Source: Candidatus Doudnabacteria bacterium
Lineage (GTDB): Bacteria > Patescibacteriota > Doudnabacteria > UBA920
NCBI GenBank assembly: GCA_963837465.1
Contig: CAWINB010000004.1
Coordinates: 522,853-586,852 of the forward strand
Direction of reading: 5' to 3'
Length of the DNA stretch: 64,000 nucleotides
Shown: positions 1 to 64,000 of the stretch, in pieces
Layout: each line of letters starts with the position of its first letter
How positions within the stretch are numbered: position 1 is the first letter of the stretch
Program-made: the position numbers and the translations under genes
The notes under the pieces: model-generated
Told to the model about the DNA's origin: nothing
What the model saw: the letters and a program-made list of their open reading frames with translations, nothing else
The model's database searches: none

Positions 1-444
1 GGATGGTTTAGCTATAAATTTTCCGGTTATTTTCAAAAAGTTATTGCCATTGAGCCTTCGGCTAAGGCCGTGGAAATATGCAAAGAATTGTACCCGCCGC
101 AAAAATACCAAAATATTGAGTGGAGACAGGGTTTTGCGGAAAATGTTTTATCAGGCCTTAAGCTAAATACCCCGGCCTTATTTTTTACCGGGGTAGTTTT
201 AAGCCATTTAAGGGACAAAGAAGTAATAAAAATTTGCGCAGCTGTTAACAGCCTGGCTTTGCCCGGGTCGATTTTAGATTTTAGCGAATGCTGGGGGCAG
301 GAGTCACACCAAATAATGTGGCATGTAAGGACTAAAGAGTGGTGGCAAAGCCAGCTTCCGGGCTGGGAACTGGATTTTCACGGGCCAATAATCCAGGATA
401 CTCCCGGCAGGCACAAAGGTTTTTTTGGTGTAAAAGTTAAATAA
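1..444 (+). CDS. Putative SAM-dependent methyltransferase, 5'-truncated by window edge
   Basis: Frame 1 is open from nt 1 (GWFSYKFSGYFQKVIAIEPSAKAVEI...) and continuous with ORF 70..444. VIAIEPS and LFFTGVVLSHL resemble class I methyltransferase motifs. First gene of a glycan-modification cluster. Confidence 0.4.
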   Translation, partial: GWFSYKFSGYFQKVIAIEPSAKAVEICKELYPPQKYQNIEWRQGFAENVLSGLKLNTPALFFTGVVLSHLRDKEVIKICAAVNSLALPGSILDFSECWGQESHQIMWHVRTKEWWQSQLPGWELDFHGPIIQDTPGRHKGFFGVKVK

Positions 445-446
445 CA

Positions 447-1355
447 ATGCTGAATATTTATACAGAAAATTTTTATATTGGCCCCAGGCTAAAAAATTTG
501 GTGAAGAAAGTTTTGGGAAAAAGCCAGCGGGGACCGGAAGCGGTTTTTTTGAGTTTGCAGAGAGGCTTTCATCAGTTGGCAGAGAAATACGAAGTCAACG
601 CCCCCTTGGCCGAGCATGTAAAATCCGCCGGTGTTTTAAGCGGGGTAATGACACTGCGCTGGGTCATAAAGCAAAAACAGGCCGGGGAAATAAAAAAAAT
701 TATTGCCGGGCCAAACTTAGTGGTTACACCCAAGGATTCCCAAGGTGTTTTGCTTAACCCGTCTATAGATACTGTAATTGTGCCTTGCCAGTGGGTTAAA
801 GATTTCTATATTAAGGTGGCTCCACAGCTGGCGCCTAAAATCCAAATATGGCCCGGCGGCGTGGAAGTTAAAGAGTTGACTAAAGACGACAAAATTTTTG
901 ACTTTCTTGTTTTTAATAAGCTGGGCCAGAAAGCGGGTTTGGCAAGTAAAATTATTGGACATTTAGAGCAGCAAGGGTACAAGCTTAAAATTTTGACCTA
1001 CGGTTCTTTTAAGCAGCAAGATTATTTTAATAGTTTAAATAAGAGCAAGAATTTAATCTATCTTTCGGTTAGTGAAAGCCAGGGCCTGGCCATGTTTGAA
1101 GCCTGGGCCAGGGGAGTGCCGACTTTGCTATGGGACAAAGGTTTTTTTGAACTGGGTGGGGTTTTAGTACAGGGTTTTACCTCCAGCCCTTACTTGGCGC
1201 CTCAGGCCGGAGAAAGGTTTAAGGATTTTGACGATTTTATTTTAACCCTGCCAAAATTTTTAAATTCCAGCTATGCGTCGCGCGAGTACGTATTAAATAA
1301 TTTTTCCGATAAAATTTGCGCCCAAAAATATTTAGATATCTTTTATGAAGCATAA
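447..1355 (+). CDS. Glycosyltransferase, GT-B fold (GT4-like)
   Basis: 302 aa. C-terminal LSVSESQGLAMFEAWARGVPTL resembles the GT4 nucleotide-sugar binding region. Packed tightly against flanking genes. Confidence 0.5.
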   Translation: MLNIYTENFYIGPRLKNLVKKVLGKSQRGPEAVFLSLQRGFHQLAEKYEVNAPLAEHVKSAGVLSGVMTLRWVIKQKQAGEIKKIIAGPNLVVTPKDSQGVLLNPSIDTVIVPCQWVKDFYIKVAPQLAPKIQIWPGGVEVKELTKDDKIFDFLVFNKLGQKAGLASKIIGHLEQQGYKLKILTYGSFKQQDYFNSLNKSKNLIYLSVSESQGLAMFEAWARGVPTLLWDKGFFELGGVLVQGFTSSPYLAPQAGERFKDFDDFILTLPKFLNSSYASREYVLNNFSDKICAQKYLDIFYEA

Positions 1356-2079
1356 AATTTCAAAAGCTTTAAGCTTGGCTAAGTCGTTGCTCGGGGGGCT
1401 GGTTTGGTATCCGAGGGATTATTTTTTTTATAAGCGCCTGCAAAAAAATGCCGGGTTTAACGGACCGTTTTATTTTATGCCGCGCATTCTGGACAAGAAT
1501 CCCGCATCGCACACCTTTGACAAGCATTACGTTTACATGGACAGATGGGCACTCAAACACTTACTCAATGTCCGGCCGGAAGGCCATGTTGACGTGGGTT
1601 CTTCCATAAGGTTTTTGTCCATGGCCAGTGCAGTTGCAAAATTAAAATTTGTTGACATTCGGCCTGTGCAAACGGATTTTGACAACTTTGAATGCATAGA
1701 AGGCAGTATTTTAAAAATGCCGTTTGCGGACGACTCCGTAAAATCTTTGTCCTGCCTGCATGTGGCCGAGCATATTGGCTTGGGGCGTTATGGCGACCCG
1801 TTGGACCCCGAAGGGACAAAAAAAGCCTGTTTGGAGCTTAAACGGATATTGGCCCCGGGCGGAAAGTTATATTTTGCTTTGCCAATAGGAAAAAGTGCTA
1901 TTTATTTTAACGCCCACCGAGTGCACAACCCAAAAACAATTTTGGAATATTTTTCGGGATTAAAGTTGCTGAATTTTTCGGCAGTGAACGATGCCGGCAG
2001 GTTTGTTGCCGGGACAAATATTGGTGATTATGATAATGCCAGTTATTCCTGCGGGATGTTTGAATTCACAAAATTATAA
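1345..2079 (+). CDS. Class I SAM-dependent methyltransferase
   Basis: 244 aa. VDVGSS, LKMPFADDSVKSLSCLHVAEHI and LKRILAPGGKLYFALP match Methyltransf_11-type motifs. Confidence 0.6.
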   Translation: MKHKISKALSLAKSLLGGLVWYPRDYFFYKRLQKNAGFNGPFYFMPRILDKNPASHTFDKHYVYMDRWALKHLLNVRPEGHVDVGSSIRFLSMASAVAKLKFVDIRPVQTDFDNFECIEGSILKMPFADDSVKSLSCLHVAEHIGLGRYGDPLDPEGTKKACLELKRILAPGGKLYFALPIGKSAIYFNAHRVHNPKTILEYFSGLKLLNFSAVNDAGRFVAGTNIGDYDNASYSCGMFEFTKL

Positions 2080-2105
2080 AGCGCATTTGGCAACAGACCC
2101 AAACA

Positions 2106-3320
2106 ATGTCCATTACGGAAAAAATTTATCAGCACTTTAAGCGCAAGACCAACAGCACCAGTTTTATCCCCCAGATTGATGGTTTAAGGTTTTTAGCCAT
2201 AATGATGGTCGTGCTGTACCATATCAATATTTTTGTCACGGTCAAAGTGCCGTTTGCTTTTACACGGCCGCCGGGGGATTATTGGCAGATGTTCAATTTA
2301 CTAAACTCAGACCGCAAGGGAGTATTCCTGTTTTTTGTAATCAGCGGCTTTATTTTGGCGCTGCCTTTTGCCCGCGCGGCCAGGGGCGAAGGTAAACCGG
2401 TGGAACTGAAGCACTATTACTTAAGGCGCTTAACACGTTTGGAGCCGCCCTATATTTTAGTTATGGTGGCCTGCTTTTTTGGTATTTTATTTCTTAAAGG
2501 TCATGAGTTTGCCGCTTCGTTCCCGCATACTTTTTTAGGCTTGCTGCCGCGCCTGGCCGCGTCGCTTATTTATATGCACAACATTATTTTTCCGCAATAC
2601 CTTTCTTTAAATCCAGTGGCATGGTCTTTGGAAATTGAAGTCCAGTTTTATCTGCTGGTGCCGCTGTTGGTTAAGGTTTTTAAATTGCCGCAAATTAGCC
2701 GCCGGGTACTGCTGGTTGCCGCCGCCGCGATGTTTATTTTTTTACAGCACCTGCTGCATCCCACCGTGGATACTCTGTTCAGTTACATCCAATATTTCCT
2801 TGCCGGATTTTTGCTGGTGGATTTATATTTGTCCGGGGTTAAATTTAAGCTTCCCGCCGCGGTCAGTTTAGCCTTTGGTCTGCTGTGCCTAGTGTTTATC
2901 GGCTACGCGAACCTGAGGCCGCACAATTATCTGGAATATATTTTCCCGGCTGTTGTTTTGTCTTTTTACCTGCTGGTTTTAACCGACAATATATGGAAGA
3001 AAGTATTCAGCCTGCGCCTCCTAACCGCTGTTGGCGGGATGTGCTATTCTATATATCTTTTACACTATAATATTATTCCCCTGGTCGGCAACATTACCAT
3101 TGCTTATAACGTCTCGCGTTTTTATCCGCTTGATTATCTGTGGCAGACTGTAATTTTATTGCCGATTATTCTCCTGGTTTCTTCGGTGTTTTACCTGCTG
3201 ATTGAGCGTCCCTGTATGGACAAGGATTGGCCGATAAAACTTTGGGGTTGGGTTTCCGGCCATTTGCCGCCGCGAAAGACAAATAACACGCAACCGTTCC
3301 CGACAGCTGTAATTAAATAA
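2106..3320 (+). CDS. Acyltransferase family 3 membrane O-acyltransferase
   Basis: 404 aa, multi-TM. N-terminal FIPQIDGLRFLAIMMVVLYH is the acyltransferase_3 signature. Confidence 0.85.
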   Translation: MSITEKIYQHFKRKTNSTSFIPQIDGLRFLAIMMVVLYHINIFVTVKVPFAFTRPPGDYWQMFNLLNSDRKGVFLFFVISGFILALPFARAARGEGKPVELKHYYLRRLTRLEPPYILVMVACFFGILFLKGHEFAASFPHTFLGLLPRLAASLIYMHNIIFPQYLSLNPVAWSLEIEVQFYLLVPLLVKVFKLPQISRRVLLVAAAAMFIFLQHLLHPTVDTLFSYIQYFLAGFLLVDLYLSGVKFKLPAAVSLAFGLLCLVFIGYANLRPHNYLEYIFPAVVLSFYLLVLTDNIWKKVFSLRLLTAVGGMCYSIYLLHYNIIPLVGNITIAYNVSRFYPLDYLWQTVILLPIILLVSSVFYLLIERPCMDKDWPIKLWGWVSGHLPPRKTNNTQPFPTAVIK

Positions 3321-3326
3321 AGCCAT

Positions 3327-4127
3327 ATGGACCCGAAAATTTCCATAATAATGCCGACCTATAACAACGCCGCCTTTTTGCCCGCGGCTCTGGAAAGCGT
3401 CTTAAGGCAAAGTTTCGGCGACTGGGAGCTTTTGGTTATCAATGACGCTTCTTCCGATAACACCGACGATATTTTGGAAATTTTTAAAAATAAAGACAGA
3501 CGAATTTTTGTCTGGAACAACCAAGCCAACAGGGGATTGACCAGGAATTTAAATTTTGCGCTGGGTAAAGCCAAAGGCCAATACATTGCCCGCTTGGACA
3601 GCGATGATATTTGGTCGGATAACCGCAAACTGCAAAAACAGGCCGATTTTTTAAATCACAATCCCGGTTGTTGTCTGGTGGGATCGTGGGCCGAAGCCTT
3701 CGGGGCCGATAATAAAAAATCCTTTGCCATAAAGTACCCGACTGCCGACAGGGAGATTCGCGGGCAGTTATTACTGCGCAACTGTTTTGTCCATAGCAGT
3801 ATCCTGGCCCGTAAGGCAAGCCTTTTAGCCGCGGGGGGGTATGATTTAAAATGGCAGTATATCGAGGATTACGCTTTATGGATGAAATTGGGCCTCAGCG
3901 GAAGCCTTGCCAATCTGCCGGAAATTATGGTACGCTATCGCCTGAACAACGTTGGCATAACCAGGACAAAAAACAGCGGGCAAATCAGAAATGTTTTGTC
4001 TTTAATCAAACAATATGGCAGCAGCTATCCCGGCTATAAAATGTCGGTGTGCAAGTGGTATTTACAGTATGCTTTAAGTTTTACAGGTTTGATGAAAGGG
4101 TTGGATTTTTTAAAACATAAAATCTAA
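3327..4127 (+). CDS. Family 2 glycosyltransferase
   Basis: N-terminal ISIIMPTYNNAAFLPAALESVLRQSFGDWELLVINDASSDNT is a classic GT2 (GT-A) motif with the DxD region. Confidence 0.85.
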   Translation: MDPKISIIMPTYNNAAFLPAALESVLRQSFGDWELLVINDASSDNTDDILEIFKNKDRRIFVWNNQANRGLTRNLNFALGKAKGQYIARLDSDDIWSDNRKLQKQADFLNHNPGCCLVGSWAEAFGADNKKSFAIKYPTADREIRGQLLLRNCFVHSSILARKASLLAAGGYDLKWQYIEDYALWMKLGLSGSLANLPEIMVRYRLNNVGITRTKNSGQIRNVLSLIKQYGSSYPGYKMSVCKWYLQYALSFTGLMKGLDFLKHKI

Positions 4128-4129
4128 AA

Positions 4130-5443
4130 TTGATGCAGGGCAGCAAAGGACTTGTAAAATTTTGGCTTTTAACGGTGCCGGTAACGGTTCTGTTTTATGT
4201 TGCTTTGTGGCTGACTATTGTCTTCCGTTACCAGGACACTTTGGGCCACGCCACCATAGCCGAATTAGTCAGGACGTTCAGCTTTATTTTTTTGCTTTGG
4301 CTGGTTGTGTTTTTTATCCACGGGCTGTTTGAAATAGGGATATTCCGCCGCTACACTTCCCTGGTGTTCGGCTTAATCTCGGCCATGGCCGTCAACACCC
4401 TTATTGCCGTTATTTATTTTTATTTCCAGCCCAACCTTATACTTACCCCGCGCCGTTTTTTGCTGACCGATGTTGTTATTACCCTTTGTCTGACTTTTTT
4501 TTGGTATTTGCTGATGAAATATTTTTTTAAGAGCAAGCTGGTACAGGGAGTTTACATTTTTTCCTTTGGCAATGAGTTGGAGGAACTGGAACGGGAGATA
4601 GCGGCCCACAGCTACCTTGGTTATAAAGTTTTGGGTAAAATTTCGGAAACTTCGCTGGCTTCGGCGAAAATTGAAAAAAATTCCATTATTATTCTGCCCG
4701 ACAACCTCAATTCCACTCCGCAAATCAGCGAACAGTTGTATAAGCTCAGGACGCAGGGAGTAATGTTTTACAACCACAAAGATTTTTATGAAAATTTGCT
4801 GCGGCGGATTTATCTTTCGGACTTAAACGAGTTATGGTTTCTGGAAAATATCGATTACCAGGAGAAGCGCCTGTATAATATGGGCAAAAGATTCGTGGAT
4901 GTTATTTTGGGCCTTATCGGGATATTTTTTTTCCTGGTCAGTTACCCGTTTTGCGCCCTGGCTATAAAACTTAACGGCAAAGGGCCGGTCTTATTCGTCC
5001 AGGAGCGGACGGGCAAGCGGGGAAAATTGTTTAAAGTCTACAAATACCGGACTATGGACAGGTCGGATTATAAAGATGGCACATCGGTCCAGGACCAGCG
5101 CATTACCAAAGTCGGCAAATTTTTACGCAAAAGCCGGATAGACGAATGGCCGCAATTTATAAATTTGATTTTGGGGCATATTAGCCTGGTAGGTCCCAGG
5201 CCCGAAAGACCCCACATTGTGGAAGTGCTGCAAAGCCAGATTCCTTTTTACGATGAACGCCATTTGGTTAAGCCCGGAATTACCGGCTGGGGCCAGGTTA
5301 ATAATATTTACGCCACCACCACGGAAGAATCGCGCGCCAAACTTCAGTACGACCTCTACTATGTCAAACACCGCGGCTTTTTATTTGATCTGGAAATCAT
5401 CCTAAAAACCGTTTACTATATCTTTACCTGGCAGGGGAGGTAA
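4130..5443 (+). CDS. Polyprenyl-phosphate sugar phosphotransferase (bacterial sugar transferase, WbaP/CpsE-like)
   Basis: 437 aa. N-terminal TM helices. C-terminal VLFVQERTGKRGKLFKVYKYRTM and DEWPQFINLILGHISLVGPRPERP are PF02397-type motifs. Confidence 0.85.
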   Translation: MMQGSKGLVKFWLLTVPVTVLFYVALWLTIVFRYQDTLGHATIAELVRTFSFIFLLWLVVFFIHGLFEIGIFRRYTSLVFGLISAMAVNTLIAVIYFYFQPNLILTPRRFLLTDVVITLCLTFFWYLLMKYFFKSKLVQGVYIFSFGNELEELEREIAAHSYLGYKVLGKISETSLASAKIEKNSIIILPDNLNSTPQISEQLYKLRTQGVMFYNHKDFYENLLRRIYLSDLNELWFLENIDYQEKRLYNMGKRFVDVILGLIGIFFFLVSYPFCALAIKLNGKGPVLFVQERTGKRGKLFKVYKYRTMDRSDYKDGTSVQDQRITKVGKFLRKSRIDEWPQFINLILGHISLVGPRPERPHIVEVLQSQIPFYDERHLVKPGITGWGQVNNIYATTTEESRAKLQYDLYYVKHRGFLFDLEIILKTVYYIFTWQGR

Positions 5444-5469
5444 AACACGACCATAATTAGTTTTAAAGA

Positions 5470-5500
5470 AAGGCGGCCAATTTGGCCGCCTTTCGGCATT
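5470..5500 (+). terminator. Rho-independent terminator after glycan cluster
   Basis: GGCGGCCAA-TTT-GGCCGCC hairpin followed by TTTCGGCATTTTC, directly after the sugar transferase stop. Confidence 0.6.
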
Positions 5501-5507
5501 TTCTATT

Positions 5508-5535
5508 TTGATTTTTTGGGATTTAATGGTATAAT
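5508..5535 (+). promoter_or_regulatory. Sigma70-like promoter for pilB operon
   Basis: TTGATT (5508-5513), 16-bp spacer, extended -10 TGgTATAAT (5527-5535), about 45 bp upstream of pilB ATG. Confidence 0.5.
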
Positions 5536-5580
5536 CACTACAAAGTTCCGGTCTTTTGAAATAAAAATAAATTTTTTTAA

Positions 5581-7341
5581 ATGGACAAACAACAGCTAAA
5601 TTCAGCTCTGAAGGAAAAAAAGATTTTAGGCGAAGACAAGCTTAAAGTTTTGGAAAAGGAAGCCGCGCAGCTTAAAACCCCTGAGCCCTGGGAAGATTTT
5701 CTTCTGGAAAAAAAAGTTTTAAACCAAGCTGAGCTTTTAAGCCTGAAATCAGAACTTTTAAAAACCCCGATTATTGACTTAACAGCCCAGCAAATTTCCC
5801 AGGATGTCTTAAACCTGGTGCCGGAACCCATTGCCCATCGCCACCAGGTCATCAGCTTTGCCAAAAACAAAGACGAGCTGGCTTTGGCCATGACCGACCC
5901 CGAGGATATCCAGACCAAGGAATTCATTCAAAAAAAGACGGGTTTAAAAATCAAGACTTTTTTAATCGGCCGCGCCAGCCTGGATTTTGGCCTGTCCAAA
6001 TATCATTTGAGCCTGGAAAAAGAAATTAAGCACCTGGTTGCTCCCGGCGCCCAGCCGATTACGGATTCGGCCAAGGCCGAGGGGCAAAGCGCTTTTGACG
6101 ACGGCTTAAAAAAAATGGCCGAAGAAATCCCCGTCATCCGCGTGGTTGATACGCTGCTGGAGTACGCCGTGTTTGAAAAGGCCAGCGACATCCATATTGA
6201 GCCGCAGGAAAATTCCGTGGTCGTGCGTTACCGCATTGACGGCGTGCTCCATGACGTTATGACCCTGCCTAAAGTTATTCAGGCCGCGCTGGTGGCGCGC
6301 ATTAAGGTATTGACCAACTTAAAAATAGACGAGCACCGGCTGCCCCAGGACGGCAGGTTTAAAATCGACAAAGATTCCGTAAAGTTTTCCCTGCGCGTTT
6401 CCACCATCCCTATTTTTGACGGCGAAAAAGTGGTTATCCGTTTATTGGACGAGTCGGCCAAAGCACAGACTCTGGAAGATTTGGGTTTTGAAAAAAGCGC
6501 GCTGGACGCCATTAGCCGCAACATCAAAAAACCCCACGGCATGCTTTTGGTAACCGGCCCCACCGGCAGCGGAAAGTCCACGACCCTTTACACTATTTTG
6601 TCCCTGCTCAACACCAAATCCGTCAACATTTCCACCATTGAAGACCCGGTGGAGTACCGTATTGTCGGCACCAACCAGATGCAGGTTAGTCCCAAAATCG
6701 GCCTGACGTTTGACGTTGGCCTGCGCGCCCTGCTGCGGCAGGATCCCAACATTATTATGATAGGTGAAATCCGCGACCGGGAAACCGCGGAAGAAGCCGT
6801 GCACGCGGCCATGACCGGCCACGTGGTGTTTTCCACCCTGCACACCAACTCCGCGGCCTCGGCATTGCCCAGGCTTTTGGATATAGGCGTGGAGCCCTAC
6901 CTTATAGCTTCCACCATTAACGCAGTGCTGGCCCAAAGGCTGGTGCGCGCCATTTGTAAAGATTGCCAGGCGCCCATAAAGCTGGATGACGCCGCGGTGG
7001 AAACTTTGTCCGGGCAGTTCCATATGGACAAACTCATGGCGACTTTGTCCAAGCTCGGCCTGGCGGCCTCCAAAACCAAAACCATCGGCGAACTTAAATT
7101 TTACAAAGGCCAGGGTTGCGACAAATGCGGGCACACCGGCTACAAGGGCCGCTCGGGCATCCACGAAATTCTGGAAATGACCCCGGAGGTTTCCGAAATG
7201 ATTATGGAGCATAAAAGCGCCCAGGACATCCAGGACATGGCCGAAAAACAGGGCATGCTGCTAATGTGGGAGGATGGCTTTATCAAGGCGCTTAAGGGGA
7301 TAACGACGATAGACGAGATAGTCAGAGTAAGTAAAGAGTAA
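5581..7341 (+). CDS. pilB: Type IV pilus assembly ATPase PilB (GspE family)
   Basis: 586 aa. T2SS_N-like N-terminus, Walker A GPTGSGKSTT, IGEIRD region, Cys-x2-Cys ... Cys-x2-Cys zinc motif (CKDC...CDKC). Confidence 0.9.
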   Translation: MDKQQLNSALKEKKILGEDKLKVLEKEAAQLKTPEPWEDFLLEKKVLNQAELLSLKSELLKTPIIDLTAQQISQDVLNLVPEPIAHRHQVISFAKNKDELALAMTDPEDIQTKEFIQKKTGLKIKTFLIGRASLDFGLSKYHLSLEKEIKHLVAPGAQPITDSAKAEGQSAFDDGLKKMAEEIPVIRVVDTLLEYAVFEKASDIHIEPQENSVVVRYRIDGVLHDVMTLPKVIQAALVARIKVLTNLKIDEHRLPQDGRFKIDKDSVKFSLRVSTIPIFDGEKVVIRLLDESAKAQTLEDLGFEKSALDAISRNIKKPHGMLLVTGPTGSGKSTTLYTILSLLNTKSVNISTIEDPVEYRIVGTNQMQVSPKIGLTFDVGLRALLRQDPNIIMIGEIRDRETAEEAVHAAMTGHVVFSTLHTNSAASALPRLLDIGVEPYLIASTINAVLAQRLVRAICKDCQAPIKLDDAAVETLSGQFHMDKLMATLSKLGLAASKTKTIGELKFYKGQGCDKCGHTGYKGRSGIHEILEMTPEVSEMIMEHKSAQDIQDMAEKQGMLLMWEDGFIKALKGITTIDEIVRVSKE

Positions 7342-7505
7342 TGACAAAAATGAGCAAAAATAATAAAAATTAAAAAAATAACAAACCGTGTTTATCTAAT
7401 AGTTTTATCCCTGACCCTAGACGACGAGGATCCCGCAACTTTCTTCGATACGGCATTAATGCTATTTTTGTCAATTTTGTCATTTTTTTAATTTTTGTCA
7501 TTTAG
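7341..7505. repeat. MITE-like inverted-repeat element between pilB and pilC
   Basis: AT-rich arms 7341-7385 (ATGACAAAAATGAGCAAAAATAATAAAAATT...) and 7463-7505 (TTTGTCA x3; reverse complement of the left arm) flank a 77-bp GC-richer core. Confidence 0.45.
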
Positions 7506-7508
7506 TCT

Positions 7509-8714
7509 ATGGAATTTTCCTACACAGCTTTAACCAAGGACGGGCACAGGGAATCGGCCACTATCCAGGCCGCCAGTTTAGCCGCGGCCGGCCACCTGCT
7601 TAAAGAACAGGGGCTGTTGCCGACAAAAATTACCGAACAAGCCAAAAAAGGCTCCATGGATTTTTTACAGTCGCTTGCCAGCATCTCCCTGGACGAGAAA
7701 ATCGGTTTTATTGAAAACCTCAGCGTCATGCTTAAAGCTGGTATTCCCATAAGCCGCTGCCTGCAAATTTTAGCCAAGCAGACAAAAAACCACAGGTTCC
7801 AGGTAATTTTGGGGGATGTTTACAGCCAGGTCCAGCAGGGCAAGGGGCTTTCCGAAGCCGTGGAAAAATACCCGCGGGTTTTTCCCAACATAATCGTCAG
7901 CATGATTAAAGTCGGGGAAATTTCCGGTAATTTGGATAAAAACCTGGAATATTTAAGCATCCAGCTGCATCGAGAGTCCGACTTAAAAAGCAAAGTCCGC
8001 GGTGCCATGATTTATCCTTCGGTTATTGTCGGCGCCATGGTCATAATTGGAGTTTTAATGTCTATTTTCGTGCTGCCAAACCTGACCTCCATTTTTGAGC
8101 AGCAGAGCGCGTCGCTCCCCCTAAGTACCCAAGTAGTCATAGCCTTTTCCAACTTTATGAGTCACCACGCGGTATTGGTTATCGGCGGCATGATAGCTCT
8201 TATTGCGGCGGCTATCGCCGCTTTGCGGACTTACGAAGGACAGCGCATTTTTGATATGTTGAGCCTCCGTATCATGGCGGTCAACACCGTGGTAAAGAAA
8301 GTCAACCTGGCGCGCTTTTCCAGAATTTTAAGCTCGCTTTTAAAAAGCGGCATTCCCATTGTCCAGGCCCTGGATGTGGCCGGCGAATCTTTGGGCAACA
8401 TCCCTTACCGCCTGCTGGTGCGGGAAACCGCGGCCCAGGTAAAGTTAGGCAAGCCGCTGGCCGACGTCCTGGGCAAAAATACCGACCTGTTCCCCCCGCT
8501 GGTCACGCAAATGATAGAAGTCGGCGAAGAAAGCGGCAGCGTGCAGGAAATTTTGGAGCAGCTGGCGGTGCATTATGAAGAAGAAGTTGACAATACCCTG
8601 AGGAATTTATCTTCCATAATTGAGCCCCTTCTGATTTTGGTGATTGGCGCGGTAGTCGGGCTTTTAGCCATATCCTTAATCACTCCTATTTACAGCATTT
8701 ATCAAAACCAATGA
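7509..8714 (+). CDS. pilC: Type IV pilus inner-membrane platform protein PilC (GspF family)
   Basis: 401 aa. Two T2SS-F-like repeats and 3 TM segments. Immediately follows pilB. Confidence 0.85.
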   Translation: MEFSYTALTKDGHRESATIQAASLAAAGHLLKEQGLLPTKITEQAKKGSMDFLQSLASISLDEKIGFIENLSVMLKAGIPISRCLQILAKQTKNHRFQVILGDVYSQVQQGKGLSEAVEKYPRVFPNIIVSMIKVGEISGNLDKNLEYLSIQLHRESDLKSKVRGAMIYPSVIVGAMVIIGVLMSIFVLPNLTSIFEQQSASLPLSTQVVIAFSNFMSHHAVLVIGGMIALIAAAIAALRTYEGQRIFDMLSLRIMAVNTVVKKVNLARFSRILSSLLKSGIPIVQALDVAGESLGNIPYRLLVRETAAQVKLGKPLADVLGKNTDLFPPLVTQMIEVGEESGSVQEILEQLAVHYEEEVDNTLRNLSSIIEPLLILVIGAVVGLLAISLITPIYSIYQNQ

Positions 8715-9781
8715 TTAAATTTTTATCCAACAGCGTAACTGCATTTGGCCTGGACTTAAGCGCCAGTTCCGTTAAGCTGATGCAGCTGGAAAAAAAAGAC
8801 AAGCGCCTGAGCCTGAAAGCCTATTCCAGCGCGCTTTTGCCCAAGGGTCTGGTTGTAAATGATATTATCGGAGACGCTAAAATTTTTTCGGCCCTGCTGA
8901 AACAAAGTTTGGATAAGCCCGATTTCGGCAAATTCACCACTGATTACGTAGTGGCAAGTCTGCCCGAATCCAAGTCTTTTGTGCGGGTTATCCAACTTCC
9001 CGCAATGAGTAGCGGGGAAGCCGAAAGCGCGGTGCCTTACGAAGCCGAAAGCTTTATTCCCATGCCGCTGGACCAGGTTTATCTTGACTGGCAAAAAATC
9101 GGTGAAACCGGCGATAAAATGAATATTCTGATAATAGCCTCGCCCAAGGATTTTGTTGACGGCTATCTGGAAGTTTTGGATAAATCAGGGCTCCGGTCGG
9201 CGGCTTTGGAGGTGGAGTCGCAAAGCTGCGTCAGGGCGGCGCTGCCTGCCGGAGAAGGCCTCCCGGAAGCGGTTTTGCTCGTAGATTTGGGTTCGGTGCA
9301 CAGCAGCCTGATTATGGTTGAAGACGGCAACTTGCAGTTTACGTCCACCATTCCCATAGCCGGCGGGACATTTACGGAAAGCTTGGCCAAGGCTTTGGGC
9401 ATCTCCAGCGCCAAGGCCGAAGAAATAAAGCGTAAAGTCGGCGTGGCCAACACCACGGAGTATCCAAATATCCAAATCGGCATGCTGCCTGTTTTAAATA
9501 ATCTTGAAGCGGAAATTAAAAACATCCTTAAGTTCCATTCCGAACACTCGGGGCGGCAGGTGCGGAGGATAGTGCTTACCGGCGGCAGCGCCAAGCTTAA
9601 AAATTTGCCGGATTTTTTACTGCCGCTGTTGCAGGAGGTCGGAATTGCCAAAGTGGAGCTAGCTAACCCCTGGCAGGTTTCGGGCCTGCAAAAAACAGCC
9701 GCTTTTAACGACGAAGACAGCCTGAATTTTGCCGCTGTAATGGGTTTGGCCATGCGCGGCGCCGACTATAAAATTATTTAA
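8711..9781 (+). CDS. pilM: Type IV pilus assembly protein PilM
   Basis: 356 aa actin-like fold. N-terminal FGLDLSASSVKLMQLEKK is typical of PilM. Start overlaps pilC stop. Confidence 0.8.
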   Translation: MIKFLSNSVTAFGLDLSASSVKLMQLEKKDKRLSLKAYSSALLPKGLVVNDIIGDAKIFSALLKQSLDKPDFGKFTTDYVVASLPESKSFVRVIQLPAMSSGEAESAVPYEAESFIPMPLDQVYLDWQKIGETGDKMNILIIASPKDFVDGYLEVLDKSGLRSAALEVESQSCVRAALPAGEGLPEAVLLVDLGSVHSSLIMVEDGNLQFTSTIPIAGGTFTESLAKALGISSAKAEEIKRKVGVANTTEYPNIQIGMLPVLNNLEAEIKNILKFHSEHSGRQVRRIVLTGGSAKLKNLPDFLLPLLQEVGIAKVELANPWQVSGLQKTAAFNDEDSLNFAAVMGLAMRGADYKII

Positions 9782-9789
9782 CAGGTTCC

Positions 9790-10344
9790 ATGAAAATCAT
9801 CAACCTTCTTCCCAAACCCAGGCAAAAAGAACTTTATTATTATTTTACGCTGCGTACCCTGTGGCTGGTTGCCAGTTGGTCTTTGGCCAGTTTTGCCGCG
9901 GTGTTTTTGGCGCAATTGGGGGTCAAGTTTTACCTGCAAATTAAGTCCCGCCAGTTAAACAACGAAGTCGCCGCGCTCCAGCAGCAAATTGGCCAGCAGC
10001 AGAACACGGATGTCAAGCAGCAGGTTAAAACCGAGAATAACCTGATTGCCGATTATACTAATCTGACGGCTTCGTCTCCCAAGTGGTCGCAAGTCATAAA
10101 AGCTTTCGCCCCGTTGCCGCCCGCGGGACTTAAAATCAGCTCGTTTGTCGTAAATCCCGCCGATGACTCCGTAACCATTGCCGGCTTAAGCCCCACCCGG
10201 GACCTGGTCATACAGCTTTACAATAATATTTTGCGGGACCAGAGGGATTTTTACGGCATTGATTATCCTCTGGAAAATATTGCCCAGCCCACGGAAGTTA
10301 ATTTCCATTTTACTTTTTACATCCAGAGCAAGCTGCTGCATTAA
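9790..10344 (+). CDS. pilN: PilN-like pilus assembly protein
   Basis: 184 aa. One TM helix after a short N-terminus, Gln-rich coiled coil. Sits directly after pilM. Confidence 0.5.
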   Translation: MKIINLLPKPRQKELYYYFTLRTLWLVASWSLASFAAVFLAQLGVKFYLQIKSRQLNNEVAALQQQIGQQQNTDVKQQVKTENNLIADYTNLTASSPKWSQVIKAFAPLPPAGLKISSFVVNPADDSVTIAGLSPTRDLVIQLYNNILRDQRDFYGIDYPLENIAQPTEVNFHFTFYIQSKLLH

Positions 10345-10371
10345 TTATCAGACATATCCATAAAATCCAAA

Positions 10372-10926
10372 ATGCCCAAAAGTCTTTCCGCGAAAAATAA
10401 AATCATGATACTCTGCCTGGGGTGGTTAATCCTGAGCGGTTTGATGCTGGGCTATTTTTTTAAAATTTTGGACATCCAAAACACTAAAACTTTGGACGGC
10501 ATGGCTCAAAGCCGCCAGACTTTGGCTACTTTACGGACGGAGGATCAGAGTTTTAAAGAGGCGCAGACGGATTTGCAAAAGCTGGCCAGTCAAGCTTATC
10601 AGCCCGATAGTTTTTTTAGTCGCGATATAACTTTGGTGGACGAAATACAAACGCTGGAAGCCTTAAGCCAGAAATTTAACCTGCAAATGGAAATTTCCGG
10701 CGTCAACGGCACGGTAAATTCCGAAACTCCGGCTCCCACCCAGAGCCCTATTGTACTGGTGTCTTACGGATTAAACCTGACCGGCAGTCTGGCCGATGTC
10801 ACCGACTTTGTCCAGACTCTTGAAAACTTAAGTTTTGTTACTACTGTTAACGGCCTGTCGCTGAGCTCGGGGGATAAGGGGCAGATTAACGCCAATTTAT
10901 CAGGGGATTTTTATTTGTTAAAATAA
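10372..10926 (+). CDS. pilO: PilO-like pilus assembly protein
   Basis: 184 aa. N-terminal TM helix then coiled coil. Gene order pilMNO. Confidence 0.45.
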   Translation: MPKSLSAKNKIMILCLGWLILSGLMLGYFFKILDIQNTKTLDGMAQSRQTLATLRTEDQSFKEAQTDLQKLASQAYQPDSFFSRDITLVDEIQTLEALSQKFNLQMEISGVNGTVNSETPAPTQSPIVLVSYGLNLTGSLADVTDFVQTLENLSFVTTVNGLSLSSGDKGQINANLSGDFYLLK

Positions 10927-10931
10927 ATTCA

Positions 10932-11261
10932 ATGGCCGCGCAGAAAAAATCAATTACCCAGTTAAATGTTTCCGCTGTTTTTGGCAAAGGCTTTAATTTA
11001 AGCTGGTTGTTTTTTGTGATTTTTTTAATCCTTATTTGTTTGGAAATTTTGGAAATAAAAAATTCCGTCAGCCTTATTTTGACGGTTAATAAACCCGCTC
11101 CGCTTCCGGTTGTTTCCAGCGATCCGTCCAGCCGCGTTGATTTTTCCTCTTATGACCAAATTATCGGGCGCATCCAGGCGGCGCAAAATTTCCAGCCGAC
11201 AAACGCGCCGACGTCCAACCCTTTCGCGGACCCGACTTCCACCCCGTTATCCGGACAATAG
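10932..11261 (+). CDS. Hypothetical small membrane protein
   Basis: 109 aa with one hydrophobic helix (WLFFVIFLILICLEIL). Last gene of the pilus operon. Confidence 0.3.
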   Translation: MAAQKKSITQLNVSAVFGKGFNLSWLFFVIFLILICLEILEIKNSVSLILTVNKPAPLPVVSSDPSSRVDFSSYDQIIGRIQAAQNFQPTNAPTSNPFADPTSTPLSGQ

Positions 11262-11348
11262 GCTAAGTTTTAAAAGATTTCCGCGTTCCGCCGGAAGCTT
11301 TTAAACTGTCAATTTTGCCCAAACTTGTCTATAATATAATAGTTATTT

Positions 11349-11425
11349 GCACCCGTAGCTCATTTGGATAGAGCGCCTGGCTTCGAACCAGGAGGCAGTA
11401 GGTTCAAATCCTACCGGGTGCACCA
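11349..11425 (+). tRNA. tRNA-Arg (anticodon TCG)
   Basis: Manual cloverleaf. Acceptor GCACCCG/CGGGTGC, D-stem GCTC/GAGC with A in the D-loop, anticodon stem CCTGG/CCAGG with loop CTTCGAA, T-stem GTAGG/CCTAC with loop TTCAAAT, 3' CCA encoded. Possible TGTCAA-16-TATAAT promoter at 11308-11335. Confidence 0.75.
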
Positions 11426-11519
11426 TTCATCAATATTCATCTTTTTTGGAGCTTCTGCCATTAACCGAGCCGACCTGACCATAAAAGGCGACGCTTTATT
11501 AAAATTATAACGACAAAAT

Positions 11520-12311
11520 ATGAGTTTAATTGAAACTTTAACTAAGCTGGAACCAATATTTGTAGAAGCGGGTGATATGGCTGCCAAAATGCAAAGCACG
11601 GCCAGACATCATAATAAAACTAATACTGGTTGGAGCGTCACGGATATTGTGACGGAAGCCGATTTGGCAGTCCAGGAATTTTTACTAGGCGAAATGATAA
11701 AGACAGATTTGGTTAATTGCCGACTACTTGGAGAGGAAGATACATCTTTGGTTTCAAAATTTACAGGGACAAACGGCTATTACTTAGGAATAGATCCCAT
11801 TGACGGAACTGCTATTTACGCAAGAGGAGGAAAATGTTTCAGTGTTATTATTTCCGTTCACGATGGGCAAAATTTGATTTATACTTTTAAATATTTTCCG
11901 GTATTAGGTTGGACACAAAAAATCGTGGAAAAAACCTATTCAACTGCGGGTATTCAGCCAAAGTTTGAGTCTGAATTGTCAAACAAGAATACAATTTTTT
12001 ATTACAAGGGTAATCCCGAAAAAACTATACCCGATATTTATAAAAGCCTTACGGACAAAGGATTAAAGTTTGTAAGTTGCGCAGATAGTTTGGAAGATGT
12101 TGACGAACAGGCCATGTTTATTTGCAACAAAACCGCTGGTTTTTATGCTGAAAATCCAAACCCCTATGATGGCTTAGTATCACTTCACGCGGCTTTGGCC
12201 ACAAACCGGAAAATTTATTCCGGTGGTCCAAAAGGTATACTTGATTTTACCAACATTCAAAAACGTGAGAACGGTTTATATTACCCTGGTTATTACTTAG
12301 CATTAAATTGA
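11520..12311 (+). CDS. Inositol monophosphatase family protein (IMPase/CysQ/SuhB-like)
   Basis: 263 aa. WSVTDIVTEADLAVQE and GIDPIDGT match the DPIDGT metal-binding signature. Confidence 0.7.
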   Translation: MSLIETLTKLEPIFVEAGDMAAKMQSTARHHNKTNTGWSVTDIVTEADLAVQEFLLGEMIKTDLVNCRLLGEEDTSLVSKFTGTNGYYLGIDPIDGTAIYARGGKCFSVIISVHDGQNLIYTFKYFPVLGWTQKIVEKTYSTAGIQPKFESELSNKNTIFYYKGNPEKTIPDIYKSLTDKGLKFVSCADSLEDVDEQAMFICNKTAGFYAENPNPYDGLVSLHAALATNRKIYSGGPKGILDFTNIQKRENGLYYPGYYLALN

Positions 12312-12391
12312 TACTCCAAGAACAATAGAATTCTTGGATTATTTGCTTACAAATCTTAATATTGAAAATATTGCTTAAATCATATAGACTA

Positions 12392-14014
12392 TCATAGTTC
12401 CCATACGGGTCGGTAGCTCAGTTGGTAGTAGCACCTGCCTCTTAAGCAGGTTGTCGTGGGTTCGATCCCCACCCGACCCACCAAGATATTACACAAAGGA
12501 ATTTTTCCAACTTTCCCAAGGGCTGCGCTTAGCGCAGCCCATTGTGTTTGTGGGGTGGAAACAATTTTTTGATTTTTTAAAAATAGGTGCGAGCCAAAGA
12601 TTTTTTGTGCAGCAGATTTTTTGGGGTGCAGTTCGGGCGAAAGCGTTATTTCGCCCAATTTTTGTGCGTCTTTTAAGAAGTTTTTGAGAGGTGCGAGCCA
12701 AATGTTTTGCTTTTGTTCCAGGCGGACAATTTGCTCGCTGTGCGTCTTTTTTTCTGATGTTAGTTTGTTCTTCTCCTGCCGGTATTTATCCGGTTCAATA
12801 TCTTGTTCTAGGTAACCTTGGAAAAGGCGCTCCTGCTTGCGGTCAATATCTTGTATCTTTAACCGCAAGTCCTGGACAAAAGCCGCGGTGGTTTGCGAAC
12901 CTTGCTCTGCGTCTTTGTCCGCCATGGCTTCCAGTTTCGTACCCCATTCCTTAGGCATAATAAACCCTTTTAGGACATTGGACAATTGCTTGTCTAGTTC
13001 CTCGGCTCTGATATGCAGTTGGGAGCAGGTAGTGTTTTTCTTTGTACAACGGTAATAAAGGTAATGGTGGATATTACCGTTTTTTTGATGTTTGGTCTTG
13101 GTTTCAGCGGTAATGCTTCTGCCGCATTCTCCGCATCTAAACAAGCCACATAAGGGCTTGGGGTTACTGACTTGACGGCTGGTTTTGCCTCGCTGTTTTA
13201 AGACTTCCTGAACCTTGTCAAACAGTTGCTTGGTAACGATAGGATGATGATTACCCTGGTGCAGTTCTCCTCCGTATCTGAACAGACCGCAATAAAATGG
13301 GTTGGACAGAATATATGCTGCTTGGTCGCGCTTCATGGCGTTACCTCCTGAACTCTGCCAACGCATAGTAGCTTTGGTTTCAATCCCATTGGCAAAAAAG
13401 AAAGTGGCTATATCTTCCAAGCTATATCGGCTCTCGGCATAGCGTTCAAAAGCTTGTTTGACTATGGGGGCAGTATTTTTATCTTGGACTATGGTCTTAC
13501 TCCGTAAATCGTTAAAATATCCTAATGGGGCAAGTCCCGGATATTCCCCACGCTTAGCTTTTTGGTAAAGTCCGCGCTTAGTGTTGGTGCTTAGGTCACG
13601 GACATATTGATTGGCTATCCCAAATTCTACATTCATGAGCATAACGTTATCAGCGGGATAATAACTGCGCTCCGGGGTTTGGATGTGTTTTATCGTTCCT
13701 TCCTGCAGCAGCCATTCTATCTGAGCGGCATCTACGGGGTTACGGGCAAGTCTATCCAGCTTCCAGCAGACAATGCCTTGAGCCTCACCCTTTTGTATGC
13801 GGGCAAGCATAATGGCAAAGGCAGCGCGACCCGGCCGTTTGGCTGATTGCTTTTCAATGAACTCGTCGGCAATAGTTAACCCCTGTTCCTTGGCCAGCAA
13901 CCTTAAAACCGCAAGCTGGTCTTCAATAGACCGGACTTGCTTGTCTTCAACATCGGTGGATTTGCGTGCGTAGAGGAAATAGTTGTTTACGGAAGAGATA
14001 TTTTTTGGTATCAT
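12392..14014 (-). CDS. Large serine recombinase (SR1); 3' end abuts and reads through tRNA-Lys
   Basis: Resolvase catalytic N-terminus YFLYARKSTDVEDKQVRSIEDQ...CWKLDRLARN (Ser nucleophile), recombinase domain, Cys-rich zinc ribbon, coiled coil. The last 30 aa (GRVGIEPTT...) are an antisense translation of the tRNA, so the true stop is uncertain. Confidence 0.85.
   Translation of the reverse strand: MIPKNISSVNNYFLYARKSTDVEDKQVRSIEDQLAVLRLLAKEQGLTIADEFIEKQSAKRPGRAAFAIMLARIQKGEAQGIVCWKLDRLARNPVDAAQIEWLLQEGTIKHIQTPERSYYPADNVMLMNVEFGIANQYVRDLSTNTKRGLYQKAKRGEYPGLAPLGYFNDLRSKTIVQDKNTAPIVKQAFERYAESRYSLEDIATFFFANGIETKATMRWQSSGGNAMKRDQAAYILSNPFYCGLFRYGGELHQGNHHPIVTKQLFDKVQEVLKQRGKTSRQVSNPKPLCGLFRCGECGRSITAETKTKHQKNGNIHHYLYYRCTKKNTTCSQLHIRAEELDKQLSNVLKGFIMPKEWGTKLEAMADKDAEQGSQTTAAFVQDLRLKIQDIDRKQERLFQGYLEQDIEPDKYRQEKNKLTSEKKTHSEQIVRLEQKQNIWLAPLKNFLKDAQKLGEITLSPELHPKKSAAQKIFGSHLFLKNQKIVSTPQTQWAALSAALGKVGKIPLCNILVGRVGIEPTTTCLRGRCYYQLSYRPVWEL
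12407..12483 (+). tRNA. tRNA-Lys (anticodon CTT)
   Basis: Manual cloverleaf. Acceptor GGGTCGG/CCGACCC, anticodon stem CCTGC/GCAGG with loop CTCTTAA, T-arm GTGGG-TTCGATC-CCCAC, 3' CCA. Its 3' end is the junction with the serine-recombinase island. Confidence 0.8.
12484..12629 (-). repeat. Serine-recombinase 3'-end module, copy a (authentic 3' end of SR1)
   Basis: About 146 bp including the hairpin GGGCTGCGC-TTA-GCGCAGCCC. Near-identical reverse-complement copies at 15292-15429 and 43316-43457. Boundary at ...CACCA|AGATATT. Confidence 0.65.
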
Positions 14015-14069
14015 AGTAATGTATTATAAAAGTCTTTGACTATTATTTTAATAATAGTATTATATTACT

Positions 14070-14282
14070 ATGCGGTCAAGCAATAAATCTAAAATTTCTG
14101 GGAACATAAAAAAATACCGAAATAAACTCGGTATTTCACAAGACCGTCTATCCAAGTTAGCCGATGTGACTTACAACACAATGATTAAAATAGAATCCGG
14201 CGCTAACCAAAATCCTACAATAGAAACCTTGGCAAAAATTGCCAAAGCTTTAAATGTCGGAGTAGATGATCTTATTAAATAA
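14070..14282 (+). CDS. XRE-family (Cro/C1) helix-turn-helix regulator
   Basis: 70 aa. IKKYRNKLGISQDRLSKLADVTYNTMIKIESGANQNPTIETLAKIAKAL is a canonical HTH_3. Confidence 0.8.
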   Translation: MRSSNKSKISGNIKKYRNKLGISQDRLSKLADVTYNTMIKIESGANQNPTIETLAKIAKALNVGVDDLIK

Positions 14283-14303
14283 TAATATAGCGATATATTT
14301 TAT

Positions 14304-15275
14304 ATGCCAGCAGAAACCGGCGGTGGCAATTATCCGCCACCAACACACGATAATTTAGAGGGAGAAGTTCGCCGTTCTTGGGATGTTTGGGAAAACAGAG
14401 GCCTGAAAGAACAGGTAGATGAATGCTTTCCTGGCTCAAACAATAGAGATTTGAGCATTGCTAATCATTTCGCTGCGGGCATTGTAAAGAACCACCAATA
14501 TTTTTTAGTTAACATAGGGAAAAATAATAATGTATACCGTCCTCAATATGAATGGAATTCTCAAATAGACTCTCCAGGGCTTGAGACCCCCGAGCAAAGA
14601 AAGTCTTACGTTGATGGAGTCGTAAAAGGTCTTAGTTGGCTAGAGGATGTTCCTAAAGAAGTTAGAAATTTAACCTTAAACGATTTTGGGTCAGATTTTG
14701 TTAGAAGTAACGGCTCGGTGTTGCGAGTAATACCCTTATGGGAAGATAAAACCAAGCCAATAAACAGACAGTGTAGAGTCTTAATAAATTTTACTGGTTT
14801 TACTTTCAGATCCTCTGACCCACGAGGGACACTAAACAGATACTCAATGATTTATACCATACAAAACCCCGAAAAAAGTAATTTAAACGAGATTGACGAG
14901 TATCATTTGAGACTTATGCGCGTATTACCATTTAGCTTACGAAGTGCCGCATATGTCTTAAATCCGGAAAAGGGAAAGCATTTTTTTGATTCTCAAAATT
15001 GTAACGCCGACGGACAACCCACACATTATATAAATTTCATACATAAATTTGCAGGCTCTATCCCTCCTTTACCAAATGCGATACATGCAGAAGCAAGTGA
15101 CCAAGGAGATTGGAATTTTACCGGAAAAAACTTTTCAAAATCTTCTGATAGTGAGCCAAAACAAATGGCTGACTTTGCTGCCTATACTACAAAAGAAATT
15201 GCAAGACCTGACCCGACACGTGGCGGAACTTTTGATCAGAAGGTTAAACAGCTTATTCCTGATATGTGGAGGTGA
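14304..15275 (+). CDS. Hypothetical protein (cargo of SR1 element)
   Basis: 323-aa ORF 22 bp after the XRE gene. No recognisable motifs. Confidence 0.4.
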   Translation: MPAETGGGNYPPPTHDNLEGEVRRSWDVWENRGLKEQVDECFPGSNNRDLSIANHFAAGIVKNHQYFLVNIGKNNNVYRPQYEWNSQIDSPGLETPEQRKSYVDGVVKGLSWLEDVPKEVRNLTLNDFGSDFVRSNGSVLRVIPLWEDKTKPINRQCRVLINFTGFTFRSSDPRGTLNRYSMIYTIQNPEKSNLNEIDEYHLRLMRVLPFSLRSAAYVLNPEKGKHFFDSQNCNADGQPTHYINFIHKFAGSIPPLPNAIHAEASDQGDWNFTGKNFSKSSDSEPKQMADFAAYTTKEIARPDPTRGGTFDQKVKQLIPDMWR

Positions 15276-15291
15276 ATAAGTTAATTGCGTT

Positions 15292-15429
15292 CTGCGTCCC
15301 CCAAAAAATCTTCCCTGTTCCCGAACCTGTTTTTAAAAAATCAAAAAATTGTTTCCACCCCACAAACACAATGGGCTGCGCTAAGCGCAGCCCTTGGGAA
15401 AGTTGGAAAAATTCCTTTGTGTAATATCT
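15292..15429 (+). repeat. Serine-recombinase 3'-end module, copy b (remnant in the opposite orientation to SR1)
   Basis: CTGCGTCCCCCAAAAAATCT...GGGCTGCGCTAAGCGCAGCCC...GTGTAATATCT. Encodes a ...LFLKNQKIVSTPQTQWAALSAALGKVGKIPLCNIL remnant (ORF 15285-15479). Confidence 0.6.
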
Positions 15430-15884
15430 TGGTGAATTTTCTTAGTGAAGCTCACACCTATTATATCCAAAACAGCTAACTTTGCCTACCCCATTACCCC
15501 CTGCAATACACCCTTGCCGAGGCCAAAACTTTAGCCTAAAATGGAAGCAACTGGTACTTTCCAGCTGTATGAACAGCTGTATGAACATCATTCATACAGT
15601 TTGGCTGTTAAACCCCTTAATTCCATTACCTCTCACTACTCCAAATACCCCTGACTACTATATATCACCAGATAATCTAACTGAACGACAAAATAGATAA
15701 TAATACTAAAAATAATAATAACTAAAATACTATACTTAAAATACTAAAATACTTAATACTAACTAAATACAAATATACTAAACTAACTTAAAACAAACCA
15801 AAAAAACAAGGGAAACAGAGAGGGGAAAAGTGGGGGGGTAGTTTCTCCCGCCGCCGGAGGCGGCGGTTTAGAGGGGGTGGACTG
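15430..15884 (+). repeat. 0.5-kb repeat family, copy 1
   Basis: Starts TGGTGAATTTTCTTAGTGAAGCTCACACC. 270-bp conserved core with a 72-codon ORF (MPTPLPPAIHPCRGQNF...) and hairpin CTGTATGAA-CATCA-TTCATACAG. AT-rich low-complexity spacer. G-run box GTGGGGGGGTAG...CCGCCGCC-GGA-GGCGGCGG...AGAGGGGGTGGA. Confidence 0.7.
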
Positions 15885-15908
15885 ATTTAAAAAATTAAAT
15901 TTGATTTT

Positions 15909-17534
15909 ATGGCAACTTCCAAATACGTTGTCGCCCATCCGGTCTCCCGTACCCCTTTGCCACCGTATTATCTTTTGCACCAAGGCGGCGCAGCAGGACA
16001 GGCCGTCTTGTCCCACCAGTTCAACCAAATGCCTGCGTGGCTTCAGACAGGTTCTCACATCGCCTCTTCCTTATTTTCTCTACTGGTTGTATATTTCATA
16101 CTAAGCTGGCTAGGATTTTTCCCCAAACACGCTTTTGAGAAGATAAAACTTAGAAAAAAGGACTTGGAAGCAGAATTTAAAGATAGTCTGTATTTTGAAA
16201 TCACCATCCCTAAAAATTCCCAAACCACGGCGTTCCAAGTCCAGCAAAAAATCCTCAAAGCCTTCCATTCAATTTACCAAGACCCGGTGGAAGGTGCTCA
16301 TAATTTTTCCACTACCTTTAGCCTAATTTATTTCTTCCAAAAGCTCTGGCGGCATTGGAAAGTCAAACGCAGTAAACAAGTATTTTTCAGTATGCAGATT
16401 TGGGCCCAGCACCCGTATATCTCCTTTAGGCTACAGGTGCCGGGGGCTGACTTTGGGCGCATTGAAAAGGCCATTTTCAATGCCTATCCCAATGCGGAGA
16501 TTACTATGCTAGAAAAATCCAAAGCCCTTGAGGAAATCAAGCAATTTCCACAAGGCTTTTTAAGTTACGGCGAAACTACTATTGAGGGACAATTTTACCA
16601 TAGAGTTAAAACCTTAAAAGACGTATCATCAGACCCTGTAGACTCTATTATCTCGGTTATGGAAGGTCTAAAGCCAGGGCAGTTTATGGCCTACAATATT
16701 TTAATCTCCCCTTCTTCCCATTACTTCAATCAAATCATCCACTACCTTATTGAAGAGCAGGAACAAAAAGGGGTGGTAGACCAAAACCAAAGAAGATTGG
16801 CCATTCAGAAATTTGGCAGCGGTTCGGAACTGGCCAATGCCCTAAACTCCGCCATGATTGAAAAGATGAAAGCCCCTCTTTTCCAGACCATTATTTCCTA
16901 CTGGGCTATTGCCGATACCAAACACAGTGCGGAAGATAAACTCAAAAGTATCCAAGGGGTGTTAACGGAAATCAATCAAAAGAACATGAATACCCTTAAG
17001 CACCAACACCTGTTTACCAAACAGGTGGGTGCTCTTGAGCGGAAAGGCAAGCTGACAGAGATTATCGCCCAAAAGCCGGTGTTCCGCCTAAAGCGTTTTC
17101 CCTTATGGCCATTTGCCAAGTTCAAAAACTACGGGCAGGTCATCTCTGACAGCGAGCTATACTCTTTCTGGCACTTGCCGAATACCACGGGAGGTACGGT
17201 ATCTTCCATTAGGCTGACTAAATTTAAAAAACTCCCGGCCAGCCAAGCGCTTCGGGAATATTCAGACAATTTTTTCATCTCCCTGGGTCATGCCAATTTC
17301 CGTATGCAGGAAGAAACACCAATCGGCATTGCCAGCTGGGAAGACATGAAAAAGCACGTTTACATCCTTGGCGGTACCGGCTCCGGCAAGTCCGAGACTT
17401 TAAAAACCATTCTCCATAGCCTACTGGAAAAAGACAACGACATATCCGCTTACCCTATTGAGCTTCGCCAGGGTTATGGCTGGCAAAAAGAATGCCCTAG
17501 CAGCATTACCCAAAACTGCCCTACTGATAATTGA
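15909..17534 (+). CDS. HerA/FtsK/VirB4-VirD4 superfamily ATPase, N-terminal part (gene interrupted by a frameshift)
   Basis: 541 aa. N-terminal TM segment LFSLLVVYFILSWLGFF. Walker A ILGGTGSGKSETL near its C-terminus. The frame changes between 17404 and 17476. Confidence 0.55.
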   Translation: MATSKYVVAHPVSRTPLPPYYLLHQGGAAGQAVLSHQFNQMPAWLQTGSHIASSLFSLLVVYFILSWLGFFPKHAFEKIKLRKKDLEAEFKDSLYFEITIPKNSQTTAFQVQQKILKAFHSIYQDPVEGAHNFSTTFSLIYFFQKLWRHWKVKRSKQVFFSMQIWAQHPYISFRLQVPGADFGRIEKAIFNAYPNAEITMLEKSKALEEIKQFPQGFLSYGETTIEGQFYHRVKTLKDVSSDPVDSIISVMEGLKPGQFMAYNILISPSSHYFNQIIHYLIEEQEQKGVVDQNQRRLAIQKFGSGSELANALNSAMIEKMKAPLFQTIISYWAIADTKHSAEDKLKSIQGVLTEINQKNMNTLKHQHLFTKQVGALERKGKLTEIIAQKPVFRLKRFPLWPFAKFKNYGQVISDSELYSFWHLPNTTGGTVSSIRLTKFKKLPASQALREYSDNFFISLGHANFRMQEETPIGIASWEDMKKHVYILGGTGSGKSETLKTILHSLLEKDNDISAYPIELRQGYGWQKECPSSITQNCPTDN

Positions 17535-18783
17535 CCCTAAAAACGACTTTGCCACGGATTTATTAACCATGATTCCTGAGAACAGGAAACAAGATGTGGT
17601 TTACTTTAATCCGCAAAGACAAAAGAACAGGCCTTTGGCTTTTCCGTTCTTTTCCAAGTTTTCCGGGGACAAGACCGATGAGGAAAAACTGGAGTTTTTA
17701 ATCTCCATTATGAAAAGGTTTGTGCAAATAGATTCCAGTTATTCTTGGGGGCCGGAACTGGAAAACATCCTAAGGCAACTGTTTGCTACGGCTTTTGTCT
17801 TGCCCGAGCAATCTCTGTCCGGCCTTGACTTACTGCTCCACCAGCAAAGCCAGATTAAAAACATTATCAGATATCTGCCGGAACGGCTTAAGGGGTTTTG
17901 GCAGGATTCAATTTTAAACCGAACAAACAACGATCTGGCTAAGTATTTGGCCACAACTAACAACAAGTTGGGCAAGTTTTTGGATTATCCCGAGTTTATG
18001 AATATCGTGGACAGACAGGGTACAAAAATATCCTTTGAAGATATGATTAACACCGGCAAGATATTTATAGCTAACCTTGGCTCTTCCAGCGAGCAGATGA
18101 AAAAGTACTATTCAGTTTATCTAACCGCCCATATTGCCGAGGCTATCTTTGGTCAGGCTAGGTTTAACAGCGAGGACAGAAAACCAGCAGTCTTTGTGGT
18201 AGATGAGTTCCAAAGAGTGGCCAGCGACATCTTTGAGACCTTGTTTTCCGAGGTTAGGGCTTTTAACACGGCCTTAGTCATCTCTAACCAGTTTATGGGT
18301 CAGCTGGATATTCGTATACAAAAATCCATAGAGTCCAACATTGCCACCAAAATCTTTATGCGGACCCAGTCGGTGGATGACGCCGAGATTGCCGAAAAGA
18401 TATTAGGCCAGAAGGTTTTAGTTGAAGACATTATTAACCTGCCCACAGGTACCGCTTACATCAAGACTTTGGTTAATGGTATACCCCAAGACCCCCTGTC
18501 TATTAATATCCAGAAAACAGAACATCCCAAAGACGCTTCCAAAGACATGGAGGATTACTTTATCAATATGGCTATGGACAAGTACGGTACACCCCTTGAG
18601 GACATATTAAAAGAGCGCACCGCCATAAATTCTCTCTATTATTCAGGAGGGCAAGAAAATAAATTTCACGAAGCTATGGGAAAGCATAGAACCTTTGCCG
18701 CCCCAGATCAAGGAACGGGAGGCAAAGACCAGCAGATGGAAGAACCGCCGGAGCCGGAGGATCCAGAGCCACAAAATATTTAA
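17458..18783 (+). CDS. HerA/FtsK/VirB4-VirD4 superfamily ATPase, C-terminal part
   Basis: LLIIDPKNDF (DP-x-G/N-D/E motif that follows Walker A in this superfamily), Walker B VFVVDEFQ, TALVISNQ. TTG start; continuous with 15909-17534 after a +1 shift. Confidence 0.55.
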   Translation: MSFARVMAGKKNALAALPKTALLIIDPKNDFATDLLTMIPENRKQDVVYFNPQRQKNRPLAFPFFSKFSGDKTDEEKLEFLISIMKRFVQIDSSYSWGPELENILRQLFATAFVLPEQSLSGLDLLLHQQSQIKNIIRYLPERLKGFWQDSILNRTNNDLAKYLATTNNKLGKFLDYPEFMNIVDRQGTKISFEDMINTGKIFIANLGSSSEQMKKYYSVYLTAHIAEAIFGQARFNSEDRKPAVFVVDEFQRVASDIFETLFSEVRAFNTALVISNQFMGQLDIRIQKSIESNIATKIFMRTQSVDDAEIAEKILGQKVLVEDIINLPTGTAYIKTLVNGIPQDPLSINIQKTEHPKDASKDMEDYFINMAMDKYGTPLEDILKERTAINSLYYSGGQENKFHEAMGKHRTFAAPDQGTGGKDQQMEEPPEPEDPEPQNI

Positions 18784-18805
18784 CAATTTTTGATTTTAAA
18801 ATTAT

Positions 18806-19708
18806 TTGCCCATGAATTTTAATAACCCCAATGTTAAATTAACCCCAAGACCCCAAGGCCAAAGCTACCACCTGCACATTAACCAATCGGCTTTGGAAGT
18901 TTTAGGTTTGATTTTTGAATTTAAACTGGCCACCGGCTGGCATATCTCCAGATTTTTAACCCAAAAGGACTATGTCCAATACGTCTATTTAAAGCTCCGT
19001 AGGATGTGGCAGGCAGGTTACTTGGAAAGCTTTAAAATTTCATCGGAATCCGCAAACGGCATCCCCGTCTACTATATACTCTCCCGCTCCGGCCTTAAAG
19101 TCTTAGCCGAACACGGCCTTTATTCTGAAAGCCAGCTGTCAAACTATCCCAAGGCTAAAACTCTGTTTTCTCCGCACTTGTTTAAACACGAATCAGCAGT
19201 TGTGGAACTGGCCAGTCTAGAAGCACAAAACAAGACAAAAGATTTAGACATCAAATTTAAAGGTGAACTAAGTTCCCAAGGCCAAAACATCTTAAGCGAC
19301 AAGACTGTTGAATCCTTAACTCCCGATTATACCGTCTATTATACCCATCAAGGCCAAAGTCATTGTGTCTACAGCGAATTGGAACGCACGTCAAAATCCA
19401 AAACAGCCCAGATTAAGAAAATTGAAAGATACTTGGATTTTTTGAGTTTTGAGCAAAGACAGGCTATAACGTTAAGGCTCATTTTCCAAACAGCGGGCAT
19501 GGAGCAGTCGTTTTGGTTAAACGCCTTAACTAATTTACCCAGGCTCCATAACATCAGGGTTGTTACAACAAATATTGCACTATTACACACGCCTGACAAG
19601 TTCCTTAAGCCCATTTATAGCTCGGAGCAAACAGTCAAACTCGGCAGGTTTGGCGGGCGGCTGACTGTTGATACATCCGGGCGTGTAAAGCTTTTTGAGT
19701 TTTTATGA
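18806..19708 (+). CDS. Replication-relaxation (Replic_Relax) family protein
   Basis: 300 aa. The N-terminal winged-helix-like segment LEVLGLIFEFKLATGWHISRFL resembles PF13814. Sits next to the coupling-protein-like ATPase. Confidence 0.5.
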   Translation: MPMNFNNPNVKLTPRPQGQSYHLHINQSALEVLGLIFEFKLATGWHISRFLTQKDYVQYVYLKLRRMWQAGYLESFKISSESANGIPVYYILSRSGLKVLAEHGLYSESQLSNYPKAKTLFSPHLFKHESAVVELASLEAQNKTKDLDIKFKGELSSQGQNILSDKTVESLTPDYTVYYTHQGQSHCVYSELERTSKSKTAQIKKIERYLDFLSFEQRQAITLRLIFQTAGMEQSFWLNALTNLPRLHNIRVVTTNIALLHTPDKFLKPIYSSEQTVKLGRFGGRLTVDTSGRVKLFEFL

Positions 19709-19856
19709 GTAGCGCGGTTACGGAGCTGTTAGATAAATGCGCGCGCAAGGGCGGGCGAGGCAAAGCGCATTACCTATTAATTTTCCCTCCTTTATATCTT
19801 AAAGGAGGTTTCGTTCTTTCAAACTAGTATGCGAATCAGCAGTTACTATAACGTGG

Positions 19857-20282
19857 TCAAGTACGTGAATACCAAGGAGCTTTCCCGCATCTTACCAATC
19901 GCTTGGTAACAGCAAGGTCTTCTGTTGATGGCTCAAGGCTACCGCTTGGGTGGTTATGGACGAATATCACTGAACAGCAATTCTTTAAAATAGCAGTCCT
20001 AAAACATTCCCGTGGATGGATAATGCTAGCGTTTAATGTGCCAATGCTAACCGTTTCTTTACCGGTAATTCTGTTTTGAGTGTCTAGAAAAAAGACTCGG
20101 AAGTTTTCTTTTCGGGCTTTTTTAATGTCTTTACACCTTAAGGCAATTTCAAGCGGACTGCAAATTGCATCCCGCACTGCCTTAACGTTTAAATTGTTAC
20201 TTACGTAGCTTTGGGCTTTCTCTTTAGCCTCGTTTTCGTTTTCAGCTGTGAAGCTGTAGTTAATGTTGATTTGGTATTCCAT
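19857..20282 (-). CDS. radC: RadC-like JAB/MPN-domain protein (3'-truncated)
   Basis: VIFVHNHPSGSLEPSTEDLAVTKRLV carries the HNHPSG JAMM motif. The ORF ends about 25 aa earlier than typical RadC. Good SD AAGGAG upstream. Confidence 0.7.
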   Translation of the reverse strand: MEYQININYSFTAENENEAKEKAQSYVSNNLNVKAVRDAICSPLEIALRCKDIKKARKENFRVFFLDTQNRITGKETVSIGTLNASIIHPRECFRTAILKNCCSVIFVHNHPSGSLEPSTEDLAVTKRLVRCGKAPWYSRT

Positions 20283-20304
20283 AAAACTCCTTTTTGATTA
20301 CTTG

Positions 20305-20419
20305 TTATGGCAACCAAAAAGAACTCTGGAATGTTTTGGCAGTCAAGGGTGCAGCCCCGCGGCGATTTATGCCCAGGCGTGCAGCGGAATAAAGAAGCCG
20401 CCCCTTTACGGCCAAAAAC
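20305..20419 (-). promoter_or_regulatory. Conserved structured leader element, copy A (upstream of radC)
   Basis: Shares TTATGGC...TGGCAGTCAAGGG...GCGATTTATGCCC...GAATAAAGA...CCCTTTACGGCCAAAAAC with 23494-23610. P1 TCAAGGG/CCCTT. P2 differs compensatorily between copies (GCGGC/GCCGC here, AAAAGC/GCTTTT in copy B). Confidence 0.35.
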
Positions 20420-20605
20420 CCAGAGTTACAATGGGAAGCCCTACGGAAGCAAAAAAGTTTTTAGTTTTAAAAAAATATAAACAAAACAAAAAAGCCCACC
20501 GTGTCCAGATAATGAGGCTGGGCGGCTGCTTTTTCGCTTTTTCGTTTCATGCTGAAAGCTCAACGCTTCAGCAAACCTCCTTTTATAATTTCTCTAGCTT
20601 TCTAA

Positions 20606-21283
20606 TTATTTGACCTGCCGCAGACCGCCATGTGGATGTCTCGGCCTTAGCTGCTCTTCATCGAGCGAATACTCCCGCTCAATGTGATTGGGGTTTACCA
20701 CCAGAATAGCCGTAGTCGGTCCGCCCCATGCCTTAGTACTTAGCAGGGTGCAGATACCTGTCCTTGGATTACCCGGTTTCTCGACGGCCAACAAGGTGTA
20801 ATCCAAACCAGCCCGCTGCTGGCCACCTTTTGACATATCGTAAAACCCAATATCCCTGGTGTCTCCTTTTTGCCGTCTGGGGCAATCCTCGCCGTGGCCG
20901 CAGACTTGGAACACCGCGACCAAGCTCGTTGGCATATCTTCCTTTATTGCCCAGCGAAGCCGAGTCGCCCCTATCAGACAAAGATCGAAGCGAACGCCCC
21001 GCATTTCCAGAATCCACTCGTTTACTACCGGCGGGACTTGGGCGGTCAGATCCAGAAAATGGATGGCTTGGTTTTGGGGCAGTAAGCCACCTTGTTCGTC
21101 GCGTGGTGCAATAACCGTTCTGCCCATCCCCAAACCAATATCAGCGGCGGCTCGCAAAAACCCTTGCAGCCAAGGAGGCTCGGTACTGAAGCCTGCTGGC
21201 AAACAGCCGGGGACGGACATTCCGTGACTATGAGCGTCACCCAGGACATCCTCGATCAGATCAAGCGATGGCATTACTATCAT
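20606..21283 (-). CDS. Hypothetical protein, GC-rich islet (possible metal-dependent phosphoesterase)
   Basis: 225 aa. Local GC about 55% against about 40% background. LGDAHSHG and CGHGED resemble weak metal-binding motifs. Confidence 0.35.
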   Translation of the reverse strand: MIVMPSLDLIEDVLGDAHSHGMSVPGCLPAGFSTEPPWLQGFLRAAADIGLGMGRTVIAPRDEQGGLLPQNQAIHFLDLTAQVPPVVNEWILEMRGVRFDLCLIGATRLRWAIKEDMPTSLVAVFQVCGHGEDCPRRQKGDTRDIGFYDMSKGGQQRAGLDYTLLAVEKPGNPRTGICTLLSTKAWGGPTTAILVVNPNHIEREYSLDEEQLRPRHPHGGLRQVK

Positions 21284-21531
21284 TTTTTTGATTTCCTTTT
21301 TTTTCTCGGCCCCGGCCAGTCGGCTAGGAACCGGCTAAAGTCAGCCTCGGCGATGATCCAAGACTGGCCGATTTTTGATGCTTTCAGTCGTCCCTCCGCA
21401 ATCATCAGGGTGACCGAGACTTGAGTGACGCAGAGTTCCAGCGCAACTATTGATGTCGTCAGCAGGGCCTGTCCGCAACAGGGACAAAGCCCTGGCTGAT
21501 AATCCGATTTGTTCCTCATTTCGTTTCCCAA
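21280..21531 (-). CDS. Excisionase/AlpA-family HTH DNA-binding protein
   Basis: 83 aa. LCVTQVSVTLMIAEGRLKASKIGQSWIIAEADFSRFL matches the HTH_17/Xis-family pattern. Basic tail KKRKSKK. Confidence 0.65.
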   Translation of the reverse strand: MGNEMRNKSDYQPGLCPCCGQALLTTSIVALELCVTQVSVTLMIAEGRLKASKIGQSWIIAEADFSRFLADWPGPRKKRKSKK

Positions 21532-22571
21532 AGGTTTCCCGACCTAATTGGGTAGCCGCGCAATTCGGGTATCCCCAAAAAGGTTGAACCGCTTTCCCGC
21601 TCGATCACAATGTCAATCGCTGCGTGCGACAACCCAGGGAATATGGGGCTCTGGCTTACATACTCTACATGCATCCCTGAATACCATCCGGGGAGCGGTT
21701 CAGGCCAAACGCCTTTTTCATTCGGACAAGCCTTGGCCTCCAAACCGATCAAGGATTCGCCATTGTAGCCAGCAGAAACTTCCACCAGACGCAGGTGTCC
21801 CTCCGGCACGTCTTTGAGGCGATGAACGAACTTAACCCGCACGCCCCATCCCAGCGTTTTTGACAATACAACGGCGCAATCCGCGAACTTTCCTCCTATC
21901 ATTTTTGCCGTTGCGAGGAAGTAAGTATTGTTGAATCGGTCACGATAGCCTACTACCAACTCCTGCTTGGTGTCGAAAAGCTCTTGCAAGTCAATGGAGA
22001 TTTCCTCAATCTCTACCCACTGTCCGGGAAGCTTAAATCCGAGCCGATAGAAACGAAGTAACCAGGACAGCTTGAGACTTCGGAATTGAGTATCTCGCAA
22101 CTCTTCGTGGTCTTTTTTGCTGATTAGTCCCCGGTCGAAAAGGTAGTCAATGCATTCTTCCCAATTCAAGCGGTATACTTTTTCCAAAAGACCGTATAGC
22201 CTAAATGCTGACCATGTGTAACCGCCCTCGGTGGCAATTACCCAGCTATCGCTAATGCGCGCCACGCAGAATCCTGCTCCATTACCTTCCCTGTCACGAT
22301 GAGCGATGTTACCGTGCACTACTGCCGGCTTGTTGTTTTGCCGGGCAACCTGTAGATCACGCAAAATCATGTGACCCAGTTCTGCCGTGGTAGCGACGGG
22401 AGCAACCTCGCCAGATGCACGATCACATTTCATTTGGTTAGTAATCGCTTTATGGCCGTCTCCATCTTGAGCGCAATCTGACGAAGTAGAGAACACCGTG
22501 CCGCGTAAAGCGTCACACACCCAAAGCAGAAAACCGCCTACGATAAACCACGTCTTATAGACTAAATTCAT
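21516..22571 (-). CDS. Hypothetical secreted/membrane-anchored protein, GC-rich islet
   Basis: 351 aa. N-terminal hydrophobic segment WFIVGGFLLWVCDA. Overlaps the HTH gene start (operon). Confidence 0.4.
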   Translation of the reverse strand: MNLVYKTWFIVGGFLLWVCDALRGTVFSTSSDCAQDGDGHKAITNQMKCDRASGEVAPVATTAELGHMILRDLQVARQNNKPAVVHGNIAHRDREGNGAGFCVARISDSWVIATEGGYTWSAFRLYGLLEKVYRLNWEECIDYLFDRGLISKKDHEELRDTQFRSLKLSWLLRFYRLGFKLPGQWVEIEEISIDLQELFDTKQELVVGYRDRFNNTYFLATAKMIGGKFADCAVVLSKTLGWGVRVKFVHRLKDVPEGHLRLVEVSAGYNGESLIGLEAKACPNEKGVWPEPLPGWYSGMHVEYVSQSPIFPGLSHAAIDIVIERESGSTFLGIPELRGYPIRSGNLWETK

Positions 22572-23043
22572 TTAAACCCCCTTCAAATTTTTGCTTGTTT
22601 CCAGTCACATGGGTGGCGAAATTGCCAAAACCACGACTTTCGCACAAAACAAAACCGCCTCAATCTTTTGTGAAAGAGGCGGTGTTAAGAACGAATTAAA
22701 TCACGCTCAAGACGGCCGCTTCCAGCAAAGTTGCAGCCATCATCATGTTTAAATTTTTTAGATAAAAATTCATGGGAATAAAATAAAAGACCCTTTTGCA
22801 AGGGCCTTGAATGTTGAAGATTTACACAAAACAAAATTCAGCCCTTGCGATTAAGGTTTAACATTTTCATCATTTCAGTTTTGGCAGAAATTTGTCGGTT
22901 CATAAGCTTAAAATCATCTTACTCCAATTAAAGAAAAATGTCAATGGGAGGGTACCACCATTATTTATTTGCGCCAATTTTTTTGCACTTATGGCCCATA
23001 GAAAAAGCCACCCTGTGAAGGATGGCTAAATCTTGTTTTTGGT

Positions 23044-23205
23044 TTAAACTTCAAAATATTTCTTGATGTTAAGGTTGCAGGAGCCGCAACCCGGACAGGT
23101 AATGGTGTCCAGGTCAATGATTTCTTGCCTGCTGGCGCTCCAGCAATTTTGGCAGTTGGGGCAGGTGATTAAGTATTGGAAGTAGGCTGTTAGTGTTTTT
23201 AGCAT
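23044..23205 (-). CDS. Small zinc-ribbon protein (53 aa), not in ORF track
   Basis: MLKTLTAYFQYLITCPNCQNCWSASRQEIIDLDTITCPGCGSCNLNIKKYFEV with CPNC...CPGC pairs. Confidence 0.3.
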   Translation of the reverse strand: MLKTLTAYFQYLITCPNCQNCWSASRQEIIDLDTITCPGCGSCNLNIKKYFEV

Positions 23206-23267
23206 TTGTGTTTTGTTAATTATTTTAAGAAAGAATTTTTGTTTTTGTTTTGGTTTTGGTAAGCGGT

Positions 23268-23465
23268 CTAGAGGGAATTCTTGACCGTGATGTACGAGGA
23301 AACTTTTTTCCCGTAATCGTGGTAGTCGCTGGACTTGGGATCTACAGACTTTCTCAACTCCAAGTAGTAGTTGATACTTCTCTGCAAAGCCGCCTTGATG
23401 ATATTTGACTTCATCTCCGGCGTCAGTCCCTGTTTTGCGCTAACTGCCTTTTTGAATTGTGGCAT
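23268..23465 (-). CDS. Hypothetical small protein (65 aa)
   Basis: Strong SD AAAGGAG 7 nt upstream of ATG. Preceded on the minus strand by structured leader copy B. Confidence 0.35.
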   Translation of the reverse strand: MPQFKKAVSAKQGLTPEMKSNIIKAALQRSINYYLELRKSVDPKSSDYHDYGKKVSSYITVKNSL

Positions 23466-23493
23466 GTTAACTCCTTTCTTTGCTTAATTATTA

Positions 23494-23610
23494 TGGCGAA
23501 ATAACACTGGCCGCAGGTTATGGCAGTCAAGGGATTAAAAGCGATTTATGCCCTACGGGAAATAAAGAGCTTTTACCCTTGACCGGCCATAAACGGACAG
23601 TAAAATGGAA
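23494..23610 (-). promoter_or_regulatory. Conserved structured leader element, copy B
   Basis: TGGCAGTCAAGGG...TAAAAGC-GATTTATGCCCTACGGGAAATAAAGA-GCTTTTA...CCCTTGACCGGCCA. Nested helices P1, P2 and CCC-TAC-GGG. A hairpin AGAGCGGT-ATGAATA-ACCGCTCT with T-run at 23655-23690. Confidence 0.35.
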
Positions 23611-23997
23611 ATCCATAAGAAAGCAAAGGCTGTTTTAAAAGCCGTAGACAACATAAAAGAGCGGTATGAATAACCGCTCTACATTTTTTGGTTTGTATTA
23701 AAATTTATTGGGCTTGCTTTTACAAGTCCAATTCGTCTAGATCAATCCCTACATCTTCCATTCTTTGTAAGGCCTCGTCTGCGTCGCCATTGTTAATCTG
23801 CTCGGCTAATTCTTCCTTAAGCCCGTCTTCGTCAACTTCCATTCTGATTTCATCGTCCAAATCTTCAAGCGGCATAAATTTTTCATATTATACTTCAACT
23901 TTACCATTCAAATCTATCAACCATATTTTGGATTGCTCCTTTAATGCGGTCAATAATTCCTTGTCGTTCTTTAATTTTAGGCACTTCTGGTAGTAAA

Positions 23998-26700
23998 TCA
24001 ACAATTTCCTGGCCATTGGGCAGTTTTTGTGTGTAAAGGTATTCGCCAATCAGAATGCTCAAACTTTTCAACTGGAATATTTTCAGCCTTTGCAATGCTC
24101 TTTAAACTCGCGGAACGCTCACTTGCCCAAAAATCGCTAAAGGCTTTTTCAACATCGTCCGCTTTGCCGATTTTTGGCAAATTTTCTTCAATAAATTTCT
24201 TGATTAAGTCTTTTTTCTTACGAAGCTGGACATCCCTGTCAAATAAACGCAAAATTTCTTCAGTTTTCTTTTTGCGCACAACATCGGAAGTGCTGTTTTT
24301 AATCCCCGCTAGAAGCAAAATAATGTAGTCAAAATTAATAATATCTCTGGTTGTCAATTCAATTTCAAAATCAATCTGGTCTAAAATAGATTCGGGTCCG
24401 TTATTGTTATTTTTACGGTCTTCATAAACATCTAAGTATTTGCTCTGGTAATCAAAAAATTCTTGCTCGGTTATCCCGAGATCCATAAATGAAAAATCCG
24501 CAAAAGTTTCCAGTGATGATTTGATTCTTAGCAAGTCACGAAATGTCTTTATAAACTCCGCTTTTTCTTCCTCGCCCTCTAGTTCGTCAACAAATGCAAT
24601 AGTTGGCACCTTTTCTCGCAATTCAGCAAGTTTATCTTCAAACTCTTTTTTTTGCATTTCGTAAGGCTTTTTAAATACGACTTCTTTAGCGTTTTCGTCG
24701 CCAAAAAGCGCCAAGGCTGTATCGGTTGCCTCTTTTAAGTTCCTAAACGACACAATATTGCCGTGGGGCTTGTCGGAGTTCAGCAGCCTGTTAGTGCGCG
24801 AATACGCCTGAATAAGCCCGTGGTAGCGTAAATTCTTGTCTACATACAGCGTATTAAGCCGTGGGCTATCAAAACCTGTTAAAAACATATTTACCACCAA
24901 GACAAGGTCAACTTCCTTATTCTTGATTCTTTTTTGCAAGTCTCGGTAATAATCGTAAAAACGGTCGGTTGAAAAATTGGTAGAATATTGTTTGTTGTAA
25001 TCTTTTATGCAATTTTCCAAAAAGTCTCTCGAATGCTGGTTAATGACCGCCCCTTCATCATTAAACACATCCACATCGAGCATATCGGAACTTTCGTCCT
25101 CATTGGCTTTATAAGTAAAAATTGTCGCAAGGCTAAAATCTGCCGTTTTTTTATTTTTTAGTAATTTATAGTATTTCTTTAATATTTCAATACTGGAAAC
25201 GGCGAATAACGCGTTAAATTTTCCATTCTTTGTTTTTCGTTTCCAATCCGCCAGAACGTAATCAGTAATTTTATTTAGCCGGTCGTCGCTTTCCAAAACT
25301 TCTTTGGTGTTTATGCCTTCCACCAATGAATCTGCAAAAATATCCGCATCTAGCGTATCTGGGTCTTTTTGTTTGTATTTTCCAACGTATTCAACCGCAA
25401 AACCCAACACATTGTTGTCGGAAATTGCGTGGGTAATAATGTATTTGTGCAAACATTCTTCAAAAACATCCACCGTGGTTACGCCACCAACATTATTTTC
25501 GGCAAAAATTGGCGTACCGGTAAAACCAAAAAGCTGGGCTTTTTTGAAGAAGCCTTTTATCCGCGCATGGGTCTGCCCAAACTGGCTTCGGTGGCATTCA
25601 TCAAAAATCACTACCACTTTTTCATTAGCCAAATATTCAAATTGTTTTAAATACGATTCTCTCCCAATAGCAATATCCAATTTTTGAATTGTGGTAACAA
25701 TAAGTTTTCTGTTTTTGTCTTCCAATTGTTTAACCAGGCTGTAAGTGTTGTTCGTACCGTCCACCGCGCCTTCGGAAAAAGAATTAAACTCATTAGTTGT
25801 TTGGATGTCCAAATCCTTCCGGTCAACCACAAAAATCACTTTTTTGATTTCCGGTATTTGCGAAAGCACCTGGCTGGCTTTAAATGATGTTAAAGTTTTT
25901 CCCGATCCGGTTGTGTGCCAAATATAGCCATTTTTGTTAGTTTCCTTAACGCGTTTTTCAATAGCTCTAACTGCATAATACTGATATGGCCTTAGCACCA
26001 TTGGGATTTTGGTAGTCTCCGCCAGTATAATATATTCCGCAATCATTTTTGACACAGTACACTTTTGCAAAAATACGTTAGCAAATTCATCCAGTTGGTT
26101 AATTTTCCTGTTGTCTACATCTGTCCAATAAAAAGTCTGCTCAAATGATTGTTTTGAGTTATTGGAAAAATATTTTGTATTGACTCCGTTAGAAATAACA
26201 AAAATCTGTATATATTCAAATAATGTTCCGGTAAAAGAATGCTTATGATATCTCTGTATTTGGTTAAAAGCCTCTTTTAACTCCATCCCCCGGCGCTTTA
26301 GCTCCACCTGTACCAGCGGCAAGCCATTTACCAACAAAGTTACATCGTACCTGTTTTCGTACTTGCCCACCTGGGTAATTTGCTGTGCCACCTGATACTC
26401 ATTCTTGCACCACTGTTCCATATTAAAAAACCGCGCATAAAAGATACTCCCATCATCCCGGGTCAAAACAAACCTGTCCCGCAAAGTCTTGGCTTTCTGG
26501 AATCTATCACCTTTGTTTAAATGATTTAATATCCTTGTAAATTCATCATGCGTAAAAACTACCCCATTAAACTTTTCCAACTGCTTACGTAAATTGACTA
26601 TCATTGCAGCACTGTCTTCCAACACCACAGGTAAAAATCCCAACCGCCTAAGCTGCTCAATTAATGTTTTTTCAAGTTGTTGTTCGGATTGATGAGTCAT
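23998..26700 (-). CDS. hsdR: Type I restriction enzyme R subunit
   Basis: 900 aa. Motif [14 protein letters not shown], motif [11 protein letters not shown] (DEAD/DEAH-box helicase core), N-terminal nuclease-like region. Last gene of the hsdM-S...R operon. Confidence 0.9.
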
Positions 26701-26703
26701 AAA

Positions 26704-28605
26704 TTATGATTTATTATTCCATATTTCTTCTAATACAATAGTCCCACTATTAGGTCTATTTTTTTTATCTAGGAGATCAATGCTAACTTTTACTGGAATT
26801 TTTACAGCCAGACCTGCAAAAAAACAGCTACCTGTTGAAAGTATAGAAAGAGAGTCAAATGATAGTTTGTCTAAATAAGACACTGTTTTATTAATTGCAT
26901 TTATATCATAATTATTTACCAATTTGTGAATAAAATAATTATGCAACTGAGAGATAATTGTTGTAGAAATATCGTAAGGTCTTTGACTGGCAATTGTTAA
27001 AAAAACATTAAACTTTCTTCCTTCTTTGATTATTTCTTCGAATGTTTCAAGTCTATAATCTTTCCAGGTTTCACTTTCTCGTTCTGAGGAACTCGATAAA
27101 ATATTATGAGCTTCGTCTACAATTAAATGCAATGATTTGCCTTCATAATTATTTTTATGTTCTTCATAAAGTTTTTTGGCAATAATTAGGGGTAATGTTT
27201 TTTTAATTTCAAGATTAGTATTTTTTAAATTTAAAACAACTAAATTTTTACCAGATGGAAAAATTGAATTGCTACTTTCTGTATCTAATATCTTCTCTAT
27301 ATCTTTTTGTTTACTCTTTAATTTATTAATTGCTGGAGAAATATGCTCATTTTGAGCCTTATCATTATAGACATCAAATATTATTTGTAGGTAAAGAAAA
27401 TGTATTAGTTTTGAGATGGCATTTTTAGGGAAAACATAGGCATCAATTTTATTATATAAATCTAAGTTGACTATTTCCTCTTCAGAAATTTGTTTATGTA
27501 CCGTACTACGGGGTAACATAAAATAATTTAAAGTATTGTGCCATTCTGGTATTTTGATTGAATTTGTATCCGTATCTGATATACTCAGAATAATTTTTAT
27601 ATAATCTAATAAAATATGCGACTTTTCTTTTATAACCATTAACAAAATATCTTTTAATCTTTTTTTGAGAATATTTTTAAAAAATTCAAGTGGGTTATTA
27701 TCGTTGCCCATCTCATCTTTTTCTTTATGAATTTTCCTGTAAAAATCAATGGCTCTACTGATAAATGGTCTTTGAGTTTTGTCAGTAGCATTTGAAAGAA
27801 TGGAAATTAGTTCAACATTCATCAAATCGGCTTCTTTTAAGGGTATCTTTTTATCTGTTTCAATTGCACTTAATTCCTTTTTTGTATCTAAAAAATACAC
27901 TTGTTTATTTTCCGTTAGAATCTCATCTTTGTCTCCACCTTTAATTTCTTTTGCATATTCTCCATTAAAATCAAAAATAACAAATTTTGAATTTTCATTA
28001 AAATTGGAGTTGTCTTTATATAATTTAAATAGCTCATGATAAATCTTTGCCAAAGTATTAGACTTACCGCTACCGGTATTTCCAAAAATACCAATATGGC
28101 TGGCGAACAAACCGTTAACACTTACTTCAATTTCTTGAGAAGGCTCTTCTGTTAAAGGACCCAAGGGTATTTTTTGTTCTGTATCTTTATAAAATTGATG
28201 TAAGATATTAAATTCTTCTTTATCTAACAAATAACACTTGTTGTCAATTAATGGCATTTCTTTAATACCCTGCTCAAATTTAACTCCATCAAAATGTCCA
28301 AATAAAGTAACCTCTAAATATCGGACAATTTTTTGTTCTTCTTTATTATATTCTTCATTAAAAATCCTTTCGGTTGTGATAAATTCTCCCTCTACCTTAC
28401 CAATAATTTCAACAAACCCTTTCATAATTTTTACAAAACCACCAACAGAAACATTTTTTAAAATTTTGCCCTGATATAAAAGATGGGATGAGTTTTTATT
28501 TTTATTTACCTTAATTTTTACCTTTCTGCCCTCAACAGAAGAAACGTAGCCAATAATAAAAATTGACTCCTTAGTAAGGCTTCTTTGTATTTGTTCATTA
28601 CTCAT
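26704..28605 (-). CDS. HerA-like (DUF87) ATPase, defence-associated
   Basis: 633 aa. N-terminal HAS-barrel-like region (YLEVTLFGHF), Walker A GIFGNTGSGKSNT, Walker B LHLIVDEAHN. 3-bp gap to hsdR, 8-bp overlap with upstream gene. Confidence 0.7.
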   Translation of the reverse strand: MSNEQIQRSLTKESIFIIGYVSSVEGRKVKIKVNKNKNSSHLLYQGKILKNVSVGGFVKIMKGFVEIIGKVEGEFITTERIFNEEYNKEEQKIVRYLEVTLFGHFDGVKFEQGIKEMPLIDNKCYLLDKEEFNILHQFYKDTEQKIPLGPLTEEPSQEIEVSVNGLFASHIGIFGNTGSGKSNTLAKIYHELFKLYKDNSNFNENSKFVIFDFNGEYAKEIKGGDKDEILTENKQVYFLDTKKELSAIETDKKIPLKEADLMNVELISILSNATDKTQRPFISRAIDFYRKIHKEKDEMGNDNNPLEFFKNILKKRLKDILLMVIKEKSHILLDYIKIILSISDTDTNSIKIPEWHNTLNYFMLPRSTVHKQISEEEIVNLDLYNKIDAYVFPKNAISKLIHFLYLQIIFDVYNDKAQNEHISPAINKLKSKQKDIEKILDTESSNSIFPSGKNLVVLNLKNTNLEIKKTLPLIIAKKLYEEHKNNYEGKSLHLIVDEAHNILSSSSERESETWKDYRLETFEEIIKEGRKFNVFLTIASQRPYDISTTIISQLHNYFIHKLVNNYDINAINKTVSYLDKLSFDSLSILSTGSCFFAGLAVKIPVKVSIDLLDKKNRPNSGTIVLEEIWNNKS

Positions 28606-29719
28606 GCTTTTCAGGTTTCAAGTTAATTCGCTTAAAAAAAACTTCTGTAACCGTACTTAAATCATAAGAATGGATCTCTTCTTCTCCCTCAAATTCATTC
28701 AAAACAATCGTTATGTTTGGAAACTTGAGAATTTCCATCTTATCTTCCATTTCTTTTCTTTTTTCTTTTGAGTGTAAAAATATGAAAATCCGCAGTGTCG
28801 GATTTGATTTTGCAACCCGTTTAGTTATTTCTTTAATATGTTGGTCTGTCATTGAAAAGCCAATCACAAAGAGAACAGAATTTACACGTTCTAATTCACT
28901 AGAATATGAGCGTAATAACTCATAATAATATTTATTTAGTACTGTTTCAGAAAACTTTGCACTCTCTGGATTTACAACAAGTATTTTTTCTTTATAATCA
29001 TCTGTAAACCTTTTCCCAGTCCTTTTTAACAACTTACTATCAAAATGATCAAGCTTAGAAGAAAGCAATATTTTTCTATCTTCTCCTGTCTTGCTGGTTT
29101 CATATTTCCAAGTAAGCGAACCATGAACTTTTAAAATATTAAAAATTGGGATTTCTGATTTATGATCAAAATGCAAACTTCTCTGAAAGACAGATTTTTT
29201 AAAGTTAGATAAAGAAAACGTAGGGTTTAATCTTCCTGAAAAACCATCATTATAATCAATGAACAAATCTTCTAAAGTTTTTTCAAAAAATGGATCAATA
29301 TTTGTAGTAAATATGTTAACTTGTTTATTAAGTATGGTAGTTTCTCTTTCTAAAATTAGCTTAGTTATTGTTTGCAAAAATTTTTCATAAGATTTTTTTG
29401 TATCCCTAAAATCAATTTCTTCAGTCCTGTCCTCACCGTTACTATTTTTTAAACTATTTCCTGTTGCATTTTTTATGGAATCTGTTGAAAATTGTTGTGA
29501 AAAAACCTTTTTATTTGGAAGCATTACCGTTTCTATATACTTTTTATAACCTAGTATTTGCTCTTTGGTTTTGTTGTCCCTAATTGCATTATTTATTTCG
29601 CTTTCAATACCACCTAAGATTGGCAAGAATGGAGTAGAAATACCAGCACCAAAAAGAAAGTTCACATTCGAACTCTGAATTATTTCTTTTAGTTCTGTTA
29701 TAAATTTATCTTTTTTCAT
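28598..29719 (-). CDS. SIR2-like NAD-binding domain protein, defence-associated
   Basis: 373 aa. VNFLFGAGIS (sirtuin GAGIS Rossmann motif) and LKVHGSLTW (catalytic His in the HG motif). Confidence 0.65.
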   Translation of the reverse strand: MKKDKFITELKEIIQSSNVNFLFGAGISTPFLPILGGIESEINNAIRDNKTKEQILGYKKYIETVMLPNKKVFSQQFSTDSIKNATGNSLKNSNGEDRTEEIDFRDTKKSYEKFLQTITKLILERETTILNKQVNIFTTNIDPFFEKTLEDLFIDYNDGFSGRLNPTFSLSNFKKSVFQRSLHFDHKSEIPIFNILKVHGSLTWKYETSKTGEDRKILLSSKLDHFDSKLLKRTGKRFTDDYKEKILVVNPESAKFSETVLNKYYYELLRSYSSELERVNSVLFVIGFSMTDQHIKEITKRVAKSNPTLRIFIFLHSKEKRKEMEDKMEILKFPNITIVLNEFEGEEEIHSYDLSTVTEVFFKRINLKPEKHE

Positions 29720-29725
29720 ATACCT

Positions 29726-30928
29726 CTATACAAACAACCCTTGCATCAAGCCTTTTTTCCATTGCTCGGCTTGGGTGATTTGTTGTTGTTTAGATTCTAT
29801 TACATTGTCGACCGAAGTTAAAAAATCTGCGATTTTTTGCTGTTCCGGAAGGGTTGGAACGGGTAATTTTATATTTGAATATTTAGAAATCCAATGCCTG
29901 CCGTGTCCGCCAATTTCATATTTAATTTGGGTCATAGCTTCATATATAAATTTTATATCGGTCCCATCTTTTGCTTTTAAAATTTTCATCGCCGATGATT
30001 TAACTTTAAATGGAAAATCAACAAACTGCGATGTTGTAGTAAAATCATCAAATATTATTACAGGCAAATCAGTTGTCAGAAAAATTCCACTCGTTTCGTC
30101 TGTAAATCCCAATATAAAAGTTTTACCGGCAGTTAAAACAGGGGTTTTGTAACTACTATCGTATTCTGTGCTTTTTACAATATAATTAGTTGGCTGTTCA
30201 TAATCTAAGCAATCCGCCAACTTTTTCCCTTCCCATTTGGGAAAATCTTTTCCTTTTTCATTTTTAAAACGGATTTCTTGGGAAAATATTTTTTGTACTA
30301 TTCCTTTTTTGTAGGATTCAAAAGATTCTTTTTGCTTTTTTAAATTTTCTATCCACTCATCAACTGCCCCAACAAAACCTATTAACTTTTTTTGTTCGGG
30401 CAATGAGGGTGTATGAATACTAAAATTAGAAACTTGGGCCAAAGAAATATTACTTTGAGCCAATCCTACTTTTAGTCTGTTAATTTGGTTTTGAATAAAA
30501 TCCGAACGCAAAACTTCCCTTATATATTTTGAACTAACCCCACTTTTTGGTGAAATAATCGCAAGTGCCTGGTTTGTATTGGCAGGTAGGACATCTTTAT
30601 TAGCCATCACCACCCGCCCAAGAGCCCCAGCAATTGAAAACAAAATATCACCTTCTTTTAACTGAGACCTTTTTAAGGCCTGATTACAATTTTCATCAAT
30701 ATGAGCAAATTTATCAATTAAAAAATTGCCGTCTTCGGTAATTGATTCAATCTTAATAAAATTAATTCCGCTCTTAGTATAGTTAAACCCCAACGTAGTC
30801 GGGGTAGTCCCTTTTGTAATTCTATCGGAAATATCCCCCAACTTTTTTTCCTCCCACTCACCAGAAAAACCCGGAAAGCGGAGTTTTGGGATTTTTTTAT
30901 TTTGCAGTTGTGCGGCTTTTGCTGGCAT
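29726..30928 (-). CDS. hsdS: Type I R-M specificity subunit
   Basis: 400 aa. Two target-recognition domains separated and followed by conserved LPSLPEQKKLIGFV... and LPVPTLPEQQKIADFLTSVD helices. Confidence 0.8.
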   Translation of the reverse strand: MPAKAAQLQNKKIPKLRFPGFSGEWEEKKLGDISDRITKGTTPTTLGFNYTKSGINFIKIESITEDGNFLIDKFAHIDENCNQALKRSQLKEGDILFSIAGALGRVVMANKDVLPANTNQALAIISPKSGVSSKYIREVLRSDFIQNQINRLKVGLAQSNISLAQVSNFSIHTPSLPEQKKLIGFVGAVDEWIENLKKQKESFESYKKGIVQKIFSQEIRFKNEKGKDFPKWEGKKLADCLDYEQPTNYIVKSTEYDSSYKTPVLTAGKTFILGFTDETSGIFLTTDLPVIIFDDFTTTSQFVDFPFKVKSSAMKILKAKDGTDIKFIYEAMTQIKYEIGGHGRHWISKYSNIKLPVPTLPEQQKIADFLTSVDNVIESKQQQITQAEQWKKGLMQGLFV

Positions 30929-30930
30929 AA

Positions 30931-32508
30931 TTAAAAAGGTTTGTTGATTTTTAGTTCCTCACAAAATTCCGCAATCTTTTTTTGTAGACTTAACTCATTT
31001 ATGTTTAATTCTTTGAGTATCTTAGCAACGCTTTCTATATCAATAATCTCTTCTTCTTCAAATGTGTCCACATAGCGCGGAATGTTTAGGTTGTAATCGT
31101 TTTCTTGAATTTCTTTTATGGTTGCGCGGTGGGAATACTTTTCTATTTCTTTTCGGTCTTTATAGGTTTCAAAAATTTTGGCGATGTGTTCATTTGTTAA
31201 ATAATTTTGATTACCTCTCTTTTCAAATTCTATGGAAGCATCAATAAACAAAATATCTTCATCATCTTTGCGGCATTTTTTAAAAACAAGAACTGTTGCG
31301 GGAATGGAGGCTCCATAAAACAGGTTTGCCGGCAGGCCGATAACCGCATCCAAATAGTTTTGTTTTTCTATAATATATTTTCTTATGTGGCCCTCCGCAC
31401 CGGACCTAAAAAGCGCGCCATGAGGCAAGACTATGGCCATTGTGCCGTTGTCGGCAAGGTGGTGAAGCATATGAGTTACAAAGGCATAGTCCGCGGCGCT
31501 TTTAGGTGCCAGTCTGCCGTATTGGGAAAAGCGGTCATCGTGCGCTAGGGCTGGATCTGTGTCTCCTTTCCACTGGGCGGAAAAAGGTGGATTGGCAACA
31601 ATCGCCTCGGCCTTTAGGTCTGGGTACATATCTTCTTTAAGCGTATCGCCTTGGCGAATGGAAAAACGAGTAAAATTTATCCCGTGCAAAATCATATTCA
31701 TTCTGGCCAGGTTGTATGTAGTTGGATTAAGTTCTTGCCCGTAATAATTAGCTACGTCCGTAAATTCACCAAGACGAAGCAAAAGGGAGCCGCTACCACA
31801 GGTTGCGTCGTAAGCAGATTTAATACGTTTTTTATCTAACGAAACAATTTGTGCAAGCAAACGCGATATTTGAGCGGGGGTGTAATACTCGCCGCCTTTT
31901 TTACCGGCCCCGGCCGCAAATTCTCCAATTAAATATTCGTAGGCATCACCTAACAGATCGCTCTTAGCGTCTTCAAGTTTAAAATCAATACCCGCTAGAA
32001 GCGTTAGCACTTCCACAACAACTTCGTTCTTTTCGTTTTCCCGTGAACCCAGCTTTGAGGAAGCAAGGTCGATATCATCAAACAAGCCCTTAAAGTCGTC
32101 TTCGCTTGCTGTTCCGGCGGAGGTCTTTTCTATATCGTTAAGGATATTTTTAAGATCCTCAAGAATAAAGGTTGTTTGACCCTTTATTTCACCTTTCCCT
32201 TTTTTAACCAGGTATGAAAAAAGTTCCGTCGGTTTAAGATAAAAACCAAGCTCGTCAATACAAGCCTGTTTTGTATGTACCAGATATTCCCGGCCTTCTG
32301 CCGCAGTTTCTTTTACTTGGTCAAAAGTAATTTTGTCGCTAACTAAAAGTTTTTCATTTACATAGCGCTCCAGCTTTTCAGAAAGATATTTATAGAAAAT
32401 AAAGCCAAGAATATAGTTTTTATATTCATCAGCGTTCATCTTCCCGCGAAGCACATTCGCAACGCCCCATAATTGTTTTTCTAACAGCCTTTTTTGTTCT
32501 TCTGACAT
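30931..32508 (-). CDS. hsdM: Type I R-M N6-adenine DNA methyltransferase subunit
   Basis: 525 aa. HsdM N-terminal domain; catalytic motif IV VANPPFS; SAM motif DATCGSGSLL. Confidence 0.9.
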   Translation of the reverse strand: MSEEQKRLLEKQLWGVANVLRGKMNADEYKNYILGFIFYKYLSEKLERYVNEKLLVSDKITFDQVKETAAEGREYLVHTKQACIDELGFYLKPTELFSYLVKKGKGEIKGQTTFILEDLKNILNDIEKTSAGTASEDDFKGLFDDIDLASSKLGSRENEKNEVVVEVLTLLAGIDFKLEDAKSDLLGDAYEYLIGEFAAGAGKKGGEYYTPAQISRLLAQIVSLDKKRIKSAYDATCGSGSLLLRLGEFTDVANYYGQELNPTTYNLARMNMILHGINFTRFSIRQGDTLKEDMYPDLKAEAIVANPPFSAQWKGDTDPALAHDDRFSQYGRLAPKSAADYAFVTHMLHHLADNGTMAIVLPHGALFRSGAEGHIRKYIIEKQNYLDAVIGLPANLFYGASIPATVLVFKKCRKDDEDILFIDASIEFEKRGNQNYLTNEHIAKIFETYKDRKEIEKYSHRATIKEIQENDYNLNIPRYVDTFEEEEIIDIESVAKILKELNINELSLQKKIAEFCEELKINKPF

Positions 32509-32602
32509 AAATATATTTTATAGCTACTTTTATAGTATATACTCTCTTGCTAAATTAATTCCGAAATGTTAGACTAAGGCTAATAACCTTAACCCTAACA
32601 AA

Positions 32603-33022
32603 ATGTACCAAATAAAATTGTCGGTAAGCGAGCTTAAGAAGATTAAACAACTACAAGAAAAGGAGAAAAATGCCAGAGTTTTGCGCCGTCTTGAAGCCAT
32701 AAAGCTCTTAAGCCAGGGGCAAAGCCATCAGGAGATCGCGGAAGCGCTGAATGTATGCATGGATACAATCACAGATTGGGTAAAAATTTACCAATCAGGG
32801 AAACTCCCAGGATTATGTGAACTGCAATTTAAAGATAAGCGAAAGTCAAAAATTAATGATTATGTAGAGCAAATCAAACAGGATGTAAAAGACAACACCA
32901 TTACGACTTTAGCTGAAATGCAGGCCTGGATTAAGGAAAAGTACTCAATTGAAATGGAACAAAGCTGGTTATGGCGTTGCTGTAAAAAAAACTCAATTTA
33001 TCTTACAAAAAAACCCGTATAG
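32603..33022 (+). CDS. IS630 transposase OrfA (HTH part)
   Basis: LRRLEAIKLLSQGQSHQEIAEALNVCMDTITDWVKIY is a Tc1/IS630-type HTH. Ends just after A AAA AAA (33007-33013). Confidence 0.75.
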   Translation: MYQIKLSVSELKKIKQLQEKEKNARVLRRLEAIKLLSQGQSHQEIAEALNVCMDTITDWVKIYQSGKLPGLCELQFKDKRKSKINDYVEQIKQDVKDNTITTLAEMQAWIKEKYSIEMEQSWLWRCCKKNSIYLTKKPV

Positions 33023-33639
33023 TTCCCAGCGGCGCGCCGACACAGGAAGTTCAGAAGGATTTCGTAAAGTTCATTCTTAAAACCATAAAGAAAGCCAATG
33101 AGGATAAGGATATTGTACTATTTTTAGACCCCGCCCACCAAGTCCACAATGTTGATAATAGCTACTGCTGGCAACTTAAAGGTAAAAATGAAACCAAAGC
33201 CGTGCCATCCAATAGCGGCCGGGAAAGATTGACCGTCATCGGTGCCATTGGCGTGGAAAACTTCAAACCGACTATTCTGACGACGACCGATAACTGTGAT
33301 GGGCAAATGATGACGGTATTTTTAGGGGAAATCAGAAAAGATTATCCTGAAGCCCAAACCATATACATTTTCCTGGATAACGCCAAGTACAACCACAGTA
33401 ATTTGGTAACAGCGGAAGCAAAACAGTTAGGTATTGAACTGTTGTTTTTGCCGCCATATTCCCCAAACCTTAACTTAATTGAACGGCTCTGGAAATTCAT
33501 GAAAAAGAAAGTTAAAGCCAATAAGTATTACAAAACTTTTGTTGAGTTTACAAGCGCTATACATGATTTTTTTAAAAACATCGCTCAATACAAACCGGAG
33601 CTTGAAAAACTGTTAACCCTTAATTTTGAGATCATATAA
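32986..33639 (+). CDS. IS630 transposase OrfB (DDE part, via -1 programmed frameshift as an OrfAB fusion)
   Basis: The -1 frame is open from 32986: ...KKTRIVPSGAPTQE...LFLDPAHQVH...IYIFLDNAKYNH...PPYSPNLNLIERLW (D, D, E). Confidence 0.7.
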   Translation, partial: KKLNLSYKKTRIVPSGAPTQEVQKDFVKFILKTIKKANEDKDIVLFLDPAHQVHNVDNSYCWQLKGKNETKAVPSNSGRERLTVIGAIGVENFKPTILTTTDNCDGQMMTVFLGEIRKDYPEAQTIYIFLDNAKYNHSNLVTAEAKQLGIELLFLPPYSPNLNLIERLWKFMKKKVKANKYYKTFVEFTSAIHDFFKNIAQYKPELEKLLTLNFEII

Positions 33640-33853
33640 TCGGAATTAATTTAGCAAGAGAGTATATCTTAATTTTATCACTTTTTAAGCCTTTTGGACA
33701 ATCTTAATTTAAAGCCCCGGGCTCTGTTAAAGAGCCCGGGGCTAGGCAAAAATTACAACTTTTTTAACAGCTTATGGCCACAACAAGACAAATCTTATAG
33801 CCGCTGGTCGATATTAACGATTTGGATATATAATACTCGCAGAAAGGAACTTT

Positions 33854-34228
33854 ATGGACAAGAAATTTCAGGGTAATTTGGAGGATCAGGCAGAAACTGT
33901 AATCGGTCCATCGGCTAACATCCAGGGAGAGTTGATCAGCCAAGGCACTATTAAAATTGAAGGCCAAGTTATAGGTAAGATCACAACCAGCCAAATCGTG
34001 TCTATAACCCAAAATGCAAAAGTTACGGCTGAAGTGGAAGCGGAAAGCGCGGTTATTGGAGGAGAAGTTCAGGGCCATTTAAACATCTCGGGACGCTTGA
34101 TTTTGTTGTCCACCGCCAAGGTTGCCGCTGACATAACTTGTCCAACCTTGAAAGTGGAAGAGGGAGCACTTTATACCGGCAAGTGCATTATGGACGGCAA
34201 TATCCCTGCTGTGTTAAAAAAAGGATAA
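33854..34228 (+). CDS. Bactofilin-family cytoskeletal protein
   Basis: 124 aa. A beta-helical repeat pattern (IQGELISQGTIKIEGQVIGKITTSQIV...AEVEAESAVIGGEVQGHLNISGRLIL) is typical of DUF583. Confidence 0.7.
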   Translation: MDKKFQGNLEDQAETVIGPSANIQGELISQGTIKIEGQVIGKITTSQIVSITQNAKVTAEVEAESAVIGGEVQGHLNISGRLILLSTAKVAADITCPTLKVEEGALYTGKCIMDGNIPAVLKKG

Positions 34229-34299
34229 AATCTCACCAGAACCAAACCTGTAAATCTATATATTGGTATTTCTCGTCTTTTGCTCTGTTTTTGTCTTTT

Positions 34300-34741
34300 G
34301 TCTTCACCTCCCCATTTTTTTCCTGTTTTCGGTCTTTCTTCCACCCCCCCCATTTTCCCCTCTCTGTTTCCTTTGTTTTTTTGGTTTGTTTTAAGTTAGT
34401 TTAGTATATTTGTATTTAGTATTTAAGTATTTTAAGTATAGTATTTAGTAGTATATTGTTTTTAGTATTATTATCTATTTTGTCGTTCAGTTAGATTATC
34501 TGGTGATATATAGTAGTCAGGGGTATTTGGAGTAGTGAGAGGTAATGGAATTAAGGGGTTTAACAGCCAAACTGTATGAATGATGTTCATACAGCTGTTC
34601 ATACAGCTGGAAAGTACCAGTTGCTTCCATTTTAGGCTAAAGTTTTGGCCTCGGCAAGGGTGTATTGCAGGGGGTAATGGGGTAGGCAAAGTTAGCTGTT
34701 TTGGATATAATAGGTGTGAGCTTCACTAAGAAAATTCACCA
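34300..34741 (-). repeat. 0.5-kb repeat family, copy 2 (reverse orientation)
   Basis: Reverse complement of the core seen at 15430. Boundary ...AAAATTCACCA at 34741. Lies downstream of SR2. Confidence 0.7.
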
Positions 34742-34997
34742 AAGCATTTTCACCGCCTGCGTAGGCGGTTTTTGCTTGAAAAATATGCGAAAGTTTTGGG
34801 GTTGTAAATGTTTGATAATTGTAAATTGGTTTTTTAGGAAAAATCAAACCCATGAGTTTTGTTTTTTGCCAGTAAGTTGTCTTAGGCCAGAGCGTGGGCA
34901 AGTCTACGAGGAAGCCGAAGACAAAATTAATAGTGCGCTCAACATCAAAATTTTGACCGCTGTGAGTGTAGTCTTGTAAATCTAAGCTTCTATCCAT
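34692..34997 (-). CDS. Hypothetical ORF spanning the SR2-to-repeat junction
   Basis: 101 aa. C-terminal VNFLSEAHTYYIQNS is repeat-derived. Doubtful as a gene. Confidence 0.2.
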   Translation of the reverse strand: MDRSLDLQDYTHSGQNFDVERTINFVFGFLVDLPTLWPKTTYWQKTKLMGLIFPKKPIYNYQTFTTPKLSHIFQAKTAYAGGENALVNFLSEAHTYYIQNS

Positions 34998-35000
34998 GAG

Positions 35001-36287
35001 CTAACCTTTAACTCTAGCAAAGTCAATTTTAAAATCCTCATCAGGCAGTATATTTCTTTTAACCAAATCTAACAGCCGGTCTTTTTCTTTTTCTAATGAG
35101 GCAACTTGTTTTTTAACTACTTCTTTCCTTTGAGCTAGTTCCTTTGAATGACCGCCCCAAACATCTAAAATGACCTTTTTAAAGGCATTTAAGACTTCGG
35201 CATTCGGAGTAACCCCTTTTAAACACTTATCAAATTCGTCCTCTAGTGTTTTTTTAGCGATAGCTTTTTTGGAGGGGCAGACTTTATGGTAACAGCGGTA
35301 GTAAGGATAAAGGCCACCTAACCTGCCTTTGGAAAAACAGGCAGTTAAGGGACGGCTACACAATCCGCAGTCCACTTGGTGTCGCAGGGGGAAAGCTTCA
35401 TCTGTTCGGCTACCGGCTATGCAATCGCCTTTGGTAGTTTTAGGAAATTGTTTTTGATTTTTGTAATGGGTTTCTTCGCTGATGAGTGCAGGGTGAGTGC
35501 CTTTAAACTCCCCAAATTTGCTAACAATAATACCGCAGTAAAACTTTGAGGCTAAAATTTTATGAATGAGTTGGGTTGAAATCTCTTTACCCTTTTTGCT
35601 TCTAAGTCCCAGCTTGTTGGCTTTCTGCCGTAGCTCTTCTTGGGTATACATTCCAGAGGAAAATTCCTCTAACAAAAATTTGATTATATTACAGCGTGTT
35701 GAGTCTAATACTATGGATTTGTCTTTTTTGCCGTGATTTTGGTTTAAGTAACCAAGCGGAGCGTGGTGCGGCGAACGGCCGGATTGCAGACACTTGATTA
35801 TGCCGTCGGTAACTCTTTCGCTTCTAACATCGTTATCCAGTTGGGCAATGCTGGCCATCATGTTCCCCATGAACTTGCCAAAAGAATTATTGCCAATAGC
35901 TTCAGTGGTAGAAACTAACTCAACATTAAGTTTATCCAGCAAACCTTTAATGGCCGAATAGTCATTGACGTTCCTTGAGAGCCGGTCAACCTTGTTAACG
36001 ATAATGAAGTTGATTTTGTTTTTCTTGTCAGCTACAAATTTCAGCATGTCTTGCAAGCCAGGTCGGTCAGCGGTCTTTGCAGATTCTCCCTCATCGGAAA
36101 ATAACTTAACGATGGTTATGCCCTTGTCATCGGCGTATCTCTGGCAGGCTTCTTTTTGGTTATCCAAACTAAAACCGTCCACTTGGTCAGCTGTGGATAC
36201 TCGATAATACATTACGCCATTTTTCAAATTTTCTTGAGCCATAAGTTTAAGCCAAAATATTATACACCCTTTCGCTCCTTGTCCCAA
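35001..36287 (-). CDS. Large serine recombinase (SR2)
   Basis: 428 aa. N-terminal MYYRVSTADQVDGFSLDNQ...VNKVDRLSRN resolvase catalytic domain, recombinase domain, Cys-rich region CGLCSRP...YYRCYHKVC. Confidence 0.85.
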   Translation of the reverse strand: MGQGAKGCIIFWLKLMAQENLKNGVMYYRVSTADQVDGFSLDNQKEACQRYADDKGITIVKLFSDEGESAKTADRPGLQDMLKFVADKKNKINFIIVNKVDRLSRNVNDYSAIKGLLDKLNVELVSTTEAIGNNSFGKFMGNMMASIAQLDNDVRSERVTDGIIKCLQSGRSPHHAPLGYLNQNHGKKDKSIVLDSTRCNIIKFLLEEFSSGMYTQEELRQKANKLGLRSKKGKEISTQLIHKILASKFYCGIIVSKFGEFKGTHPALISEETHYKNQKQFPKTTKGDCIAGSRTDEAFPLRHQVDCGLCSRPLTACFSKGRLGGLYPYYRCYHKVCPSKKAIAKKTLEDEFDKCLKGVTPNAEVLNAFKKVILDVWGGHSKELAQRKEVVKKQVASLEKEKDRLLDLVKRNILPDEDFKIDFARVKG

Positions 36288-36402
36288 ACCTCATAAGATA
36301 TTTCTGCAAACTGGTACATATCAAGACGCAGCTGCTCAATTTCTTGGTCAGTCAGTGTGCCTGCAAAGTCCCCCAGCGAATTTTTGAATTCATCTAAGGG
36401 AA

Positions 36403-37242
36403 TCATGGCTGTGAGGCTTTGTTTGTTAAAAAGCTTGCTGTATCAAAGCCGTCAGGAAATTGTAAAGTAATCTTTTTTATTTCCCTGCCGTCCAAAGAAA
36501 CAAACGGTTCATGTTCAATGACCTTACATTTGGATAAATCAATCCTATCTAAAACTTTTAAATTTCTGTTGTGGTCTAAACTGGCTTCGGGTTTTTTAAG
36601 TCCCCTTGAACAAAAATATCTTTTTCTAAATTTTTTATGCTTCTTGTCAAAATCTTTTCTGATATACTTGGCGACATAATTGGCTAAGTGGTCTAAATTT
36701 TTAATCTTCTTACCCACGACTGAACCTTGCGCCCAGAGCTTTTGGAAAGTCTTAAAAATATCCGTTATATGGGGCATATTCAAAAACACTGCGTGATAAT
36801 GCACTGACCCGCCGTCAGGTTTTATTTTGCCGTAAAAATCTACATCCTTTTGAAATTCCGGCACACAAATATAACAAAGTTTTTTACCTGTTTTTTTAAA
36901 ACAGTAATAATTAAAGCGTTTAATAAAATTTTTCCAAATGGGATGAGCGACATCAAAGCTGGTGGTGCTTTTGGCAAAGGTGAAAGTATAAAAATATGGG
37001 TTATGGGGCTTCTGCGTCTGCGAATTAAAGTATTGCCAGCCATTGCGTTTGAGTATTTTTCTAAGGCGACTTCTGGATTTGCTAATACACTCAGCAGGAT
37101 TTTTAATAACATCGTCATCAGCCAGCCTAGCCGTACGCCTTACTTTGCCCTTGGGGGTAAAATCAAAGCCAATGGGTTTATCAAATTCCAATAAATCCAT
37201 GTGCGAACCCTGAAAGATAATTTTAAGTTTGGTAGTTTTCAT
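36403..37242 (-). CDS. Rolling-circle replication initiator, Microviridae gpA/VP4-like (HUH superfamily I)
   Basis: 279 aa. Motif I FYTFTF, motif II SVHYHAVF (HUH), motif III ANYVAKYIRKD with two Tyr 4 residues apart, as in the phiX174 gpA active site. Confidence 0.6.
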   Translation of the reverse strand: MKTTKLKIIFQGSHMDLLEFDKPIGFDFTPKGKVRRTARLADDDVIKNPAECISKSRSRLRKILKRNGWQYFNSQTQKPHNPYFYTFTFAKSTTSFDVAHPIWKNFIKRFNYYCFKKTGKKLCYICVPEFQKDVDFYGKIKPDGGSVHYHAVFLNMPHITDIFKTFQKLWAQGSVVGKKIKNLDHLANYVAKYIRKDFDKKHKKFRKRYFCSRGLKKPEASLDHNRNLKVLDRIDLSKCKVIEHEPFVSLDGREIKKITLQFPDGFDTASFLTNKASQP

Positions 37243-37420
37243 ATCGCCCTATGTTTATCCAGTAACAAGTAATACCGGCGGCAGGTGCCAGCGTCCGCGC
37301 GTCTAAAGCCGCGCCGGCCGCAGGACACCTGCGCCGCCAAAAGGCCAAACTAAAAAAAGCCGACCTTTTAAGGCCAGCTTACTAAACTGCTATCCTGCTA
37401 AATTTAGCTGAATGTTAGTT

Positions 37421-38257
37421 TTAGTTTAAATACTTGGAATTTATCTGCATTTTGCCTTGTTTTTTAGAATAGTTAAAAATAAGAAAATCGCCAATGCCTG
37501 TTTCCTTTAAAATCTTATTTTGTATCTTTTCGCAGGCCGTGGTATAACTGGACAGTTTATATTCCTCATCCAGTATGCCCTCGGCTACTTCTGTATAAAA
37601 AAATTCGCTATGCAAATCGCCATAAGCAAAAATATACCGCATAATCCGATATTCGTTGGTAACACGCTTCTGGCCTTTAATGGGGACTACGGCTCCGTTG
37701 ATAAATAAATTGCCGGTATCTACATCAAAGCGAAGGCCTTTTTCTTTTGATTGCCTGACACCGTATTGGAGTTTGCCAAGCTCAAGAGTTAGGTAACGCT
37801 GGATTTTATTGATTTTGTGTGGCAAATTTTTTCTGAAATAGTAATTGTCCCGTTTGGGTTTGCCTGCCTGCAAATCCTTAATGCTTTTGACCATATCAAT
37901 TTGTGCAGGAAATAAATCCTCCTCGGGCGTATGCAGTCGGTAATCATTTAAGGCTTCTTTGGTAAAAGTCAGCTCGGTGAAATCCTCAGAAATATTGGTG
38001 TAGAGCTTCATATCCAAAATCAATTTCATCAAGTCATATTGCCTATCATTTAGGGCTTTGGGAATCCTGCGGCGGGTTTCCCATAAATCGTTATGTTCTT
38101 TTTCCACTAGCTCGTTTAAGACCGGGGAACTTTCCACAAAATTAACATATTTTTCAACATTTAAAACAAAATTAAAATCCACAGGCTTATTTATAACCGC
38201 TTCAAAATGTTGTTTCAATTCTGTTTCTAGTAGTTCTAATTTTTCCAAAGTAGGCAT
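37421..38257 (-). CDS. Hypothetical protein
   Basis: 278 aa, same strand as Rep and SR2. No recognisable motifs. Confidence 0.4.
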   Translation of the reverse strand: MPTLEKLELLETELKQHFEAVINKPVDFNFVLNVEKYVNFVESSPVLNELVEKEHNDLWETRRRIPKALNDRQYDLMKLILDMKLYTNISEDFTELTFTKEALNDYRLHTPEEDLFPAQIDMVKSIKDLQAGKPKRDNYYFRKNLPHKINKIQRYLTLELGKLQYGVRQSKEKGLRFDVDTGNLFINGAVVPIKGQKRVTNEYRIMRYIFAYGDLHSEFFYTEVAEGILDEEYKLSSYTTACEKIQNKILKETGIGDFLIFNYSKKQGKMQINSKYLN

Positions 38258-38610
38258 GGGTATATTATGCCTTATATACAGGGAAAATCAAATGGCTGAA
38301 TGTTCAATAAAACAGGGTTAATTTTATATACTTGGCTTAAATATAGTATATTTAAGTAGCTAATATTGACTTTTTCTATAAAAAGTGCTATAATGTATAT
38401 TCAAAACTAGAAATGGTTTTGAGAGCCAGTATTATCAAATGCCAATAGGCGTTTAATAATCGGCACGCACTTTGACAACTCAAGAGAAATTTTTAGCACC
38501 AAACTTTCACATTTTGTTTTTCCATTCCCTTTTGGCATTTTGCGGCAGAATTTTTTCTGCCATAGAGTCCCAAAAGGGAACAACGTGGCAACCCCACGTA
38601 GGAAAATCAA

Positions 38611-39240
38611 ATGACAAAGAATTTTTTCGACACGGAGTTTGCCACTGTCGTGCTCCCCGATGGCACGACCAAAGTAACGCCGATATCAATCGGCATCACA
38701 GATGAGAGCGGCCGCACTTACTACGCCGAGTTTGTCGGCGGGAGAGAAGCCGCCAACTCCTCTGAGTGGTTGCGAAACAACGTTTTGCCGCATTTGAAAA
38801 GCGGCACGGGGTTTCGGCAGGGAGACCCCCTGGAACTGAAAGGGTACATCATCGCTAACGCCGGATGGTTTGACGAAGGCTCCCCGGCCTTCGTTGAAAA
38901 ATCTCCCGAGACGATTGCTCGAGAAATCGAGCAGTTCTGTGGAGGAGAAATTCCGGAGTGGGTCGCCAGCTACGGGGCGTTTGACTTCGTGCTTTTATGC
39001 GGAGTCTGGGGCGGCATGATGAAAATGCCGAAAGATTGGCCGTGCCGCTTCACGGAAGCGGCGGGACTCGAATTGCCCCGTGTGGAGCGGGTGGGCGGGG
39101 AGCATAATGCTCTCAATGATGCATGCACGCTTCGAAAAGCGTGGATGCAAAAATACGCTCTACCGCCGGAAGTCAAACCCGTGGAAAAGAAGAAATGGTT
39201 TTCATTCTTCTCTCTCGGGCAAACTCGAGCGGCCGAGTAA
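38611..39240 (+). CDS. DEDDh-family 3'-5' exonuclease (DnaQ/RNase T-like)
   Basis: 209 aa. Exo I FFDTEF; Exo III GGEHNALNDACTL (H-x4-D). GC about 55%, clearly above background. SD AGGAAAA upstream. Two hairpins (38517-38580; ACGTGG-CAACC-CCACGT) just before the start. Confidence 0.6.
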   Translation: MTKNFFDTEFATVVLPDGTTKVTPISIGITDESGRTYYAEFVGGREAANSSEWLRNNVLPHLKSGTGFRQGDPLELKGYIIANAGWFDEGSPAFVEKSPETIAREIEQFCGGEIPEWVASYGAFDFVLLCGVWGGMMKMPKDWPCRFTEAAGLELPRVERVGGEHNALNDACTLRKAWMQKYALPPEVKPVEKKKWFSFFSLGQTRAAE

Positions 39241-39261
39241 GTTGCAAACATTTTCTCTTGT

Positions 39262-39312
39262 TTTGTCTTTCCCCGGAATACAGCACGCACAGCTGTTGTT
39301 CCGGGGATTTTT
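39262..39312 (+). terminator. Rho-independent terminator after exonuclease gene
   Basis: CCCCGGAATACAGCACGCACAGCTGTTGTTCCGGGG followed by ATTTTTTATTTTTTT. Confidence 0.5.
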
Positions 39313-39323
39313 TATTTTTTTAT

Positions 39324-40913
39324 CTAAATAATTGCTGAAATGACCTGTTCAAATTGTTTAAACTCGCTTATAATAAGGTTGTAATTCTGAAAACAGTAGT
39401 CCACCAAATTAAAACATTTAGGGTTTTCAGAGTAGGATTTACGGGCGGCACATAGTGCCGCCCATTGTGTTTGTGGGGTGAATTCAATTTTCCCATTCTG
39501 CAAAAACAGGTTCGAACCAAAGACTTTTACTGCAAAGGATTTCTTGTCTGCAAGGGAGGGGCTGGTTGCGATTTCGTTGAGGGTTTGTGCGGTTTTTGTA
39601 AATTCTTTGAGAGGTTCTAACCACGCTTTGTCCTTTTTTTCAAGACGGGCAATTTGCCCCTCCAAAGACTTCTTTTCGGACACTAAGTTGTTCTTGTCGG
39701 TACGGTAGTCCTGTCGTTCAATATCCTGGTCAAGGTACATATCTTTCAGTCTTAGGAGCTTGCGGTCAATGTCCTGTATTTTTAACCGCAAATCTTGAAC
39801 AAAAGTCGCGGTGATATTAGTAGATTCTTTTTCATCTTTATCAATCAATTCCAGCCATTGTTTTTCCCACTCTGGGGGCATGGCGTAGTTGGTAAGTAGC
39901 TTGGATAGCTGCCGTTCTAATTCCTCGGCCCTTATACAGGGCTGGGAGCACGGCTGTCTGCGTTTACCGCAGTGGTAATAGGTATAATAATGGGTATTGC
40001 CGTTTTTTTGGTGCTTGGTCTTGTTCTCAGCCGTAATCATACAATGGCATTCGGCGCAGCGCAACAAGCCGCAAAGAGGCTGGGGGGCAAAGACTTTTAC
40101 CCTGTTCTTGCTCCGCTGTTTTAAGATCTCCTGCACCTTGTCAAAAAGCTGCTTGGAAACCAGCGGCTCATGCTTGCCCGGGAAAAGTTCACCGCCATAG
40201 CGGAACAAGCCGCAGTAAAACGGATTGGCCAGAATGTAAGCGGCTTGGTCACGCTTTACGGCTCTGCCCCCAATACCATTTTTTACATTAGTTTTCTTGG
40301 TTTCAATACCATTGGCAAACAAAAACACCGAGATGTCTTCCAAAGAAAAACGGTTTTGCGAATAGCGTTCAAAGGCTTGTTTGATAATGGGAGCTTTATG
40401 TTTGTTTAGGATAATTGACTTATTTTTTAAGTCATTAAGGTAACCAAGGGGAGCCAAGCCCGGATATTCCCCACGTCTGGCTTTTTCATAAAGTCCACGT
40501 TTGGTATTCGTGCTTAAATCCCGAATATACTGGTTTGCAATCCCAAATTCTACGTTCATTAACATGACATTATCAGCCGAGCGGTAACTGCGGTCATGAG
40601 TTTGAATGTGCTGAATGATTCCTTCTTGGAGCAACCACTCTATTTGAGCGGCGTCTACGGGGTTACGGGCAAGTCGGTCCAGTTTCCAGCAAATAATGCC
40701 ATGGGCTTCGCCCTGCTCAATACGGCGGAGCATTTCGTTAAAGACAGGGCGTCCTGGGCGCTTGGCTGATTGTTTCTCCACAAACTCCTCGGATATATTT
40801 AGCCCTTCAGTTTTAGCCAAAGTCCTTAAAACGGCTAGTTGGTCTTCAATAGACCGAACCTGCTTGTCTTCAACGTCGGTGGATTTGCGGGCGTAGAGGA
40901 AATAGTTTGGCAT
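39324..40913 (-). CDS. Large serine recombinase (SR3), paralog of SR1
   Basis: The ORF runs to 41054 but the likely start is MPNYFLYARKSTDVEDKQVRSIEDQ. Alignable with SR1 along its whole length. The C-terminal coding region carries the variant hairpin GGGCGGCAC-ATA-GTGCCGCCC. Confidence 0.85.
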   Translation of the reverse strand: MPNYFLYARKSTDVEDKQVRSIEDQLAVLRTLAKTEGLNISEEFVEKQSAKRPGRPVFNEMLRRIEQGEAHGIICWKLDRLARNPVDAAQIEWLLQEGIIQHIQTHDRSYRSADNVMLMNVEFGIANQYIRDLSTNTKRGLYEKARRGEYPGLAPLGYLNDLKNKSIILNKHKAPIIKQAFERYSQNRFSLEDISVFLFANGIETKKTNVKNGIGGRAVKRDQAAYILANPFYCGLFRYGGELFPGKHEPLVSKQLFDKVQEILKQRSKNRVKVFAPQPLCGLLRCAECHCMITAENKTKHQKNGNTHYYTYYHCGKRRQPCSQPCIRAEELERQLSKLLTNYAMPPEWEKQWLELIDKDEKESTNITATFVQDLRLKIQDIDRKLLRLKDMYLDQDIERQDYRTDKNNLVSEKKSLEGQIARLEKKDKAWLEPLKEFTKTAQTLNEIATSPSLADKKSFAVKVFGSNLFLQNGKIEFTPQTQWAALCAARKSYSENPKCFNLVDYCFQNYNLIISEFKQFEQVISAII

Positions 40914-41144
40914 ATATTTTTGTTTAAAATTAAAGGGGCAACCCTGGCTGTCCAACTCCACCAAACAGTCGTCTGGCTTCGCTGGCAGGGTTGCCACCTT
41001 AAAAGCGAATATACAAAATAAAAGACTGTTGGTAAATATGGAATTGGACAGCAATAGTATTATATCACAATTTTGTGACTAGGAAAAAAGTGCTATAATT
41101 AAGGCAATAAAATCATTGTCTGTACTTATTTAACTTTAGGTAAA

Positions 41145-41786
41145 ATGAAAAAGAAGACCAGGCAGAAAAAAGTTGAAGTGCCAAAAAAATACCTTGATAA
41201 AAAGGGTACTTTTTGTGTTTATGATGTTTATGAAAAGAGCAAAAAAACAATTTACTATGTCCGTGGTAGCCAAGCTAAACAATTACCTCAAATAACATTA
41301 GATGGTTTTACAGATTTACCGTCAGGACTTTATCTATATAAAGAAGGTTATGGTTTCGGCAAAAAAGGGACTTTTCTGCTATCTGCGATAAGAAAGCATA
41401 TCATTAAATCCGATAAAGTATTTGAATTAATAGTTTCAAAAAATAAAAAGAAAGGTATAAAAAATAGCTCTGTCGGAACTTGCGTAACTTTACCATACGA
41501 TGACGTAAAACAGCTTCTGGCGAGGTTGGGTGGGATAAACGAACAAAATAATGATGAATTAAGGGAAGAAGTTGGTTCTTTTTTGAGCACAAAATTTCCG
41601 AAAAGAATCAACCTTTCATCCAAAAATTTTGATGAATATAAGGCCGGGGAAGTTTACTCAATGCTTTCAAAAAAGAAAGTTGCGCAAAAATTGAATGAGG
41701 ACGATTTGGATGCTCTGAACTGCTCTGATTATACCGTACCACTTCGACCGTTTTTGATGAGAGGTTTTAGAGCGGTCTTGGTGTAG
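41145..41786 (+). CDS. Hypothetical lysine-rich protein, 3' end replaced by IS3 terminus
   Basis: 213 aa. The last ~20 codons run into the IS3 inverted repeat that begins at 41734. Confidence 0.35.
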   Translation: MKKKTRQKKVEVPKKYLDKKGTFCVYDVYEKSKKTIYYVRGSQAKQLPQITLDGFTDLPSGLYLYKEGYGFGKKGTFLLSAIRKHIIKSDKVFELIVSKNKKKGIKNSSVGTCVTLPYDDVKQLLARLGGINEQNNDELREEVGSFLSTKFPKRINLSSKNFDEYKAGEVYSMLSKKKVAQKLNEDDLDALNCSDYTVPLRPFLMRGFRAVLV

Positions 41787-42690
41787 GCCATCGGCGGTTT
41801 GTAGCCGATGCTGCTGTGTAATCTTCTATAATTATAGTAGTTAATTTTCTTCTTTACAAACTTAATAACTTCGGTTAAATTGGTCAGCTCAGATATCTCG
41901 CTTTGCAGCTCAGTCTTAAACCTGCCAAAGAAAGATTCCTGTCCTGGATTGTCCGTTGGAGTGCCAGGCTTGGAAAAAGATATCTTGCCGTGTCCCAGTA
42001 TCGCTTCCACATAACTGTAACCGGTATACTGACTGCCCCTGTCCTGATGCCAAATCATTTTCTTAAATAATCTTTTTAACAGTTTGGGACAAGGTGGGAG
42101 TCGGCTGATAGTTTTTAAAGCGCTGCAAAACGAATTTAAGACTAAAGTTTCTTCCATGTTGTCATCAATATCGTATCCGTAAACTGCTTCCCCTAAGTTG
42201 TCCTTATGTACACACAAGTAAGCTTTTCCGGTTTTGAACTTCAACTCCGTAATATCCGAAGTAACGGCCTGCAAGGGTTTGGTGATATTAGCCTTTAAAA
42301 GTAAGTTGGCTTTATCTCCTAAAGCATTTAAAGTTTTTTGAATAAAAGTATCTTTATTCTTTTTAATATTTCTAGGTAGACTAAGGCCCCAAAGGTTGCT
42401 TAATTTAGCCACTTTATCTCGGCCAATAGTAATGCGCTTGTTATCGTTCAGCTCATAGTAAAGCCTTCTTATTCCATAACCAGAATTATCTTTTATGACT
42501 TTGACAAAGACTGCTTTTAAATGTTTATGGGCAATTTCAAACTTTTGGGTTTTATCACAGGCGTGGTAGTAAGTGTCCTTACTGATATTAAAGAGTTTAC
42601 AGATTTGATTAATCCCAATTCCATCCTGGCCGGCAAACTTGCGACAGTATTCGGCGATGCAAAGCTTGCTTACCCCTGACTGTCTAAAAA
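41729..42690 (-). CDS. IS3 transposase OrfB (rve DDE domain; expressed by -1 frameshift from OrfA)
   Basis: HQDRGSQYTG...KPGTPTDNPGQESFFGRFKTE...YYNYRRLHSSIGYKPP. The frame is open upstream to 42694 and overlaps the orfA end. Confidence 0.7.
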
Positions 42691-43064
42691 ATTTTTAAGT
42701 AAGTTAATTTCCACTTCCTTTTTTCCCAGTAAGGATTCCAGATCACGAATTTGTTGTTTTGCTTGCTCTGTAGTTTTATCTGCTTTGAGTTCAAAGATGC
42801 TGGGACCGTTGTCCAGGAAGTGCCTGCGCCAGGTGGAAATTTGGTTGGGAGCTAAGTTATGCTTCCTGGCCAGTGCTGTAACTTCCGATTGTTTAAAACT
42901 TTCCAGTACCAGGTTAAACTTAAATTGGGCTGAATGTTTAATCTTAGAATTTAATTTGCTGCTACGCTTGTAGACATATTTTTTTACATAATTCATAATG
43001 GTTTTAGCAGGGTTACAATTAATTGTATTTTACCCTCTAAAACCTCTCATGCATAGTGGTACGG
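41734..43064 (-). mobile_element. IS3-family insertion sequence
   Basis: Imperfect ~40-bp terminal inverted repeats CCGTACCACT...GAGAGGTTTTAGAG (41734-41775; reverse complement 43025-43064). orfA/orfB with a -1 frameshift at T TTT TTA. Confidence 0.75.
42670..42996 (-). CDS. IS3 transposase OrfA
   Basis: 108 aa; HTH plus leucine zipper. Confidence 0.75.
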   Translation of the reverse strand: MNYVKKYVYKRSSKLNSKIKHSAQFKFNLVLESFKQSEVTALARKHNLAPNQISTWRRHFLDNGPSIFELKADKTTEQAKQQIRDLESLLGKKEVEINLLKNFLDSQG

Positions 43065-43315
43065 GAAAGCCAGGACAGATCAAAGTTCAATGCTCGTCCT
43101 GCTGATATTGTATAAATTTTATGAATGGATTGAGCTAAAACTACCCAGCCTAAGGACATCGGACCCGTACATTCTTATTGTACTGCTCTTAATCCTTTTT
43201 CTGTATTCTTACAGGAAGCAAACACAATATATTACAAAAAGGATTAAGACAAATAATGGGCAATAATTTTTTTATTTTTGTTTCTCTTGCGTCTTGTGTT
43301 CTGCGCCCTGCGTCC

Positions 43316-43457
43316 CCCAAAAAATCTGCTGCACAAAAAATCTTTGGCTCGCACCTGTTTTTAAAAAATCAAAAAATTGTTTCCACCCCACAAACACAAT
43401 GGGCTGCGCTAAGCGCAGCCCTTGGGAAAGTTGGAAAAATTCCTTTGTGTAATATCT
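43316..43457 (+). repeat. Serine-recombinase 3'-end module, copy c (remnant)
   Basis: 142 bp. One mismatch against the reverse complement of 12484-12625. Encodes ...PKKSAAQKIFGSHLFLKNQKIVSTPQTQWAALSAALGKVGKIPLCNIL. Confidence 0.65.
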
Positions 43458-43968
43458 TGGTGAATTTTCTTAGTGAAGCTCACACCTATTATATCCAAAA
43501 CAGCTAACTTTGCCTACCCCATTACCCCCTGCAATACACCCTTGCCGAGGCCAAAACTTTAGCCTAAAATGGAAGCAACTGGTACTTTCCAGCTGTATGA
43601 ACAGCTGTATGAACATCATTCATACAGTTTGGCTGTTAAACCCCTTAATTCCATTACCTCTCACTACTCCAAATACCCCTGACTACTATATATCACCAGA
43701 TAATCTAACTGAACGACAAAATAGATAATACAAAAAGAGAAACTGACTACAAAAAACTATACTAAAAAATACCAATATACTAAACTAACTTAACTATACC
43801 CTAAAAAACAAAGAAACCCAAAGAACCAAAACACAGCAAATCCAAAGACTACAATTAAAATCTCAATCTAAAACCTAAAAAATACCAAAAACATCAAAAC
43901 CTAAAAATCAATACAAAAGTGGGGGTGGGGTTACCCGCCGAAAAAATCGGCGGGTCAGAGGGGGTGGA
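43458..43968 (+). repeat. 0.5-kb repeat family, copy 3
   Basis: Same boundary TGGTGAATTTTC and same 270-bp core as copy 1. Different AT-rich spacer. G-run box GTGGGGGTGGGG...CCCGCCG-AAAAAAT-CGGCGGG...AGAGGGGGTGGA. Confidence 0.7.
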
Positions 43969-44078
43969 AAAATTGCACACACGAATTTTTAACTTCTATT
44001 CCTATTCCAAACAACAGCCCGAAGGATTTTTAAGATAGATCCTAGAAATTTTTGTCTTGCATTTTTAAAAACCTACCT

Positions 44079-45329
44079 CTAATTAGTCGGCTGTTTTTGA
44101 TCGGCCTGATCCATTAGATTGTTTAATTTTACGAACGCCGCATCAGTATAGGCGTTGCGGATAAGCTTCATATTGGCCGCGCTGCCAAAAAGAACCAGTC
44201 CGCCGCCGTCCGTACCCATAGTCTGGGCAGTGAGGCCTGTGTTGCCATAAGCTGAACCGCCCAGCACGTTACCCAAAAGGTCGGTATTGGTAATGTCCGG
44301 CAAAGCCGTCAGCAGTTCCTGGTCAGTCGGGCTGCCGGAATGAATGCCATTGTCATCTGCCCAGCCGGTGATGTTGCCGTTTGCGTCTTTCATCATGGTA
44401 ACGGTATCGTAACTGCCGTCAGGATTTAACAGCGTGATAGTCGTGGCCGCGGTGGTGCTGGTCAAAGTATTGCCGCTTTGATCCTCAAGTTTAACGGTAC
44501 CGTTATTTTCCACGGTAATACTGTCGCCAGTCGGCTCGCTGGTGGTATCGTCAAGAATGTCATATGTAGTATCGCCGTCATCGTCAACTTGAACTACTGA
44601 ACGGGCTGGCTGGCCGCTGAAGTTAGCGCCCGCTACTATCGTCTGTCCCGCCTTATTCGTCCAATAAAAGTTGCCGCTACCCGGATTTGCGTTGAAAGCA
44701 CTCCCATCGCTAAATTGGACAGAAAAAGCTGTATTGCCTTGCAAGACTTGCATCAAAATAGACTGATACATAGCAGAACCCGGCGGGGCTATAAGGGTTT
44801 GGAGGCCTGCCGCAGCTATAAGGCTGCCAGATTGGGTACCGAATACGCCGTTGGCGGTAATCGAAATAGAATAGAGTCCGTAATTTACATTAACAGAACA
44901 ATTGTTGCAATTTTCCTCATAAGCACCGTACTCTATGGTGCTTAAAGTACCCGCATTAGAATTAGATGTTGTTGGGGTAAGGTCATAAATAAAACCATTA
45001 ACAGCAACACTAGTCTGGTTCAAAACACCAGTCGCGTTAGTGCTACTATTATTATTAGTACTAGTGACAATATTGCCGTTGAGCGTAAGGGTGCCGGTGT
45101 TATAGGTATTATCGCCATATAAAATTACAACAGCCTGTCCCCGCGAAACATAAGCATTAAATTGGGGGGCTGGCTGTCCGTTAATGGCACTGCTGAGATT
45201 AAGTGCTTGATTGAAAAGCGGAGTGAAAGAGCTTGTCATAAATACGGATAGCGGCTGAGTTTGGTAGGCTTGTTGGAGCTGGCTTAGGATGCTCAGATAA
45301 TTGAGCCGTTTGGTAAGCCGTACTTTCAT
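44079..45329 (-). CDS. Hypothetical secreted Asn/Thr/Gly-rich protein
   Basis: 416-aa ORF. Its 5' end overlaps the giant gene by 131 nt, so the real start is probably the internal Met near 45239. Confidence 0.45.
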   Translation of the reverse strand: MKVRLTKRLNYLSILSQLQQAYQTQPLSVFMTSSFTPLFNQALNLSSAINGQPAPQFNAYVSRGQAVVILYGDNTYNTGTLTLNGNIVTSTNNNSSTNATGVLNQTSVAVNGFIYDLTPTTSNSNAGTLSTIEYGAYEENCNNCSVNVNYGLYSISITANGVFGTQSGSLIAAAGLQTLIAPPGSAMYQSILMQVLQGNTAFSVQFSDGSAFNANPGSGNFYWTNKAGQTIVAGANFSGQPARSVVQVDDDGDTTYDILDDTTSEPTGDSITVENNGTVKLEDQSGNTLTSTTAATTITLLNPDGSYDTVTMMKDANGNITGWADDNGIHSGSPTDQELLTALPDITNTDLLGNVLGGSAYGNTGLTAQTMGTDGGGLVLFGSAANMKLIRNAYTDAAFVKLNNLMDQADQKQPTN

Positions 45330-48300
45330 CCATCACTGCATTTGGATCACTTGTGCTATATCCTTGAGCGATTAAGTAAGCTTTCAAAAACAAGTTGGTT
45401 ATTGCCGAGTTCTGGTTATACTGGTTAGCCATAGTTGCAGGGTTAGCGGCGTTGGCTAAATGCTGACCCTCATGTTTGAATACTGACATATACGGAGATG
45501 ATATCTGTATACCATTTTGGACTGACGGAGTTAACACAAATTTTCCCGCGGCATTTTTAGTGATTATATTATTGCTCACCATAAAATTAAATAAGGGCTG
45601 GGCCGCGGCTGGAACTTGACCATTGAGATAATTGAGCTGTGCTACCCAAGCAATCAAACAAGGATTAGTCAAAGTAAATCCGCCTACATTGTTACTACCC
45701 GTATTATTAGGCCACATAGCGTCAAAAGAAGCACCTAATCCCTGCAAAACTGGCAGGGTAGCCACAAAGGACTCTGTCTGATTCTGGCTCTGATAAAGAA
45801 TAACTTGGCCTGAATTAATGGCAGACGATTGAGCTGTAGTCAAAGGAATCTCCGCCAAAGCTGACGCCGCGCTATAAGCTGCGGCTACGACAGGGGCACT
45901 ATTGGCAAGGATGTTGCCTTGGTTGTCAATAAAGTTTGAATCCACGACTCCCGATGTCGTATCCGTATTATCAATAATACTAAAATCACTGTTGACTTCC
46001 TGGACATCTACTCCGGCTAAATTGTTTGCAATGGCATATTGCCAGGCGGCTTTGCCGGCATCGCCCACGGTGTCAACTACCTGTCCGCCGGGCGTCATTA
46101 TGGCGTATTGGTTGGAGCCGTCGGCAGCCGGAGCAATGGGCACTATTTGATAGGAACCGACTGGCGTAGCATTAACACTGCCATCCGTATTGACCGTGGT
46201 TGCCGGAGCAACGCCGCTGGTTAAGGTCATACTGTCACCGGCAGAGGTTGTGCCGGTAATGGAAGTTACGGCTCCGCTGGAGTCAAGGCTTATGCTTACG
46301 TTGGTTAAGGTCATAGTAATGCTTCCATCGCTGCCGTAAATGTTAACACTGGCGGCCTGCGTAGCTCCAGTCGGCAGCTCGGCCCAGACATTACCCATAG
46401 ATTCCATAGTAATTTGGTTCCCGCTGCCGTTAGTGCCCGTGGCTGACAAAATATTACCGCTTGAGTCTTGCGCCACGGTGGCATTGGTCAATACATTGGA
46501 CGGAGTATTATTAAAACCGCCGTACTGGATGCTGGTGGATCCGTCCAAACCTGTCAAAACTTCAAGGCCGTTTTGGGTAGCGGAAACAACCGAATAAGGG
46601 GTAAGGTTAGAGACCATGCCGCTGTCGTCAAAGTAAGTCAGTATCTGGCTGGCGCCGCTGCCGGAAGTAATCATATACAAGCCGTCGTTAGTGGAAGTAA
46701 CCGTAAAATTGGAAAGATTATTAGTTACGGCGTACTGATAAGCCTGCTGGCCGGCGGCGGGGACGGTATCTATGACAAAGTTATTCTGCATTACTAGATA
46801 GTCGGTGCCTGAACCATCGCCCGCTGTATAAGGGACAAAAGTTATGCCGGAGGCACTGCCTGTTACCACTCCCTGGCTGGCTCCGGCGCCGATGGTAAAG
46901 GTCGCCGGTATGCCGCTGGAAGCGTAAACCGGTGAGGCCGAGCCGACGGTGGCGGCCAAAAGGTAGCCGCTGATGCTGACCGGATTGCCGTTGGCATCGT
47001 TGGAAACGGTAGCCGCGCCTAATTTGTAATCCGATGGGCCTATGGAGTTGCCCTGTAAATCAGTCAGCACGTACGCGTTTGGAGTGTTGGTTTGTTCCAG
47101 CCAGGCGCTGCCGACCCGGTAATAGACGAAACCGGCATTGTCGACATAAGAAATAATGTTGCCGTTTTTATCCTTGACCACATCCGAAGCGTTTACCACT
47201 GTGCCGTCAACGTTAAGTTGAAGCTGTGATTGTCCGAACAGCGGGGTCAAAAAACCTATGCCGTTATTTTGGTCAGCGGGCCAATTGGACAGGATTTGTG
47301 TTTGTAAATCCTGGGGCAGTTGGCTGGAGAAATCGCTGTAACTGCCATCAGCTTGCAGCGCCCCTACTTGATCGTCTCTAATAACAACGGTTTGCCCGTT
47401 ATAACTTAAACCAGCCTGGACTTCGCCGTCAGGCAAATAAGTATAAGTTACCTGGTAGCTGTTGCCGGCGGCATCGGTAAAAGTAATGGCCGTGCCGGGA
47501 TTAACAACGTTGCCGGGAAATTGCAGCCATAGGCCGTTAACATAAAGCTGCGGAGAGCTTGTGTTTCTGGTATCGCCGTTTTGGGGCGCGTCCACCCATT
47601 GGTTTTGTGAGCTGTCATAAGTTTGGTGTATGCTGCCGCCATTTTCCTGGGTAACTCTGGTTTGGGTAAGTGGAGCTAAAACGGTAACCGATACCGGATC
47701 AGTAGTGCCCAAGGCGGAAGTTACCGTAACATTGTAATTTCCCGGGGCCATATCAGCAGGCAGCGGCACATTAATTTGGCCGGCAGTTTCCAAAATGCCG
47801 TCAGCCGCCGTATAGGTTTGGTCCCCAATGGTAACTGTATTGTTACTAGCGGAGAAAGTCCCATAGAGAATCAAGTATTGTCCAGCGGTAATATTAGTGC
47901 TGTCTCCATACTGCCCTGTGGCGGGATTGTAACTTTCAACCCCGGAGATGCCGGATGAGGAAATTGCCTGGTTTGGGGTTGTCGTATTTGCCGCCGTTTT
48001 ATCGCCGGTCGTTTTAACAACCGGAGTTGTCTGTAAGCTGGCACGTGAACTGACACTCAAACTCTGCGATACTCCATTGGCATTGCTGACACTAACCGTA
48101 AAAGACGAACCTGTAGTCGTAATGCCCGCAAGCGAAATGTTTATCTGGCCTGTACTTTGGTAGGTTATGGCAGCGGCAGGCACTGTTTGGCCGTTAATAG
48201 ACACTGTGTTGCCCGAAGCGGCAAAGCTGCCGTAAAGGATTAAGTAGGTGTCGTTTGCCATTATGGTATTTTGGGCGGTCTCATAGGTGTTAGTCACATT

Positions 48301-51300
48301 ATTGTAGCCTTGGGTTGACTGTAAAGTCGGAGCCACAGCATATGTGGTAGGTATTTGTGCTGTCTGCGTTGACGGCGCTGTTACAGTAAAGGCCGTTGTC
48401 GTTGTGGCCCCAAATGTAGTATTGACTGTCACGGTGTGGCTGCCAAATGCGATGCCTTGTAATGAGAGATTTATTTGATTGGCCGTCTGGGCAGCGATGG
48501 TGGCAGGCAAGCCGTCAATGGTTACGGTATCACCTGAAGCGTCAAAGGTACCATAGATAATGAGGTAGGTATTGGCAACAGCGGTATTGTTGGTATAGGC
48601 GTTGGTAGTAGGGTCAAAGCCTTGAACGCCGCTAATGGAGGCTGTCTTGGTTGGATTGGAAAGCGTTGGTGTGGACACATTAACGTTTAAGTTTTGGGAT
48701 GTACCGCCGCTATTACTAACAGAAACATTGAGCGAGGTTAGACCGGTAAGATTCCCCAACAAGATATTAATCTGACTGACGCTTTGATAGCTAATGTTAC
48801 CAGTTACTACTGCCTGGCCGTTAATAATAACTGTGTTGCCGGAGGCGGAAAAGTTGCCGTATAGAATAAGGTACTGGTTGGAAGTAACGGTGCCATTTGT
48901 GTAGCTATTACTGATTGGGTTGTAGCCTTGCGCTGAATTTAAAACCGGAGCCGAGAAGGCCGACACGACAGGGACGGAGGCAGGTGGCGGCGGGGCAACC
49001 GGCGGAATAGTAAATGAACTTTGGCTGGAAGTCCCATTGGGATTGGTAACTGTAACCGTGTGTTGACCCGAGGCCAAGCTGCCGCTAAGTAAAACATTAA
49101 TCTGGTTTTGGGTTTGTGCAGTTTCATTAGCCGTTTGTCCGTCTATGCTGACTTTATTATCGTTACTGGCCGAGAAGTTGCCGTAAAGAATAAGGTATTG
49201 TCCGGCAGTAACATTGCTGCTATTAGTGTATTGGCCGGTTGCGGTGTTGTAGCCTTGAACGCCGGAGATGGTGGGAACCGAAACCACAGACGTAGCCTGG
49301 GCAATATTCAAAGTAACTTGCTCGCTTCCTGGGGTATTAACCCCATCACTGGCGGTAACCGTAATATTATTAAAAGAACCGGACACTGTGGGAGTGCCGG
49401 AGATAATCCCAGTAGTTTGATTGATAATTAATCCGCTTGGCAAGCCCTGGGCTGACCAGGTATAATTGCCGTTGCCGTTGCTGGCAGTTAAGGAAGCTGA
49501 ATAGGTTTGATTCACCGTTCCAGAAGCCAAGGAACCGGAAACATTTATCTGACTAACGGTCGGGGTTTGTGCCGGGGCAGTCACGGTAAAGGTACTGGCG
49601 CTGGAACTGCCGCCGATATTACTGACAACCACGCTGTGCTGGCCCGAACCGAGAGTAGAGTTTAGCTGTACATTAATCTGGTTTTGAGTTTGAGCCGTGA
49701 CAGTGGCCTGCTGGCCGTCAATGTTAACGGTGTTATCTTGATTGGCCGAAAAACTTCCATAGAGGATTAGATAGTTGCCAGCCGTTGCTATGCCATTGGT
49801 ATAACTACCAGTAGCGGGATTGTAGCCTTGGATGCCGGAAATAGTCGGGGCAGTTTGGACGGCTGGGGGTGGCGAAGTCTGCTTAACAAATAATCCTTCA
49901 ACGCTGTCGTATGAAGTGAACCCCAAAGATTGAGCCGTTAAATTTAAGCTGGTGCTGCTGCCCATACCCAAAGCCCAGGCAAACACGCTGCCAGGGGCAA
50001 GAGTCTGGAAGTTTTGTCCGGTTAAGGCAGTGGGGTTGTCCGTTAGATAGCTGGTTAAAGCAGACTGTTCATCCGCGGTTAAACTGCCGTAAAGAATGGT
50101 ATTGGCTCCGGCAACTATTTGCTGGACGCGGGCAGAAGTAACAACGGCTGGAGCAGGATCAATATTTAAAGTAAATGCCTGGGTGCCGGGAGTATTAGTT
50201 CCATCGCTGGCGGTAACGGTGACAGTAGGATTTTCGGACTCCGTGGGGGTGCCGGAGATAACACCGGTGCTTGAGTTGATGCTCAAGCCAGCCGGTAAGC
50301 CCTGGGCTGACCAGGTGTAATTGCCATTGCCGTTGCTGGCAGTAAAAGTGGCAGAATAATTTTGGTTAACCGTACCACCTGGGGCTGTGCCGGAAACGGC
50401 TATTTGGCTAACGGTCGGTGTTTGCACAGGGGCAGTTACAGTAAAGGTGCTTTGGCTGGAGGTACCGCCGGTATTACTAACTGTAACATTGTGCTGGCCG
50501 GAACTGATACTAGAGCTAAGCAGCACGTTTATCTGGTTTTGGGTCTGGGCAGTCACCGTTGCTGCTTGCCCGTCTATACTTACCGTATTATCTTGGTTAG
50601 CTGAAAAGCTGCCATAAACAATTAAATAGTTGCCAGCTGTCGCTGTGCCATTAGTATAACTGCCGGTTGTCGCAGCATAGCCCTGGATGCCGGAAATGGT
50701 TGGAGCAATAGCAGCTGGAGCCTTGATTTGCAGGGAAAAACTTTGGCTGCCAGCGGTATTAACCCCGTCACTGGCCGTAACAGTGACAGTAGGATTTTCG
50801 GACTCCGTGGGGGTGCCGGAGATAACACCGGTGCTTGAGTTGATGCTCAAGCCGCTCGGCAATCCTTGGGCTGACCAGGTGTAATCGCCGTTGCCATTGG
50901 CTGCTGTGAGTGTGGCAGAGTAATCTTGGCCGACTGTGCCGGAAGCAAAAGAGCCGGAAACCGTAATTTGCTTTACAGCAGGAGCAGGTACACTAACTTG
51001 GACGTTTAAGCTTTGGGAGGTACCACCTTGGTTGGTAACAGTTACGCTAATGGATGACAGTCCGGAAAGGTTAACTCCGGACAGAGGAACATTGAGCTGG
51101 TTGGTAAGCTGGGAGTCGGGAGTAACTGTCTGGATGTTTTGGCCATTTTGGCTGATCCGGACAGTGTTCCCGGAAGCCGCGAAACTGCCGTAAAGGATTA
51201 AATACTTTCCGGCAGTAACAGTATTGTTGGTGTAGTTACCGGTATCTGGATCATAGCCTTGGGCTGTAACCAAGGTTGGCGCAGAGATGGTTGGCGCGGG

Positions 51301-51777
51301 AATAGCAGGAGCTTGGCTTTGTAGATTCCAAACGTTGCCTTGAAGTGTATACGTCTGGCCAAGAATAGTCTGGCTAGTTTCAACCCCCCCCCAGCCAAGC
51401 ATATATGCCGTTACGCTGTCGCTGTTTATGGCTGAAATCGAGCCGGCCTGAATCAGGCTTACTAAAGCGTCATGGATACCGCTCATATCATCGGCGCTGA
51501 TTGTGGTTGGGTCGTAGGTTGTGGTACTGGCGTTGTCAGCAGTCAAGGTAAAATCAGCATGAGCGGTCTGTGCGCCAAAGATTGACTCCACCTCCTGCTT
51601 TATCTTATCATTGCCGCTATTGGTGTTTGTGCTGACAATAGCCGTCTTGCTCTGATTGGCAAAGCCGGAGCCGGTACTGACCAAAGTGGAGGCCAAACCT
51701 AAACCGGCCAGGATTTTTTCTTTGGTGGTTACGATTTTTTTGTTTCTCTTGACCCGTTTGATTTTTACTCTTTCCAT
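45199..51777 (-). CDS. Giant surface protein with tandem TIG/IPT-like and He_PIG (putative Ig) domains
   Basis: 2192 aa. N-terminal KKIVTTKEKILAGLGLASTLVSTGSGFA anchor or signal. About 10 repeats of PTISGIQGY...YLI(V/L)YGSFSA...TVTAP (TIG-like) alternating with VSGT...YSATLTASNGNGNYTWSAQGLP.GLSIN..TG.ISGTPT (He_PIG). Near-identical DNA tandem repeats inside the gene. Confidence 0.8.
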   Translation of the reverse strand: MERVKIKRVKRNKKIVTTKEKILAGLGLASTLVSTGSGFANQSKTAIVSTNTNSGNDKIKQEVESIFGAQTAHADFTLTADNASTTTYDPTTISADDMSGIHDALVSLIQAGSISAINSDSVTAYMLGWGGVETSQTILGQTYTLQGNVWNLQSQAPAIPAPTISAPTLVTAQGYDPDTGNYTNNTVTAGKYLILYGSFAASGNTVRISQNGQNIQTVTPDSQLTNQLNVPLSGVNLSGLSSISVTVTNQGGTSQSLNVQVSVPAPAVKQITVSGSFASGTVGQDYSATLTAANGNGDYTWSAQGLPSGLSINSSTGVISGTPTESENPTVTVTASDGVNTAGSQSFSLQIKAPAAIAPTISGIQGYAATTGSYTNGTATAGNYLIVYGSFSANQDNTVSIDGQAATVTAQTQNQINVLLSSSISSGQHNVTVSNTGGTSSQSTFTVTAPVQTPTVSQIAVSGTAPGGTVNQNYSATFTASNGNGNYTWSAQGLPAGLSINSSTGVISGTPTESENPTVTVTASDGTNTPGTQAFTLNIDPAPAVVTSARVQQIVAGANTILYGSLTADEQSALTSYLTDNPTALTGQNFQTLAPGSVFAWALGMGSSTSLNLTAQSLGFTSYDSVEGLFVKQTSPPPAVQTAPTISGIQGYNPATGSYTNGIATAGNYLILYGSFSANQDNTVNIDGQQATVTAQTQNQINVQLNSTLGSGQHSVVVSNIGGSSSASTFTVTAPAQTPTVSQINVSGSLASGTVNQTYSASLTASNGNGNYTWSAQGLPSGLIINQTTGIISGTPTVSGSFNNITVTASDGVNTPGSEQVTLNIAQATSVVSVPTISGVQGYNTATGQYTNSSNVTAGQYLILYGNFSASNDNKVSIDGQTANETAQTQNQINVLLSGSLASGQHTVTVTNPNGTSSQSSFTIPPVAPPPPASVPVVSAFSAPVLNSAQGYNPISNSYTNGTVTSNQYLILYGNFSASGNTVIINGQAVVTGNISYQSVSQINILLGNLTGLTSLNVSVSNSGGTSQNLNVNVSTPTLSNPTKTASISGVQGFDPTTNAYTNNTAVANTYLIIYGTFDASGDTVTIDGLPATIAAQTANQINLSLQGIAFGSHTVTVNTTFGATTTTAFTVTAPSTQTAQIPTTYAVAPTLQSTQGYNNVTNTYETAQNTIMANDTYLILYGSFAASGNTVSINGQTVPAAAITYQSTGQINISLAGITTTGSSFTVSVSNANGVSQSLSVSSRASLQTTPVVKTTGDKTAANTTTPNQAISSSGISGVESYNPATGQYGDSTNITAGQYLILYGTFSASNNTVTIGDQTYTAADGILETAGQINVPLPADMAPGNYNVTVTSALGTTDPVSVTVLAPLTQTRVTQENGGSIHQTYDSSQNQWVDAPQNGDTRNTSSPQLYVNGLWLQFPGNVVNPGTAITFTDAAGNSYQVTYTYLPDGEVQAGLSYNGQTVVIRDDQVGALQADGSYSDFSSQLPQDLQTQILSNWPADQNNGIGFLTPLFGQSQLQLNVDGTVVNASDVVKDKNGNIISYVDNAGFVYYRVGSAWLEQTNTPNAYVLTDLQGNSIGPSDYKLGAATVSNDANGNPVSISGYLLAATVGSASPVYASSGIPATFTIGAGASQGVVTGSASGITFVPYTAGDGSGTDYLVMQNNFVIDTVPAAGQQAYQYAVTNNLSNFTVTSTNDGLYMITSGSGASQILTYFDDSGMVSNLTPYSVVSATQNGLEVLTGLDGSTSIQYGGFNNTPSNVLTNATVAQDSSGNILSATGTNGSGNQITMESMGNVWAELPTGATQAASVNIYGSDGSITMTLTNVSISLDSSGAVTSITGTTSAGDSMTLTSGVAPATTVNTDGSVNATPVGSYQIVPIAPAADGSNQYAIMTPGGQVVDTVGDAGKAAWQYAIANNLAGVDVQEVNSDFSIIDNTDTTSGVVDSNFIDNQGNILANSAPVVAAAYSAASALAEIPLTTAQSSAINSGQVILYQSQNQTESFVATLPVLQGLGASFDAMWPNNTGSNNVGGFTLTNPCLIAWVAQLNYLNGQVPAAAQPLFNFMVSNNIITKNAAGKFVLTPSVQNGIQISSPYMSVFKHEGQHLANAANPATMANQYNQNSAITNLFLKAYLIAQGYSTSDPNAVMDESTAYQTAQLSEHPKPAPTSLPNSAAIRIYDKLFHSAFQSST

Positions 51778-51918
51778 ACCTTTGGTTTTGAGAGCATTGA
51801 ATAAATGGCTACATGGTAGTAGCCAAGCTTGGAACTTGGCTTAATTTTATCTTTTTTTAAAGGCTTTAGCAAGCTGCAGCTACGGAAAAGTTTCAGGATT
51901 CTTTACCCCCTTGACCCA

Positions 51919-52398
51919 CTACTGTGAAGAAACAAGGTCTTGGACACTAAGCACATCACTGATAAAGAGCCCATTTTTGGCGGTACTACTTGAAATATCA
52001 ATAACTCTTATTTTTCCTTGATAGTATTTTATATATCCGGTTATGGTTCCATCGGGCCCATCAGCAGACGAGGGCAGCAGTATATAAGCTGGATTACCTT
52101 GATTTGTGACTGGTGGCAAATTCTGTATCAAATTTAAGTTTTGGTCCAAATAAATTGCTGTCTGATATCCTGCATTGGTCAAAGCCTGTTCATAGTAAGT
52201 CAAAAAGTTTTGGTCGCCCCCGTAAAAGCCCGCGTAGGTACTAGTACTATTTTCCCATGCCAAAATACCAGGGTCTGTATTTGTTGCTTCATAGAATTGG
52301 CCTGTCAGAGATAATGTTTTGTCGTTTATATCAAACTCATCATACCCAATGTCAGATGAGGTGGCGGACGCAGAGTGCCATGCGTCTTTTGAATACAT
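51919..52398 (-). CDS. Hypothetical protein
   Basis: 159 aa, immediately upstream of the giant gene on the same strand. Confidence 0.4.
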   Translation of the reverse strand: MYSKDAWHSASATSSDIGYDEFDINDKTLSLTGQFYEATNTDPGILAWENSTSTYAGFYGGDQNFLTYYEQALTNAGYQTAIYLDQNLNLIQNLPPVTNQGNPAYILLPSSADGPDGTITGYIKYYQGKIRVIDISSSTAKNGLFISDVLSVQDLVSSQ

Positions 52399-52427
52399 GG
52401 CCGGAACAGTGAAATTTGCTCCGTCAT

Positions 52428-52718
52428 CTATTGAGGTGATTGAAGCAGTCTGTTGAGTGGTTGTAGGACTAATGCCTGTTGACTAACAGAGGCCGGTATT
52501 GCTGATAGACTAAGAGCCATATTTTTTGGTTTGTATTGGACTACTACTGGCCCTAAGTTTTGAGGCTGATTGTAAATAAAATAAATCCAGACCGAAACCG
52601 CCGCTACCACGGCCAATATGCAAATGACAATTATGCCTTTGTGGTTATACCATTTTTTAGGTTGTTGCGGCTGTTGTTGAGATTGAGATGGAGGCAAAAC
52701 TTCATTTGAATTTTCCAT
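52428..52718 (-). CDS. Small membrane protein, Gln-rich N-terminus
   Basis: 96 aa, one TM helix IIVICILAVVAAVSVWIYFIY. First gene of the minus-strand operon. Confidence 0.4.
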   Translation of the reverse strand: MENSNEVLPPSQSQQQPQQPKKWYNHKGIIVICILAVVAAVSVWIYFIYNQPQNLGPVVVQYKPKNMALSLSAIPASVSQQALVLQPLNRLLQSPQ

Positions 52719-52758
52719 TTTTTTATTCCATTTTTTGAAGATAATTTTTTATTCACCC

Positions 52759-52769
52759 ATATTATACCA
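52759..52769 (-). promoter_or_regulatory. Extended -10 promoter element for the giant-protein operon
   Basis: Reads TGgTATAAT on the minus strand, about 45 bp upstream of the 96-aa gene start. Confidence 0.4.
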
Positions 52770-52934
52770 CACTTGGTTCTAATTCCTGTTTCTTTTATAC
52801 AAAAAATACCTATTCTTATAGGTAAATTTATACTGGAGCGGTCTTAGGGACGATTATTGATTCCCCTGGTGATTAATCATTCCCATAAGCTGTTTGGTTA
52901 GGCCCGCATTAGTTTCCTGGCAGTCCACTATACT

Positions 52935-53444
52935 CCCCGGTTTCTCCCACCCCTGTTTTTTGAGTCTTTTCCACCCCCCATGCTTTTGTATTGATTTTTA
53001 GGTTTTGATGTTTTTGGTATTTTTTAGGTTTTAGATTGAGATTTTAATTGTAGTCTTTGGATTTGCTGTGTTTTGGTTCTTTGGGTTTCTTTGTTTTTTA
53101 GGGTATAGTTAAGTTAGTTTAGTATATTGGTATTTTTTAGTATAGTTTTTTGTAGTCAGTTTCTCTTTTTGTATTATCTATTTTGTCGTTCAGTTAGATT
53201 ATCTGGTGATATATAGTAGTCAGGGGTATTTGGAGTAGTGAGAGGTAATGGAATTAAGGGGTTTAACAGCCAAACTGTATGAATGATGTTCATACAGCTG
53301 TTCATACAGCTGGAAAGTGCCAGTTGCTTCCATTTTAGGCTAAAGTTTTGGCCTCGGCAAGGGTGTATTGCAGGGGGTAATGGGGTAGGCAAAGTTAGCT
53401 GTTTTGGATATAATAGGTGTGAGCTTCACCAAGAAAATTCACCA
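52935..53444 (-). repeat. 0.5-kb repeat family, copy 4 (reverse orientation)
   Basis: Reverse complement of the core (one substitution in the 72-codon ORF). Boundary ...AAAATTCACCA at 53444. Lies downstream of the truncated SR4. Confidence 0.7.
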
Positions 53445-53541
53445 CTTAGTGCACCTCGTCAACATGACCGAGGTGCTTTAAGTTTGCCTAAAGAAAAAAC
53501 ACGAGCGATCGTGTTTTTATTTTATGCTATTTTCTAGTCTA

Positions 53542-54390
53542 TTACAAACTGACGGTTATTTGCTTGTCTTTGAGGATTAATTTGCTTTTTAGGCAGGCCA
53601 TCAGTTCTCTCTTTTCCAGTAAACTACCGTCGGTCAAAATATATTTGGTATAATTTTTTAGGTCTAAATTTTTCTGTAGTAGTTGATCCTGCTGGCTCTG
53701 ACCTAATACTAAGTGTCGGAATTTATTATAGCTCTCTAGCTTTAGCTCTATCTGCTGTTTGATGCCCAGCTTATCCAAATCTACTTCCTCGATAACTTTT
53801 AGCAGCTGACCTACTAAGAGGTCTTCTTTAATATAGTTGCCTGGGCAAGCCCGGTCTTTACTCTTGGTACAGCAGTAGTATACGTATTTAGCTACCGAAC
53901 CGTCTTTGAGATTTTTAAACTTTTCATTGGCGCTTATGCTGGAGCTACAAATGCCGCATACTATGAGTCTGGTAAAAGCGAATTCTTTACCGATAGTTCT
54001 GGGCTTAAGCTCAGCATCCAAAGTTGCTTGGGCTTTATCGAACATTTCCTTTGTGATAATCGGCTGGTGCTTTCCTTGGAAATATTTTTTACTTCTTCGC
54101 GGATACTCAATCTGCCCGTAGTAGAACGAGTTCCTTAATAATAAATAAAGATTACTTAAGTGGAACGGCTTGCCATTTTTAGTTACAAACCTGACCTCAT
54201 CTCGCGGCCACAAGTAGACCCTCCGTCCGCTCTCGCCCTGCCCGACTTTTTCAAACACTTGCTTAACCACCGGCGCTCTAATTGGATCAGGGATTACCGA
54301 GCAAGGCCTGTCTTTATGATATTCGTTGACGTACTCGGTCGGAGCCATTCCCCTGCAAGGGTGTTTTGCAGGGGGTAAAGGGGTGGCCAA
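53542..54390 (-). pseudogene. Truncated large serine recombinase (SR4)
   Basis: 282-aa ORF keeps the recombinase domain, zinc ribbon (CGICSS...YYCCTKSKDRAC) and coiled coil. It lacks the resolvase catalytic domain; the N-terminal MATPLPPAKHPCRG is translated from a degenerate copy of the repeat core. Confidence 0.65.
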
Positions 54391-54720
54391 AATCAGCCGT
54401 TTTGGATATAATTAGTTCGTACCAAGTTGTAAGGGTACACCAAAATATTACACAAAGGCATTTTGCCAACTTTTTGATGGGCTGCGCTTAGCGCAGCCCA
54501 TTGTGTTTGCGGGATGAATTCAATTTTTTGATTTTTTTAAAACAAGTTCGGGCCGAAAATTTTTGCGCAGTATATTTCTTGTCTGCAAGGAGGTGTAAAC
54601 TGCGATTTTACTGAAGGTTTGGACACCTTGTATGAAGTTTTTCAGAGGTTCTAACCAAGCTCTACGGTTTTGTTCAAGGCGGCCAATTTGCTCGTCCAAA
54701 GCCGGCTATTTACAGACAGT
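54352..54720 (-). repeat. Degenerate repeat core plus SR3-like 3'-end remnant
   Basis: CAAGGGTGTTTTGCAGGGGGTAAAGGGGTGGCCAAAATCAGCCGTTTTGGATATAAT (diverged core, reverse complement) then CACCAAAATATTACACAAAGG...GGGCTGCGCTTAGCGCAGCCCATTGTGTTTG and about 200 bp alignable with the SR3 3' region. Ends where holA begins. Confidence 0.55.
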
Positions 54721-54768
54721 CTCTTAAATCGGATAGCCAAAATTGGCAGTTTTTGATAAAGTATCCCT

Positions 54769-55746
54769 ATGGTCACTCTGCTTTTAGGTCCGGATGATTT
54801 TTCCAAAAAAGAATATGTAAATGCTTTGTCTGCCTGCGAAAAAGTTCAGGTGGAGGTTTTAAGCTCGCCCGAAAGTTTGCCGGTTAGCGAACTTGTTTCA
54901 CAGGATTTATTTCCGGCCAAAAAAATTTTTGTCGTCAACGGGGGATTAAAATATCTTGATGAAAAAAACCTCGGCGCTTTAATAGCCGGTAAAAATCAGA
55001 TTTTATTTCTGGAGACCAAAGTCGACAAAAGAATTAAATTTAACAAAGACTTGCTGGCAAATAAAAATATAGTGGTAAAGGAATTCATTCTTCCCCGCGG
55101 CAGCGAACTGGACCAATGGATTATAGCGCGGGTTTTATTGCTTGGCGGGAAAATTTCGCCCCAGGCGGCCGGTACCTTAGCTCAGCGGTTGGGCCGCGAC
55201 AACGCCAAAGAATCAAAATTTGGCGGAAAAATAGTAGATATAGAAGAGATTTATGATTTATGGCAGGCGGACTCCGAAATTCAAAAATTAATCGCGTACG
55301 CGGGCACCGGGGAAATATCGGTAAGTGATGTTTTAGCGCTGGTTTCCGAAAATGTGGAGGTGGATGTGTTTGATTTAACCAACGCCATTGCCGACAACCA
55401 AAAACAAAAAGCTCTGGAACTCCTACACGGCTTTTTAAAAGATCAGGCCGGGAGCGACGAAAAGGGCGCCATAATCCAGTTAAACGCTTTGCTCAGCGAG
55501 CAGTTTAGGAATGTTTATGTTGTCCAGGATTTTTTGTCGCGCAAAACCGCGGAAACGGAAATTTTGGATAAAACCGGCTGGAAAAGCGGCCGGCTGTTTG
55601 TAATAAAAAAAATCGCAACCAAATTTCCGCCAAAAAAAGTCCTGGAACTACTAAACAAACTCGCCGCCTTAGACGAAGAACTAAAAACCTCCAGCACCCC
55701 CCCAAGAGTTTTGTTGGATTTAATCGTAAGCCAACTGTTGACTTAG
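54769..55746 (+). CDS. holA: DNA polymerase III delta subunit-like protein
   Basis: 325 aa. N-terminal LLLGPDDFSKKEY and overall length fit HolA. Weak call. Confidence 0.4.
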   Translation: MVTLLLGPDDFSKKEYVNALSACEKVQVEVLSSPESLPVSELVSQDLFPAKKIFVVNGGLKYLDEKNLGALIAGKNQILFLETKVDKRIKFNKDLLANKNIVVKEFILPRGSELDQWIIARVLLLGGKISPQAAGTLAQRLGRDNAKESKFGGKIVDIEEIYDLWQADSEIQKLIAYAGTGEISVSDVLALVSENVEVDVFDLTNAIADNQKQKALELLHGFLKDQAGSDEKGAIIQLNALLSEQFRNVYVVQDFLSRKTAETEILDKTGWKSGRLFVIKKIATKFPPKKVLELLNKLAALDEELKTSSTPPRVLLDLIVSQLLT

Positions 55747-55821
55747 TCCTTATGTTTATAATATCCGTTTGCGCTAGCGTACTAGTACGCTAGCGCAAAC
55801 GGGATGGGTAAATAATTTTGT

Positions 55822-56196
55822 ATGACCTGGGTAATTCTTTCTTTTTTGGCGCCGTTATTCTGGGCAACCGGCAATGTGGGCGACAAATATATTTTTGCCA
55901 AATGGCTTAAGCGTTCATTTGCCGCTTTAATGGCCTTTGGTTTTTTTGGCGCAATCGCCGCAATAATTATTTTTGCTTTTAGGGGTTTTGGGCATTTTTC
56001 CGCGGGTTTGGTTCTGGGAGCCTTGTTTTCCGGCGCGCTTTATATGGGTGCGAACATTTTTTACTACCGGGCCGCGCGATTGGGAGAAGTATCCAGGATT
56101 ATCCCCATAATCTATCTGGAGCCGCTTTTTACCGCAGCGGTATCAGCAGTTATTTTAGGAGAGATATTTTCAATTTTAGAGATTTTGAGTATTTGA
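55822..56196 (+). CDS. Small EamA/DMT-like membrane protein
   Basis: 124 aa, 4 TM helices. Followed by hairpin GGAGAGGACTCATATAGAATCCTCTCC. Confidence 0.4.
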   Translation: MTWVILSFLAPLFWATGNVGDKYIFAKWLKRSFAALMAFGFFGAIAAIIIFAFRGFGHFSAGLVLGALFSGALYMGANIFYYRAARLGEVSRIIPIIYLEPLFTAAVSAVILGEIFSILEILSI

Positions 56197-57036
56197 AATT
56201 TTTGCTTAAATTTGAGAGAAAATAAACGGAGAGGACTCATATAGAATCCTCTCCACGTTTAGTATTAGAATTATATCAGTTTTTTGACTTTTGTCAAGCT
56301 TAAGTCTTATACAATGGAACATGGCCCCTATCTTTGAGACAGCCTCTAAAGGAGGACGGTACCCCAATTGCTGAAACCGGAGGGTTGCCCGGAAGCTGTA
56401 CAAAGAGCATAAGCCTGCCACACTGACTTGATGACAATCGATATGACAGACTTAAGCGTTACGAGCATAGCTCAAATCAAGGAATTTCTAAAGGTCAATA
56501 CAGCAATTAATTTTACCTCAGTTTCCAGAAAGGAGAAATATGAATGGATTAACAACGTCTTAAACAAGTTTGGCTATGTCCGGCTTAAAGGCAAAAAAGA
56601 CAAGGGGCAGATTAAGGAATATATCCAACGGATGACCGGCATGTCGGGCAGACAGCTAAAACGACTGATTACCAACAAGAGAGGAAGTGGGTTAGTGGCC
56701 TTGTCCCCGAATTGGGGCAAGAAAAACCGGTTTGTTACTGTTTATGGCCCGGCAGAAATACTATTGCTGGCTGAAACCGATAATCTGCACCAACGAATGA
56801 ATGCCCATGCCACCAAACAGATCCTAATGGCTGAATATGAAATATTCGGTGACGAACGGTTTAAAAGACTAAAAGATATTTCCGTTTCCCATATCTACAA
56901 TCTGCGAGTTAAAAGAATTTACACCAGCCACTCCACCACCTTTACCATAACCGATCCAGTAAGCACCCCGATTGGTATTATTGACCTTCGCCAATTAGCT
57001 TGAATATGGATTAATTTTGTGCTACCATGAAGGTAT

Positions 57037-57534
57037 ATGAAAAACAAACATATATCTTCAGGGTCTCGCAAACGGGATCCACAGGCGCTGGAGTCGCGCC
57101 GCAGACAAGCCATCAGGCTCCATAGCCAGGGCAAAAGCCAGTATTTTATAGCCAAAAAGCTAAAAGTCAGCTTTGAGGCGGTCAGTAACTGGGTGGAGCT
57201 CTATAAAGATGGCGGTTTAGAGGGCTTAAAAAGCAAGGGCAGGCCCGGCCCCAAGCCTCAACTGGATAATGAAGACCGGAGAAAGCTCAAAGCCGCTATC
57301 TTAAAGGGCCCCAAAGCCCTGGGTTATTCCACCGACTTATGGACACTTCAAAGGATCGGCAAGGTAATTAAAAGCATCAGTAAGGTTAACTACCACCCGG
57401 GCCATGTCTGGAAAATTCTCATCTCTTTGGGCTTTTCCTGCCAAAAGCCTGAAACCAGAGCCAAAGAACGCGATGAGTCAGCCATCAAAGCCTGGAAAGT
57501 TCAAAGCTTTCCGGCCTTAAAAAAAATGGGCTGA
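57037..57534 (+). CDS. IS630 transposase OrfA
   Basis: HTH; KSKGRPGPKPQL... Confidence 0.7.
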   Translation: MKNKHISSGSRKRDPQALESRRRQAIRLHSQGKSQYFIAKKLKVSFEAVSNWVELYKDGGLEGLKSKGRPGPKPQLDNEDRRKLKAAILKGPKALGYSTDLWTLQRIGKVIKSISKVNYHPGHVWKILISLGFSCQKPETRAKERDESAIKAWKVQSFPALKKMG

Positions 57535-57610
57535 TAAACACCTGTATTTACTGGGCTTCCACGATGAGTCGGGAATTTCTGAAAAACCTACTGTCAGAAG
57601 AACCTGGTCT

Positions 57611-58084
57611 GTGGTGGGCAGGACGCCGATAATACAATCCACGGGCTCTTGGGCGACAATGAGCCTTTCCGGGACAATTGTTTGTACCCCTAAAGGCAAT
57701 AATCCCCGGTTGTTTTTAAAAAGCCTGCCCCATAGCGTCAAATTTCCCGATGTTATTGACTATTTAAAAGAACTGAAACGCCACTTAAAGGGTAAGAAGC
57801 TGTTGTTGTTTTGGGACGGACTATCGGCGCATAAGGCTAAAGCGACGATAGAATACCTCAAAACTCAAAAGCATTGGCTGAAGGTGGAGCGGTTTCCGGC
57901 TTACGCGCCGGAACTCAACCCGGCCGAATACCTGTGGTCCGCTATGAAGAACAAACATTTATGCAACCTGCGGCCCAAAGGCTTGCCGCTGTTAAAGGCC
58001 GCGGTTGGCAGGAGTTATCGTAAAATCAGGAATGACCGGGAACTGTTACGGGGATTTCTGAGAGCCTCGGTACTCTATGTTTAA
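57611..58084 (+). CDS. IS630 transposase OrfB (DDE)
   Basis: LFWDGLSAHKAK...FPAYAPELNPAEYLW. The -1 frame upstream reads HLYLLGFHDESGIS. Confidence 0.7.
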   Translation: MVGRTPIIQSTGSWATMSLSGTIVCTPKGNNPRLFLKSLPHSVKFPDVIDYLKELKRHLKGKKLLLFWDGLSAHKAKATIEYLKTQKHWLKVERFPAYAPELNPAEYLWSAMKNKHLCNLRPKGLPLLKAAVGRSYRKIRNDRELLRGFLRASVLYV

Positions 58085-58877
58085 GACTATTCAATCTAAT
58101 TGGCGAAAGTCAATAGAAGAAGACCCGACAATATGGGCATTCCGGGCTATCTGCGGGTGGATACCGTGCATCAGGGCGACCGTAAGCTGGCTTTGGGCAA
58201 GTATGAGAAAGGTATTTACCACTTAAACCTGGTGGATGAAGTCACCCAATGGGAAATGGTCTTCTGTGTGGAAACGATTTCCGAGCTGCATTTAAAACCC
58301 ATATTTGAACAGTTGCAGCAAATGTTTCCCTTTACAGTAATTAACTTCCACTCTGACAACGGTAGCGAGAACATTAATTACACGGTAGCTGATATTCTTA
58401 GAAGGTTAGTTATTAAACAGACAAAATCACGAAGCAGGCACTGCAATGACAATGCCTTAGTGGAAAGCAAGAACGGCAGTGTCATCAGAAAGTATATGGG
58501 CTACACTCATATCCCGAAAACCTACGCGCAGGAGATTAACGAATTTTACCAGAAGTTTTTTAACCCTTACCTGAACTTCCACAGACCCTGCGGCTTTGCC
58601 ACCACCACGGTTGACCATAAGGGCAAGGAAAAGAAAAAATATGATATTTACTTAACTCCCTATGCCAAACTGAAGACTCTGGATAATTGGACACGCTACC
58701 TTGCCCCAGGACGGACGGAAAAACAACTGGATGACATCAGCACCGGCCACAGCCATAACGGATGGGCAAAACTTATGCAGGAAGCAAAGTCAGCAGTATT
58801 TAAAAACATTAAACTTAAGGAACATCAAAAAATGGCCGCTGGCGGATAGGGGCCATGTCTTGATTAGAAACTACTGC

Positions 58878-60743
58878 TTATCTCGCTGCTCTTTTCCTGT
58901 CGTTCGCGTTCAAAAGTTTTTTGCGGATGCGGATGGATTTTGGGGTTACTTCTACCAGTTCGTCGGGACCGATGTATTCCAGGGCGAAGTCGAGTTCTAC
59001 GGGGCGCGGGGGAGTAAGAATAATCGCCTCGTCGGTTCCGCTGGAGCGGATGTTGGTCAGTTTTTTGGTTTTGCAGACGTTAAGTTCTATGTCGCTGTCC
59101 ACGGCGTTTTTGCCTACAACCATACCCTCGTAAACTTCCACGGCCGGGCCGATAAACATAATGCCGCGTTCCTGCGCGTTGTTAAGGCCATAGGCGTTAC
59201 TAACGCCGGTTTCGGAAGAAATTAAACTGCCGTGGTCGTTGGCGTGGGTATCTACATCGTGCACGGGTTTGTAGCTGTCAAAAAGGTTGTTGATGATAAC
59301 CGTACCGCGGGTTTGGGTTAAAAGCGCGCTCTTAAGGCCAATAAGCCCGCGCGTGGGAATTAAATATTCGGCGTGAATTTCGCCGGAGGGGTTGGTATCC
59401 ATTACCTGCATTTCGCCGCCGCGCCTTCCTAAATTTTCTATCATCGCGCCCTGGTATTCGCTGGGCACGTCTATGCTGGCAATTTCATAGGGTTCCATCT
59501 TCGCGCCATCTTTTTCGTGGTAGATAACCTGCGGCTGGGATACTTGCAGTTCAAAACCTTCTCTTCTCATCGTTTCTATCAAAATTCCCAAATGCAGTTC
59601 GCCGCGTCCGGAAACCAAAAAGTTTTCGCCGCCGCCGCCCGAGCTTTCGGTTAAGGGCGCCCCTTCCATAGTTTGCACTTTCAGCGCCACATTAATTTCC
59701 AGCTCTTTAATAAGTCTGTCGCGGATGTTCCTGGAAGTTACCAGTTTCCCCTCTTTGCCGGCGAACGGGGACGTGTTGACGCCAAAAGTCATTTTAATGG
59801 TCGGCGGTTCTATTTCCACCGGCTCTAAGTGAATAGGGTTTACCGGGTCGGTTAAAGTTTCGCCAATGGAGACATCGTCAAAACCGGAAATGGCCACAAT
59901 GTCGCCGGCCGTGGCCTCTTCCACGTCCGCGGGTTTAAGGCCAATGTACATTTGCAAAGAAGTAATTTTGCCCGGAGTTTTGCTCTCGTCCGGTTTAATC
60001 CGCACAATGTTCTGGCCTTTTTTGATGTTGCCGGAAACAATTTTACCAATGCCCATTTTGCCTTTGTAGTTGTCGTAAACCAGGGCCAGCACCAGCATGG
60101 CAAACGGATCTTCCGGTTTTACGTCCGGAGCCGGGATGTATTTTACAATGGCGTCAAAAAGAGGGGAAACATCCGGAGCCGCGCCGGAAGCGATTTTTTT
60201 CTTTAAAGTTTCAAGGTCCGTGTCTGCCAAACCTTTTACGCCCGAGGCGTAAACTATGGGAAAATCCAGTTGTTCGTTAGTGGCGTTAAGTTTGCCGAAT
60301 AAATCAAAAGTTTTGTCCACGGTGCCGTCGGGGTTGGCGCCGTCTTTATCTACTTTGTTAATTACCACAATGGCTTTAAGGCCAAGTTCCAAAGCTTTTT
60401 TAAGCACAAATTTGGTTTGCGGCATTGGGCCTTCTTTGGCATCCACCAAAAGCAAAACGCCGTCCGCCATTCTAAGCGTGCGTTCTACTTCTCCGCCAAA
60501 GTCGGCGTGTCCCGGAGTATCTACAATATTAATTTTAGTGCCGTTGTAAACCAAAGAAGCGTTTTTGGCCCGAATAGTAATACCGCGCTCGCGCTCCAAA
60601 TCCATACTGTCCATTATCAAATCTTTGGTGTCGGCATTGTCCTTAACCGTCTGCGTCTGCTTAAGCATAGCGTCCACTAAAGTAGTCTTGCCATGGTCAA
60701 CGTGGGCAATAATGGCGATGTTGCGAATGTTGTTTCTTTTCAT
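58878..60743 (-). CDS. typA: Translational GTPase TypA/BipA
   Basis: 621 aa. [33 protein letters not shown]-like domains. Confidence 0.9.
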
Positions 60744-61034
60744 ACTTTGTTATCCTTATGTCCGCTAATAAGTCGCTGATAGGAACGCTGATTTATCGCT
60801 GAGCGCCATTTCAGCGTTTGCTCAGCGTACTTATCAGCGTCTATTCAGCGGTGTGCAAATAAAAATCCCGGATTTCTTTTCGGGAAAGATACGTAAAATA
60901 TAGCATAAATATTGATGATTTGTCAACTATTTATCCCGTTAGAAAAAAAAGCTTGTAATTATAAGGGTTTTGTAATTTGATAAAACTTTTATTGCTTATA
61001 TAAAAGTAAAAGAAGTAATTTTTTTCTATTGGGA

Positions 61035-61063
61035 TTGACGAAATAGAGGAAAAGTGGTATAAT
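61035..61063 (+). promoter_or_regulatory. Near-consensus sigma70 promoter
   Basis: TTGACG (61035-61040), 17-bp spacer, TGgTATAAT (61055-61063). Confidence 0.55.
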
Positions 61064-61070
61064 ATAGTCA

Positions 61071-61140
61071 AAGTTCAGAATCGGAGAATCGGAGAATCGG
61101 AGAATCGGTAGTGCAGGCCCGTGGCCTGCTTTAGCGTTTT
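61071..61140 (+). ncRNA. Candidate small RNA with GGA-containing tandem octamer repeats
   Basis: A predicted transcript of about 70 nt: (GAATCGGA)x4 at 61076-61107, then terminator GCAGGCC-CGT-GGCCTGC plus TTTAGCGTTTT. Confidence 0.3.
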
Positions 61141-61425
61141 GCAAGCTCCTTAAAAATAAAAATCCTTTGCGGAAAGCAACTTGGCGGTTTGTGTGTCATC
61201 CCGGAAAATTTATATTGCTATTAAATTTATCAGGGATCCATATTCAAAAGACACAATAAAGTTGTCAGTTTGCTTTCCGTGAAAATGGGAAGAAAGAATC
61301 GGCAACAACAGGTGAGAGATAGCCTGTTGCCAAGAACAACATATCTTTCCAGTTTGGTAAAACTGGGCTACAAAAATTACCCTGCGCCAACATCCAAGGA
61401 TGTCGCAGCCCTTTAGGAGGGAAAA

Positions 61426-61758
61426 ATGATTATCATTTATGAAAAAGGAACCTGTAAAATTTGCGTGCCGGAAGGTACGCAAATTGGGAGGGTGGGTATA
61501 TCTCCCTCCGCTGGGGAGAAGTATGTAGACTGGGTTAATACCAGTCTACCCCAACCTTGGGGAAGTCCGGCCATCCGATTGCCGGATGGCAGATATTTTA
61601 AGGTCGGGTCCAGTTCTTCCGGACCCAACACCATAGAAATAATAGAAGCTCTGCCTCCCGAAACTTTATTTGTGGGGGTTAGTGAACCCCAATGGGTGGC
61701 GGCGGAAGCCCATGACCCTGGCCACAAAACCCGCAGATGGTGGGAGAGCGCTGGGTAG
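61426..61758 (+). CDS. Hypothetical protein
   Basis: 110 aa. SD AGGAGG 6 nt before ATG. Confidence 0.35.
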   Translation: MIIIYEKGTCKICVPEGTQIGRVGISPSAGEKYVDWVNTSLPQPWGSPAIRLPDGRYFKVGSSSSGPNTIEIIEALPPETLFVGVSEPQWVAAEAHDPGHKTRRWWESAG

Positions 61759-62374
61759 CAAGCGTTACCTTTTTAGTTGGTATTTAGTCGGCGATTTTTG
61801 AAAAAAATCCTTATCAAAATTAGATTATTCAACAGATACGCGCGTTTTGAAATTTATATTTCAACACATACGTATCCCTTGAAGCAACTTAACTAGTCAA
61901 GCCACGATTTTTTGTCTTAATTGTCTCTTAAAAGGTTAATCTCACCAACTAAAAAGGTAACGCTTTCCGCTGGGTCTATCCAGTTATTCGGCGCTCGGGG
62001 AGGGGCGCCGATGCAGGTGAAGTGATAATTCTATTATAGTCGGTATTAGCCGACAAACACTGTCAAAATAGGCAGGAAGAAGTTTGCAGTAAAAACTTAG
62101 GGCTTATGCCCAAAGGACACCTTGTTAATCTTGGCATTCTTTTTTTTGTGCAAAATGCTTTTTGTGCGGCTTTTTGCTATAATATATAGAGAAAAGAATC
62201 AAATTTAGAAACAGAAAATCGTTTGGATTTAAATCCTAAATCACTAAACGCCATTCCGAGCGCAGCGAGGAATCCCTTAATCTGAGAATTTTAGATTAAA
62301 TAAGGGATCCCTCGGGTGCACTCGGGATGGTTCGCAATCTGAAATCAAAAATCTTTACATCATAAATATTTCCT

Positions 62375-63403
62375 ATGCCCTTAGCCAAACAACGCGCGCA
62401 AAATATCAGCTTCTATCTTCTTTTAGCCATTGTCGGGTTGACGGTGGTTTTTATGTTTCTGCCTTTTTTTAAACTGATTGCATTGGGCGGGATTTTGGCC
62501 GTGCTGTTTCATCCGCTAAAGGTTAAAATTTCCAAATATATAAAGTCGCGAACTTTGGCGGCCATAATTACTTTGGTTCTGGCAATTATCATAATTATCT
62601 TACCGCTTTACGCCATTGGACAGCTGGTGTTTAACGAAATCTACAGCGTTTACAGCCACGCCAAAAATGGCGGTTTTGGTTTAAACCAGAGTGAAATATT
62701 AAACCATCTTAGCGGCAACTCGCGCCAGGCCGCGCAAAATCTTTTAAACACCGCCGGGCAAAAAATTTCCGGGCTGGCGGGCAATGCTTTTTACAGCATC
62801 AGCGGCCTGCTTTCCAACATTGCCAGTTTTGTGGTCAGCGTAATTTTGGTGGTGTTTACTTTATATTACTTTTTAAAGGACGGTGATAAATTTAAACTTT
62901 TTATGGAAAAAATTTTTCCGCTGTCCCATACCCACGAAGCTTTGCTGGTGGACAAACTGGAAATGGCCATAAAAGGAGTGGTACAGGGATCGTTTACGGT
63001 GGCGCTGCTGCAGGGCACGGTTTCCACAATCGGCTTTTATATTTTTGGCGTGCCCAACCCGCTGCTGTGGGGCGTGTTTACAGTGCTTGCCGCCCTGGTT
63101 CCCACCGTGGGCACTTTACTGTCGCTTGTCCCGGCGGTTCTCTATTTGTTCATTACCGGCCATACCGGAGACGGCATTGGCATGACTATTTGGGCATTTT
63201 GCAGTATTCAGGGCATAGACAATTTTATTAGTCCCCGGTTGATTGGACACAAAACCAATTTGCATCCGCTGCTGACTTTATTAAGCATTCTTGGAGGCAT
63301 TGGCATGTTCGGCTATTTGGGATTTTTAATCGGGCCAATCCTGATGGCGGTGTTTATGGCGCTTCTTGATATTTACGCGGACGGGGCAAAGCAGAAAACG
63401 TAG
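62375..63403 (+). CDS. AI-2E family transporter-like membrane protein
   Basis: 342 aa, about 8 TM helices. Overall architecture fits PF01594. Confidence 0.5.
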   Translation: MPLAKQRAQNISFYLLLAIVGLTVVFMFLPFFKLIALGGILAVLFHPLKVKISKYIKSRTLAAIITLVLAIIIIILPLYAIGQLVFNEIYSVYSHAKNGGFGLNQSEILNHLSGNSRQAAQNLLNTAGQKISGLAGNAFYSISGLLSNIASFVVSVILVVFTLYYFLKDGDKFKLFMEKIFPLSHTHEALLVDKLEMAIKGVVQGSFTVALLQGTVSTIGFYIFGVPNPLLWGVFTVLAALVPTVGTLLSLVPAVLYLFITGHTGDGIGMTIWAFCSIQGIDNFISPRLIGHKTNLHPLLTLLSILGGIGMFGYLGFLIGPILMAVFMALLDIYADGAKQKT

Positions 63404-63520
63404 TTGCGGCGTGCCCGATTTTTTGGGCGTCGATGGCTTTGTCGCCCAACAAACCGGGCACGCCGCAGGGCTCCATGGAAAAATATTGCTCCCACCCCCA
63501 ATTTGTACTAATATTCATGT

Positions 63521-64000
63521 ATGAAGCCCTCTAAAAACATCCACAAACTCGCGCAGGGTTTCCCGCCCACCATCCTTACCATTTTTGGCGCCACCGGCGA
63601 CCTGTCCGCGGACTATCTTCTGCCTGCGCTTTTGCATATGGACGAACACGGGCTGTTGCCTAAAACTTTTAAGCTGGTCTGCGTGGGTCGGCGTCCCCTT
63701 AACGCCAAAAATTATCTGGAGTTTATTTTAAAAAAATCCCACGTCCTGAAAAAATTAAGCCCGGCAAAAAAATCCAAATTTTTAAGGCACTTGGTTTATT
63801 ACAAAGGCGACTTTGTCCAGCCGGAAGATTTTAAAGGTTTGGCCGAGGTCTTGTCGGATACTGAAAAACCAAAACACACCTGTTACAACCGGCTGTTTTA
63901 TTTTGCCACCAGCCCCCAGCAGTTTGCCGGCATCACCCACATTTTAAAAACTTCGGGACTGCTTATGGCCTGTAGCGGCCACGAGCGAAAAGTCCGCGTG
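63521..64000 (+). CDS. zwf: Glucose-6-phosphate dehydrogenase, 5' part (runs off window)
   Basis: ILTIFGATGDLSADYLLPALLHM...FKLVCVGRR is the G6PD NADP-binding N-terminus. No stop before the window end. Confidence 0.85.
   Translation, partial: MKPSKNIHKLAQGFPPTILTIFGATGDLSADYLLPALLHMDEHGLLPKTFKLVCVGRRPLNAKNYLEFILKKSHVLKKLSPAKKSKFLRHLVYYKGDFVQPEDFKGLAEVLSDTEKPKHTCYNRLFYFATSPQQFAGITHILKTSGLLMACSGHERKVRV

Follow-up and report, generated by a model that had tools for sequence, protein, structure and literature searches.

Some promoters work only on single-stranded DNA (ssDNA), and in F-like and IncI plasmids they allow genes for anti-defence and establishment to be expressed during the first minutes in the new cell. 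Hairpins in ssDNA that mimic a promoter and recruit the host RNA polymerase are also found in ssoA and ssoU of rolling-circle plasmids, in the sso of ICEBs1 and in the minus-strand origin of filamentous phages. These single-strand origins are strand- and orientation-specific and give rise to short primers; each replicon has one of them, with no SD and ORF coupled to it. On the RNA side, the radC motif of Weinberg et al. 2010 (Rfam) is reportedly a conserved structure that precedes radC and further DNA-related genes carried by mobile elements.

Experimentally, ssDNA promoters are known only from enterobacterial plasmids, with three sequence classes (PMC12672017). They lie as repeated copies before the leading-region operons of F and pESBL, and the three classes are unrelated in sequence (PMC9849209, PMC12672017, PMC11541004). 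Class 1, Frpo/ssi, is assigned to the leading regions of IncF and IncI plasmids, as far as Masai and Arai 1997 is cited in PMC9849209 and PMC11541004. The class 2 and 3 promoters of pESBL and F are found upstream of ardA/klcA and M.EcoGIX (PMC12672017). These non-homologous hairpins were accepted via structure, boxes and 5' RACE, with RNA-seq and RACE in transconjugants (PMC12672017). A 2025 survey concluded that conjugation is improbable for most T4SSs of Patescibacteria, given the rarity of relaxases (PMC12102498). Here, we describe two hairpin elements in a 64-kb window, the whole stretch of DNA that was analysed. We consider it fairly probable that they are Frpo-like ssDNA promoters of a new family, carried by an integrative conjugative or mobilizable element of Patescibacteria (CPR).

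Two copies of one structured element

An earlier note on this DNA had placed two diverged copies of one structured element at 20305-20419 (copy A) and 23494-23610 (copy B), directly upstream of minus-strand genes. Both statements hold, with copy A before the radC-like gene and copy B before the 65-aa gene (Table 1). The two copies align over 247 columns with a mean column identity of 75%, share the identical stretches TGGCAGTCAAGGG and GCGATTTATGCCC, and each forms a long imperfect hairpin when folded. Compared with dinucleotide shuffles, the sense-RNA fold has a z of -6.9 for copy B and -2.5 for copy A. The size given before, about 115 nt, has to be revised, since the full palindrome is longer and measures about 150-165 nt. 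Folded as the + strand, which the minus-strand genes use as template, copy B has a lower duplex, then a bubble and then the upper hairpin. About 40 nt separate the hairpin base from the ATG (20322 to 20282 in copy A, 23506 to 23465 in copy B), and the distance from the element to SD and ATG is fixed across the family.

Table 1. Coordinates of the features in the window.
Feature	Position	Strand	Basis or remark
Copy A, full palindrome (template strand)	20291..20455	+	DNA-parameter folds; pair counts
Copy A, upper hairpin, three-way apical variant	20322..20427	+	folds; position -12 falls on the final pair, A20322-T20427
Copy A, -35 box TTTACG	20405..20410	+	PWM and independent scans
Copy A, -10 box TACAAT, spacer 16 nt	20427..20432	+	PWM and independent scans
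Predicted start for radC, within conserved GCCATAA	20308..20310	-	conservation; fold
Copy B, full palindrome (+ strand fold)	23478..23628	+	DNA-parameter folds; pair counts, 47 instances
Copy B, upper hairpin	23506..23601	+	folds; promoter position -12 falls on the final pair, A23506-T23601
Copy B, -35 box TTGACC, gene-distal arm, paired in stem	23579..23584	+	independent scan; PWM scan
Copy B, -10 box TAAAAT, 16 nt past -35, first T alone paired	23601..23606	+	scans; invariant A2 columns
Copy B, template-side bubble, 9 nt	23497..23505	+	folds; faces 11-nt non-template side 23602-23612
Copy B, distal strand of lower duplex, CCATAAG..AAGCAAAG	23613..23628	+	pairing of helices 1 and 2
Predicted start for 65-aa gene, A of CCATAA	23492..23496	-	geometry; CCATAA conservation in A2
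T4CP (type IV coupling protein), frameshift-split	15909-17534 and 17458-18783	+	converges on cassette
Replic_Relax nicking protein	18806-19708	+	converges on cassette, opposite strand
RadC-like JAB-domain gene	19803..20282	-	frameshift near codon 131; ORF as read stops at 19857
GC-richer islet of 2.5 kb, inserted between copy A and module B	20469..22999	-	not in relatives
53-aa zinc-ribbon gene, second in module B	23044..23205	-	followed by terminator 23006-23027
65-aa basic protein gene	23268..23465	-	SD 23472-23475
Bidirectional terminator-like hairpin just upstream of copy B	23658..23680	.	promoter/terminator scan

The earlier note had suggested a search for homologs in related genomes. This gave 47 distinct instances, with covariation, in MAGs and metagenomes of Patescibacteria (Doudnabacteria-type), which make up alignment A2. 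In the window, a covariance model from these instances matched exactly copies A and B (E values of 8e-12 and 3e-24), and nhmmer agreed. RNAalifold on A2 reports compensatory changes at 13 of 23 pairs. A 50-pair structure is 92.0% paired over the 47 instances, compared with 82.9% in shuffles and 33-52% when the partners are slid, and it has double changes at 20 pairs (217 cells), a number reached by none of 500 shuffles. The helix swap that had been read as covariation (AAAAGC/GCTTTT in copy B, GCGGC/GCCGC in copy A) is real and recurs in L044, L035 and L037. In the outer helix, pair 16-190 of A2 alternates between C-G (22 instances) and U-A (18 instances). The basal stems of A-type and B-type copies are unlike at six of eight pairs, yet pairing is kept in both, and helices 1 and 2 of the lower duplex are 88% and 85% paired. 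Pair 44-157, at the end of the stem (-12), is A-U in 46 of the 47 instances.

Genes beside the copies elsewhere were also checked: every true match from scanning genomes and metagenomes precedes either radC or the 65-aa gene. Each copy is tied to one of these two gene families; downstream of B-type copies the 65-aa gene is the only family found. The radC-like proteins of relatives are 160 aa long. An element carries two to three copies, with up to three in tandem modules, and at all multi-copy loci the copies are co-oriented. A dispersed palindromic repeat of the MITE, Correia or REP type was considered and rejected, with only two copies in 64 kb and all matches before radC or the 65-aa gene. 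An additional small hairpin precedes the SD in A-type copies (variants GCTT/AAGC, GATT/AATC and GGTT/AATC). Two radC relatives, L020 and L050, are without the palindromic hairpin of this family.

Promoter boxes on the strand opposite the genes

The best sigma-70-like site lies on the antisense strand, at one fixed position in 38 of 38 instances of a PWM scan. Antisense sites score 13.2 bits on average, sense sites 7.0 bits at inconsistent positions, and the better of the two strands in shuffles 9.3 +/- 1.7 bits. Nine instances found later have the antisense boxes too, and a second, independent promoter scan returned TTGACC-16-TAAAAT (23579-23606) and TTTACG-16-TACAAT (20405-20432). The layout of the family consists of a -35 TTGAC(C/G/T) in the stem, a spacer of 15-18 nt that co-varies with the opposite stem arm, and a -10 TAnnAT. 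The only invariant columns of the promoter region of A2 are T, A, A and T of TAnnAT and the TT of the -35; the invariant sense-strand columns A-T-n-n-T-A are TAnnAT read antisense. At the site of TTTACG in copy A, A-type relatives mostly have TTGACG. The layout is kept in diverged or GC-rich relatives (TTGACA-15-TACAAT in L018, TTGAGG-16-TACAAT in L051, TTGACG-16-TACACT and TTGATA-15-TACAAT in L052). The remaining sequence of these four has drifted, and the covariance model recovers three of them.

A sense promoter had been proposed in the earlier note. The string TTGCTT-N16/17-TTTACT/TGTAAC is indeed present, but its -10 is poor and lacks the -11 A. Its -35, TTGCTT, is part of a helix, being one half of the conserved outer helix (helix 1) with the partner AAGCAA just before the SD, and the sense scores are low and inconsistent in position.

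The stem stops at -12. It is followed by a bubble of 9-11 nt; pairing then resumes in a second duplex from around a conserved CCATAA, which lies about 30 nt ahead of the ATG. In copy B the distal strand of this duplex pairs with 23478-23496 (CTTTGCTT..TTATGG); its sense strand is the 'TTGCTT -35' of the proposed sense promoter. The segment opposite the -10, on the template side of the bubble, is the most variable of the family. With DNA parameters, the template strand gives the more stable fold in 37 of 38 instances, and its mean advantage over the sense strand is 3.4 kcal/mol. Folds and covariation thus place a long stem-loop on the template strand of the downstream genes and, with the geometry worked through, the stem restores -35 and -10 at promoter-like spacing, directed into the downstream gene. 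According to this model, the folded template strand would point the antisense-strand promoter into the gene.

Conjugative context, candidate mechanism and rivals

The element lies downstream of a T4CP/Replic_Relax/VirB4 operon, on the opposite strand. T4CP, Replic_Relax and VirB4 make up the conjugative context, and at all seven independent loci with conjugation genes in reach (7/7) the copies lie opposite to the strand of these genes, in convergent orientation. In the window, the conjugation genes occupy 15909..19708 (+), likewise on the strand opposite to the cassette. At L003 the gap between radC and the convergent T4SS gene is only 17 bp, so that oriT is not immediately adjacent there. With regard to the survey of Patescibacteria T4SSs, the T4SS operon here includes a Replic_Relax nicking protein. 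The element of the window itself is degraded, with T4CP and radC frameshifted and VirB4 absent, and therefore the copies here may be relics. For the cassette that faces the T4SS operon, the only credible promoters appear to be ones that would require single-stranded DNA.

The mechanism that we propose builds on what was observed: a co-varying structure, boxes with a fixed position and invariant bases, no good promoter on the sense strand, and the placement and orientation relative to conjugation genes. The element would be transferred as ssDNA, the transferred strand probably being the + strand of the window, which would serve as template strand for radC and the 65-aa gene. On entry, each palindrome of about 150-165 nt would fold on itself. 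The fold would restore a duplex -35 and spacer and leave the -10 TAnnAT on the gene-distal arm single-stranded from -11 on; with the 9-11 nt bubble next and duplex again at about +1, it would resemble a pre-opened promoter. The host sigma-70 RNA polymerase might then bind the hairpin and read the gene-proximal arm outward via the hairpin base, with transcription likely to start near CCATAA, about 30 nt from the start codon. Depending on the copy, this would express either the RadC-like gene or the pair of 65-aa and 53-aa genes ahead of complementary-strand synthesis. In the dsDNA state the boxes would be directed away from the genes and, with no good sense promoter and with terminators upstream, the modules would presumably fall silent.

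Co-varying helices, the z of -6.9 of the copy B sense fold, the fixed SD/ATG spacing and the extra small hairpin ahead of the SD in A-type copies would also suit a cis-regulatory RNA leader, that is a hairpin in the 5' UTR that controls how stable the radC and 65-aa mRNAs are, or how they are processed or translated. In three instances a decent sense promoter is present (TTGCTT-16-TATAAT). Such a hairpin might be transcribed from a weak upstream promoter or through read-through. We consider this reading unlikely: most instances are without a credible sense promoter and the -11 A is absent; sense terminators lie upstream of the module in 31 of 44 instances; and because the supposed -35 sits inside a helix, the RNA would miss half of the outer pairing. 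The SD is free, with GGAG 3 nt past the last pair. Across the helices, A-C mismatches are at least as common as G-U pairs (48 versus 33 cells), and the invariant TAnnAT and TTGAC on the other strand, 15-18 nt apart, are left unexplained. The element shares with the radC motif of Rfam a conserved structure before radC, but it matches no Rfam model, the radC motif included, even at E <= 10. The riboswitch or thermometer envisaged in the earlier note is not supported by these results: it finds no Rfam match, the SD lies outside every helix, G-U is not favoured over A-C, and the invariant bases are those of an opposite-strand sigma-70 -35/-10.

The strong + strand boxes form a good outward-facing promoter in dsDNA and might simply fire away from the genes, either to yield a short RNA or to express a divergent gene, for instance an integrase; the palindrome would then be an operator or an incidental inverted repeat. 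Outward terminator-like hairpins are found 60-100 nt away in 22 of 44 instances, and an integrase gene follows in the outward direction in L001 and L006. The bidirectional hairpin just upstream of copy B would both shield module B from read-through and end outward dsDNA transcription. For A-type copies, however, outward transcription would run antisense to the gene ahead of the copy and yield an A/T-rich, poorly conserved RNA, and in L003 the outward path meets convergent chromosomal genes. An ordinary dsDNA promoter also gives no reason why the spacer and +1..+20 co-vary with a partner 50-150 nt off, and leaves the stop of the stem at -12 unexplained. We therefore regard it as quite unlikely.

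A single-strand origin, i.e. an sso/ssi-type priming site at which RNA polymerase makes a primer only and no mRNA, would follow a similar hairpin-with-promoter logic and fits the conjugative context, and Frpo has been reported to do both jobs, promoter and priming (PMC12672017; bioRxiv 10.64898/2026.01.09.698686). Priming alone is a very unlikely function of the copies, as one site would be enough for it and there are two or three per element, at a fixed SD/ATG distance and each tied to one gene family. Unlike in ssoA-type origins, the CS-6 motif (TAGCGT/A) was absent when searched for in the element.

The islet between module B and copy A contains three ORFs (351 aa, an 83-aa HTH_17/excisionase-like protein and 225 aa) and has its own conventional promoter (22944-22916). 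As judged by sequence comparison, it is a later insertion: it stands in place of about 30 nt of L044, and the islet-free relatives L001, L003, L006, L028, L037 and L044 have both copies, in the same order and about 0.7 kb apart. That the copies, which flank the islet in direct orientation, are repeats made by its integration (the duplicated target considered in the earlier note) or att sites for it has a negligible probability, because relatives carry both without the islet, with up to three in tandem modules, and the junctions fall outside copies A and B.

Comparison with known systems

If the copies are ssDNA promoters, they would be the first outside enterobacterial plasmids and would form a fourth, unrelated and unusually clean family; the strategy would then be ancient, or convergent across very distant bacteria. 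They would also provide the first sequence-level evidence of Patescibacteria-type T4SSs delivering ssDNA to recipients, and a sign that tiny CPR bacteria do conjugate, which bears on the question raised in PMC12102498. The hairpins would reveal the transferred strand, with a promoter direction that reverses once the DNA is double-stranded. The layout rule (-35 in the stem, stop at -12, bubble, downstream duplex) could allow a homology-free search for leading regions and transferred strands in uncultured bacteria.

As in Frpo/ssi class 1, a stem-loop on the template strand of the downstream genes rebuilds -35 and -10, and diverged repeats each precede a small establishment operon of a conjugative element. 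Here and in F alike, the computed folds favour the template strand over the sense strand. However, the palindromes of Patescibacteria measure about 150-165 nt, those of the Enterobacteria about 330 nt, and the boxes here, of a promoter that is predicted, are much closer to consensus. With simple scoring, Frpo1 and Frpo2 of F have weak boxes only (5.8 bits, TTGACG-17-TTTTGT), located on the proximal arm. In plasmid F the leading genes are directed towards oriT. Nhmmer of the element against the F leading region gave E > 0.5, hence no homology to the Frpo/ssi elements of F and ColIb-P9, and blastn against 72,556 plasmids gave no match.

The class 2/3 promoters differ from the Patescibacteria family in that there is no homology and the latter is predicted only. 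A similarity in layout exists with the antirestriction-gene hairpin of F. By our own box assignment, its best boxes (TTGCAT-15-TAAGAT) are also on the gene-distal arm, and its mismatched -10 followed by duplex is the layout of the Patescibacteria copies. We tentatively suggest, at somewhat less than even chances, that the copies represent a compact, self-contained class of 'pre-melted' ssDNA promoters that is native to conjugative elements of CPR/Patescibacteria and has diverged relatives in GC-rich phyla.

The hairpin element and its relatives

The two diverged copies, A and B, that the earlier note had picked out are where it had placed them (see table); they share 75% column identity, the blocks TGGCAGTCAAGGG and GCGATTTATGCCC are exactly common to both, and folding predicts a long imperfect hairpin for each. 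As also claimed, each copy precedes a minus-strand gene, a RadC-like JAB-domain gene for A and a 65-aa gene for B, the latter followed by a 53-aa zinc-ribbon gene. In Rfam, no family matched the window at gathering score or E <= 10 and nothing relevant was found in the relatives. Copy B found nothing similar in plasmid and phage collections by blastn, and two pattern scans of viral contigs did not find the element. Metagenomes of Patescibacteria commonly contain homologues of RadC and of the 65-aa protein. The element itself was found by a genome scan in MAGs of Candidatus Doudnabacteria and in a single 'Saccharibacteria' MAG, and a metagenome scan gave 27 loci, 22 of them genuine. With additional instances from nhmmer on the retrieved DNA, the alignment A2 holds 47 distinct instances. 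Contigs L008, L012, L022, L031, L038, L046 and L048 were chance pattern matches and were dropped as unrelated; L029, whose element at the contig end is A-type in its 5' half and B-type in its 3' half, was taken as an assembly or recombination chimera and left out.

The earlier note had asked whether copies elsewhere also stand upstream of radC-like or mobile-element genes; only two gene families follow the element, RadC-like (A-type) and the 65-aa protein (B-type). Copies are co-oriented in all multi-copy loci, and some elements (L014, L025, L006) carry three tandem modules. The 65-aa protein has no significant or curated-threshold match in Pfam, PHROGs, NCBIfam or PDB; its sole match is a weak one to PADLOC SspE (E = 1e-4, 18.7 bits), and its AlphaFold model is a two-helix hairpin of low confidence (pLDDT 67). 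A2 contains three versions of the apical segment, which are shuffled among A-type and B-type copies, and some copies join a B-type upstream flank to an A-type hairpin. These patterns in the alignment, with L029 2576-2720 and L025 12612-12792 as loci in point, suggest gene conversion or recombination between repeats.

The compensatory-helix argument of the earlier note was correct, and stronger than its author could see. RNAalifold on the 47 instances predicts a consensus of 23 pairs; compensatory double changes occur in 13. In a 50-pair structure, 92.0% of cells are paired, compared to 82.9% in shuffles and 33-52% when partners are slid; 20 pairs and 217 cells show double changes, numbers as high in none of 500 shuffles, and the covariation score is 0.237 against 0.100 in shuffles. 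The basal stems of A-type and B-type differ at 6 of 8 pairs and still pair in both, and a third lineage (L009, L023) has CCCG/CGGG in place of TTTTGGC/GCCAAAA. A covariance model built from the element core found only A and B in the window and recovered two copies in L051 and one relative more, L052 (E = 1e-19 to 9e-6); L018 was not recovered. The earlier note had read this covariation as an RNA leader. We regard this as improbable. A-C mismatches in the helices (48 cells) are about as frequent as G-U (33 cells), unlike in a functional RNA helix; as a strand test, run in two versions, the mismatch types did not discriminate between the strands. Under DNA folding energies, the template strand folds more stably than the sense strand in 37 of 38 instances (mean difference 3.4 kcal/mol). 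Copy B ranks 2nd of 3,200 windows, on the plus strand, in a sliding DNA-fold scan of the window, and the other strongly folding regions have no promoter boxes.

Promoter-like boxes on the template strand

On balance we favor the view that the hairpins form a new, compact family of promoters acting on single-stranded DNA (ssDNA), carried by a conjugative or mobilizable element of Patescibacteria. None of the invariant columns of A2 falls on a loop or junction base: they consist of an A-T-n-n-T-A at the hairpin 5' foot and an AA in the 5' arm, which in antisense read TAnnAT and the TT of TTGAC. In a sigma-70 scan of both strands of 38 instances, the top site was antisense and at one fixed position in 38/38. 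Mean scores were 13.2 bits for this site, 7.0 for sense sites at scattered positions and 9.3 +/- 1.7 for shuffles (best of both strands); the scores are a ranking device only, and the window sites were confirmed by an independent scan tool. Nine later-found instances also fit the antisense site, with spacers of 16-18 nt. The sense promoter proposed earlier (TTGCTT, then TTTACT or TGTAAC) is not supported: the -11 A is absent in most instances, and TTGCTT belongs to an outer helix, in which it pairs with AAGCAA just 5' of the SD (88% paired). One pair of this helix alternates between C-G (22 instances) and U-A (18).

When the template strand is folded, the -35 box and the spacer are base-paired, the last stem pair is position -12 (A-U in 46/47 instances), and a bubble (11 nt versus 9 nt) spans positions -11 to -1. 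Nowhere does the element vary more than on the template side of this bubble. Downstream, the duplex begins again at the conserved CCATAA/TTATGG, followed by AAGCAAAG/CTTTGCTT. In outline, the predicted fold matches an open promoter complex. We propose that the antisense strand, which is the template of the genes, would fold on itself so that the box-bearing arm becomes the non-template strand of the duplex, while the template strand of that duplex would continue into the gene. A polymerase bound at the folded boxes would then read outward via the hairpin base into the gene, and the start site is predicted at the A of CCATAA, about 30 nt 5' of the ATG.

The same boxes could serve an outward promoter in double-stranded DNA or a small RNA, which we hold to be slightly less probable again than an RNA leader. 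Terminator-like hairpins lie 5' (in gene direction) of 31 of the 44 modules and in 22 of the 44 act outward as well, as does the one next to copy B. Hairpins of ssDNA promoters are, in addition, able to prime or stall synthesis of the complementary strand (bioRxiv 10.64898/2026.01.09.698686), and a pure priming site is the least probable of these three alternatives.

The surrounding mobile element

The cassette, made up of the elements and their genes, lies on the opposite strand to the conjugation genes and converges on them in 7/7 independent loci that have such genes in reach. In L025, where the layout is intact, T4CP is followed by Replic_Relax, several membrane proteins, a VirB4/TraC-like ATPase and an M23 peptidase; the cassette comes next and faces these genes. 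The window's element lies beside a tRNA gene and the gene of a large serine recombinase; Replic_Relax is present and VirB4 absent. Its T4CP gene is split into two overlapping ORFs, and radC (19803-20282) is frameshifted near codon 131, with its last 30 codons in another frame, to ~19803. Judged from these genes, the element therefore looks degraded, or mobilizable only. Replic_Relax (PF13814; PHROG 'replication initiation by nicking'), which in three loci stands directly 3' of the coupling-protein gene, is a candidate for the role of relaxase in the Patescibacteria-type T4SS. A search for oriT in the radC/relaxase intergenic region found only a terminator-like 9-bp inverted repeat.

The idea that the copies are the duplicated target of the GC islet's integration is refuted, as both copies occur in islet-free relatives and the islet was inserted later. 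L001, L003 and L006 have the order element, 65-aa gene, 53-aa gene, terminator, element, RadC within ~0.9 kb and no islet. Blastn homology to L044, L028, L037 and L003 ends at ~23000 and restarts at 20467-20468, and L044 has just ~30 nt in this place; thus the islet is a later 2.5-kb insertion. Its GC content is 48.9% (flanks 38-43%). Of its three minus-strand ORFs, one of 83 aa is HTH_17/excisionase-like, and for those of 351 aa and 225 aa Pfam, PHROGs, NCBIfam and PADLOC gave no match. The islet carries a conventional promoter of its own; neither a recombinase nor flanking repeats were seen.

Several further features were observed. A SIR2/HerA anti-phage pair sits inside a type I restriction-modification operon; all these genes share the strand of the cassette and together make up a defence island in the mobile element. 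A 51-aa extremely acidic ORF (MPLEDLDDEIRMEVDEDGLKEE...) between hsdR and the cassette, just 5' of copy B's terminator, matches no family. A repeat family of ~130-540 nt (82-99% identity, both orientations) adjoins the tRNA gene and three serine-recombinase genes, and its copies may be related to att sites or mark element ends. Promoter-like boxes are absent from a perfect 38-nt palindrome, CCGTTTGCGCTAGCGTAC|TAGTACGCTAGCGCAAACGG, and from several other unusually stable hairpins of the window. A 2192-aa ORF is made up of numerous diverged internal repeats (periods roughly 570-860 nt). In several relatives, diversity-generating-retroelement genes (bAvd accessory protein and reverse transcriptase) adjoin the cassette.

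Coordinates of the features in the window and in relatives
Feature	Contig	Positions	Strand	Detail
Copy A	window	20305-20419	-	
Copy A boxes	window	20405-20432	+	TTTACG-16-TACAAT
RadC-like gene	window	20282-19857	-	
Copy B	window	23494-23610	-	
Copy B boxes	window	23579-23606	+	TTGACC-16-TAAAAT
65-aa gene	window	23465-23268	-	
Terminator-like hairpin	window	23658-23680		
GC islet	window	20469-22999		
Islet promoter	window	22944-22916	-	TTGACA-17-TAAGAT
T4CP ORFs	window	15909-17534, 17458-18783		
Replic_Relax	window	18806-19708		
Replic_Relax	L025	2945-3832		
Replic_Relax	L028	6017-6913		
Type I R-M operon	window	23998-32508	cassette's	
hsdM	window	30931-32508	cassette's	
hsdS	window	29726-30928	cassette's	
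hsdR	window	23998-26700	cassette's	
SIR2	window	28598-29719		
HerA	window	26704-28605		
51-aa acidic ORF	window	23720-23875		
tRNA gene	window	12407-12480		
Serine recombinases	window	12392-14014, 35001-36287, 39324-41054		
Repeat copies	window	15302-15838, 43334-43790, 34345-34742, 53109-53444, 12479-12626, 54355-54581		
IS630-like transposase	window	32603-33639		
38-nt palindrome	window	55765-55802		
Stable hairpins	window	~60762-60850, ~62250-62330, ~38480-38700		
2192-aa ORF	window	45199-51777		
Retroelement genes	L001	7190-10238		
Retroelement genes	L006	10562-11989		
Retroelement genes	L015	2887-4761		
Retroelement genes	L028	3143-4105		
Cassette region	L018	3294-4010, 4430-4760		
Boxes	L018			TTGACA-15-TACAAT
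Boxes	L051			TTGAGG-16-TACAAT
Boxes, two sites	L052			TTGACG-16-TACACT, TTGATA-15-TACAAT

Distant relatives and known ssDNA promoters

In RadC cassettes from more diverged or GC-rich contigs the layout is preserved and the remaining sequence drifts. In L018, a GC-rich 'Binataceae' MAG of another phylum, the cassette, with a 66-aa gene and radC, follows a gene of the DUF932 family, which is present in the F leading region too. A ~220-nt hairpin precedes this cassette, bears the boxes on its distal arm and folds at -68 kcal/mol as template strand and -56 as sense strand, and L051 has a miniature version of ~100 nt. With cassette and hairpin found in another phylum, the principle may be widespread beyond the CPR, as far as these sequences indicate. 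The radC relatives L020 and L050 are without such a hairpin, and thus it is not universal for radC. A recent (2025) survey doubts that Patescibacteria T4SSs conjugate and finds relaxases mostly missing; a family of ssDNA promoters would matter because it bears on this doubt (PMC12102498).

The Frpo/ssi promoters of F and ColIb-P9 are transferred-strand stem-loops that rebuild -35 and -10 boxes (PMC9849209, PMC11541004), and 5' RACE in pESBL and F has validated two more, non-homologous classes of ssDNA promoters (PMC12672017). The present family has no sequence similarity to those of F. In our control with plasmid F, where the leading genes are oriented towards oriT, the template strand of the Frpo hairpins is the more stable one, as in the present family. 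By the sigma-70 matrix Frpo1 and Frpo2 have only weak boxes, and the comparison with this class 1 covers the hairpin and the template-strand bias. Upstream of the F antirestriction gene stands a hairpin whose best boxes are in the distal arm, with a duplex after them, which is the layout of the present family. In ICEBs1, rolling-circle replication from oriT is co-directional with the conjugation operon. Hence, the transferred strand would be the operon's coding strand and the template for genes facing the operon, and by analogy a polarity of the ICEBs1 type would fit the arrangement of the cassette here.

Follow-up and report, generated by a model that had tools for sequence, protein, structure and literature searches.

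We interpret this DNA as a composite anti-phage locus in which a sir2-herA cassette occupies a slot within a type IC restriction-modification (R-M) operon, probably as an autonomous second layer of defence joined to the R-M genes mainly by genetic linkage; we assign this reading a probability of about 0.8. In the 64,000-nt stretch analysed (hereafter the window), five tightly packed genes, hsdM, hsdS, sir2, herA and hsdR, lie on the minus strand at the coordinates given by the original prediction (Table 1), and the spacing of -8 to +6 nt it proposed agrees with the junctions as we read them: a 2-nt gap between hsdM and hsdS, a 6-nt gap between hsdS and sir2 with GAGG just 5' of sir2, an 8-nt overlap between sir2 and herA (ATGAGTAA) and a 3-nt gap between herA and hsdR. 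The composite-locus reading itself was also borne out: DNA homology to relatives stops at the hsdS stop codon and restarts at the hsdR ATG. Some relatives have nothing in this slot. In addition, sir2 and herA differ in base composition from the flanking R-M genes, with a GC content of 0.29 and 0.27, respectively, vs. 0.40 for hsdM, 0.35 for hsdS and 0.38 for hsdR. The locus is part of a mobile element that also carries FtsK/TraG-like and relaxase-like genes.

Table 1. Positions of the defence genes and adjoining features in the window
Feature	Position	Strand	Description
IS630-family insertion sequence	32537..33667	+	28 nt 5' of the hsdM ATG, divergent transcription
hsdM	30931..32508	-	525 aa, type I R-M methyltransferase subunit
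hsdS	29726..30928	-	400 aa, specificity subunit, two target-recognition domains
sir2	28598..29719	-	373 aa, SIR2-family NADase-type protein, putative effector
herA	26704..28605	-	633 aa, HerA-family ATPase
hsdR open frame	23998..26700	-	900 aa, EcoR124I-like (type IC) restriction/motor subunit
Displaced true hsdR 3' end	23901..24053	-	follows a 1-bp insertion (minus-strand reading has one C too many near 24053)
Likely operon terminator	23658..23680	-	8-bp stem, 5 G-C pairs, T-run, bidirectional

Profile searches with Pfam and PADLOC upheld the families proposed for all five genes. HsdM matches Pfam N6_Mtase (358 bits) and HsdM_N as well as PADLOC MTase_I (537 bits), carries an NPPF motif at residue 306 and is equal in length to the HsdM of relatives, with DNA homology to these relatives beginning ~15 nt 5' of the ATG. 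HsdS matches Pfam Methylase_S in two stretches and PADLOC Specificity_I (243 bits, residues 9-400), but its DNA conservation with relatives is confined to ~100 nt at the 5' end and ~120-145 nt at the 3' end. For HsdR (PADLOC REase_I, 999 bits), we found the Pfam domains HSDR_N, SWI2_SNF2/ResIII, a T1R_D3-like domain and EcoR124_C, the last over profile positions 1-207 of 260 only, together with intact motor motifs (GSGKT at 265, DECH at 367). The best PDB match of an 88%-identical HsdR relative is the EcoR124I HsdR (2w00, 572 bits), and we therefore assign the R-M genes, as judged by these matches, to an EcoR124I-like (type IC) family that is common in Patescibacteria (CPR).

The 3' end of hsdR differs from that of its relatives. 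While the coordinates of the open frame had been called correctly, it had gone unnoticed that this frame is cut by a 1-bp insertion: DNA alignment with 5 relatives revealed one added base outside any homopolymer run ('CATTCTGATT' vs. 'CATT-TGATT'), and blastn homology extends to 23901, past the end of the open frame at 23998, in an alternative frame ending ...MVDRFEW*. HsdR homologs of 81-88% identity (119 listed, query excluded) are nearly all 932 aa long, and nearly all cover 98% of the 900-aa query. All HsdR domains are found, but the last 50 of 932 residues are replaced by 18 out-of-frame residues, which may or may not abolish function.

The SIR2 assignment was supported at the level of sequence, active site and fold. 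The protein matches Pfam SIR2_2 at 52 bits (cut-off 24.5) and PADLOC SIR2 (PDLC04080) at 193 bits, its best PDB matches by sequence are 8j4u_A, 8yhx_G and 8w9l_A, and the predicted motifs FLFGAGIS and KVHGSLTW are present at residues 21-28 and 197-204. In an alignment of 40 homologs, N140, D142 and H199 are invariant, with N140 and H199 aligning with N226/H287, the catalytic dyad of the S. aureus Sir2 (PMC11514289), and the catalytic Asn140/His199 pair is intact. An AlphaFold model (pLDDT 77, pTM 0.80; SIR2 and HerA were each predicted as monomers) has the Rossmann-type sirtuin fold expected of a SIR2 protein, and its top 39 PDB fold matches are all SIR2 chains from SIR2-HerA complexes; the best fold matches are defence sirtuins, not deacetylases. 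The ATPase matches Pfam DUF87 (72 bits) and, over its full length, PADLOC HerA (PDLC04097, 594 bits), and it carries the two predicted motifs, Walker A GNTGSGKS (175-182) and Walker B LIVDEAH (494-500), both invariant among 25 homologs. In the model, the N-terminal part (residues 17-162) is predicted to be beta-rich and HAS-barrel-like.

Comparison with relatives of ~75-79% DNA identity, using blastn and alignments, showed that DNA homology ends at the hsdS stop (29727) and restarts at the hsdR ATG (26700), and we read the interval between hsdS stop and hsdR ATG as a cargo slot of the EcoR124I-like family. Relatives with hsdM, hsdS and hsdR and no insert, which the original prediction had proposed to look for, do occur: in 63 relatives' loci the slot is empty in 11 and occupied in 52, with 107 cargo proteins falling into 68 clusters and at least 60 unrelated families. 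Among relatives with HsdR 83-88% identical to that of the window, the cargo comprises an AlbA_2 ATPase, an Old/AriA-like ABC ATPase, PDC-S42, SduA with a 246-aa protein, an AbiJ-like protein and the KAP NTPase PDC-S49. ABC-ATPase cargo is present in relatives such as L084, L100, L142 and L164. SIR2-HerA is a rare occupant, being found in 1 of the 63 surveyed relatives and in the window. In L081, likewise a relative with HsdR 83-88% identical to that of the window, the slot holds a 348-aa protein along with SIR2 and HerA, and a decayed relic of the hsdS 3' end, which we take as a likely recombination footprint, lies directly 5' of its sir2.

Beyond this R-M family, we examined 80 related SIR2-HerA loci. 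In essentially all of those with upstream DNA present, sir2 lies directly 5' of herA, and the partner of HerA is always a SIR2_2 protein. R-M-type genes are found within 10 kb of 26 of these pairs, 17 of which abut an R-M-type gene on the same strand (<=100 nt), and 4 of them are similarly embedded in another type I family; the other 54 pairs have no R-M-type gene in their flanks, which extend up to 10 kb and are shorter in about 29 loci. On the HerA tree, the pairs linked to R-M are dispersed and form no clade, and they occur in embedded, appended and prepended positions. The solitary majority and this scattered phylogeny argue, indirectly, against obligate coupling of the pair to R-M.

In sequence as well as fold searches, SIR2 and HerA of the window retrieve the two partner chains of one and the same set of solved SIR2-HerA complexes (Gao_19/Nezha; E. 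coli 8j4u/8su9, S. aureus 8yhx, Paenibacillus 8wld), and they share with these systems the order of co-oriented, overlapping sir2 and herA genes, the SIR2 Rossmann fold with its Asn/His dyad, and the HerA beta-barrel N-terminus joined to a RecA-like ATPase core that carries both Walker motifs. However, the identity to the solved representatives is only ~17-21%, which places the window pair in a distinct SIR2-HerA subfamily, one covered by the PADLOC models PDLC04080 and PDLC04097. Another difference is that the characterised examples have been studied as stand-alone pairs, whereas the pair in the window lies inside a type I R-M operon. A related setting has been noted in S. thermophilus CR3, where GAO_19 SIR2/HerA pairs of a defence island are "inserted between or downstream of R/M systems" (PMC11514479); those pairs lie between or after R-M systems of a large island, in contrast to the location of the window pair within one operon between hsdS and hsdR, and the host phyla differ.

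The placement of a defence cassette within a type I R-M operon also has precedent. Under the heading "guilt by embedding", Payne et al. described defence genes that lie within operons of type I R-M, BREX, DISARM and Hma systems, and the candidates of that study entered PADLOC (bioRxiv 10.1101/2024.01.29.577857); TgvAB of V. cholerae VPI-2 is another embedded example (PMC11411939). Relatives of the window hold PDC-S42, PDC-S49 and PDC-S06 in the slot, which are apparently candidates from the embedding study. SIR2-HerA is not named in the text or the available parts of the supplement of Payne et al. 2024 (bioRxiv 10.1101/2024.01.29.577857), and the R-M family of the window is known mainly from Patescibacteria metagenomes, which are poorly covered by RefSeq-based surveys. 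The type of arrangement is therefore already published for other defence genes and does not represent a new kind of system; it is an ordinary locus, with a known Abi-type module in a known type of carrier operon, and less unusual than the earlier reading implied.

Taken together, we postulate that the locus is carried by a mobile element integrated into a genome that is probably of Patescibacteria (CPR) origin, and an AT-rich 3.0-kb sir2-herA cassette fills the slot between hsdS and hsdR. The R-M arm would methylate self DNA and restrict unmodified incoming DNA, although in this copy restriction may be impaired by the frameshift at the hsdR 3' end and by the IS630 element 5' of hsdM. By analogy with characterised systems, a HerA hexamer and a SIR2 oligomer may form a complex that is switched on by infection cues, and the activated complex would then abort infection by hydrolysing NAD+, possibly with ATPase and nuclease activities as well. 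Exchange of the cargo may proceed by recombination in the conserved 3' end of hsdS and 5' end of hsdR, with the swapped-in cargo moving and being expressed together with the R-M genes. With respect to expression, the gaps of -8 to +6 nt and the lack of a strong internal terminator suggest that the five genes are probably co-transcribed as a single transcript. In a scan of positions 23000-33500, the site at 23658..23680 is the strongest terminator-like site 3' of hsdR, and no site approaching it in strength occurs among the five genes. The 42 promoter-like sites (vs. 34.6 +/- 5.8 expected) do not exceed chance. Both the terminator and the promoter scan are uninformative in this AT-rich DNA, with internal promoters or other internal signals being possible.

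Functional wiring between the pair and the type I enzyme, as opposed to genetic linkage, is a reading we consider quite unlikely. In the manner of PrrC, SIR2-HerA might be kept latent by the type I R-M complex, or might sense its state, and fire once an anti-restriction protein of the phage, such as a DNA mimic of the Ocr/ArdA type or an Stp-like peptide, disables the enzyme; alternatively, in a "restrict, then commit suicide" relay, DNA ends cut by HsdR might feed HerA and free the NADase. EcoprrI, the carrier of prrC, is a type IC R-M system, as is the EcoR124I-like host operon of the window. The prr locus of E. coli has the order hsdM-hsdS-prrC-hsdR (bioRxiv 10.1101/2024.01.29.577857), so that the cargo of the window, with hsdS on one side and hsdR on the other, sits in the slot of prrC; in both cases an abortive-infection effector, putative in the window, shares one operon with restriction genes. 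The proximity of R-M-type genes to 26 of the 80 pairs, 17 of them abutting, points in the same direction, and an ATP checkpoint on the NADase that is relieved by end-exposed DNA (PMC13434337) would suit the relay. In addition, cargo 3' ends lie -4 to +3 nt from the hsdR ATG in all relatives inspected, a consistent proximity that purely genetic linkage alone leaves unexplained. However, the cargo of prr is PrrC, an ABC-ATPase anticodon tRNA nuclease guarded by R-M, while that of the window is a two-gene SIR2 and HerA cassette with putative NAD+ depletion, whose close homologs are mostly solitary and, where linked to R-M, form no clade and lie inside, after or before the operon depending on the locus. 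Moreover, the diversity of cargo suggests that the slot is generic and not built around one specific partner. SIR2-HerA is rare among its occupants, and cloned S. thermophilus SIR2/HerA pairs protect on their own, without adjacent R-M genes (PMC11514479). Were the wiring real, HsdR-made DNA ends would load HerA, ATP would be burned and the SIR2 checkpoint lifted in the relay, or, in the guard, the NADase would be set free once a phage anti-restriction protein had inactivated the R-M complex; either way, NAD+ depletion would follow when restriction fails or is overwhelmed, and synergy, not mere hitch-hiking, would account for the recurrent independent capture of the pair by several families of type I systems.

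An unlikely reading, albeit one with an appreciable chance of being right, is that the locus is decaying or silenced, with at most the methyltransferase and perhaps SIR2-HerA still active. The original description of the five genes was accurate, but it overlooked the IS630 element 5' of hsdM, whose perfect 28-nt terminal inverted repeats (32537-32564 and 33640-33667; chance expectation 0 matches) enclose an HTH_23 ORF and a DDE_3 ORF. This element is outside the defence system, yet it cuts the operon off from its former upstream DNA; because it sits 28 nt from the hsdM ATG, the native promoter is displaced, which could leave the operon silent. The loss of the last 50 HsdR residues through an insertion outside a homopolymer, with the exact 900-aa product present in the deposited assembly, also fits decay, and type I systems that a frameshift has temporarily switched off are common (PMC11514479). 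Either the IS630 element or the hsdR frameshift could compromise the native promoter or the restriction arm. On the other hand, the other four genes are intact, as are 880 of the 932 codons of hsdR, and all catalytic motifs are kept; the end of an insertion sequence can bring in a functional promoter or leave one in place, and a -10-like TATAAA, as read from the sequence, still lies within the 28 nt before hsdM. The frameshift may have inactivated restriction, or it may be an error of assembly, the contig being derived from a metagenome. As for the notion that the ATPase is a conjugative VirB4/TraC/TrwB-type protein of the mobile element and the SIR2 protein a housekeeping sirtuin, with no defence module at all, we regard it as almost certainly wrong. 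A marginal Pfam TrwB_AAD_bind match on the P-loop (19.9 bits, under the 20.5 cut-off) and the nearby FtsK/TraG-like and relaxase-like genes would favour it, but all top 50 PDB fold matches of the ATPase model are HerA proteins, with VirB4/TraC absent from these 50; given this and the 594-bit PADLOC match, we rejected assignment to conjugative type IV secretion and retained the predicted HerA grouping. The invariable SIR2_2 partner, the defence-sirtuin fold of SIR2 and the location of the cassette in a defence cargo slot likewise speak against this notion.

The locus provides base-pair-exact slot boundaries for a type I R-M family that is very widespread in Patescibacteria. Since the slot occurs both empty and filled, has taken up at least 60 families of cargo and in one case retains a relic of recombination, the family may serve as a convenient natural library for new defence genes in an under-sampled phylum, and SIR2-HerA joins the short list of multi-gene known systems in the prrC position. 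Because about a third of the SIR2-HerA subfamily lies beside R-M-type genes, in several positions and with several R-M families, synergy between restriction and NAD+ depletion, or guard logic, is directly testable with a five-gene construct. The contrast in base composition seen in the window also recurs elsewhere, with the sir2-herA cassette being AT-rich vs. its neighbour genes in many hosts.

The five minus-strand ORFs that the original prediction had placed in a single operon were recovered from the window at exactly the coordinates it gave, and both the tight junctions it described, ranging from -8 to +6, and the motifs it quoted from the SIR2 and HerA products could be read directly from the sequence (see table). 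What we observe is an operon-like packing of five intact or nearly intact genes, with intact catalytic motifs, in which the pair of sir2 and herA occupies a defined slot. With Pfam and PADLOC, the predicted family assignments were unambiguous for all five genes. HsdR belongs to an EcoR124I-like (type IC) family; a relative 88% identical to the HsdR of the window had 2w00 as its best PDB match (572 bits). Because the GC content of sir2 (0.29) and herA (0.27) differs from that of hsdM (0.40), hsdS (0.35) and hsdR (0.38), we consider sir2-herA to be a compositionally distinct insert among the R-M genes.

Features of the operon and of its surroundings in the window
Feature	Coordinates	Strand	Evidence or remark
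HsdM	30931-32508	minus	Pfam N6_Mtase 358 bits
HsdS	29726-30928	minus	two Methylase_S stretches (Pfam)
SIR2	28598-29719	minus	Pfam SIR2_2 52 bits; PADLOC SIR2 193 bits
HerA	26704-28605	minus	Pfam DUF87 72 bits; PADLOC HerA 594 bits, full length
HsdR	23998-26700	minus	HSDR_N, SWI2_SNF2/ResIII, T1R_D3-like, EcoR124_C; PADLOC REase_I 999 bits
hsdM/hsdS junction		minus	+2 nt, read from sequence
hsdS/sir2 junction		minus	+6 nt, GAGG upstream, read from sequence
sir2/herA junction		minus	-8 nt (ATGAGTAA), read from sequence
herA/hsdR junction		minus	+3 nt, read from sequence
Terminator-like hairpin	23658-23680	operon strand	terminator scan
51-aa acidic ORF	23720-23875	minus	21 D/E, 3 K/R
IS630-family element	32537-33667	divergent from operon	perfect 28-nt terminal inverted repeats; HTH and DDE_3 ORFs
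IS630 HTH ORF	32603-33022
IS630 DDE_3 ORF	33202-33639
tRNA-Lys(CTT)	12407-12483	opposite to the recombinase gene	overlaps 3' end of large serine recombinase gene
Large serine recombinase	12392-14014	opposite to the tRNA gene
Two overlapping ORFs	15909-18783		FtsK/DUF87 P-loop in one, TrwB/TraG-D_C domains in the other
Serine recombinase	35001-36287
Rep gene	36403-37242
Serine recombinase	39324-40913
2192-aa ORF	45199-51777	minus	GC 0.50

At the protein level, the best PDB sequence matches of SIR2 (8j4u_A, 8yhx_G, 8w9l_A) and of HerA (8yho/8yhx, 8j4u_M, 8wiv/8wld) correspond to the two partner chains of one set of solved complexes, the SIR2-HerA assemblies of E. coli, S. aureus and Paenibacillus. 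AlphaFold models were built for both proteins from homolog alignments (pLDDT 77 and pTM 0.80 for SIR2, pLDDT 72.5 for HerA) and compared with the PDB by Foldseek. The best 39 matches of the SIR2 model were the SIR2 chains of SIR2-HerA complexes, followed by ThsA, DSR2 and others, and the best 50 of the HerA model were all HerA proteins, from SIR2-HerA, DUF4297-HerA and archaeal HerA-NurA, with VirB4/TraC absent among these 50. The original prediction had named the lack of a SIR2 Rossmann fold and a grouping of the ATPase with VirB4/TraC as grounds for its rejection, and the folds matched are instead those of SIR2-HerA and HerA. In SIR2, N140, D142 and H199 are invariant in an alignment of 40 homologs, with N140 and H199 aligning to the N226/H287 dyad of S. 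aureus Sir2, in which the H287A mutation abolishes NADase activity (PMC11514289); in HerA, the Walker A motif GNTGSGKS (175-182) and the Walker B motif LIVDEAH (494-500) are invariant among 25 homologs. The PADLOC assignment to HerA, together with the best 50 fold matches, all of them HerA proteins, speaks against the 633-aa ATPase serving the surrounding element in conjugation, and this reading was rejected. A new SIR2-HerA subtype was also considered, given the low identity to the solved structures, and was set aside since existing PADLOC models already cover the pair. A plasmid collection searched with the sir2-herA DNA yielded only short matches of ~70% to herA genes.

On the R-M side, contigs were fetched for seven HsdR relatives among the nearest, with 83-88% identity (loci of relatives carry L-numbers). 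By blastn and alignment, homology to the window spans hsdM and reaches ~100 nt into hsdS, gives way to variable recognition domains and comes back for the last ~120-145 nt of hsdS, ending at its stop codon (29727); it then returns at the hsdR ATG (26700) and continues to 23901. It follows from these breakpoints that the slot corresponds to 26701-29725 of the window and is filled exactly by sir2-herA. Among these seven relatives, the contents of the slot vary from one to the next, comprising an AlbA_2/HATPase_c_4 protein (L082/L083), an Old/AriA-like ABC ATPase (L084), PDC-S42 (L085), SduA with a 246-aa protein (L086/L087), a 271-aa protein, an AbiJ-like protein and a 246-aa protein (L088), PDC-S49, which is a KAP NTPase (L089), and, in L081, a 348-aa protein ahead of a SIR2 and a HerA that share 74% and 76% identity with those of the window. 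Directly upstream of sir2 in L081 lies a decayed hsdS 3' end with in-frame stops (4779-4880), while an intact hsdS and the gene for the 348-aa protein lie farther upstream. This relic is the putative footprint of a block recombination within the conserved hsdS 3' segment, which would have stacked one cargo upon another.

A scan of metagenomes contributed another 80 loci of this R-M family; with the earlier loci included, hsdS and hsdR were both visible in 63. The slot was empty (≤4 nt) in 11 of the 63, in line with the proposal that related genomes be surveyed for hsdM-S-R without the insert, and occupied (645-4294 nt) in 52, with these counts being approximate as some loci are duplicates (e.g. 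L090 is L082). When a second slot between hsdM and hsdS is counted as well, the 107 cargo proteins with 100 aa or more fell into 68 clusters; sampled members included PDC-S06 (AAA_13), an AbiA/DRT reverse transcriptase, several Old/AriA/GajA-like ABC ATPases, a Ppl-like protein and a GajB-like UvrD helicase. SIR2-HerA was found in the slot of L081 only among the 63 surveyed loci. The slot is a defence-gene hotspot, and sir2-herA in the window is one rare filling of it. The second cargo position, hsdM-hsdS, is less used, being occupied in about 25 surveyed loci (L088, with an AlbA_2 protein, L089, L091, L103, L120 and others). We also noticed a conserved 241-246-aa protein, without a match in Pfam or PADLOC, whose gene recurs at the end of the cargo, right before hsdR, in five loci (L086 7257-7997, L088 7258-7998 and three others) and keeps different partners, such as SduA and the AbiJ-like protein.

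Viewed from the pair itself, a scan of one genome per species gave 80 loci with HerA relatives of 42-69% identity, and sir2 was directly 5' of herA in essentially every related locus where the DNA was present. An R-M-type methyltransferase or a helicase gene lay within 10 kb in 26 of the 80 loci, a count that covers both kinds of neighbour and in which some 20 loci have a clearly type I or type I-like system; the neighbours in L006 and L026 turned out to be Eco57I/MmeI-like methyltransferases and that in L039 a generic helicase, rather than type I. Given how rare type I loci are per genome, this linkage of ~30% is probably above chance, and part of it may be ordinary defence-island clustering. 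In 17 loci the pair abuts an R-M-type gene on the same strand within 100 nt. The arrangements vary: in four Bacteroidota genomes (L021, L025, L030, L034) the pair is embedded in the hsdS-hsdR interval of another type I family, whereas elsewhere it is attached after hsdR (L001, L003, L024, L044, L048), placed before hsdM (L038, L042, L047) or placed after an HsdR-like gene and a fused M-S gene (L008, L009, L079). R-M-linked and solitary pairs are intermingled in a neighbour-joining HerA tree, and the pair is AT-rich (GC 0.26-0.34) in most hosts, irrespective of the neighbouring GC. Together, these results suggest that an autonomous, mobile cassette was captured repeatedly and independently, and speak against a dedicated R-M-dependent lineage. 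Two loci were unusual in content: in L025 (Thermophagus, 8821-16347), the slot holds six cargo genes (SIR2, HerA, an AlbA_2/MarR protein, GmrSD, AbiEi and AbiEii) and is a miniature defence island inside one operon, and L005 (Sediminibacterium) carries two SIR2-HerA pairs on the same strand (3980-6940 and 8852-11827), ~2 kb apart.

How the two systems would act can be surmised from characterised relatives. HsdM2S would methylate a bipartite target and HsdR would translocate and cleave unmodified DNA, whereas SIR2 and HerA would assemble into a large complex whose SIR2 NADase, activated on assembly or by infection cues, would deplete NAD+ and abort the infection. Such complex formation with NADase activation, NAD+ depletion and abortive infection has been described for characterised SIR2-HerA systems (PMC11514289, PMC11472057), and one E. 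coli subtype is triggered by phage SSB and by a RecBCD inhibitor, its ATP checkpoint being lifted by DNA ends (PMC13434337). Restriction would thus be a first layer and abortive infection a second, the two being inherited together and probably expressed together. A closer relationship is conceivable, in which SIR2-HerA guards the R-M system and is functionally coupled to it in the manner of PrrC; the prrC precedent, which occupies the same hsdS-hsdR slot, lends this model its appeal, and EcoprrI is also type IC. However, the heterogeneous cargo of the slot and the solitary state of the majority of related pairs both argue against obligate coupling, as does the finding that cloned SIR2/HerA pairs are active alone (PMC11514479), and we consider such a guard function improbable here.

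The copy of the operon in the window carries two defects. Alignment of the DNA with five relatives showed that hsdR is frameshifted by one extra C near 24053 (minus strand, 24040-24065), outside any homopolymer, with the last 50 conserved HsdR residues replaced by 18 unrelated ones downstream of it. Nearly all of the 119 homologs listed besides the query (81-88% identity) are 932 aa long, and nearly all cover 98% of the window's 900-aa product; the EcoR124_C match of the latter ends at profile position 207 of 260, and the conserved tail (...MVDRFEW*) sits in another frame, to 23901. The deposited assembly itself encodes the truncated 900-aa HsdR; the extra C may be a real mutation or an assembly error. 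The other defect is an IS630-family element, present as a single copy in the window, which lies 28 nt upstream of the hsdM ATG, has a split transposase and has displaced the original operon promoter, whatever its nature. At the other end, the terminator scan found one sole strong terminator-like hairpin on the operon strand downstream of hsdR. As to separate promoters and terminators, the third ground for rejection named by the original prediction, the scans brought out neither a strong terminator between the five genes nor an excess of promoter-like sites, although internal signals may still exist. Between the true hsdR stop and this hairpin is a 51-aa, very acidic ORF, which lacked relatives throughout the 169 loci fetched and was discounted as part of the system on that account; it could be a spurious ORF or encode a small DNA-mimic-like protein.

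SIR2-HerA is an established defence system, and embedded defence genes have been known in type I R-M since prrC, with TgvAB of V. cholerae as a recent experimental case (PMC11411939). In S. thermophilus, SIR2/HerA pairs are reported to lie between or downstream of R-M systems (PMC11514479). Payne et al. (bioRxiv 10.1101/2024.01.29.577857), in their text and portions of their supplements, report thousands of genes embedded in type I R-M, BREX and DISARM and the entry of their own candidates into PADLOC, and PADLOC candidates of this PDC type occur in the same slot in relatives of our operon; that text and those portions make no mention of the combination of SIR2 and HerA. In the literature searched, SIR2-HerA was nowhere explicitly described as lying within a single operon between its hsdS and hsdR, although the combination is a predictable one. 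What this analysis adds is the exact anatomy of the slot in a type IC family found across the CPR, together with the recombination relic, a quantified linkage of SIR2-HerA to R-M, and the frameshift and IS insertion in the window copy.

The setting of the operon is a mobile-element-rich stretch, bordered by chromosomal genes for EPS glycosyltransferases and type IV pilus pilB/C/M. The overlap of tRNA-Lys with the large serine recombinase gene looks like the attachment site of an integrated element bearing the defence operon. On one side of the operon are FtsK/TraG-like genes, a replication-relaxation protein, RadC and an HTH_17 protein; on the other, two further serine recombinases and a Rep gene hint at elements that are nested or in tandem. 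For HsdR, SIR2 and HerA, the closest named relatives come from Patescibacteria (CPR), which is suggestive of a CPR host. The two overlapping ORFs with FtsK/DUF87 and TrwB/TraG-D_C domains resemble parts of a single conjugative coupling-type ATPase divided by a frameshift; this would add to the signs of gene decay, or of errors in the sequence, within the element. The window also contains a single ORF of 2192 aa, with a GC content above that of its surroundings.

Follow-up and report, generated by a model that had tools for sequence, protein, structure and literature searches.

A rolling-circle initiator of plasmid and filamentous phage kinship in a probable integrative element of a Doudnabacteria tRNA-Lys island

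Within the 64-kb stretch of DNA analyzed here (the window), the minus strand at 36403-37242 encodes a 279-residue protein which, judged by its sequence, is a genuine rolling-circle replication (RCR) initiator of HUH superfamily I (phiX174/pC194-type). On balance, we think that this protein, Rep, belongs to a discrete integrative rolling-circle element of 4.67 kb that occupies about 34737-39407. The closest kin of Rep are found in tiny plasmids and filamentous phages rather than in microviruses.

Identity of the initiator

Rep starts with ATG and is a two-tyrosine HUH rolling-circle initiator of the PF23343/pHT926 family. The initial annotation had singled out this 279-aa open reading frame (ORF) by the motifs FYTFTF, HYHAVF, and ANYVAKYIRKD, and we could confirm all of them (the second as part of VHYHAVF). 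The three motifs also align with phiX174 gpA, which upholds the two-tyrosine likeness to that protein noted earlier. Residues F84, T88, H148, H150, Y189, K192, and Y193 show no variation in nine homologs, and this set includes both HUH histidines, whose conservation had been named as a check. In Pfam, Rep passes the gathering cut-off for REP_ORF2-G2P (PF23343; 55.1 bits, cut-off 27.8) and falls below the threshold for Phage_GPA (PF05840; 13.3 bits, threshold 31.4), which excludes it from the latter family. RCR-initiator families in PHROG match as well. The best PDB matches of an AlphaFold (AF2) model with a pLDDT of 80.4 are HUH endonucleases, namely RepB of pMV158 (probability 0.99) and the Rep domains of circoviruses and geminiviruses, with modest E values (2e-3) that all exceed 0.001.

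Nucleotide differences between rep and its ortholog at locus L006 amount to 65/36/138 at codon positions 1/2/3, a distribution that shows the signature of purifying selection on rep. The impression that Rep is a very rare protein (nine matches in a word-indexed search) was overturned by an exhaustive profile search, which returned 849 clusters at E ≤ 1e-30 and 2803 clusters at E ≤ 1e-10; only the close clade of the window's Rep (at least 45% identity) is rare.

Limits and genes of the integrated unit

The genes of the unit are arranged in the order exonuclease cargo gene, p278, Rep, a 48-aa ORF, and a large serine recombinase (LSR). At the recombinase end, the att core CACCAA (TTGGTG on the coding strand) lies at 34737-34742, where the 3' end of the recombinase gene SR2 meets the neighbor's arm R at the crossover. 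Similarity between junction copies stops exactly at this core, and the ORFs of SR2 and of the L006 LSR part directly after the residues ALV (GCT TTG GTG). The L006 ortholog of the window element is 73-80% identical and abuts tRNA-Lys, to which its SR2-type end is joined. A second core CACCAA at 39402-39407 is a direct repeat of the first and forms the junction with the 3' end of the neighboring recombinase SR1, the ORF of which (39324-41054) reads across it. Just inside this second core, on the minus strand at 39339-39401, lies the far att arm of the element itself, a P'-type arm named Y. This arm shares 79% identity over 68 nt with positions 25-92 of locus L126, where the homologous arm is followed by different cargo and then by a p278 homolog. 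Given that L126 conserves these 68 nt, internal to the 39402 core, beside different cargo, a CACCAA at 38497 was ruled out as the far boundary. A dyad-symmetry reading of the att arms by eye (TGAAAA/TTTTCA) was dropped as over-interpretation, and an Rfam scan of 33.5-44.5 kb returned one chance-level match and otherwise nothing.

The initial annotation placed three neighbors beside Rep, and each of them exists: the 278-aa ORF (37421-38257), the LSR (35001-36287), and, after the latter, a repeat. The limits proposed with them, 34300-38300, have to be moved, as the unit reaches about 39407, and a gene for a 209-aa exonuclease, read from the opposite strand, belongs to it. The repeat, formerly counted as part of the unit (its "copy 2"), is the terminal arm of a neighboring element and lies outside the Rep element. 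This repeat R (34343-34736, minus strand) belongs to the next element, E3 (12484-34742), and follows an LSR 3' end and core at 15429, 34742, 43457, and 53444. Since it follows four different recombinase ends, it is best read as the terminal arm of SR-A/SR1-type neighbors, and was rejected as an origin or a part of the Rep element.

SR2 (34692-36242, minus strand) probably starts at the ATG at 36242, while the longest ORF starts from a TTG at 36287. It contains the Pfam domains Resolvase (PF00239, 4e-34) and Recombinase (PF07508, 1e-10), with Zn_ribbon_recom (PF13408) at 1.6e-3 below the cut-off; it matches the integrase family phrog_95 at 1e-79, and the catalytic-serine motif YYRVSTADQ can be read directly. 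The CcrA/B models of NCBIfam are distant matches. The recombinase call of the initial annotation (35001-36287) was correct, but not its end, as the ORF continues past an in-frame TAG at 35001-35003 to 34692. The uninterrupted L006 ortholog (518 aa, 81% identical) has Gln in place of this stop, and the codon-position differences of SR2 are 68/54/206. The same stop appears in both available assemblies, including the Logan assembly L001. As read from these sequences, it is a CAG-to-TAG nonsense mutation. The final 16 codons of SR2 lie beyond the core, within the neighbor's DNA.

Between rep and the recombinase lies a conserved 48-aa ORF (36260-36406, minus strand) that the initial annotation had not included. 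It is called in the independent contigs L001 and L006, and comparison with the latter gives 28/48 identical residues and nucleotide differences of 11/9/25 at codon positions 1/2/3. A directionality factor or a regulator would fit this location.

On the other side of rep, p278 (278 aa; 37421-38257, minus strand) is a frequent accessory protein of the family. Homologs precede rep at L002/L003, L013, L125, and L126 and occur also in the Zot-bearing contigs L067, L068, and L071. The corresponding ORF in L006 is unrelated, and p278 is therefore not universal in the family. Its codon-position differences are 67/39/130. We found no match to p278 in Pfam, PHROG, or PADLOC. The conserved C-terminal ~100 residues were modeled with a pLDDT of 74-92 and resemble the DNA-binding domains of SaeR and ToxR (probability 0.87-0.96, but E 0.15-0.24), and the model suggests a probable winged-helix DNA-binding domain; the N-terminal 170 residues were modeled with low confidence. 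The protein probably acts as a DNA-binding accessory at the origin or att site or as a regulator.

The cargo gene exo209 (38611-39240, plus strand) encodes a 209-aa DEDD-type 3'-5' exonuclease-like protein that matches phrog_2259 at 1.3e-27 and the NCBIfam model RNase_AS at 1.7e-14, the latter below its cut-off. The gene is GC-rich relative to the rest of the element and its position is occupied by unrelated genes in L126 and L125; we regard it as exchangeable cargo. PADLOC gave no matches for exo209, p278, Rep, and six island ORFs. A strong promoter-like site (TTGACT-17-TATAAT with TG; 38366-38394, plus strand) faces the cargo gene, which is followed by a terminator-like hairpin read from the sequence (CCCCGG...CCGGGG, then a T-run; 39271-39320). 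On the minus strand, a promoter-like site at 38264-38291, with a -10 region conserved in L126, lies upstream of p278, and an intrinsic-terminator-like hairpin with a T-run lies after this gene at 37357-37380, with a stem that is conserved, with changes, in L126 and L006.

The window copy is sandwiched between two other elements, not beside the tRNA, and is number two in a stack of four or more LSR elements at tRNA-Lys(ctt). As the junction sequences suggest, each newcomer would, on insertion, have separated the tRNA from the previous recombinase end. In SCC-type arrays, Ccr large serine recombinases stack elements head to tail with a short direct repeat at each junction. The tRNA-Lys island resembles such arrays in that several LSR elements share one site, and differs in its target, which is a tRNA 3' end instead of rlmH, and in the element's own replication initiator. 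The window copy is probably immobile now, because of the nonsense mutation in SR2 and the displaced tRNA partner site.

Candidate origin, element family, and proposed cycle

The sequence ACTTGTT at 37264-37270 on the minus strand, 22 nt upstream of the rep ATG, is a candidate nick site of a double-strand origin (predicted cut ACTTG|TT). Immediately 5' of it lies a GC-rich imperfect palindrome of ~64 nt (37275-37338, minus strand), a candidate origin hairpin or Rep-binding region that folds as DNA with -32.5 kcal/mol (z = -5.2; 0/200 shuffles were as stable) and is conserved in L126 and L006. The three closest copies contain an invariant block with ACTTG(A/T)T after the hairpin, and a GC hairpin precedes the ACTTG motif in most relatives. 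Of 20 loci, 13 have ACTTG[ACT]T no more than 130 nt ahead of rep, where 3% would be expected; a Zot phage contig is one of these 13, as are the plasmids pHT926 and pGTG5. The associated P value of about 2e-15 is only indicative, since the motif was defined after data inspection and several loci are related. The window has ACTTGTT, the commoner versions in the family being ACTTGAT and ACTTGCT, and the annotated phiX174 origin at 4306 reads ACTTG|AT, with the same nick-site core. We consider the hairpin and ACTTGTT just upstream of rep as the likely origin of the element. This pair, common to the family and phiX174, is a better candidate than the repeat core initially suggested for this role.

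Another hairpin with 26-bp arms (38525-38580; -32.9 kcal/mol, z = -7.6) is located in the leader of the cargo gene and was assigned to the cargo module because it is absent from L126. For lack of conservation in L126 it was ruled out as a conserved single-strand origin; a single-strand origin at this site is at most conceivable. It is the sole other strong hairpin of the element, and no convincing single-strand origin was found.

These features fit an element that was integrated by an LSR at tRNA-Lys and whose excised circle is replicated by Rep, a reading to which we give somewhat more credence than doubt. SR2 would integrate the circular form at the 3' end of tRNA-Lys, formed by the CACCAA core, and with the recombinase gene at the very edge of the element its ORF runs across the att site. 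After excision, for which the predicted circular junction of the window's element reads …GGTGAAAATGCTTTGGTG|GACTACTGTTTTCAG…, the circle would be nicked by Rep at ACTTG|TT, next to the GC hairpin that precedes rep. Nicking would drive rolling-circle replication, by which the excised element could be maintained or amplified, and the single-stranded product could serve transfer.

The same architecture, with Rep followed by an LSR on the same strand, was found at about 18 independent loci (L002-L008, L013, L017, L019, L021, L022, L024-L028, L125), which belong mostly to Patescibacteria (CPR) according to the bin labels of their metagenome-assembled genomes (MAGs). These loci support the initial idea of a small rolling-circle unit integrated by a serine recombinase and not by the XerCD/dif route: the LSR ORF terminates inside a tRNA gene in 12/12 delimited cases (Gly, Lys, Gln, Val, Glu, Tyr, and Ser), and direct repeats of the tRNA 3' end bound units of 3.7-7.5 kb. 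One 4.6-kb element bounded by TTGGAGC resides in tRNA-Gly(ccc) in one metagenome and, with 99.8% identity, in tRNA-Gly(gcc) in another, a sign of recent mobility. The accessory proteins of related elements include methylases, AIPR, SMODS, PIN, HD, GNAT, Panacea, and HTH proteins. In a survey of 56 accessory proteins from 13 related elements, neither virion families nor Zot appeared among the 25 most frequent families of the 44 Pfam and 52 PHROG families matched.

We found no description of this Rep-LSR family in the literature. As integrative elements with an RCR-initiator-type protein, its members fall under an already known kind. Their architecture amounts to a compact kit of origin, initiator, integrase, and att sites mapped in seven tRNA species. 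Provided that they function, intact members could be a starting point for shuttle or integration vectors in CPR/Patescibacteria (as labeled by MAG), where genetic tools are scarce. Defense-type cargo (RM systems, AIPR, SMODS, PIN, exonuclease) together with stacking suggests a plausible route for defense genes in very small genomes.

A strict integrative mobilizable element (IME) would overlap with this explanation and differ from it in the primary role of Rep, which would mainly be a relaxase nicking an oriT (the same ACTTG site) for ssDNA transfer through a pore encoded elsewhere, with replication as a secondary role. The streptococcal Rel_PHA00330 IMEs, such as IME_SpnA45_tRNAleu (Coluzzi 2017, PMC5357655; Guedon 2017, PMC5704250), are like the window element small and chromosomal, combine an integrase with a pHT926/phage-type RCR-initiator-like protein and accessory cargo, and occur also in composite, accreted structures. 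Their serine or tyrosine integrases often target the ends of tRNA or other conserved genes, and their PHA00330-type protein has been interpreted as a relaxase (PMC5357655, PMC5704250). The plasmid precedent in these papers is pHT926, whose Rep is the best annotated match here. Furthermore, the island has genes for a Replic_Relax relaxase (18806-19708) and a type IV coupling protein (15909-18783, apparently split), both in the adjacent element E3, and T4SSs of the monoderm type are carried by Patescibacteria (PMC12857230). We nevertheless consider a strict mobilizable element unlikely. The streptococcal IMEs have Firmicutes hosts and encode the coupling protein TcpA in 19/21 cases (PMC5357655, PMC5704250), whereas BLAST clustering found no TcpA/FtsK-type coupling protein in the window element or 13 relatives, nor do the 25 Pfam families most frequent among the relatives' accessory proteins include one. 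An IME in the sense of Guedon 2017 has its own integrase and a relaxase/oriT and lacks a mating-pore apparatus; the window element has an integrase, its Rep may or may not act as a relaxase, and neither T4SS genes nor a coupling protein were found in the unit. The nearest characterized homologs of Rep are replicases of plasmids with little beyond rep, and the relaxase role of the PHA00330-type family is an interpretation in streptococci too. Compared by description only, streptococcal IMEs provided no account of a p278/small ORF/Rep/LSR backbone with a recombinase ORF that runs into the tRNA.

Replication of an excised, tRNA-integrated element is also known from actinomycete ICEs (AICEs, pSAM2 type), which excise and then undergo rolling-circle replication by RepSA (PMC2440964). 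AICEs measure 9-24 kb, rely mostly on tyrosine integrases, and transfer dsDNA by means of an FtsK-like Tra protein (PMC2440964); no FtsK-like Tra translocase was found in the window element.

Kinship with plasmids and phages

The initial annotation had classified Rep as Microviridae-type, with the size of a gokushovirus VP4, and this label did not survive profile comparison. The family profile aligns best with the Rep of plasmid pHT926 (hhalign E 5.9e-47; 242 columns, nearly full length) and second best with that of a Zot-encoding inovirus (bajarodino virus 41; E 2.9e-35), far above a microvirus Rep (E 5.3e-15; ~105 columns, catalytic core only) and phiX174 gpA (E 7.6e-5). Microvirus Reps also rank lower by structure (BFVD; TM about 0.4 vs about 0.6). 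In a rough NJ tree, the microvirus Rep is a distant branch, and Reps linked to LSRs interleave with Zot-linked Reps. The nearest viral contigs with related Reps encode Zot, not capsid.

The best annotated homologs, on pHT926 (Brevibacillus borstelensis, 1.8 kb) and pGTG5 (Geobacillus, 1.5 kb), have ACTTGAT upstream of rep, the same motif as the element family. These plasmids differ from the element in that they are free and consist essentially of rep alone, without recombinase, att site, or cargo. Filamentous phages (Tubulavirales) have the Rep family in common with the element and, in some contigs, a p278-like gene. They differ by Zot/pI and structural genes, which were not seen in the window element or the Rep-LSR relatives examined.

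The unit could also be a satellite or stripped derivative of a Zot-type filamentous phage that kept the replication module and has its ssDNA packaged by a helper phage, as RS1 is packaged by CTXphi. Such a descent would agree with the Zot genes on the nearest viral contigs, with the p278 homologs of the three Zot-bearing contigs, and with the interleaved tree. Some filamentous phages integrate via serine recombinases, and predictions for CPR include inoviruses that have RCR Reps and serine recombinases (Roux 2019, PMC6813254). We judge this descent quite unlikely, as neither the window nor the LSR-linked relatives examined yielded a gene for a Zot, coat, or adsorption protein, and as random prophage decay would not be expected to leave a conserved architecture without Zot that has defined ends and defense-type cargo. 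A helper phage was not seen in the 64-kb window either, and no packaging signal is known. Zot homologs were absent from the window and the Rep-LSR loci by tblastn with three Zot proteins, a search which, even with the top-25 family summaries, a very divergent morphogenesis gene could escape; coat proteins are so short and divergent that they could likewise escape the searches made, and the 4.67-kb unit has no spare coding space.

Microviridae (phiX174 gpA, gokushovirus VP4) share with the element the HUH two-tyrosine superfamily and the ACTTG|AT nick-site core. They differ in that only the catalytic core can be aligned, and in that the window element lacks capsid and pilot genes and uses its own LSR. 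Integrated microviruses use XerCD/dif. The absence of a capsid gene noted initially was borne out, as tblastn with phiX174 F, a gokushovirus-like bajarodmic MCP, and SpV4 VP1 gave no credible homolog in the window; the element's five genes are otherwise accounted for (Pfam, PHROG), with no capsid among them. An integrated gokushovirus-like microvirus remnant that lost its capsid genes is effectively refuted: microvirus Reps are detectable homologs (tblastn E 7e-3; hhalign E 5e-15) and the YxxKY of Rep aligns with the gpA motif, but the match is confined to the ~105-residue core, plasmid and inovirus Reps match far better, the microvirus branch is distant, no capsid homolog was found in the window, and none of the about 18 related Rep-LSR loci shows a capsid gene. 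YxxKY alone is an unsafe basis for calling a microvirus, since this catalytic core is common to the initiators of plasmids, filamentous phages, and integrative elements.

The interleaving of LSR-linked, Zot-linked, and plasmid Reps offers a concrete case in which module exchange among ssDNA replicons can be studied. A bolder reading, which we regard as doubtful, takes the Rep-LSR elements as undescribed, phylum-spanning miniature "integrative plasmids", centered on Patescibacteria, that would move single defense or accessory genes between tRNA sites, with a recombinase split by its own att and with Rep and origin repeatedly exchanged with filamentous phages and tiny plasmids. Since 12/12 LSR ORFs end in a tRNA, integrated and excised forms would then encode recombinases with different C-terminal tails. 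If so, the differing tails could sense the integration state and set the direction of recombination or the stability of the protein, and the family would form an evolutionary bridge of plasmids, ssDNA phages, and integrative elements. Some members of the Rep family also give weak matches to RepSA (PF20199).

Rep and its relatives

A 279-aa protein encoded on the minus strand (36403–37242) had been described in the initial annotation as a Microviridae-type rolling-circle Rep. The reading frame is real, and the neighbors listed for it were found in the window. Rep matches the Pfam family REP_ORF2-G2P (PF23343, 55.1 bits, cut-off 27.8) and the PHROG rolling-circle initiator families phrog_3584 and phrog_3419; with Phage_GPA (PF05840) it reaches only 13.3 bits, under the family cut-off. 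In a nine-homolog alignment, FxTFTF, the HUH histidines H148 and H150, and Y189-x-x-K192-Y193 are invariant. The best PDB matches of an AlphaFold model (pLDDT 80.4, pTM 0.74) are HUH endonucleases, first RepB of pMV158 and then circovirus and geminivirus Rep domains, with modest E-values. The 73%-identical ortholog at locus L006 differs from rep by 65, 36, and 138 nucleotides at codon positions 1, 2, and 3, a pattern consistent with purifying selection.

A word-indexed search returned nine relatives of Rep, and an exhaustive profile search returned 849 clusters at E ≤ 1e-30 and 2803 at E ≤ 1e-10. The wider family is therefore large, with rarity limited to the close clade. The top annotated tblastn matches were the replicases of plasmids pGTG5 (1540 bp) and pHT926 (1786 bp), together with an inovirus; the microvirus match reached only E 7e-3. 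In a profile–sequence comparison with reference initiators, the pHT926 Rep ranked first (E 5.9e-47, 242 aligned columns), followed by the Rep of bajarodino virus 41, a Zot-encoding inovirus (2.9e-35, 191 columns), the Rep of bajarodmic virus 717 (Microviridae; 5.3e-15, 105 columns, catalytic core only), and phiX174 gpA (7.6e-5, 126 columns), with which all three motifs align. A structural search is in line with this ranking, with TM ∼0.6 for ORF2/G2P-domain proteins versus ∼0.4 for microvirus Reps. The closest viral contigs (L063, L065, L067, L068, and L071) encode Zot-type morphogenesis ATPases. The window contains no detectable microvirus capsid homolog, as had been stated, and no second rep copy. 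Based on the profile ranking, the TM values, the Zot contigs, and the absence of a capsid homolog, we conclude that Rep is an initiator of the phiX174 superfamily, but not a specifically microviral one.

A family of small elements at tRNA genes

On contigs L002–L008, L013, L017, L019, L021, L022, L024–L028, and L125, a large serine recombinase (LSR) gene comes after the rep homolog on the same strand. In 12 of 12 delimitable cases this LSR ORF ends within an opposite-strand tRNA gene (Gly, Lys, Gln, Val, Glu, Tyr, or Ser; overlap 12–88 nt). The units measure 3.7–7.5 kb, are delimited by direct repeats of the tRNA 3′ end, and share a backbone order: variable cargo (in many cases encoded on the other strand), a p278-like or other 200–330-aa gene, a small ORF, rep, sometimes a second small ORF, and the recombinase. 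L002 and L003 share one 4.6-kb unit (99.8% identical) with TTGGAGC at both bounds and differing genomic contexts. Since one copy occupies tRNA-Gly(ccc) and the other tRNA-Gly(gcc), these sequences indicate recent mobility. The L003 copy lies at the first gene of a tight four-tRNA cluster (Gly-Phe-Val-Leu; 12316–12658), the L002 copy at a solitary tRNA-Gly with the other anticodon; the recombinase therefore tolerates isoacceptor differences.

Among 56 accessory proteins from 13 elements, a set that includes host genes because some intervals were loosely set, we found DNA methylases, HTH regulators, AIPR, SMODS, PIN, HD, GNAT, Panacea, and His-Me nucleases; no virion family stands among the 25 listed as most frequent. 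The cargo of L125 is a HindIII-type restriction-modification pair. Host labels (bin labels) are mostly Patescibacteria MAGs: Doudnabacteria, Campbellbacteria, Paceibacterota, Taylorbacteria, Saccharibacteria, and Nomurabacteria.

Most likely, the Rep unit is an integrative rolling-circle element. The LSR would mediate integration and excision at the tRNA 3′ end, and Rep would maintain the excised circle by rolling-circle replication from an ACTTG origin. The main rival, which differs in emphasis, is that Rep serves as the relaxase of an integrative mobilizable element (IME). Streptococcal IMEs carry PHA00330/pHT926-type proteins (PMC5357655, PMC5704250), monoderm-type T4SSs occur in Patescibacteria (PMC12857230), and the neighboring element E3 holds a coupling protein and a relaxase; however, no coupling protein was found in the Rep–LSR elements. 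It is possible that the Rep element derives from a filamentous phage or is a satellite of one, given that Rep and p278 are shared with such phages, that LSR-linked and Zot-linked Reps interleave in a tree, and that inoviruses are predicted in CPR bacteria (PMC6813254), but the Zot-less, cargo-laden architecture is conserved. A microvirus remnant, with neither a specifically microviral Rep nor a capsid homolog in the window, is effectively excluded.

Our literature searches found no account of this Rep–LSR–tRNA family, or of such elements in CPR bacteria. Small integrative elements that join an integrase to an RCR-initiator-type protein are already known as a kind: Firmicute IMEs share this combination, as do actinomycete AICEs, although the integrase and transfer system of the latter differ. 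The more novel possibility lies in the att site, which falls within the recombinase ORF.

The window's copy and its candidate origin

In junction alignments, similarity between copies switches exactly at a shared crossover core, TTGGTG (CACCAA on the plus strand), which corresponds to the tRNA-Lys 3′ end. CACCAA occurs at 34737, 38497, and 39402. The start of contig L126 matches the 68 nt immediately inside the 39402 core at 79% identity; in L126, unrelated cargo comes next, then a p278 homolog (71% identical). Since this end segment is kept beside unrelated cargo, we placed the far end at 39402–39407, so that the Rep element (E2) spans ∼34737–39407 (4.67 kb), and we regard the exonuclease-like gene exo209 (38611–39240, plus strand; RNase AS-like, phrog_2259 match 1e-27) as exchangeable cargo. 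Along the minus strand follow the far att arm (arm Y), a terminator-like hairpin, exo209 (plus strand), a promoter-like site, p278 (37421–38257), a terminator, a GC hairpin with ACTTGTT, rep, a 48-aa ORF, and the recombinase SR2 (34692–36242), which ends at the core. exo209 has its own strong promoter-like site and a leader hairpin (z = −7.6). The 48-aa ORF shows purifying selection in its differences at the three codon positions (11/9/25). The L006 recombinase, 518 aa long and uninterrupted, shares 81% identity with SR2 but has Gln at the position of the SR2 TAG; both ORFs part right after "ALV", which is the core, and the L006 recombinase runs into tRNA-Lys(ttt). The window's copy is probably immobilized.

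No family match to p278 was found in Pfam, PHROG, or PADLOC. Homologs occur in several Rep–LSR elements and three Zot-bearing contigs; none was found at L006. Confident modeling is confined to the C-terminal domain, which resembles OmpR/ToxR/SaeR-type winged-helix DNA-binding domains (probability 0.87–0.96, but E 0.15–0.24), and from this model p278 may be a DNA-binding accessory protein or regulator. The Zot-bearing contig L068 opens (1–600) with a LexA/S24-peptidase-type repressor gene adjoining its p278 homolog, a hint that SOS-linked control may operate in related phages; a repressor gene of this type is absent from the window's Rep element.

Between p278 and rep lies a GC-rich palindrome of 64 nt (−32.5 kcal/mol, z = −5.2), and behind it comes a block, GTATTACTTG(T/A)T..CTGGATAAACATA, that is invariant among the window, L126, and L006. 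Of 20 loci, 13, including pGTG5, pHT926, and one Zot phage contig, have ACTTG[ACT]T no more than 130 nt upstream of rep, versus ∼3% expected (binomial P ∼2e-15, only indicative since the motif is post hoc and some loci are related). A GC hairpin usually stands right before the motif, and an ACTTAAT(A/G)A-like box comes after it. In phiX174 the annotated origin, at position 4306, has the sequence CAACTTG|ATATTAATAAC. On the basis of this family-wide enrichment and the phiX174 sequence, the predicted nick is probably at ACTTG|TT (37270–37264, minus strand). The flanking repeat, whose core had been suggested as an origin, lacks the hairpin and ACTTG features, which stand upstream of rep instead.

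A composite island at tRNA-Lys

The island extends from tRNA-Lys(ctt) (12407–12483) to holA (54769) between ordinary chromosomal genes: those of the type IV pilus at one end, and holA, typA, and a transporter gene at the other. At least four LSR elements are stacked head to tail in 12400–54770, with the CACCAA/TTGGTG core at each junction. Read along the minus strand, a degenerate remnant with a truncated recombinase (54694–53542; recombinase 53542–54390) at the far end of the island stops at a core; E1 (53444–39408) opens with the repeat R and closes with its recombinase SR1 (39324–41054); E2 comes third; and E3 (34742–12484) opens with R and closes with its recombinase SR-A (12392–14014), which runs through tRNA-Lys. 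The junctions in this reading fit a head-to-tail stack. Since E1 and E3 both open with R, we consider R the leading arm of SR-A/SR1-type elements. Decay increases from SR-A, intact beside the tRNA, through nonsense-mutated SR2 to the truncated remnants at the far end; the order of events inferred from this gradient fits newcomers inserting at the tRNA-proximal junction.

In both E3 and E1 the 3′ end of the recombinase gene, together with the core, occurs in inverted copies on either side of the recombinase module (12479–12626/15302–15434; 39443–39546/43318–43421), and the complete S-core-R unit has an inverted copy inside each element (15302–15839; 43315–43925). Either a recombinase module able to invert or an ancient duplication could account for this shared arrangement. 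The R copies, in alternating orientation, are 99–100% identical over 274–470 nt (34469–34742 versus 43457–43730; 43458–43925 versus 53444–52975) and far more alike than the surrounding genes, which suggests that they recently underwent gene conversion, inversion, or duplication. An independent Logan contig, L001, has its break exactly within R. In the window SR1 is one ORF of 576 aa; L001, an assembly of the same sequence (99.97% identical, one indel), has it split into genes of 160 aa and 377 aa (692–2418), either through assembly error or through population heterogeneity at a homopolymer.

E3 carries a conjugative-mobilization module (15909–19708) with a type IV coupling protein that seems to be divided between two overlapping ORFs (HerA/FtsK P-loop, 15909–17534; TrwB_AAD_bind/TraG-D_C, 17458–18783), and a Replic_Relax (MobC-type) relaxase (18806–19708). 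A type I restriction-modification system (23998–32508) comprises HsdR (23998–26700), HsdS (29726–30928), and HsdM (30931–32508), and between HsdR and HsdS lie a HerA-like ATPase (26704–28605) and a SIR2-like gene (28598–29719); SIR2–HerA is a recognized anti-phage pair. The low GC content of its 27–30 kb part (26–30%, AT-rich) identifies it as foreign. An IS630/Tc1-type insertion sequence (32537–33667) has perfect 28-nt terminal inverted repeats; its transposase lies in two frames (HTH, 32603–33022; DDE_3, 33202–33639) and is therefore frameshifted or a pseudogene. The main cargo of E1 is a 2192-aa protein (45199–51777) with He_PIG Ig-like domains and internal DNA repeats (∼49.0–51.0 kb), the gene for which overlaps at its 3′ end the start of ORF 44079–45329 by 131 nt. 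E1 also contains a transposase fragment of the rve type (retroviral-integrase fold; 227 aa, GTV start, 41729–42412), probably an IS remnant, which partly overlaps ORF 41145–41786 on the other strand.
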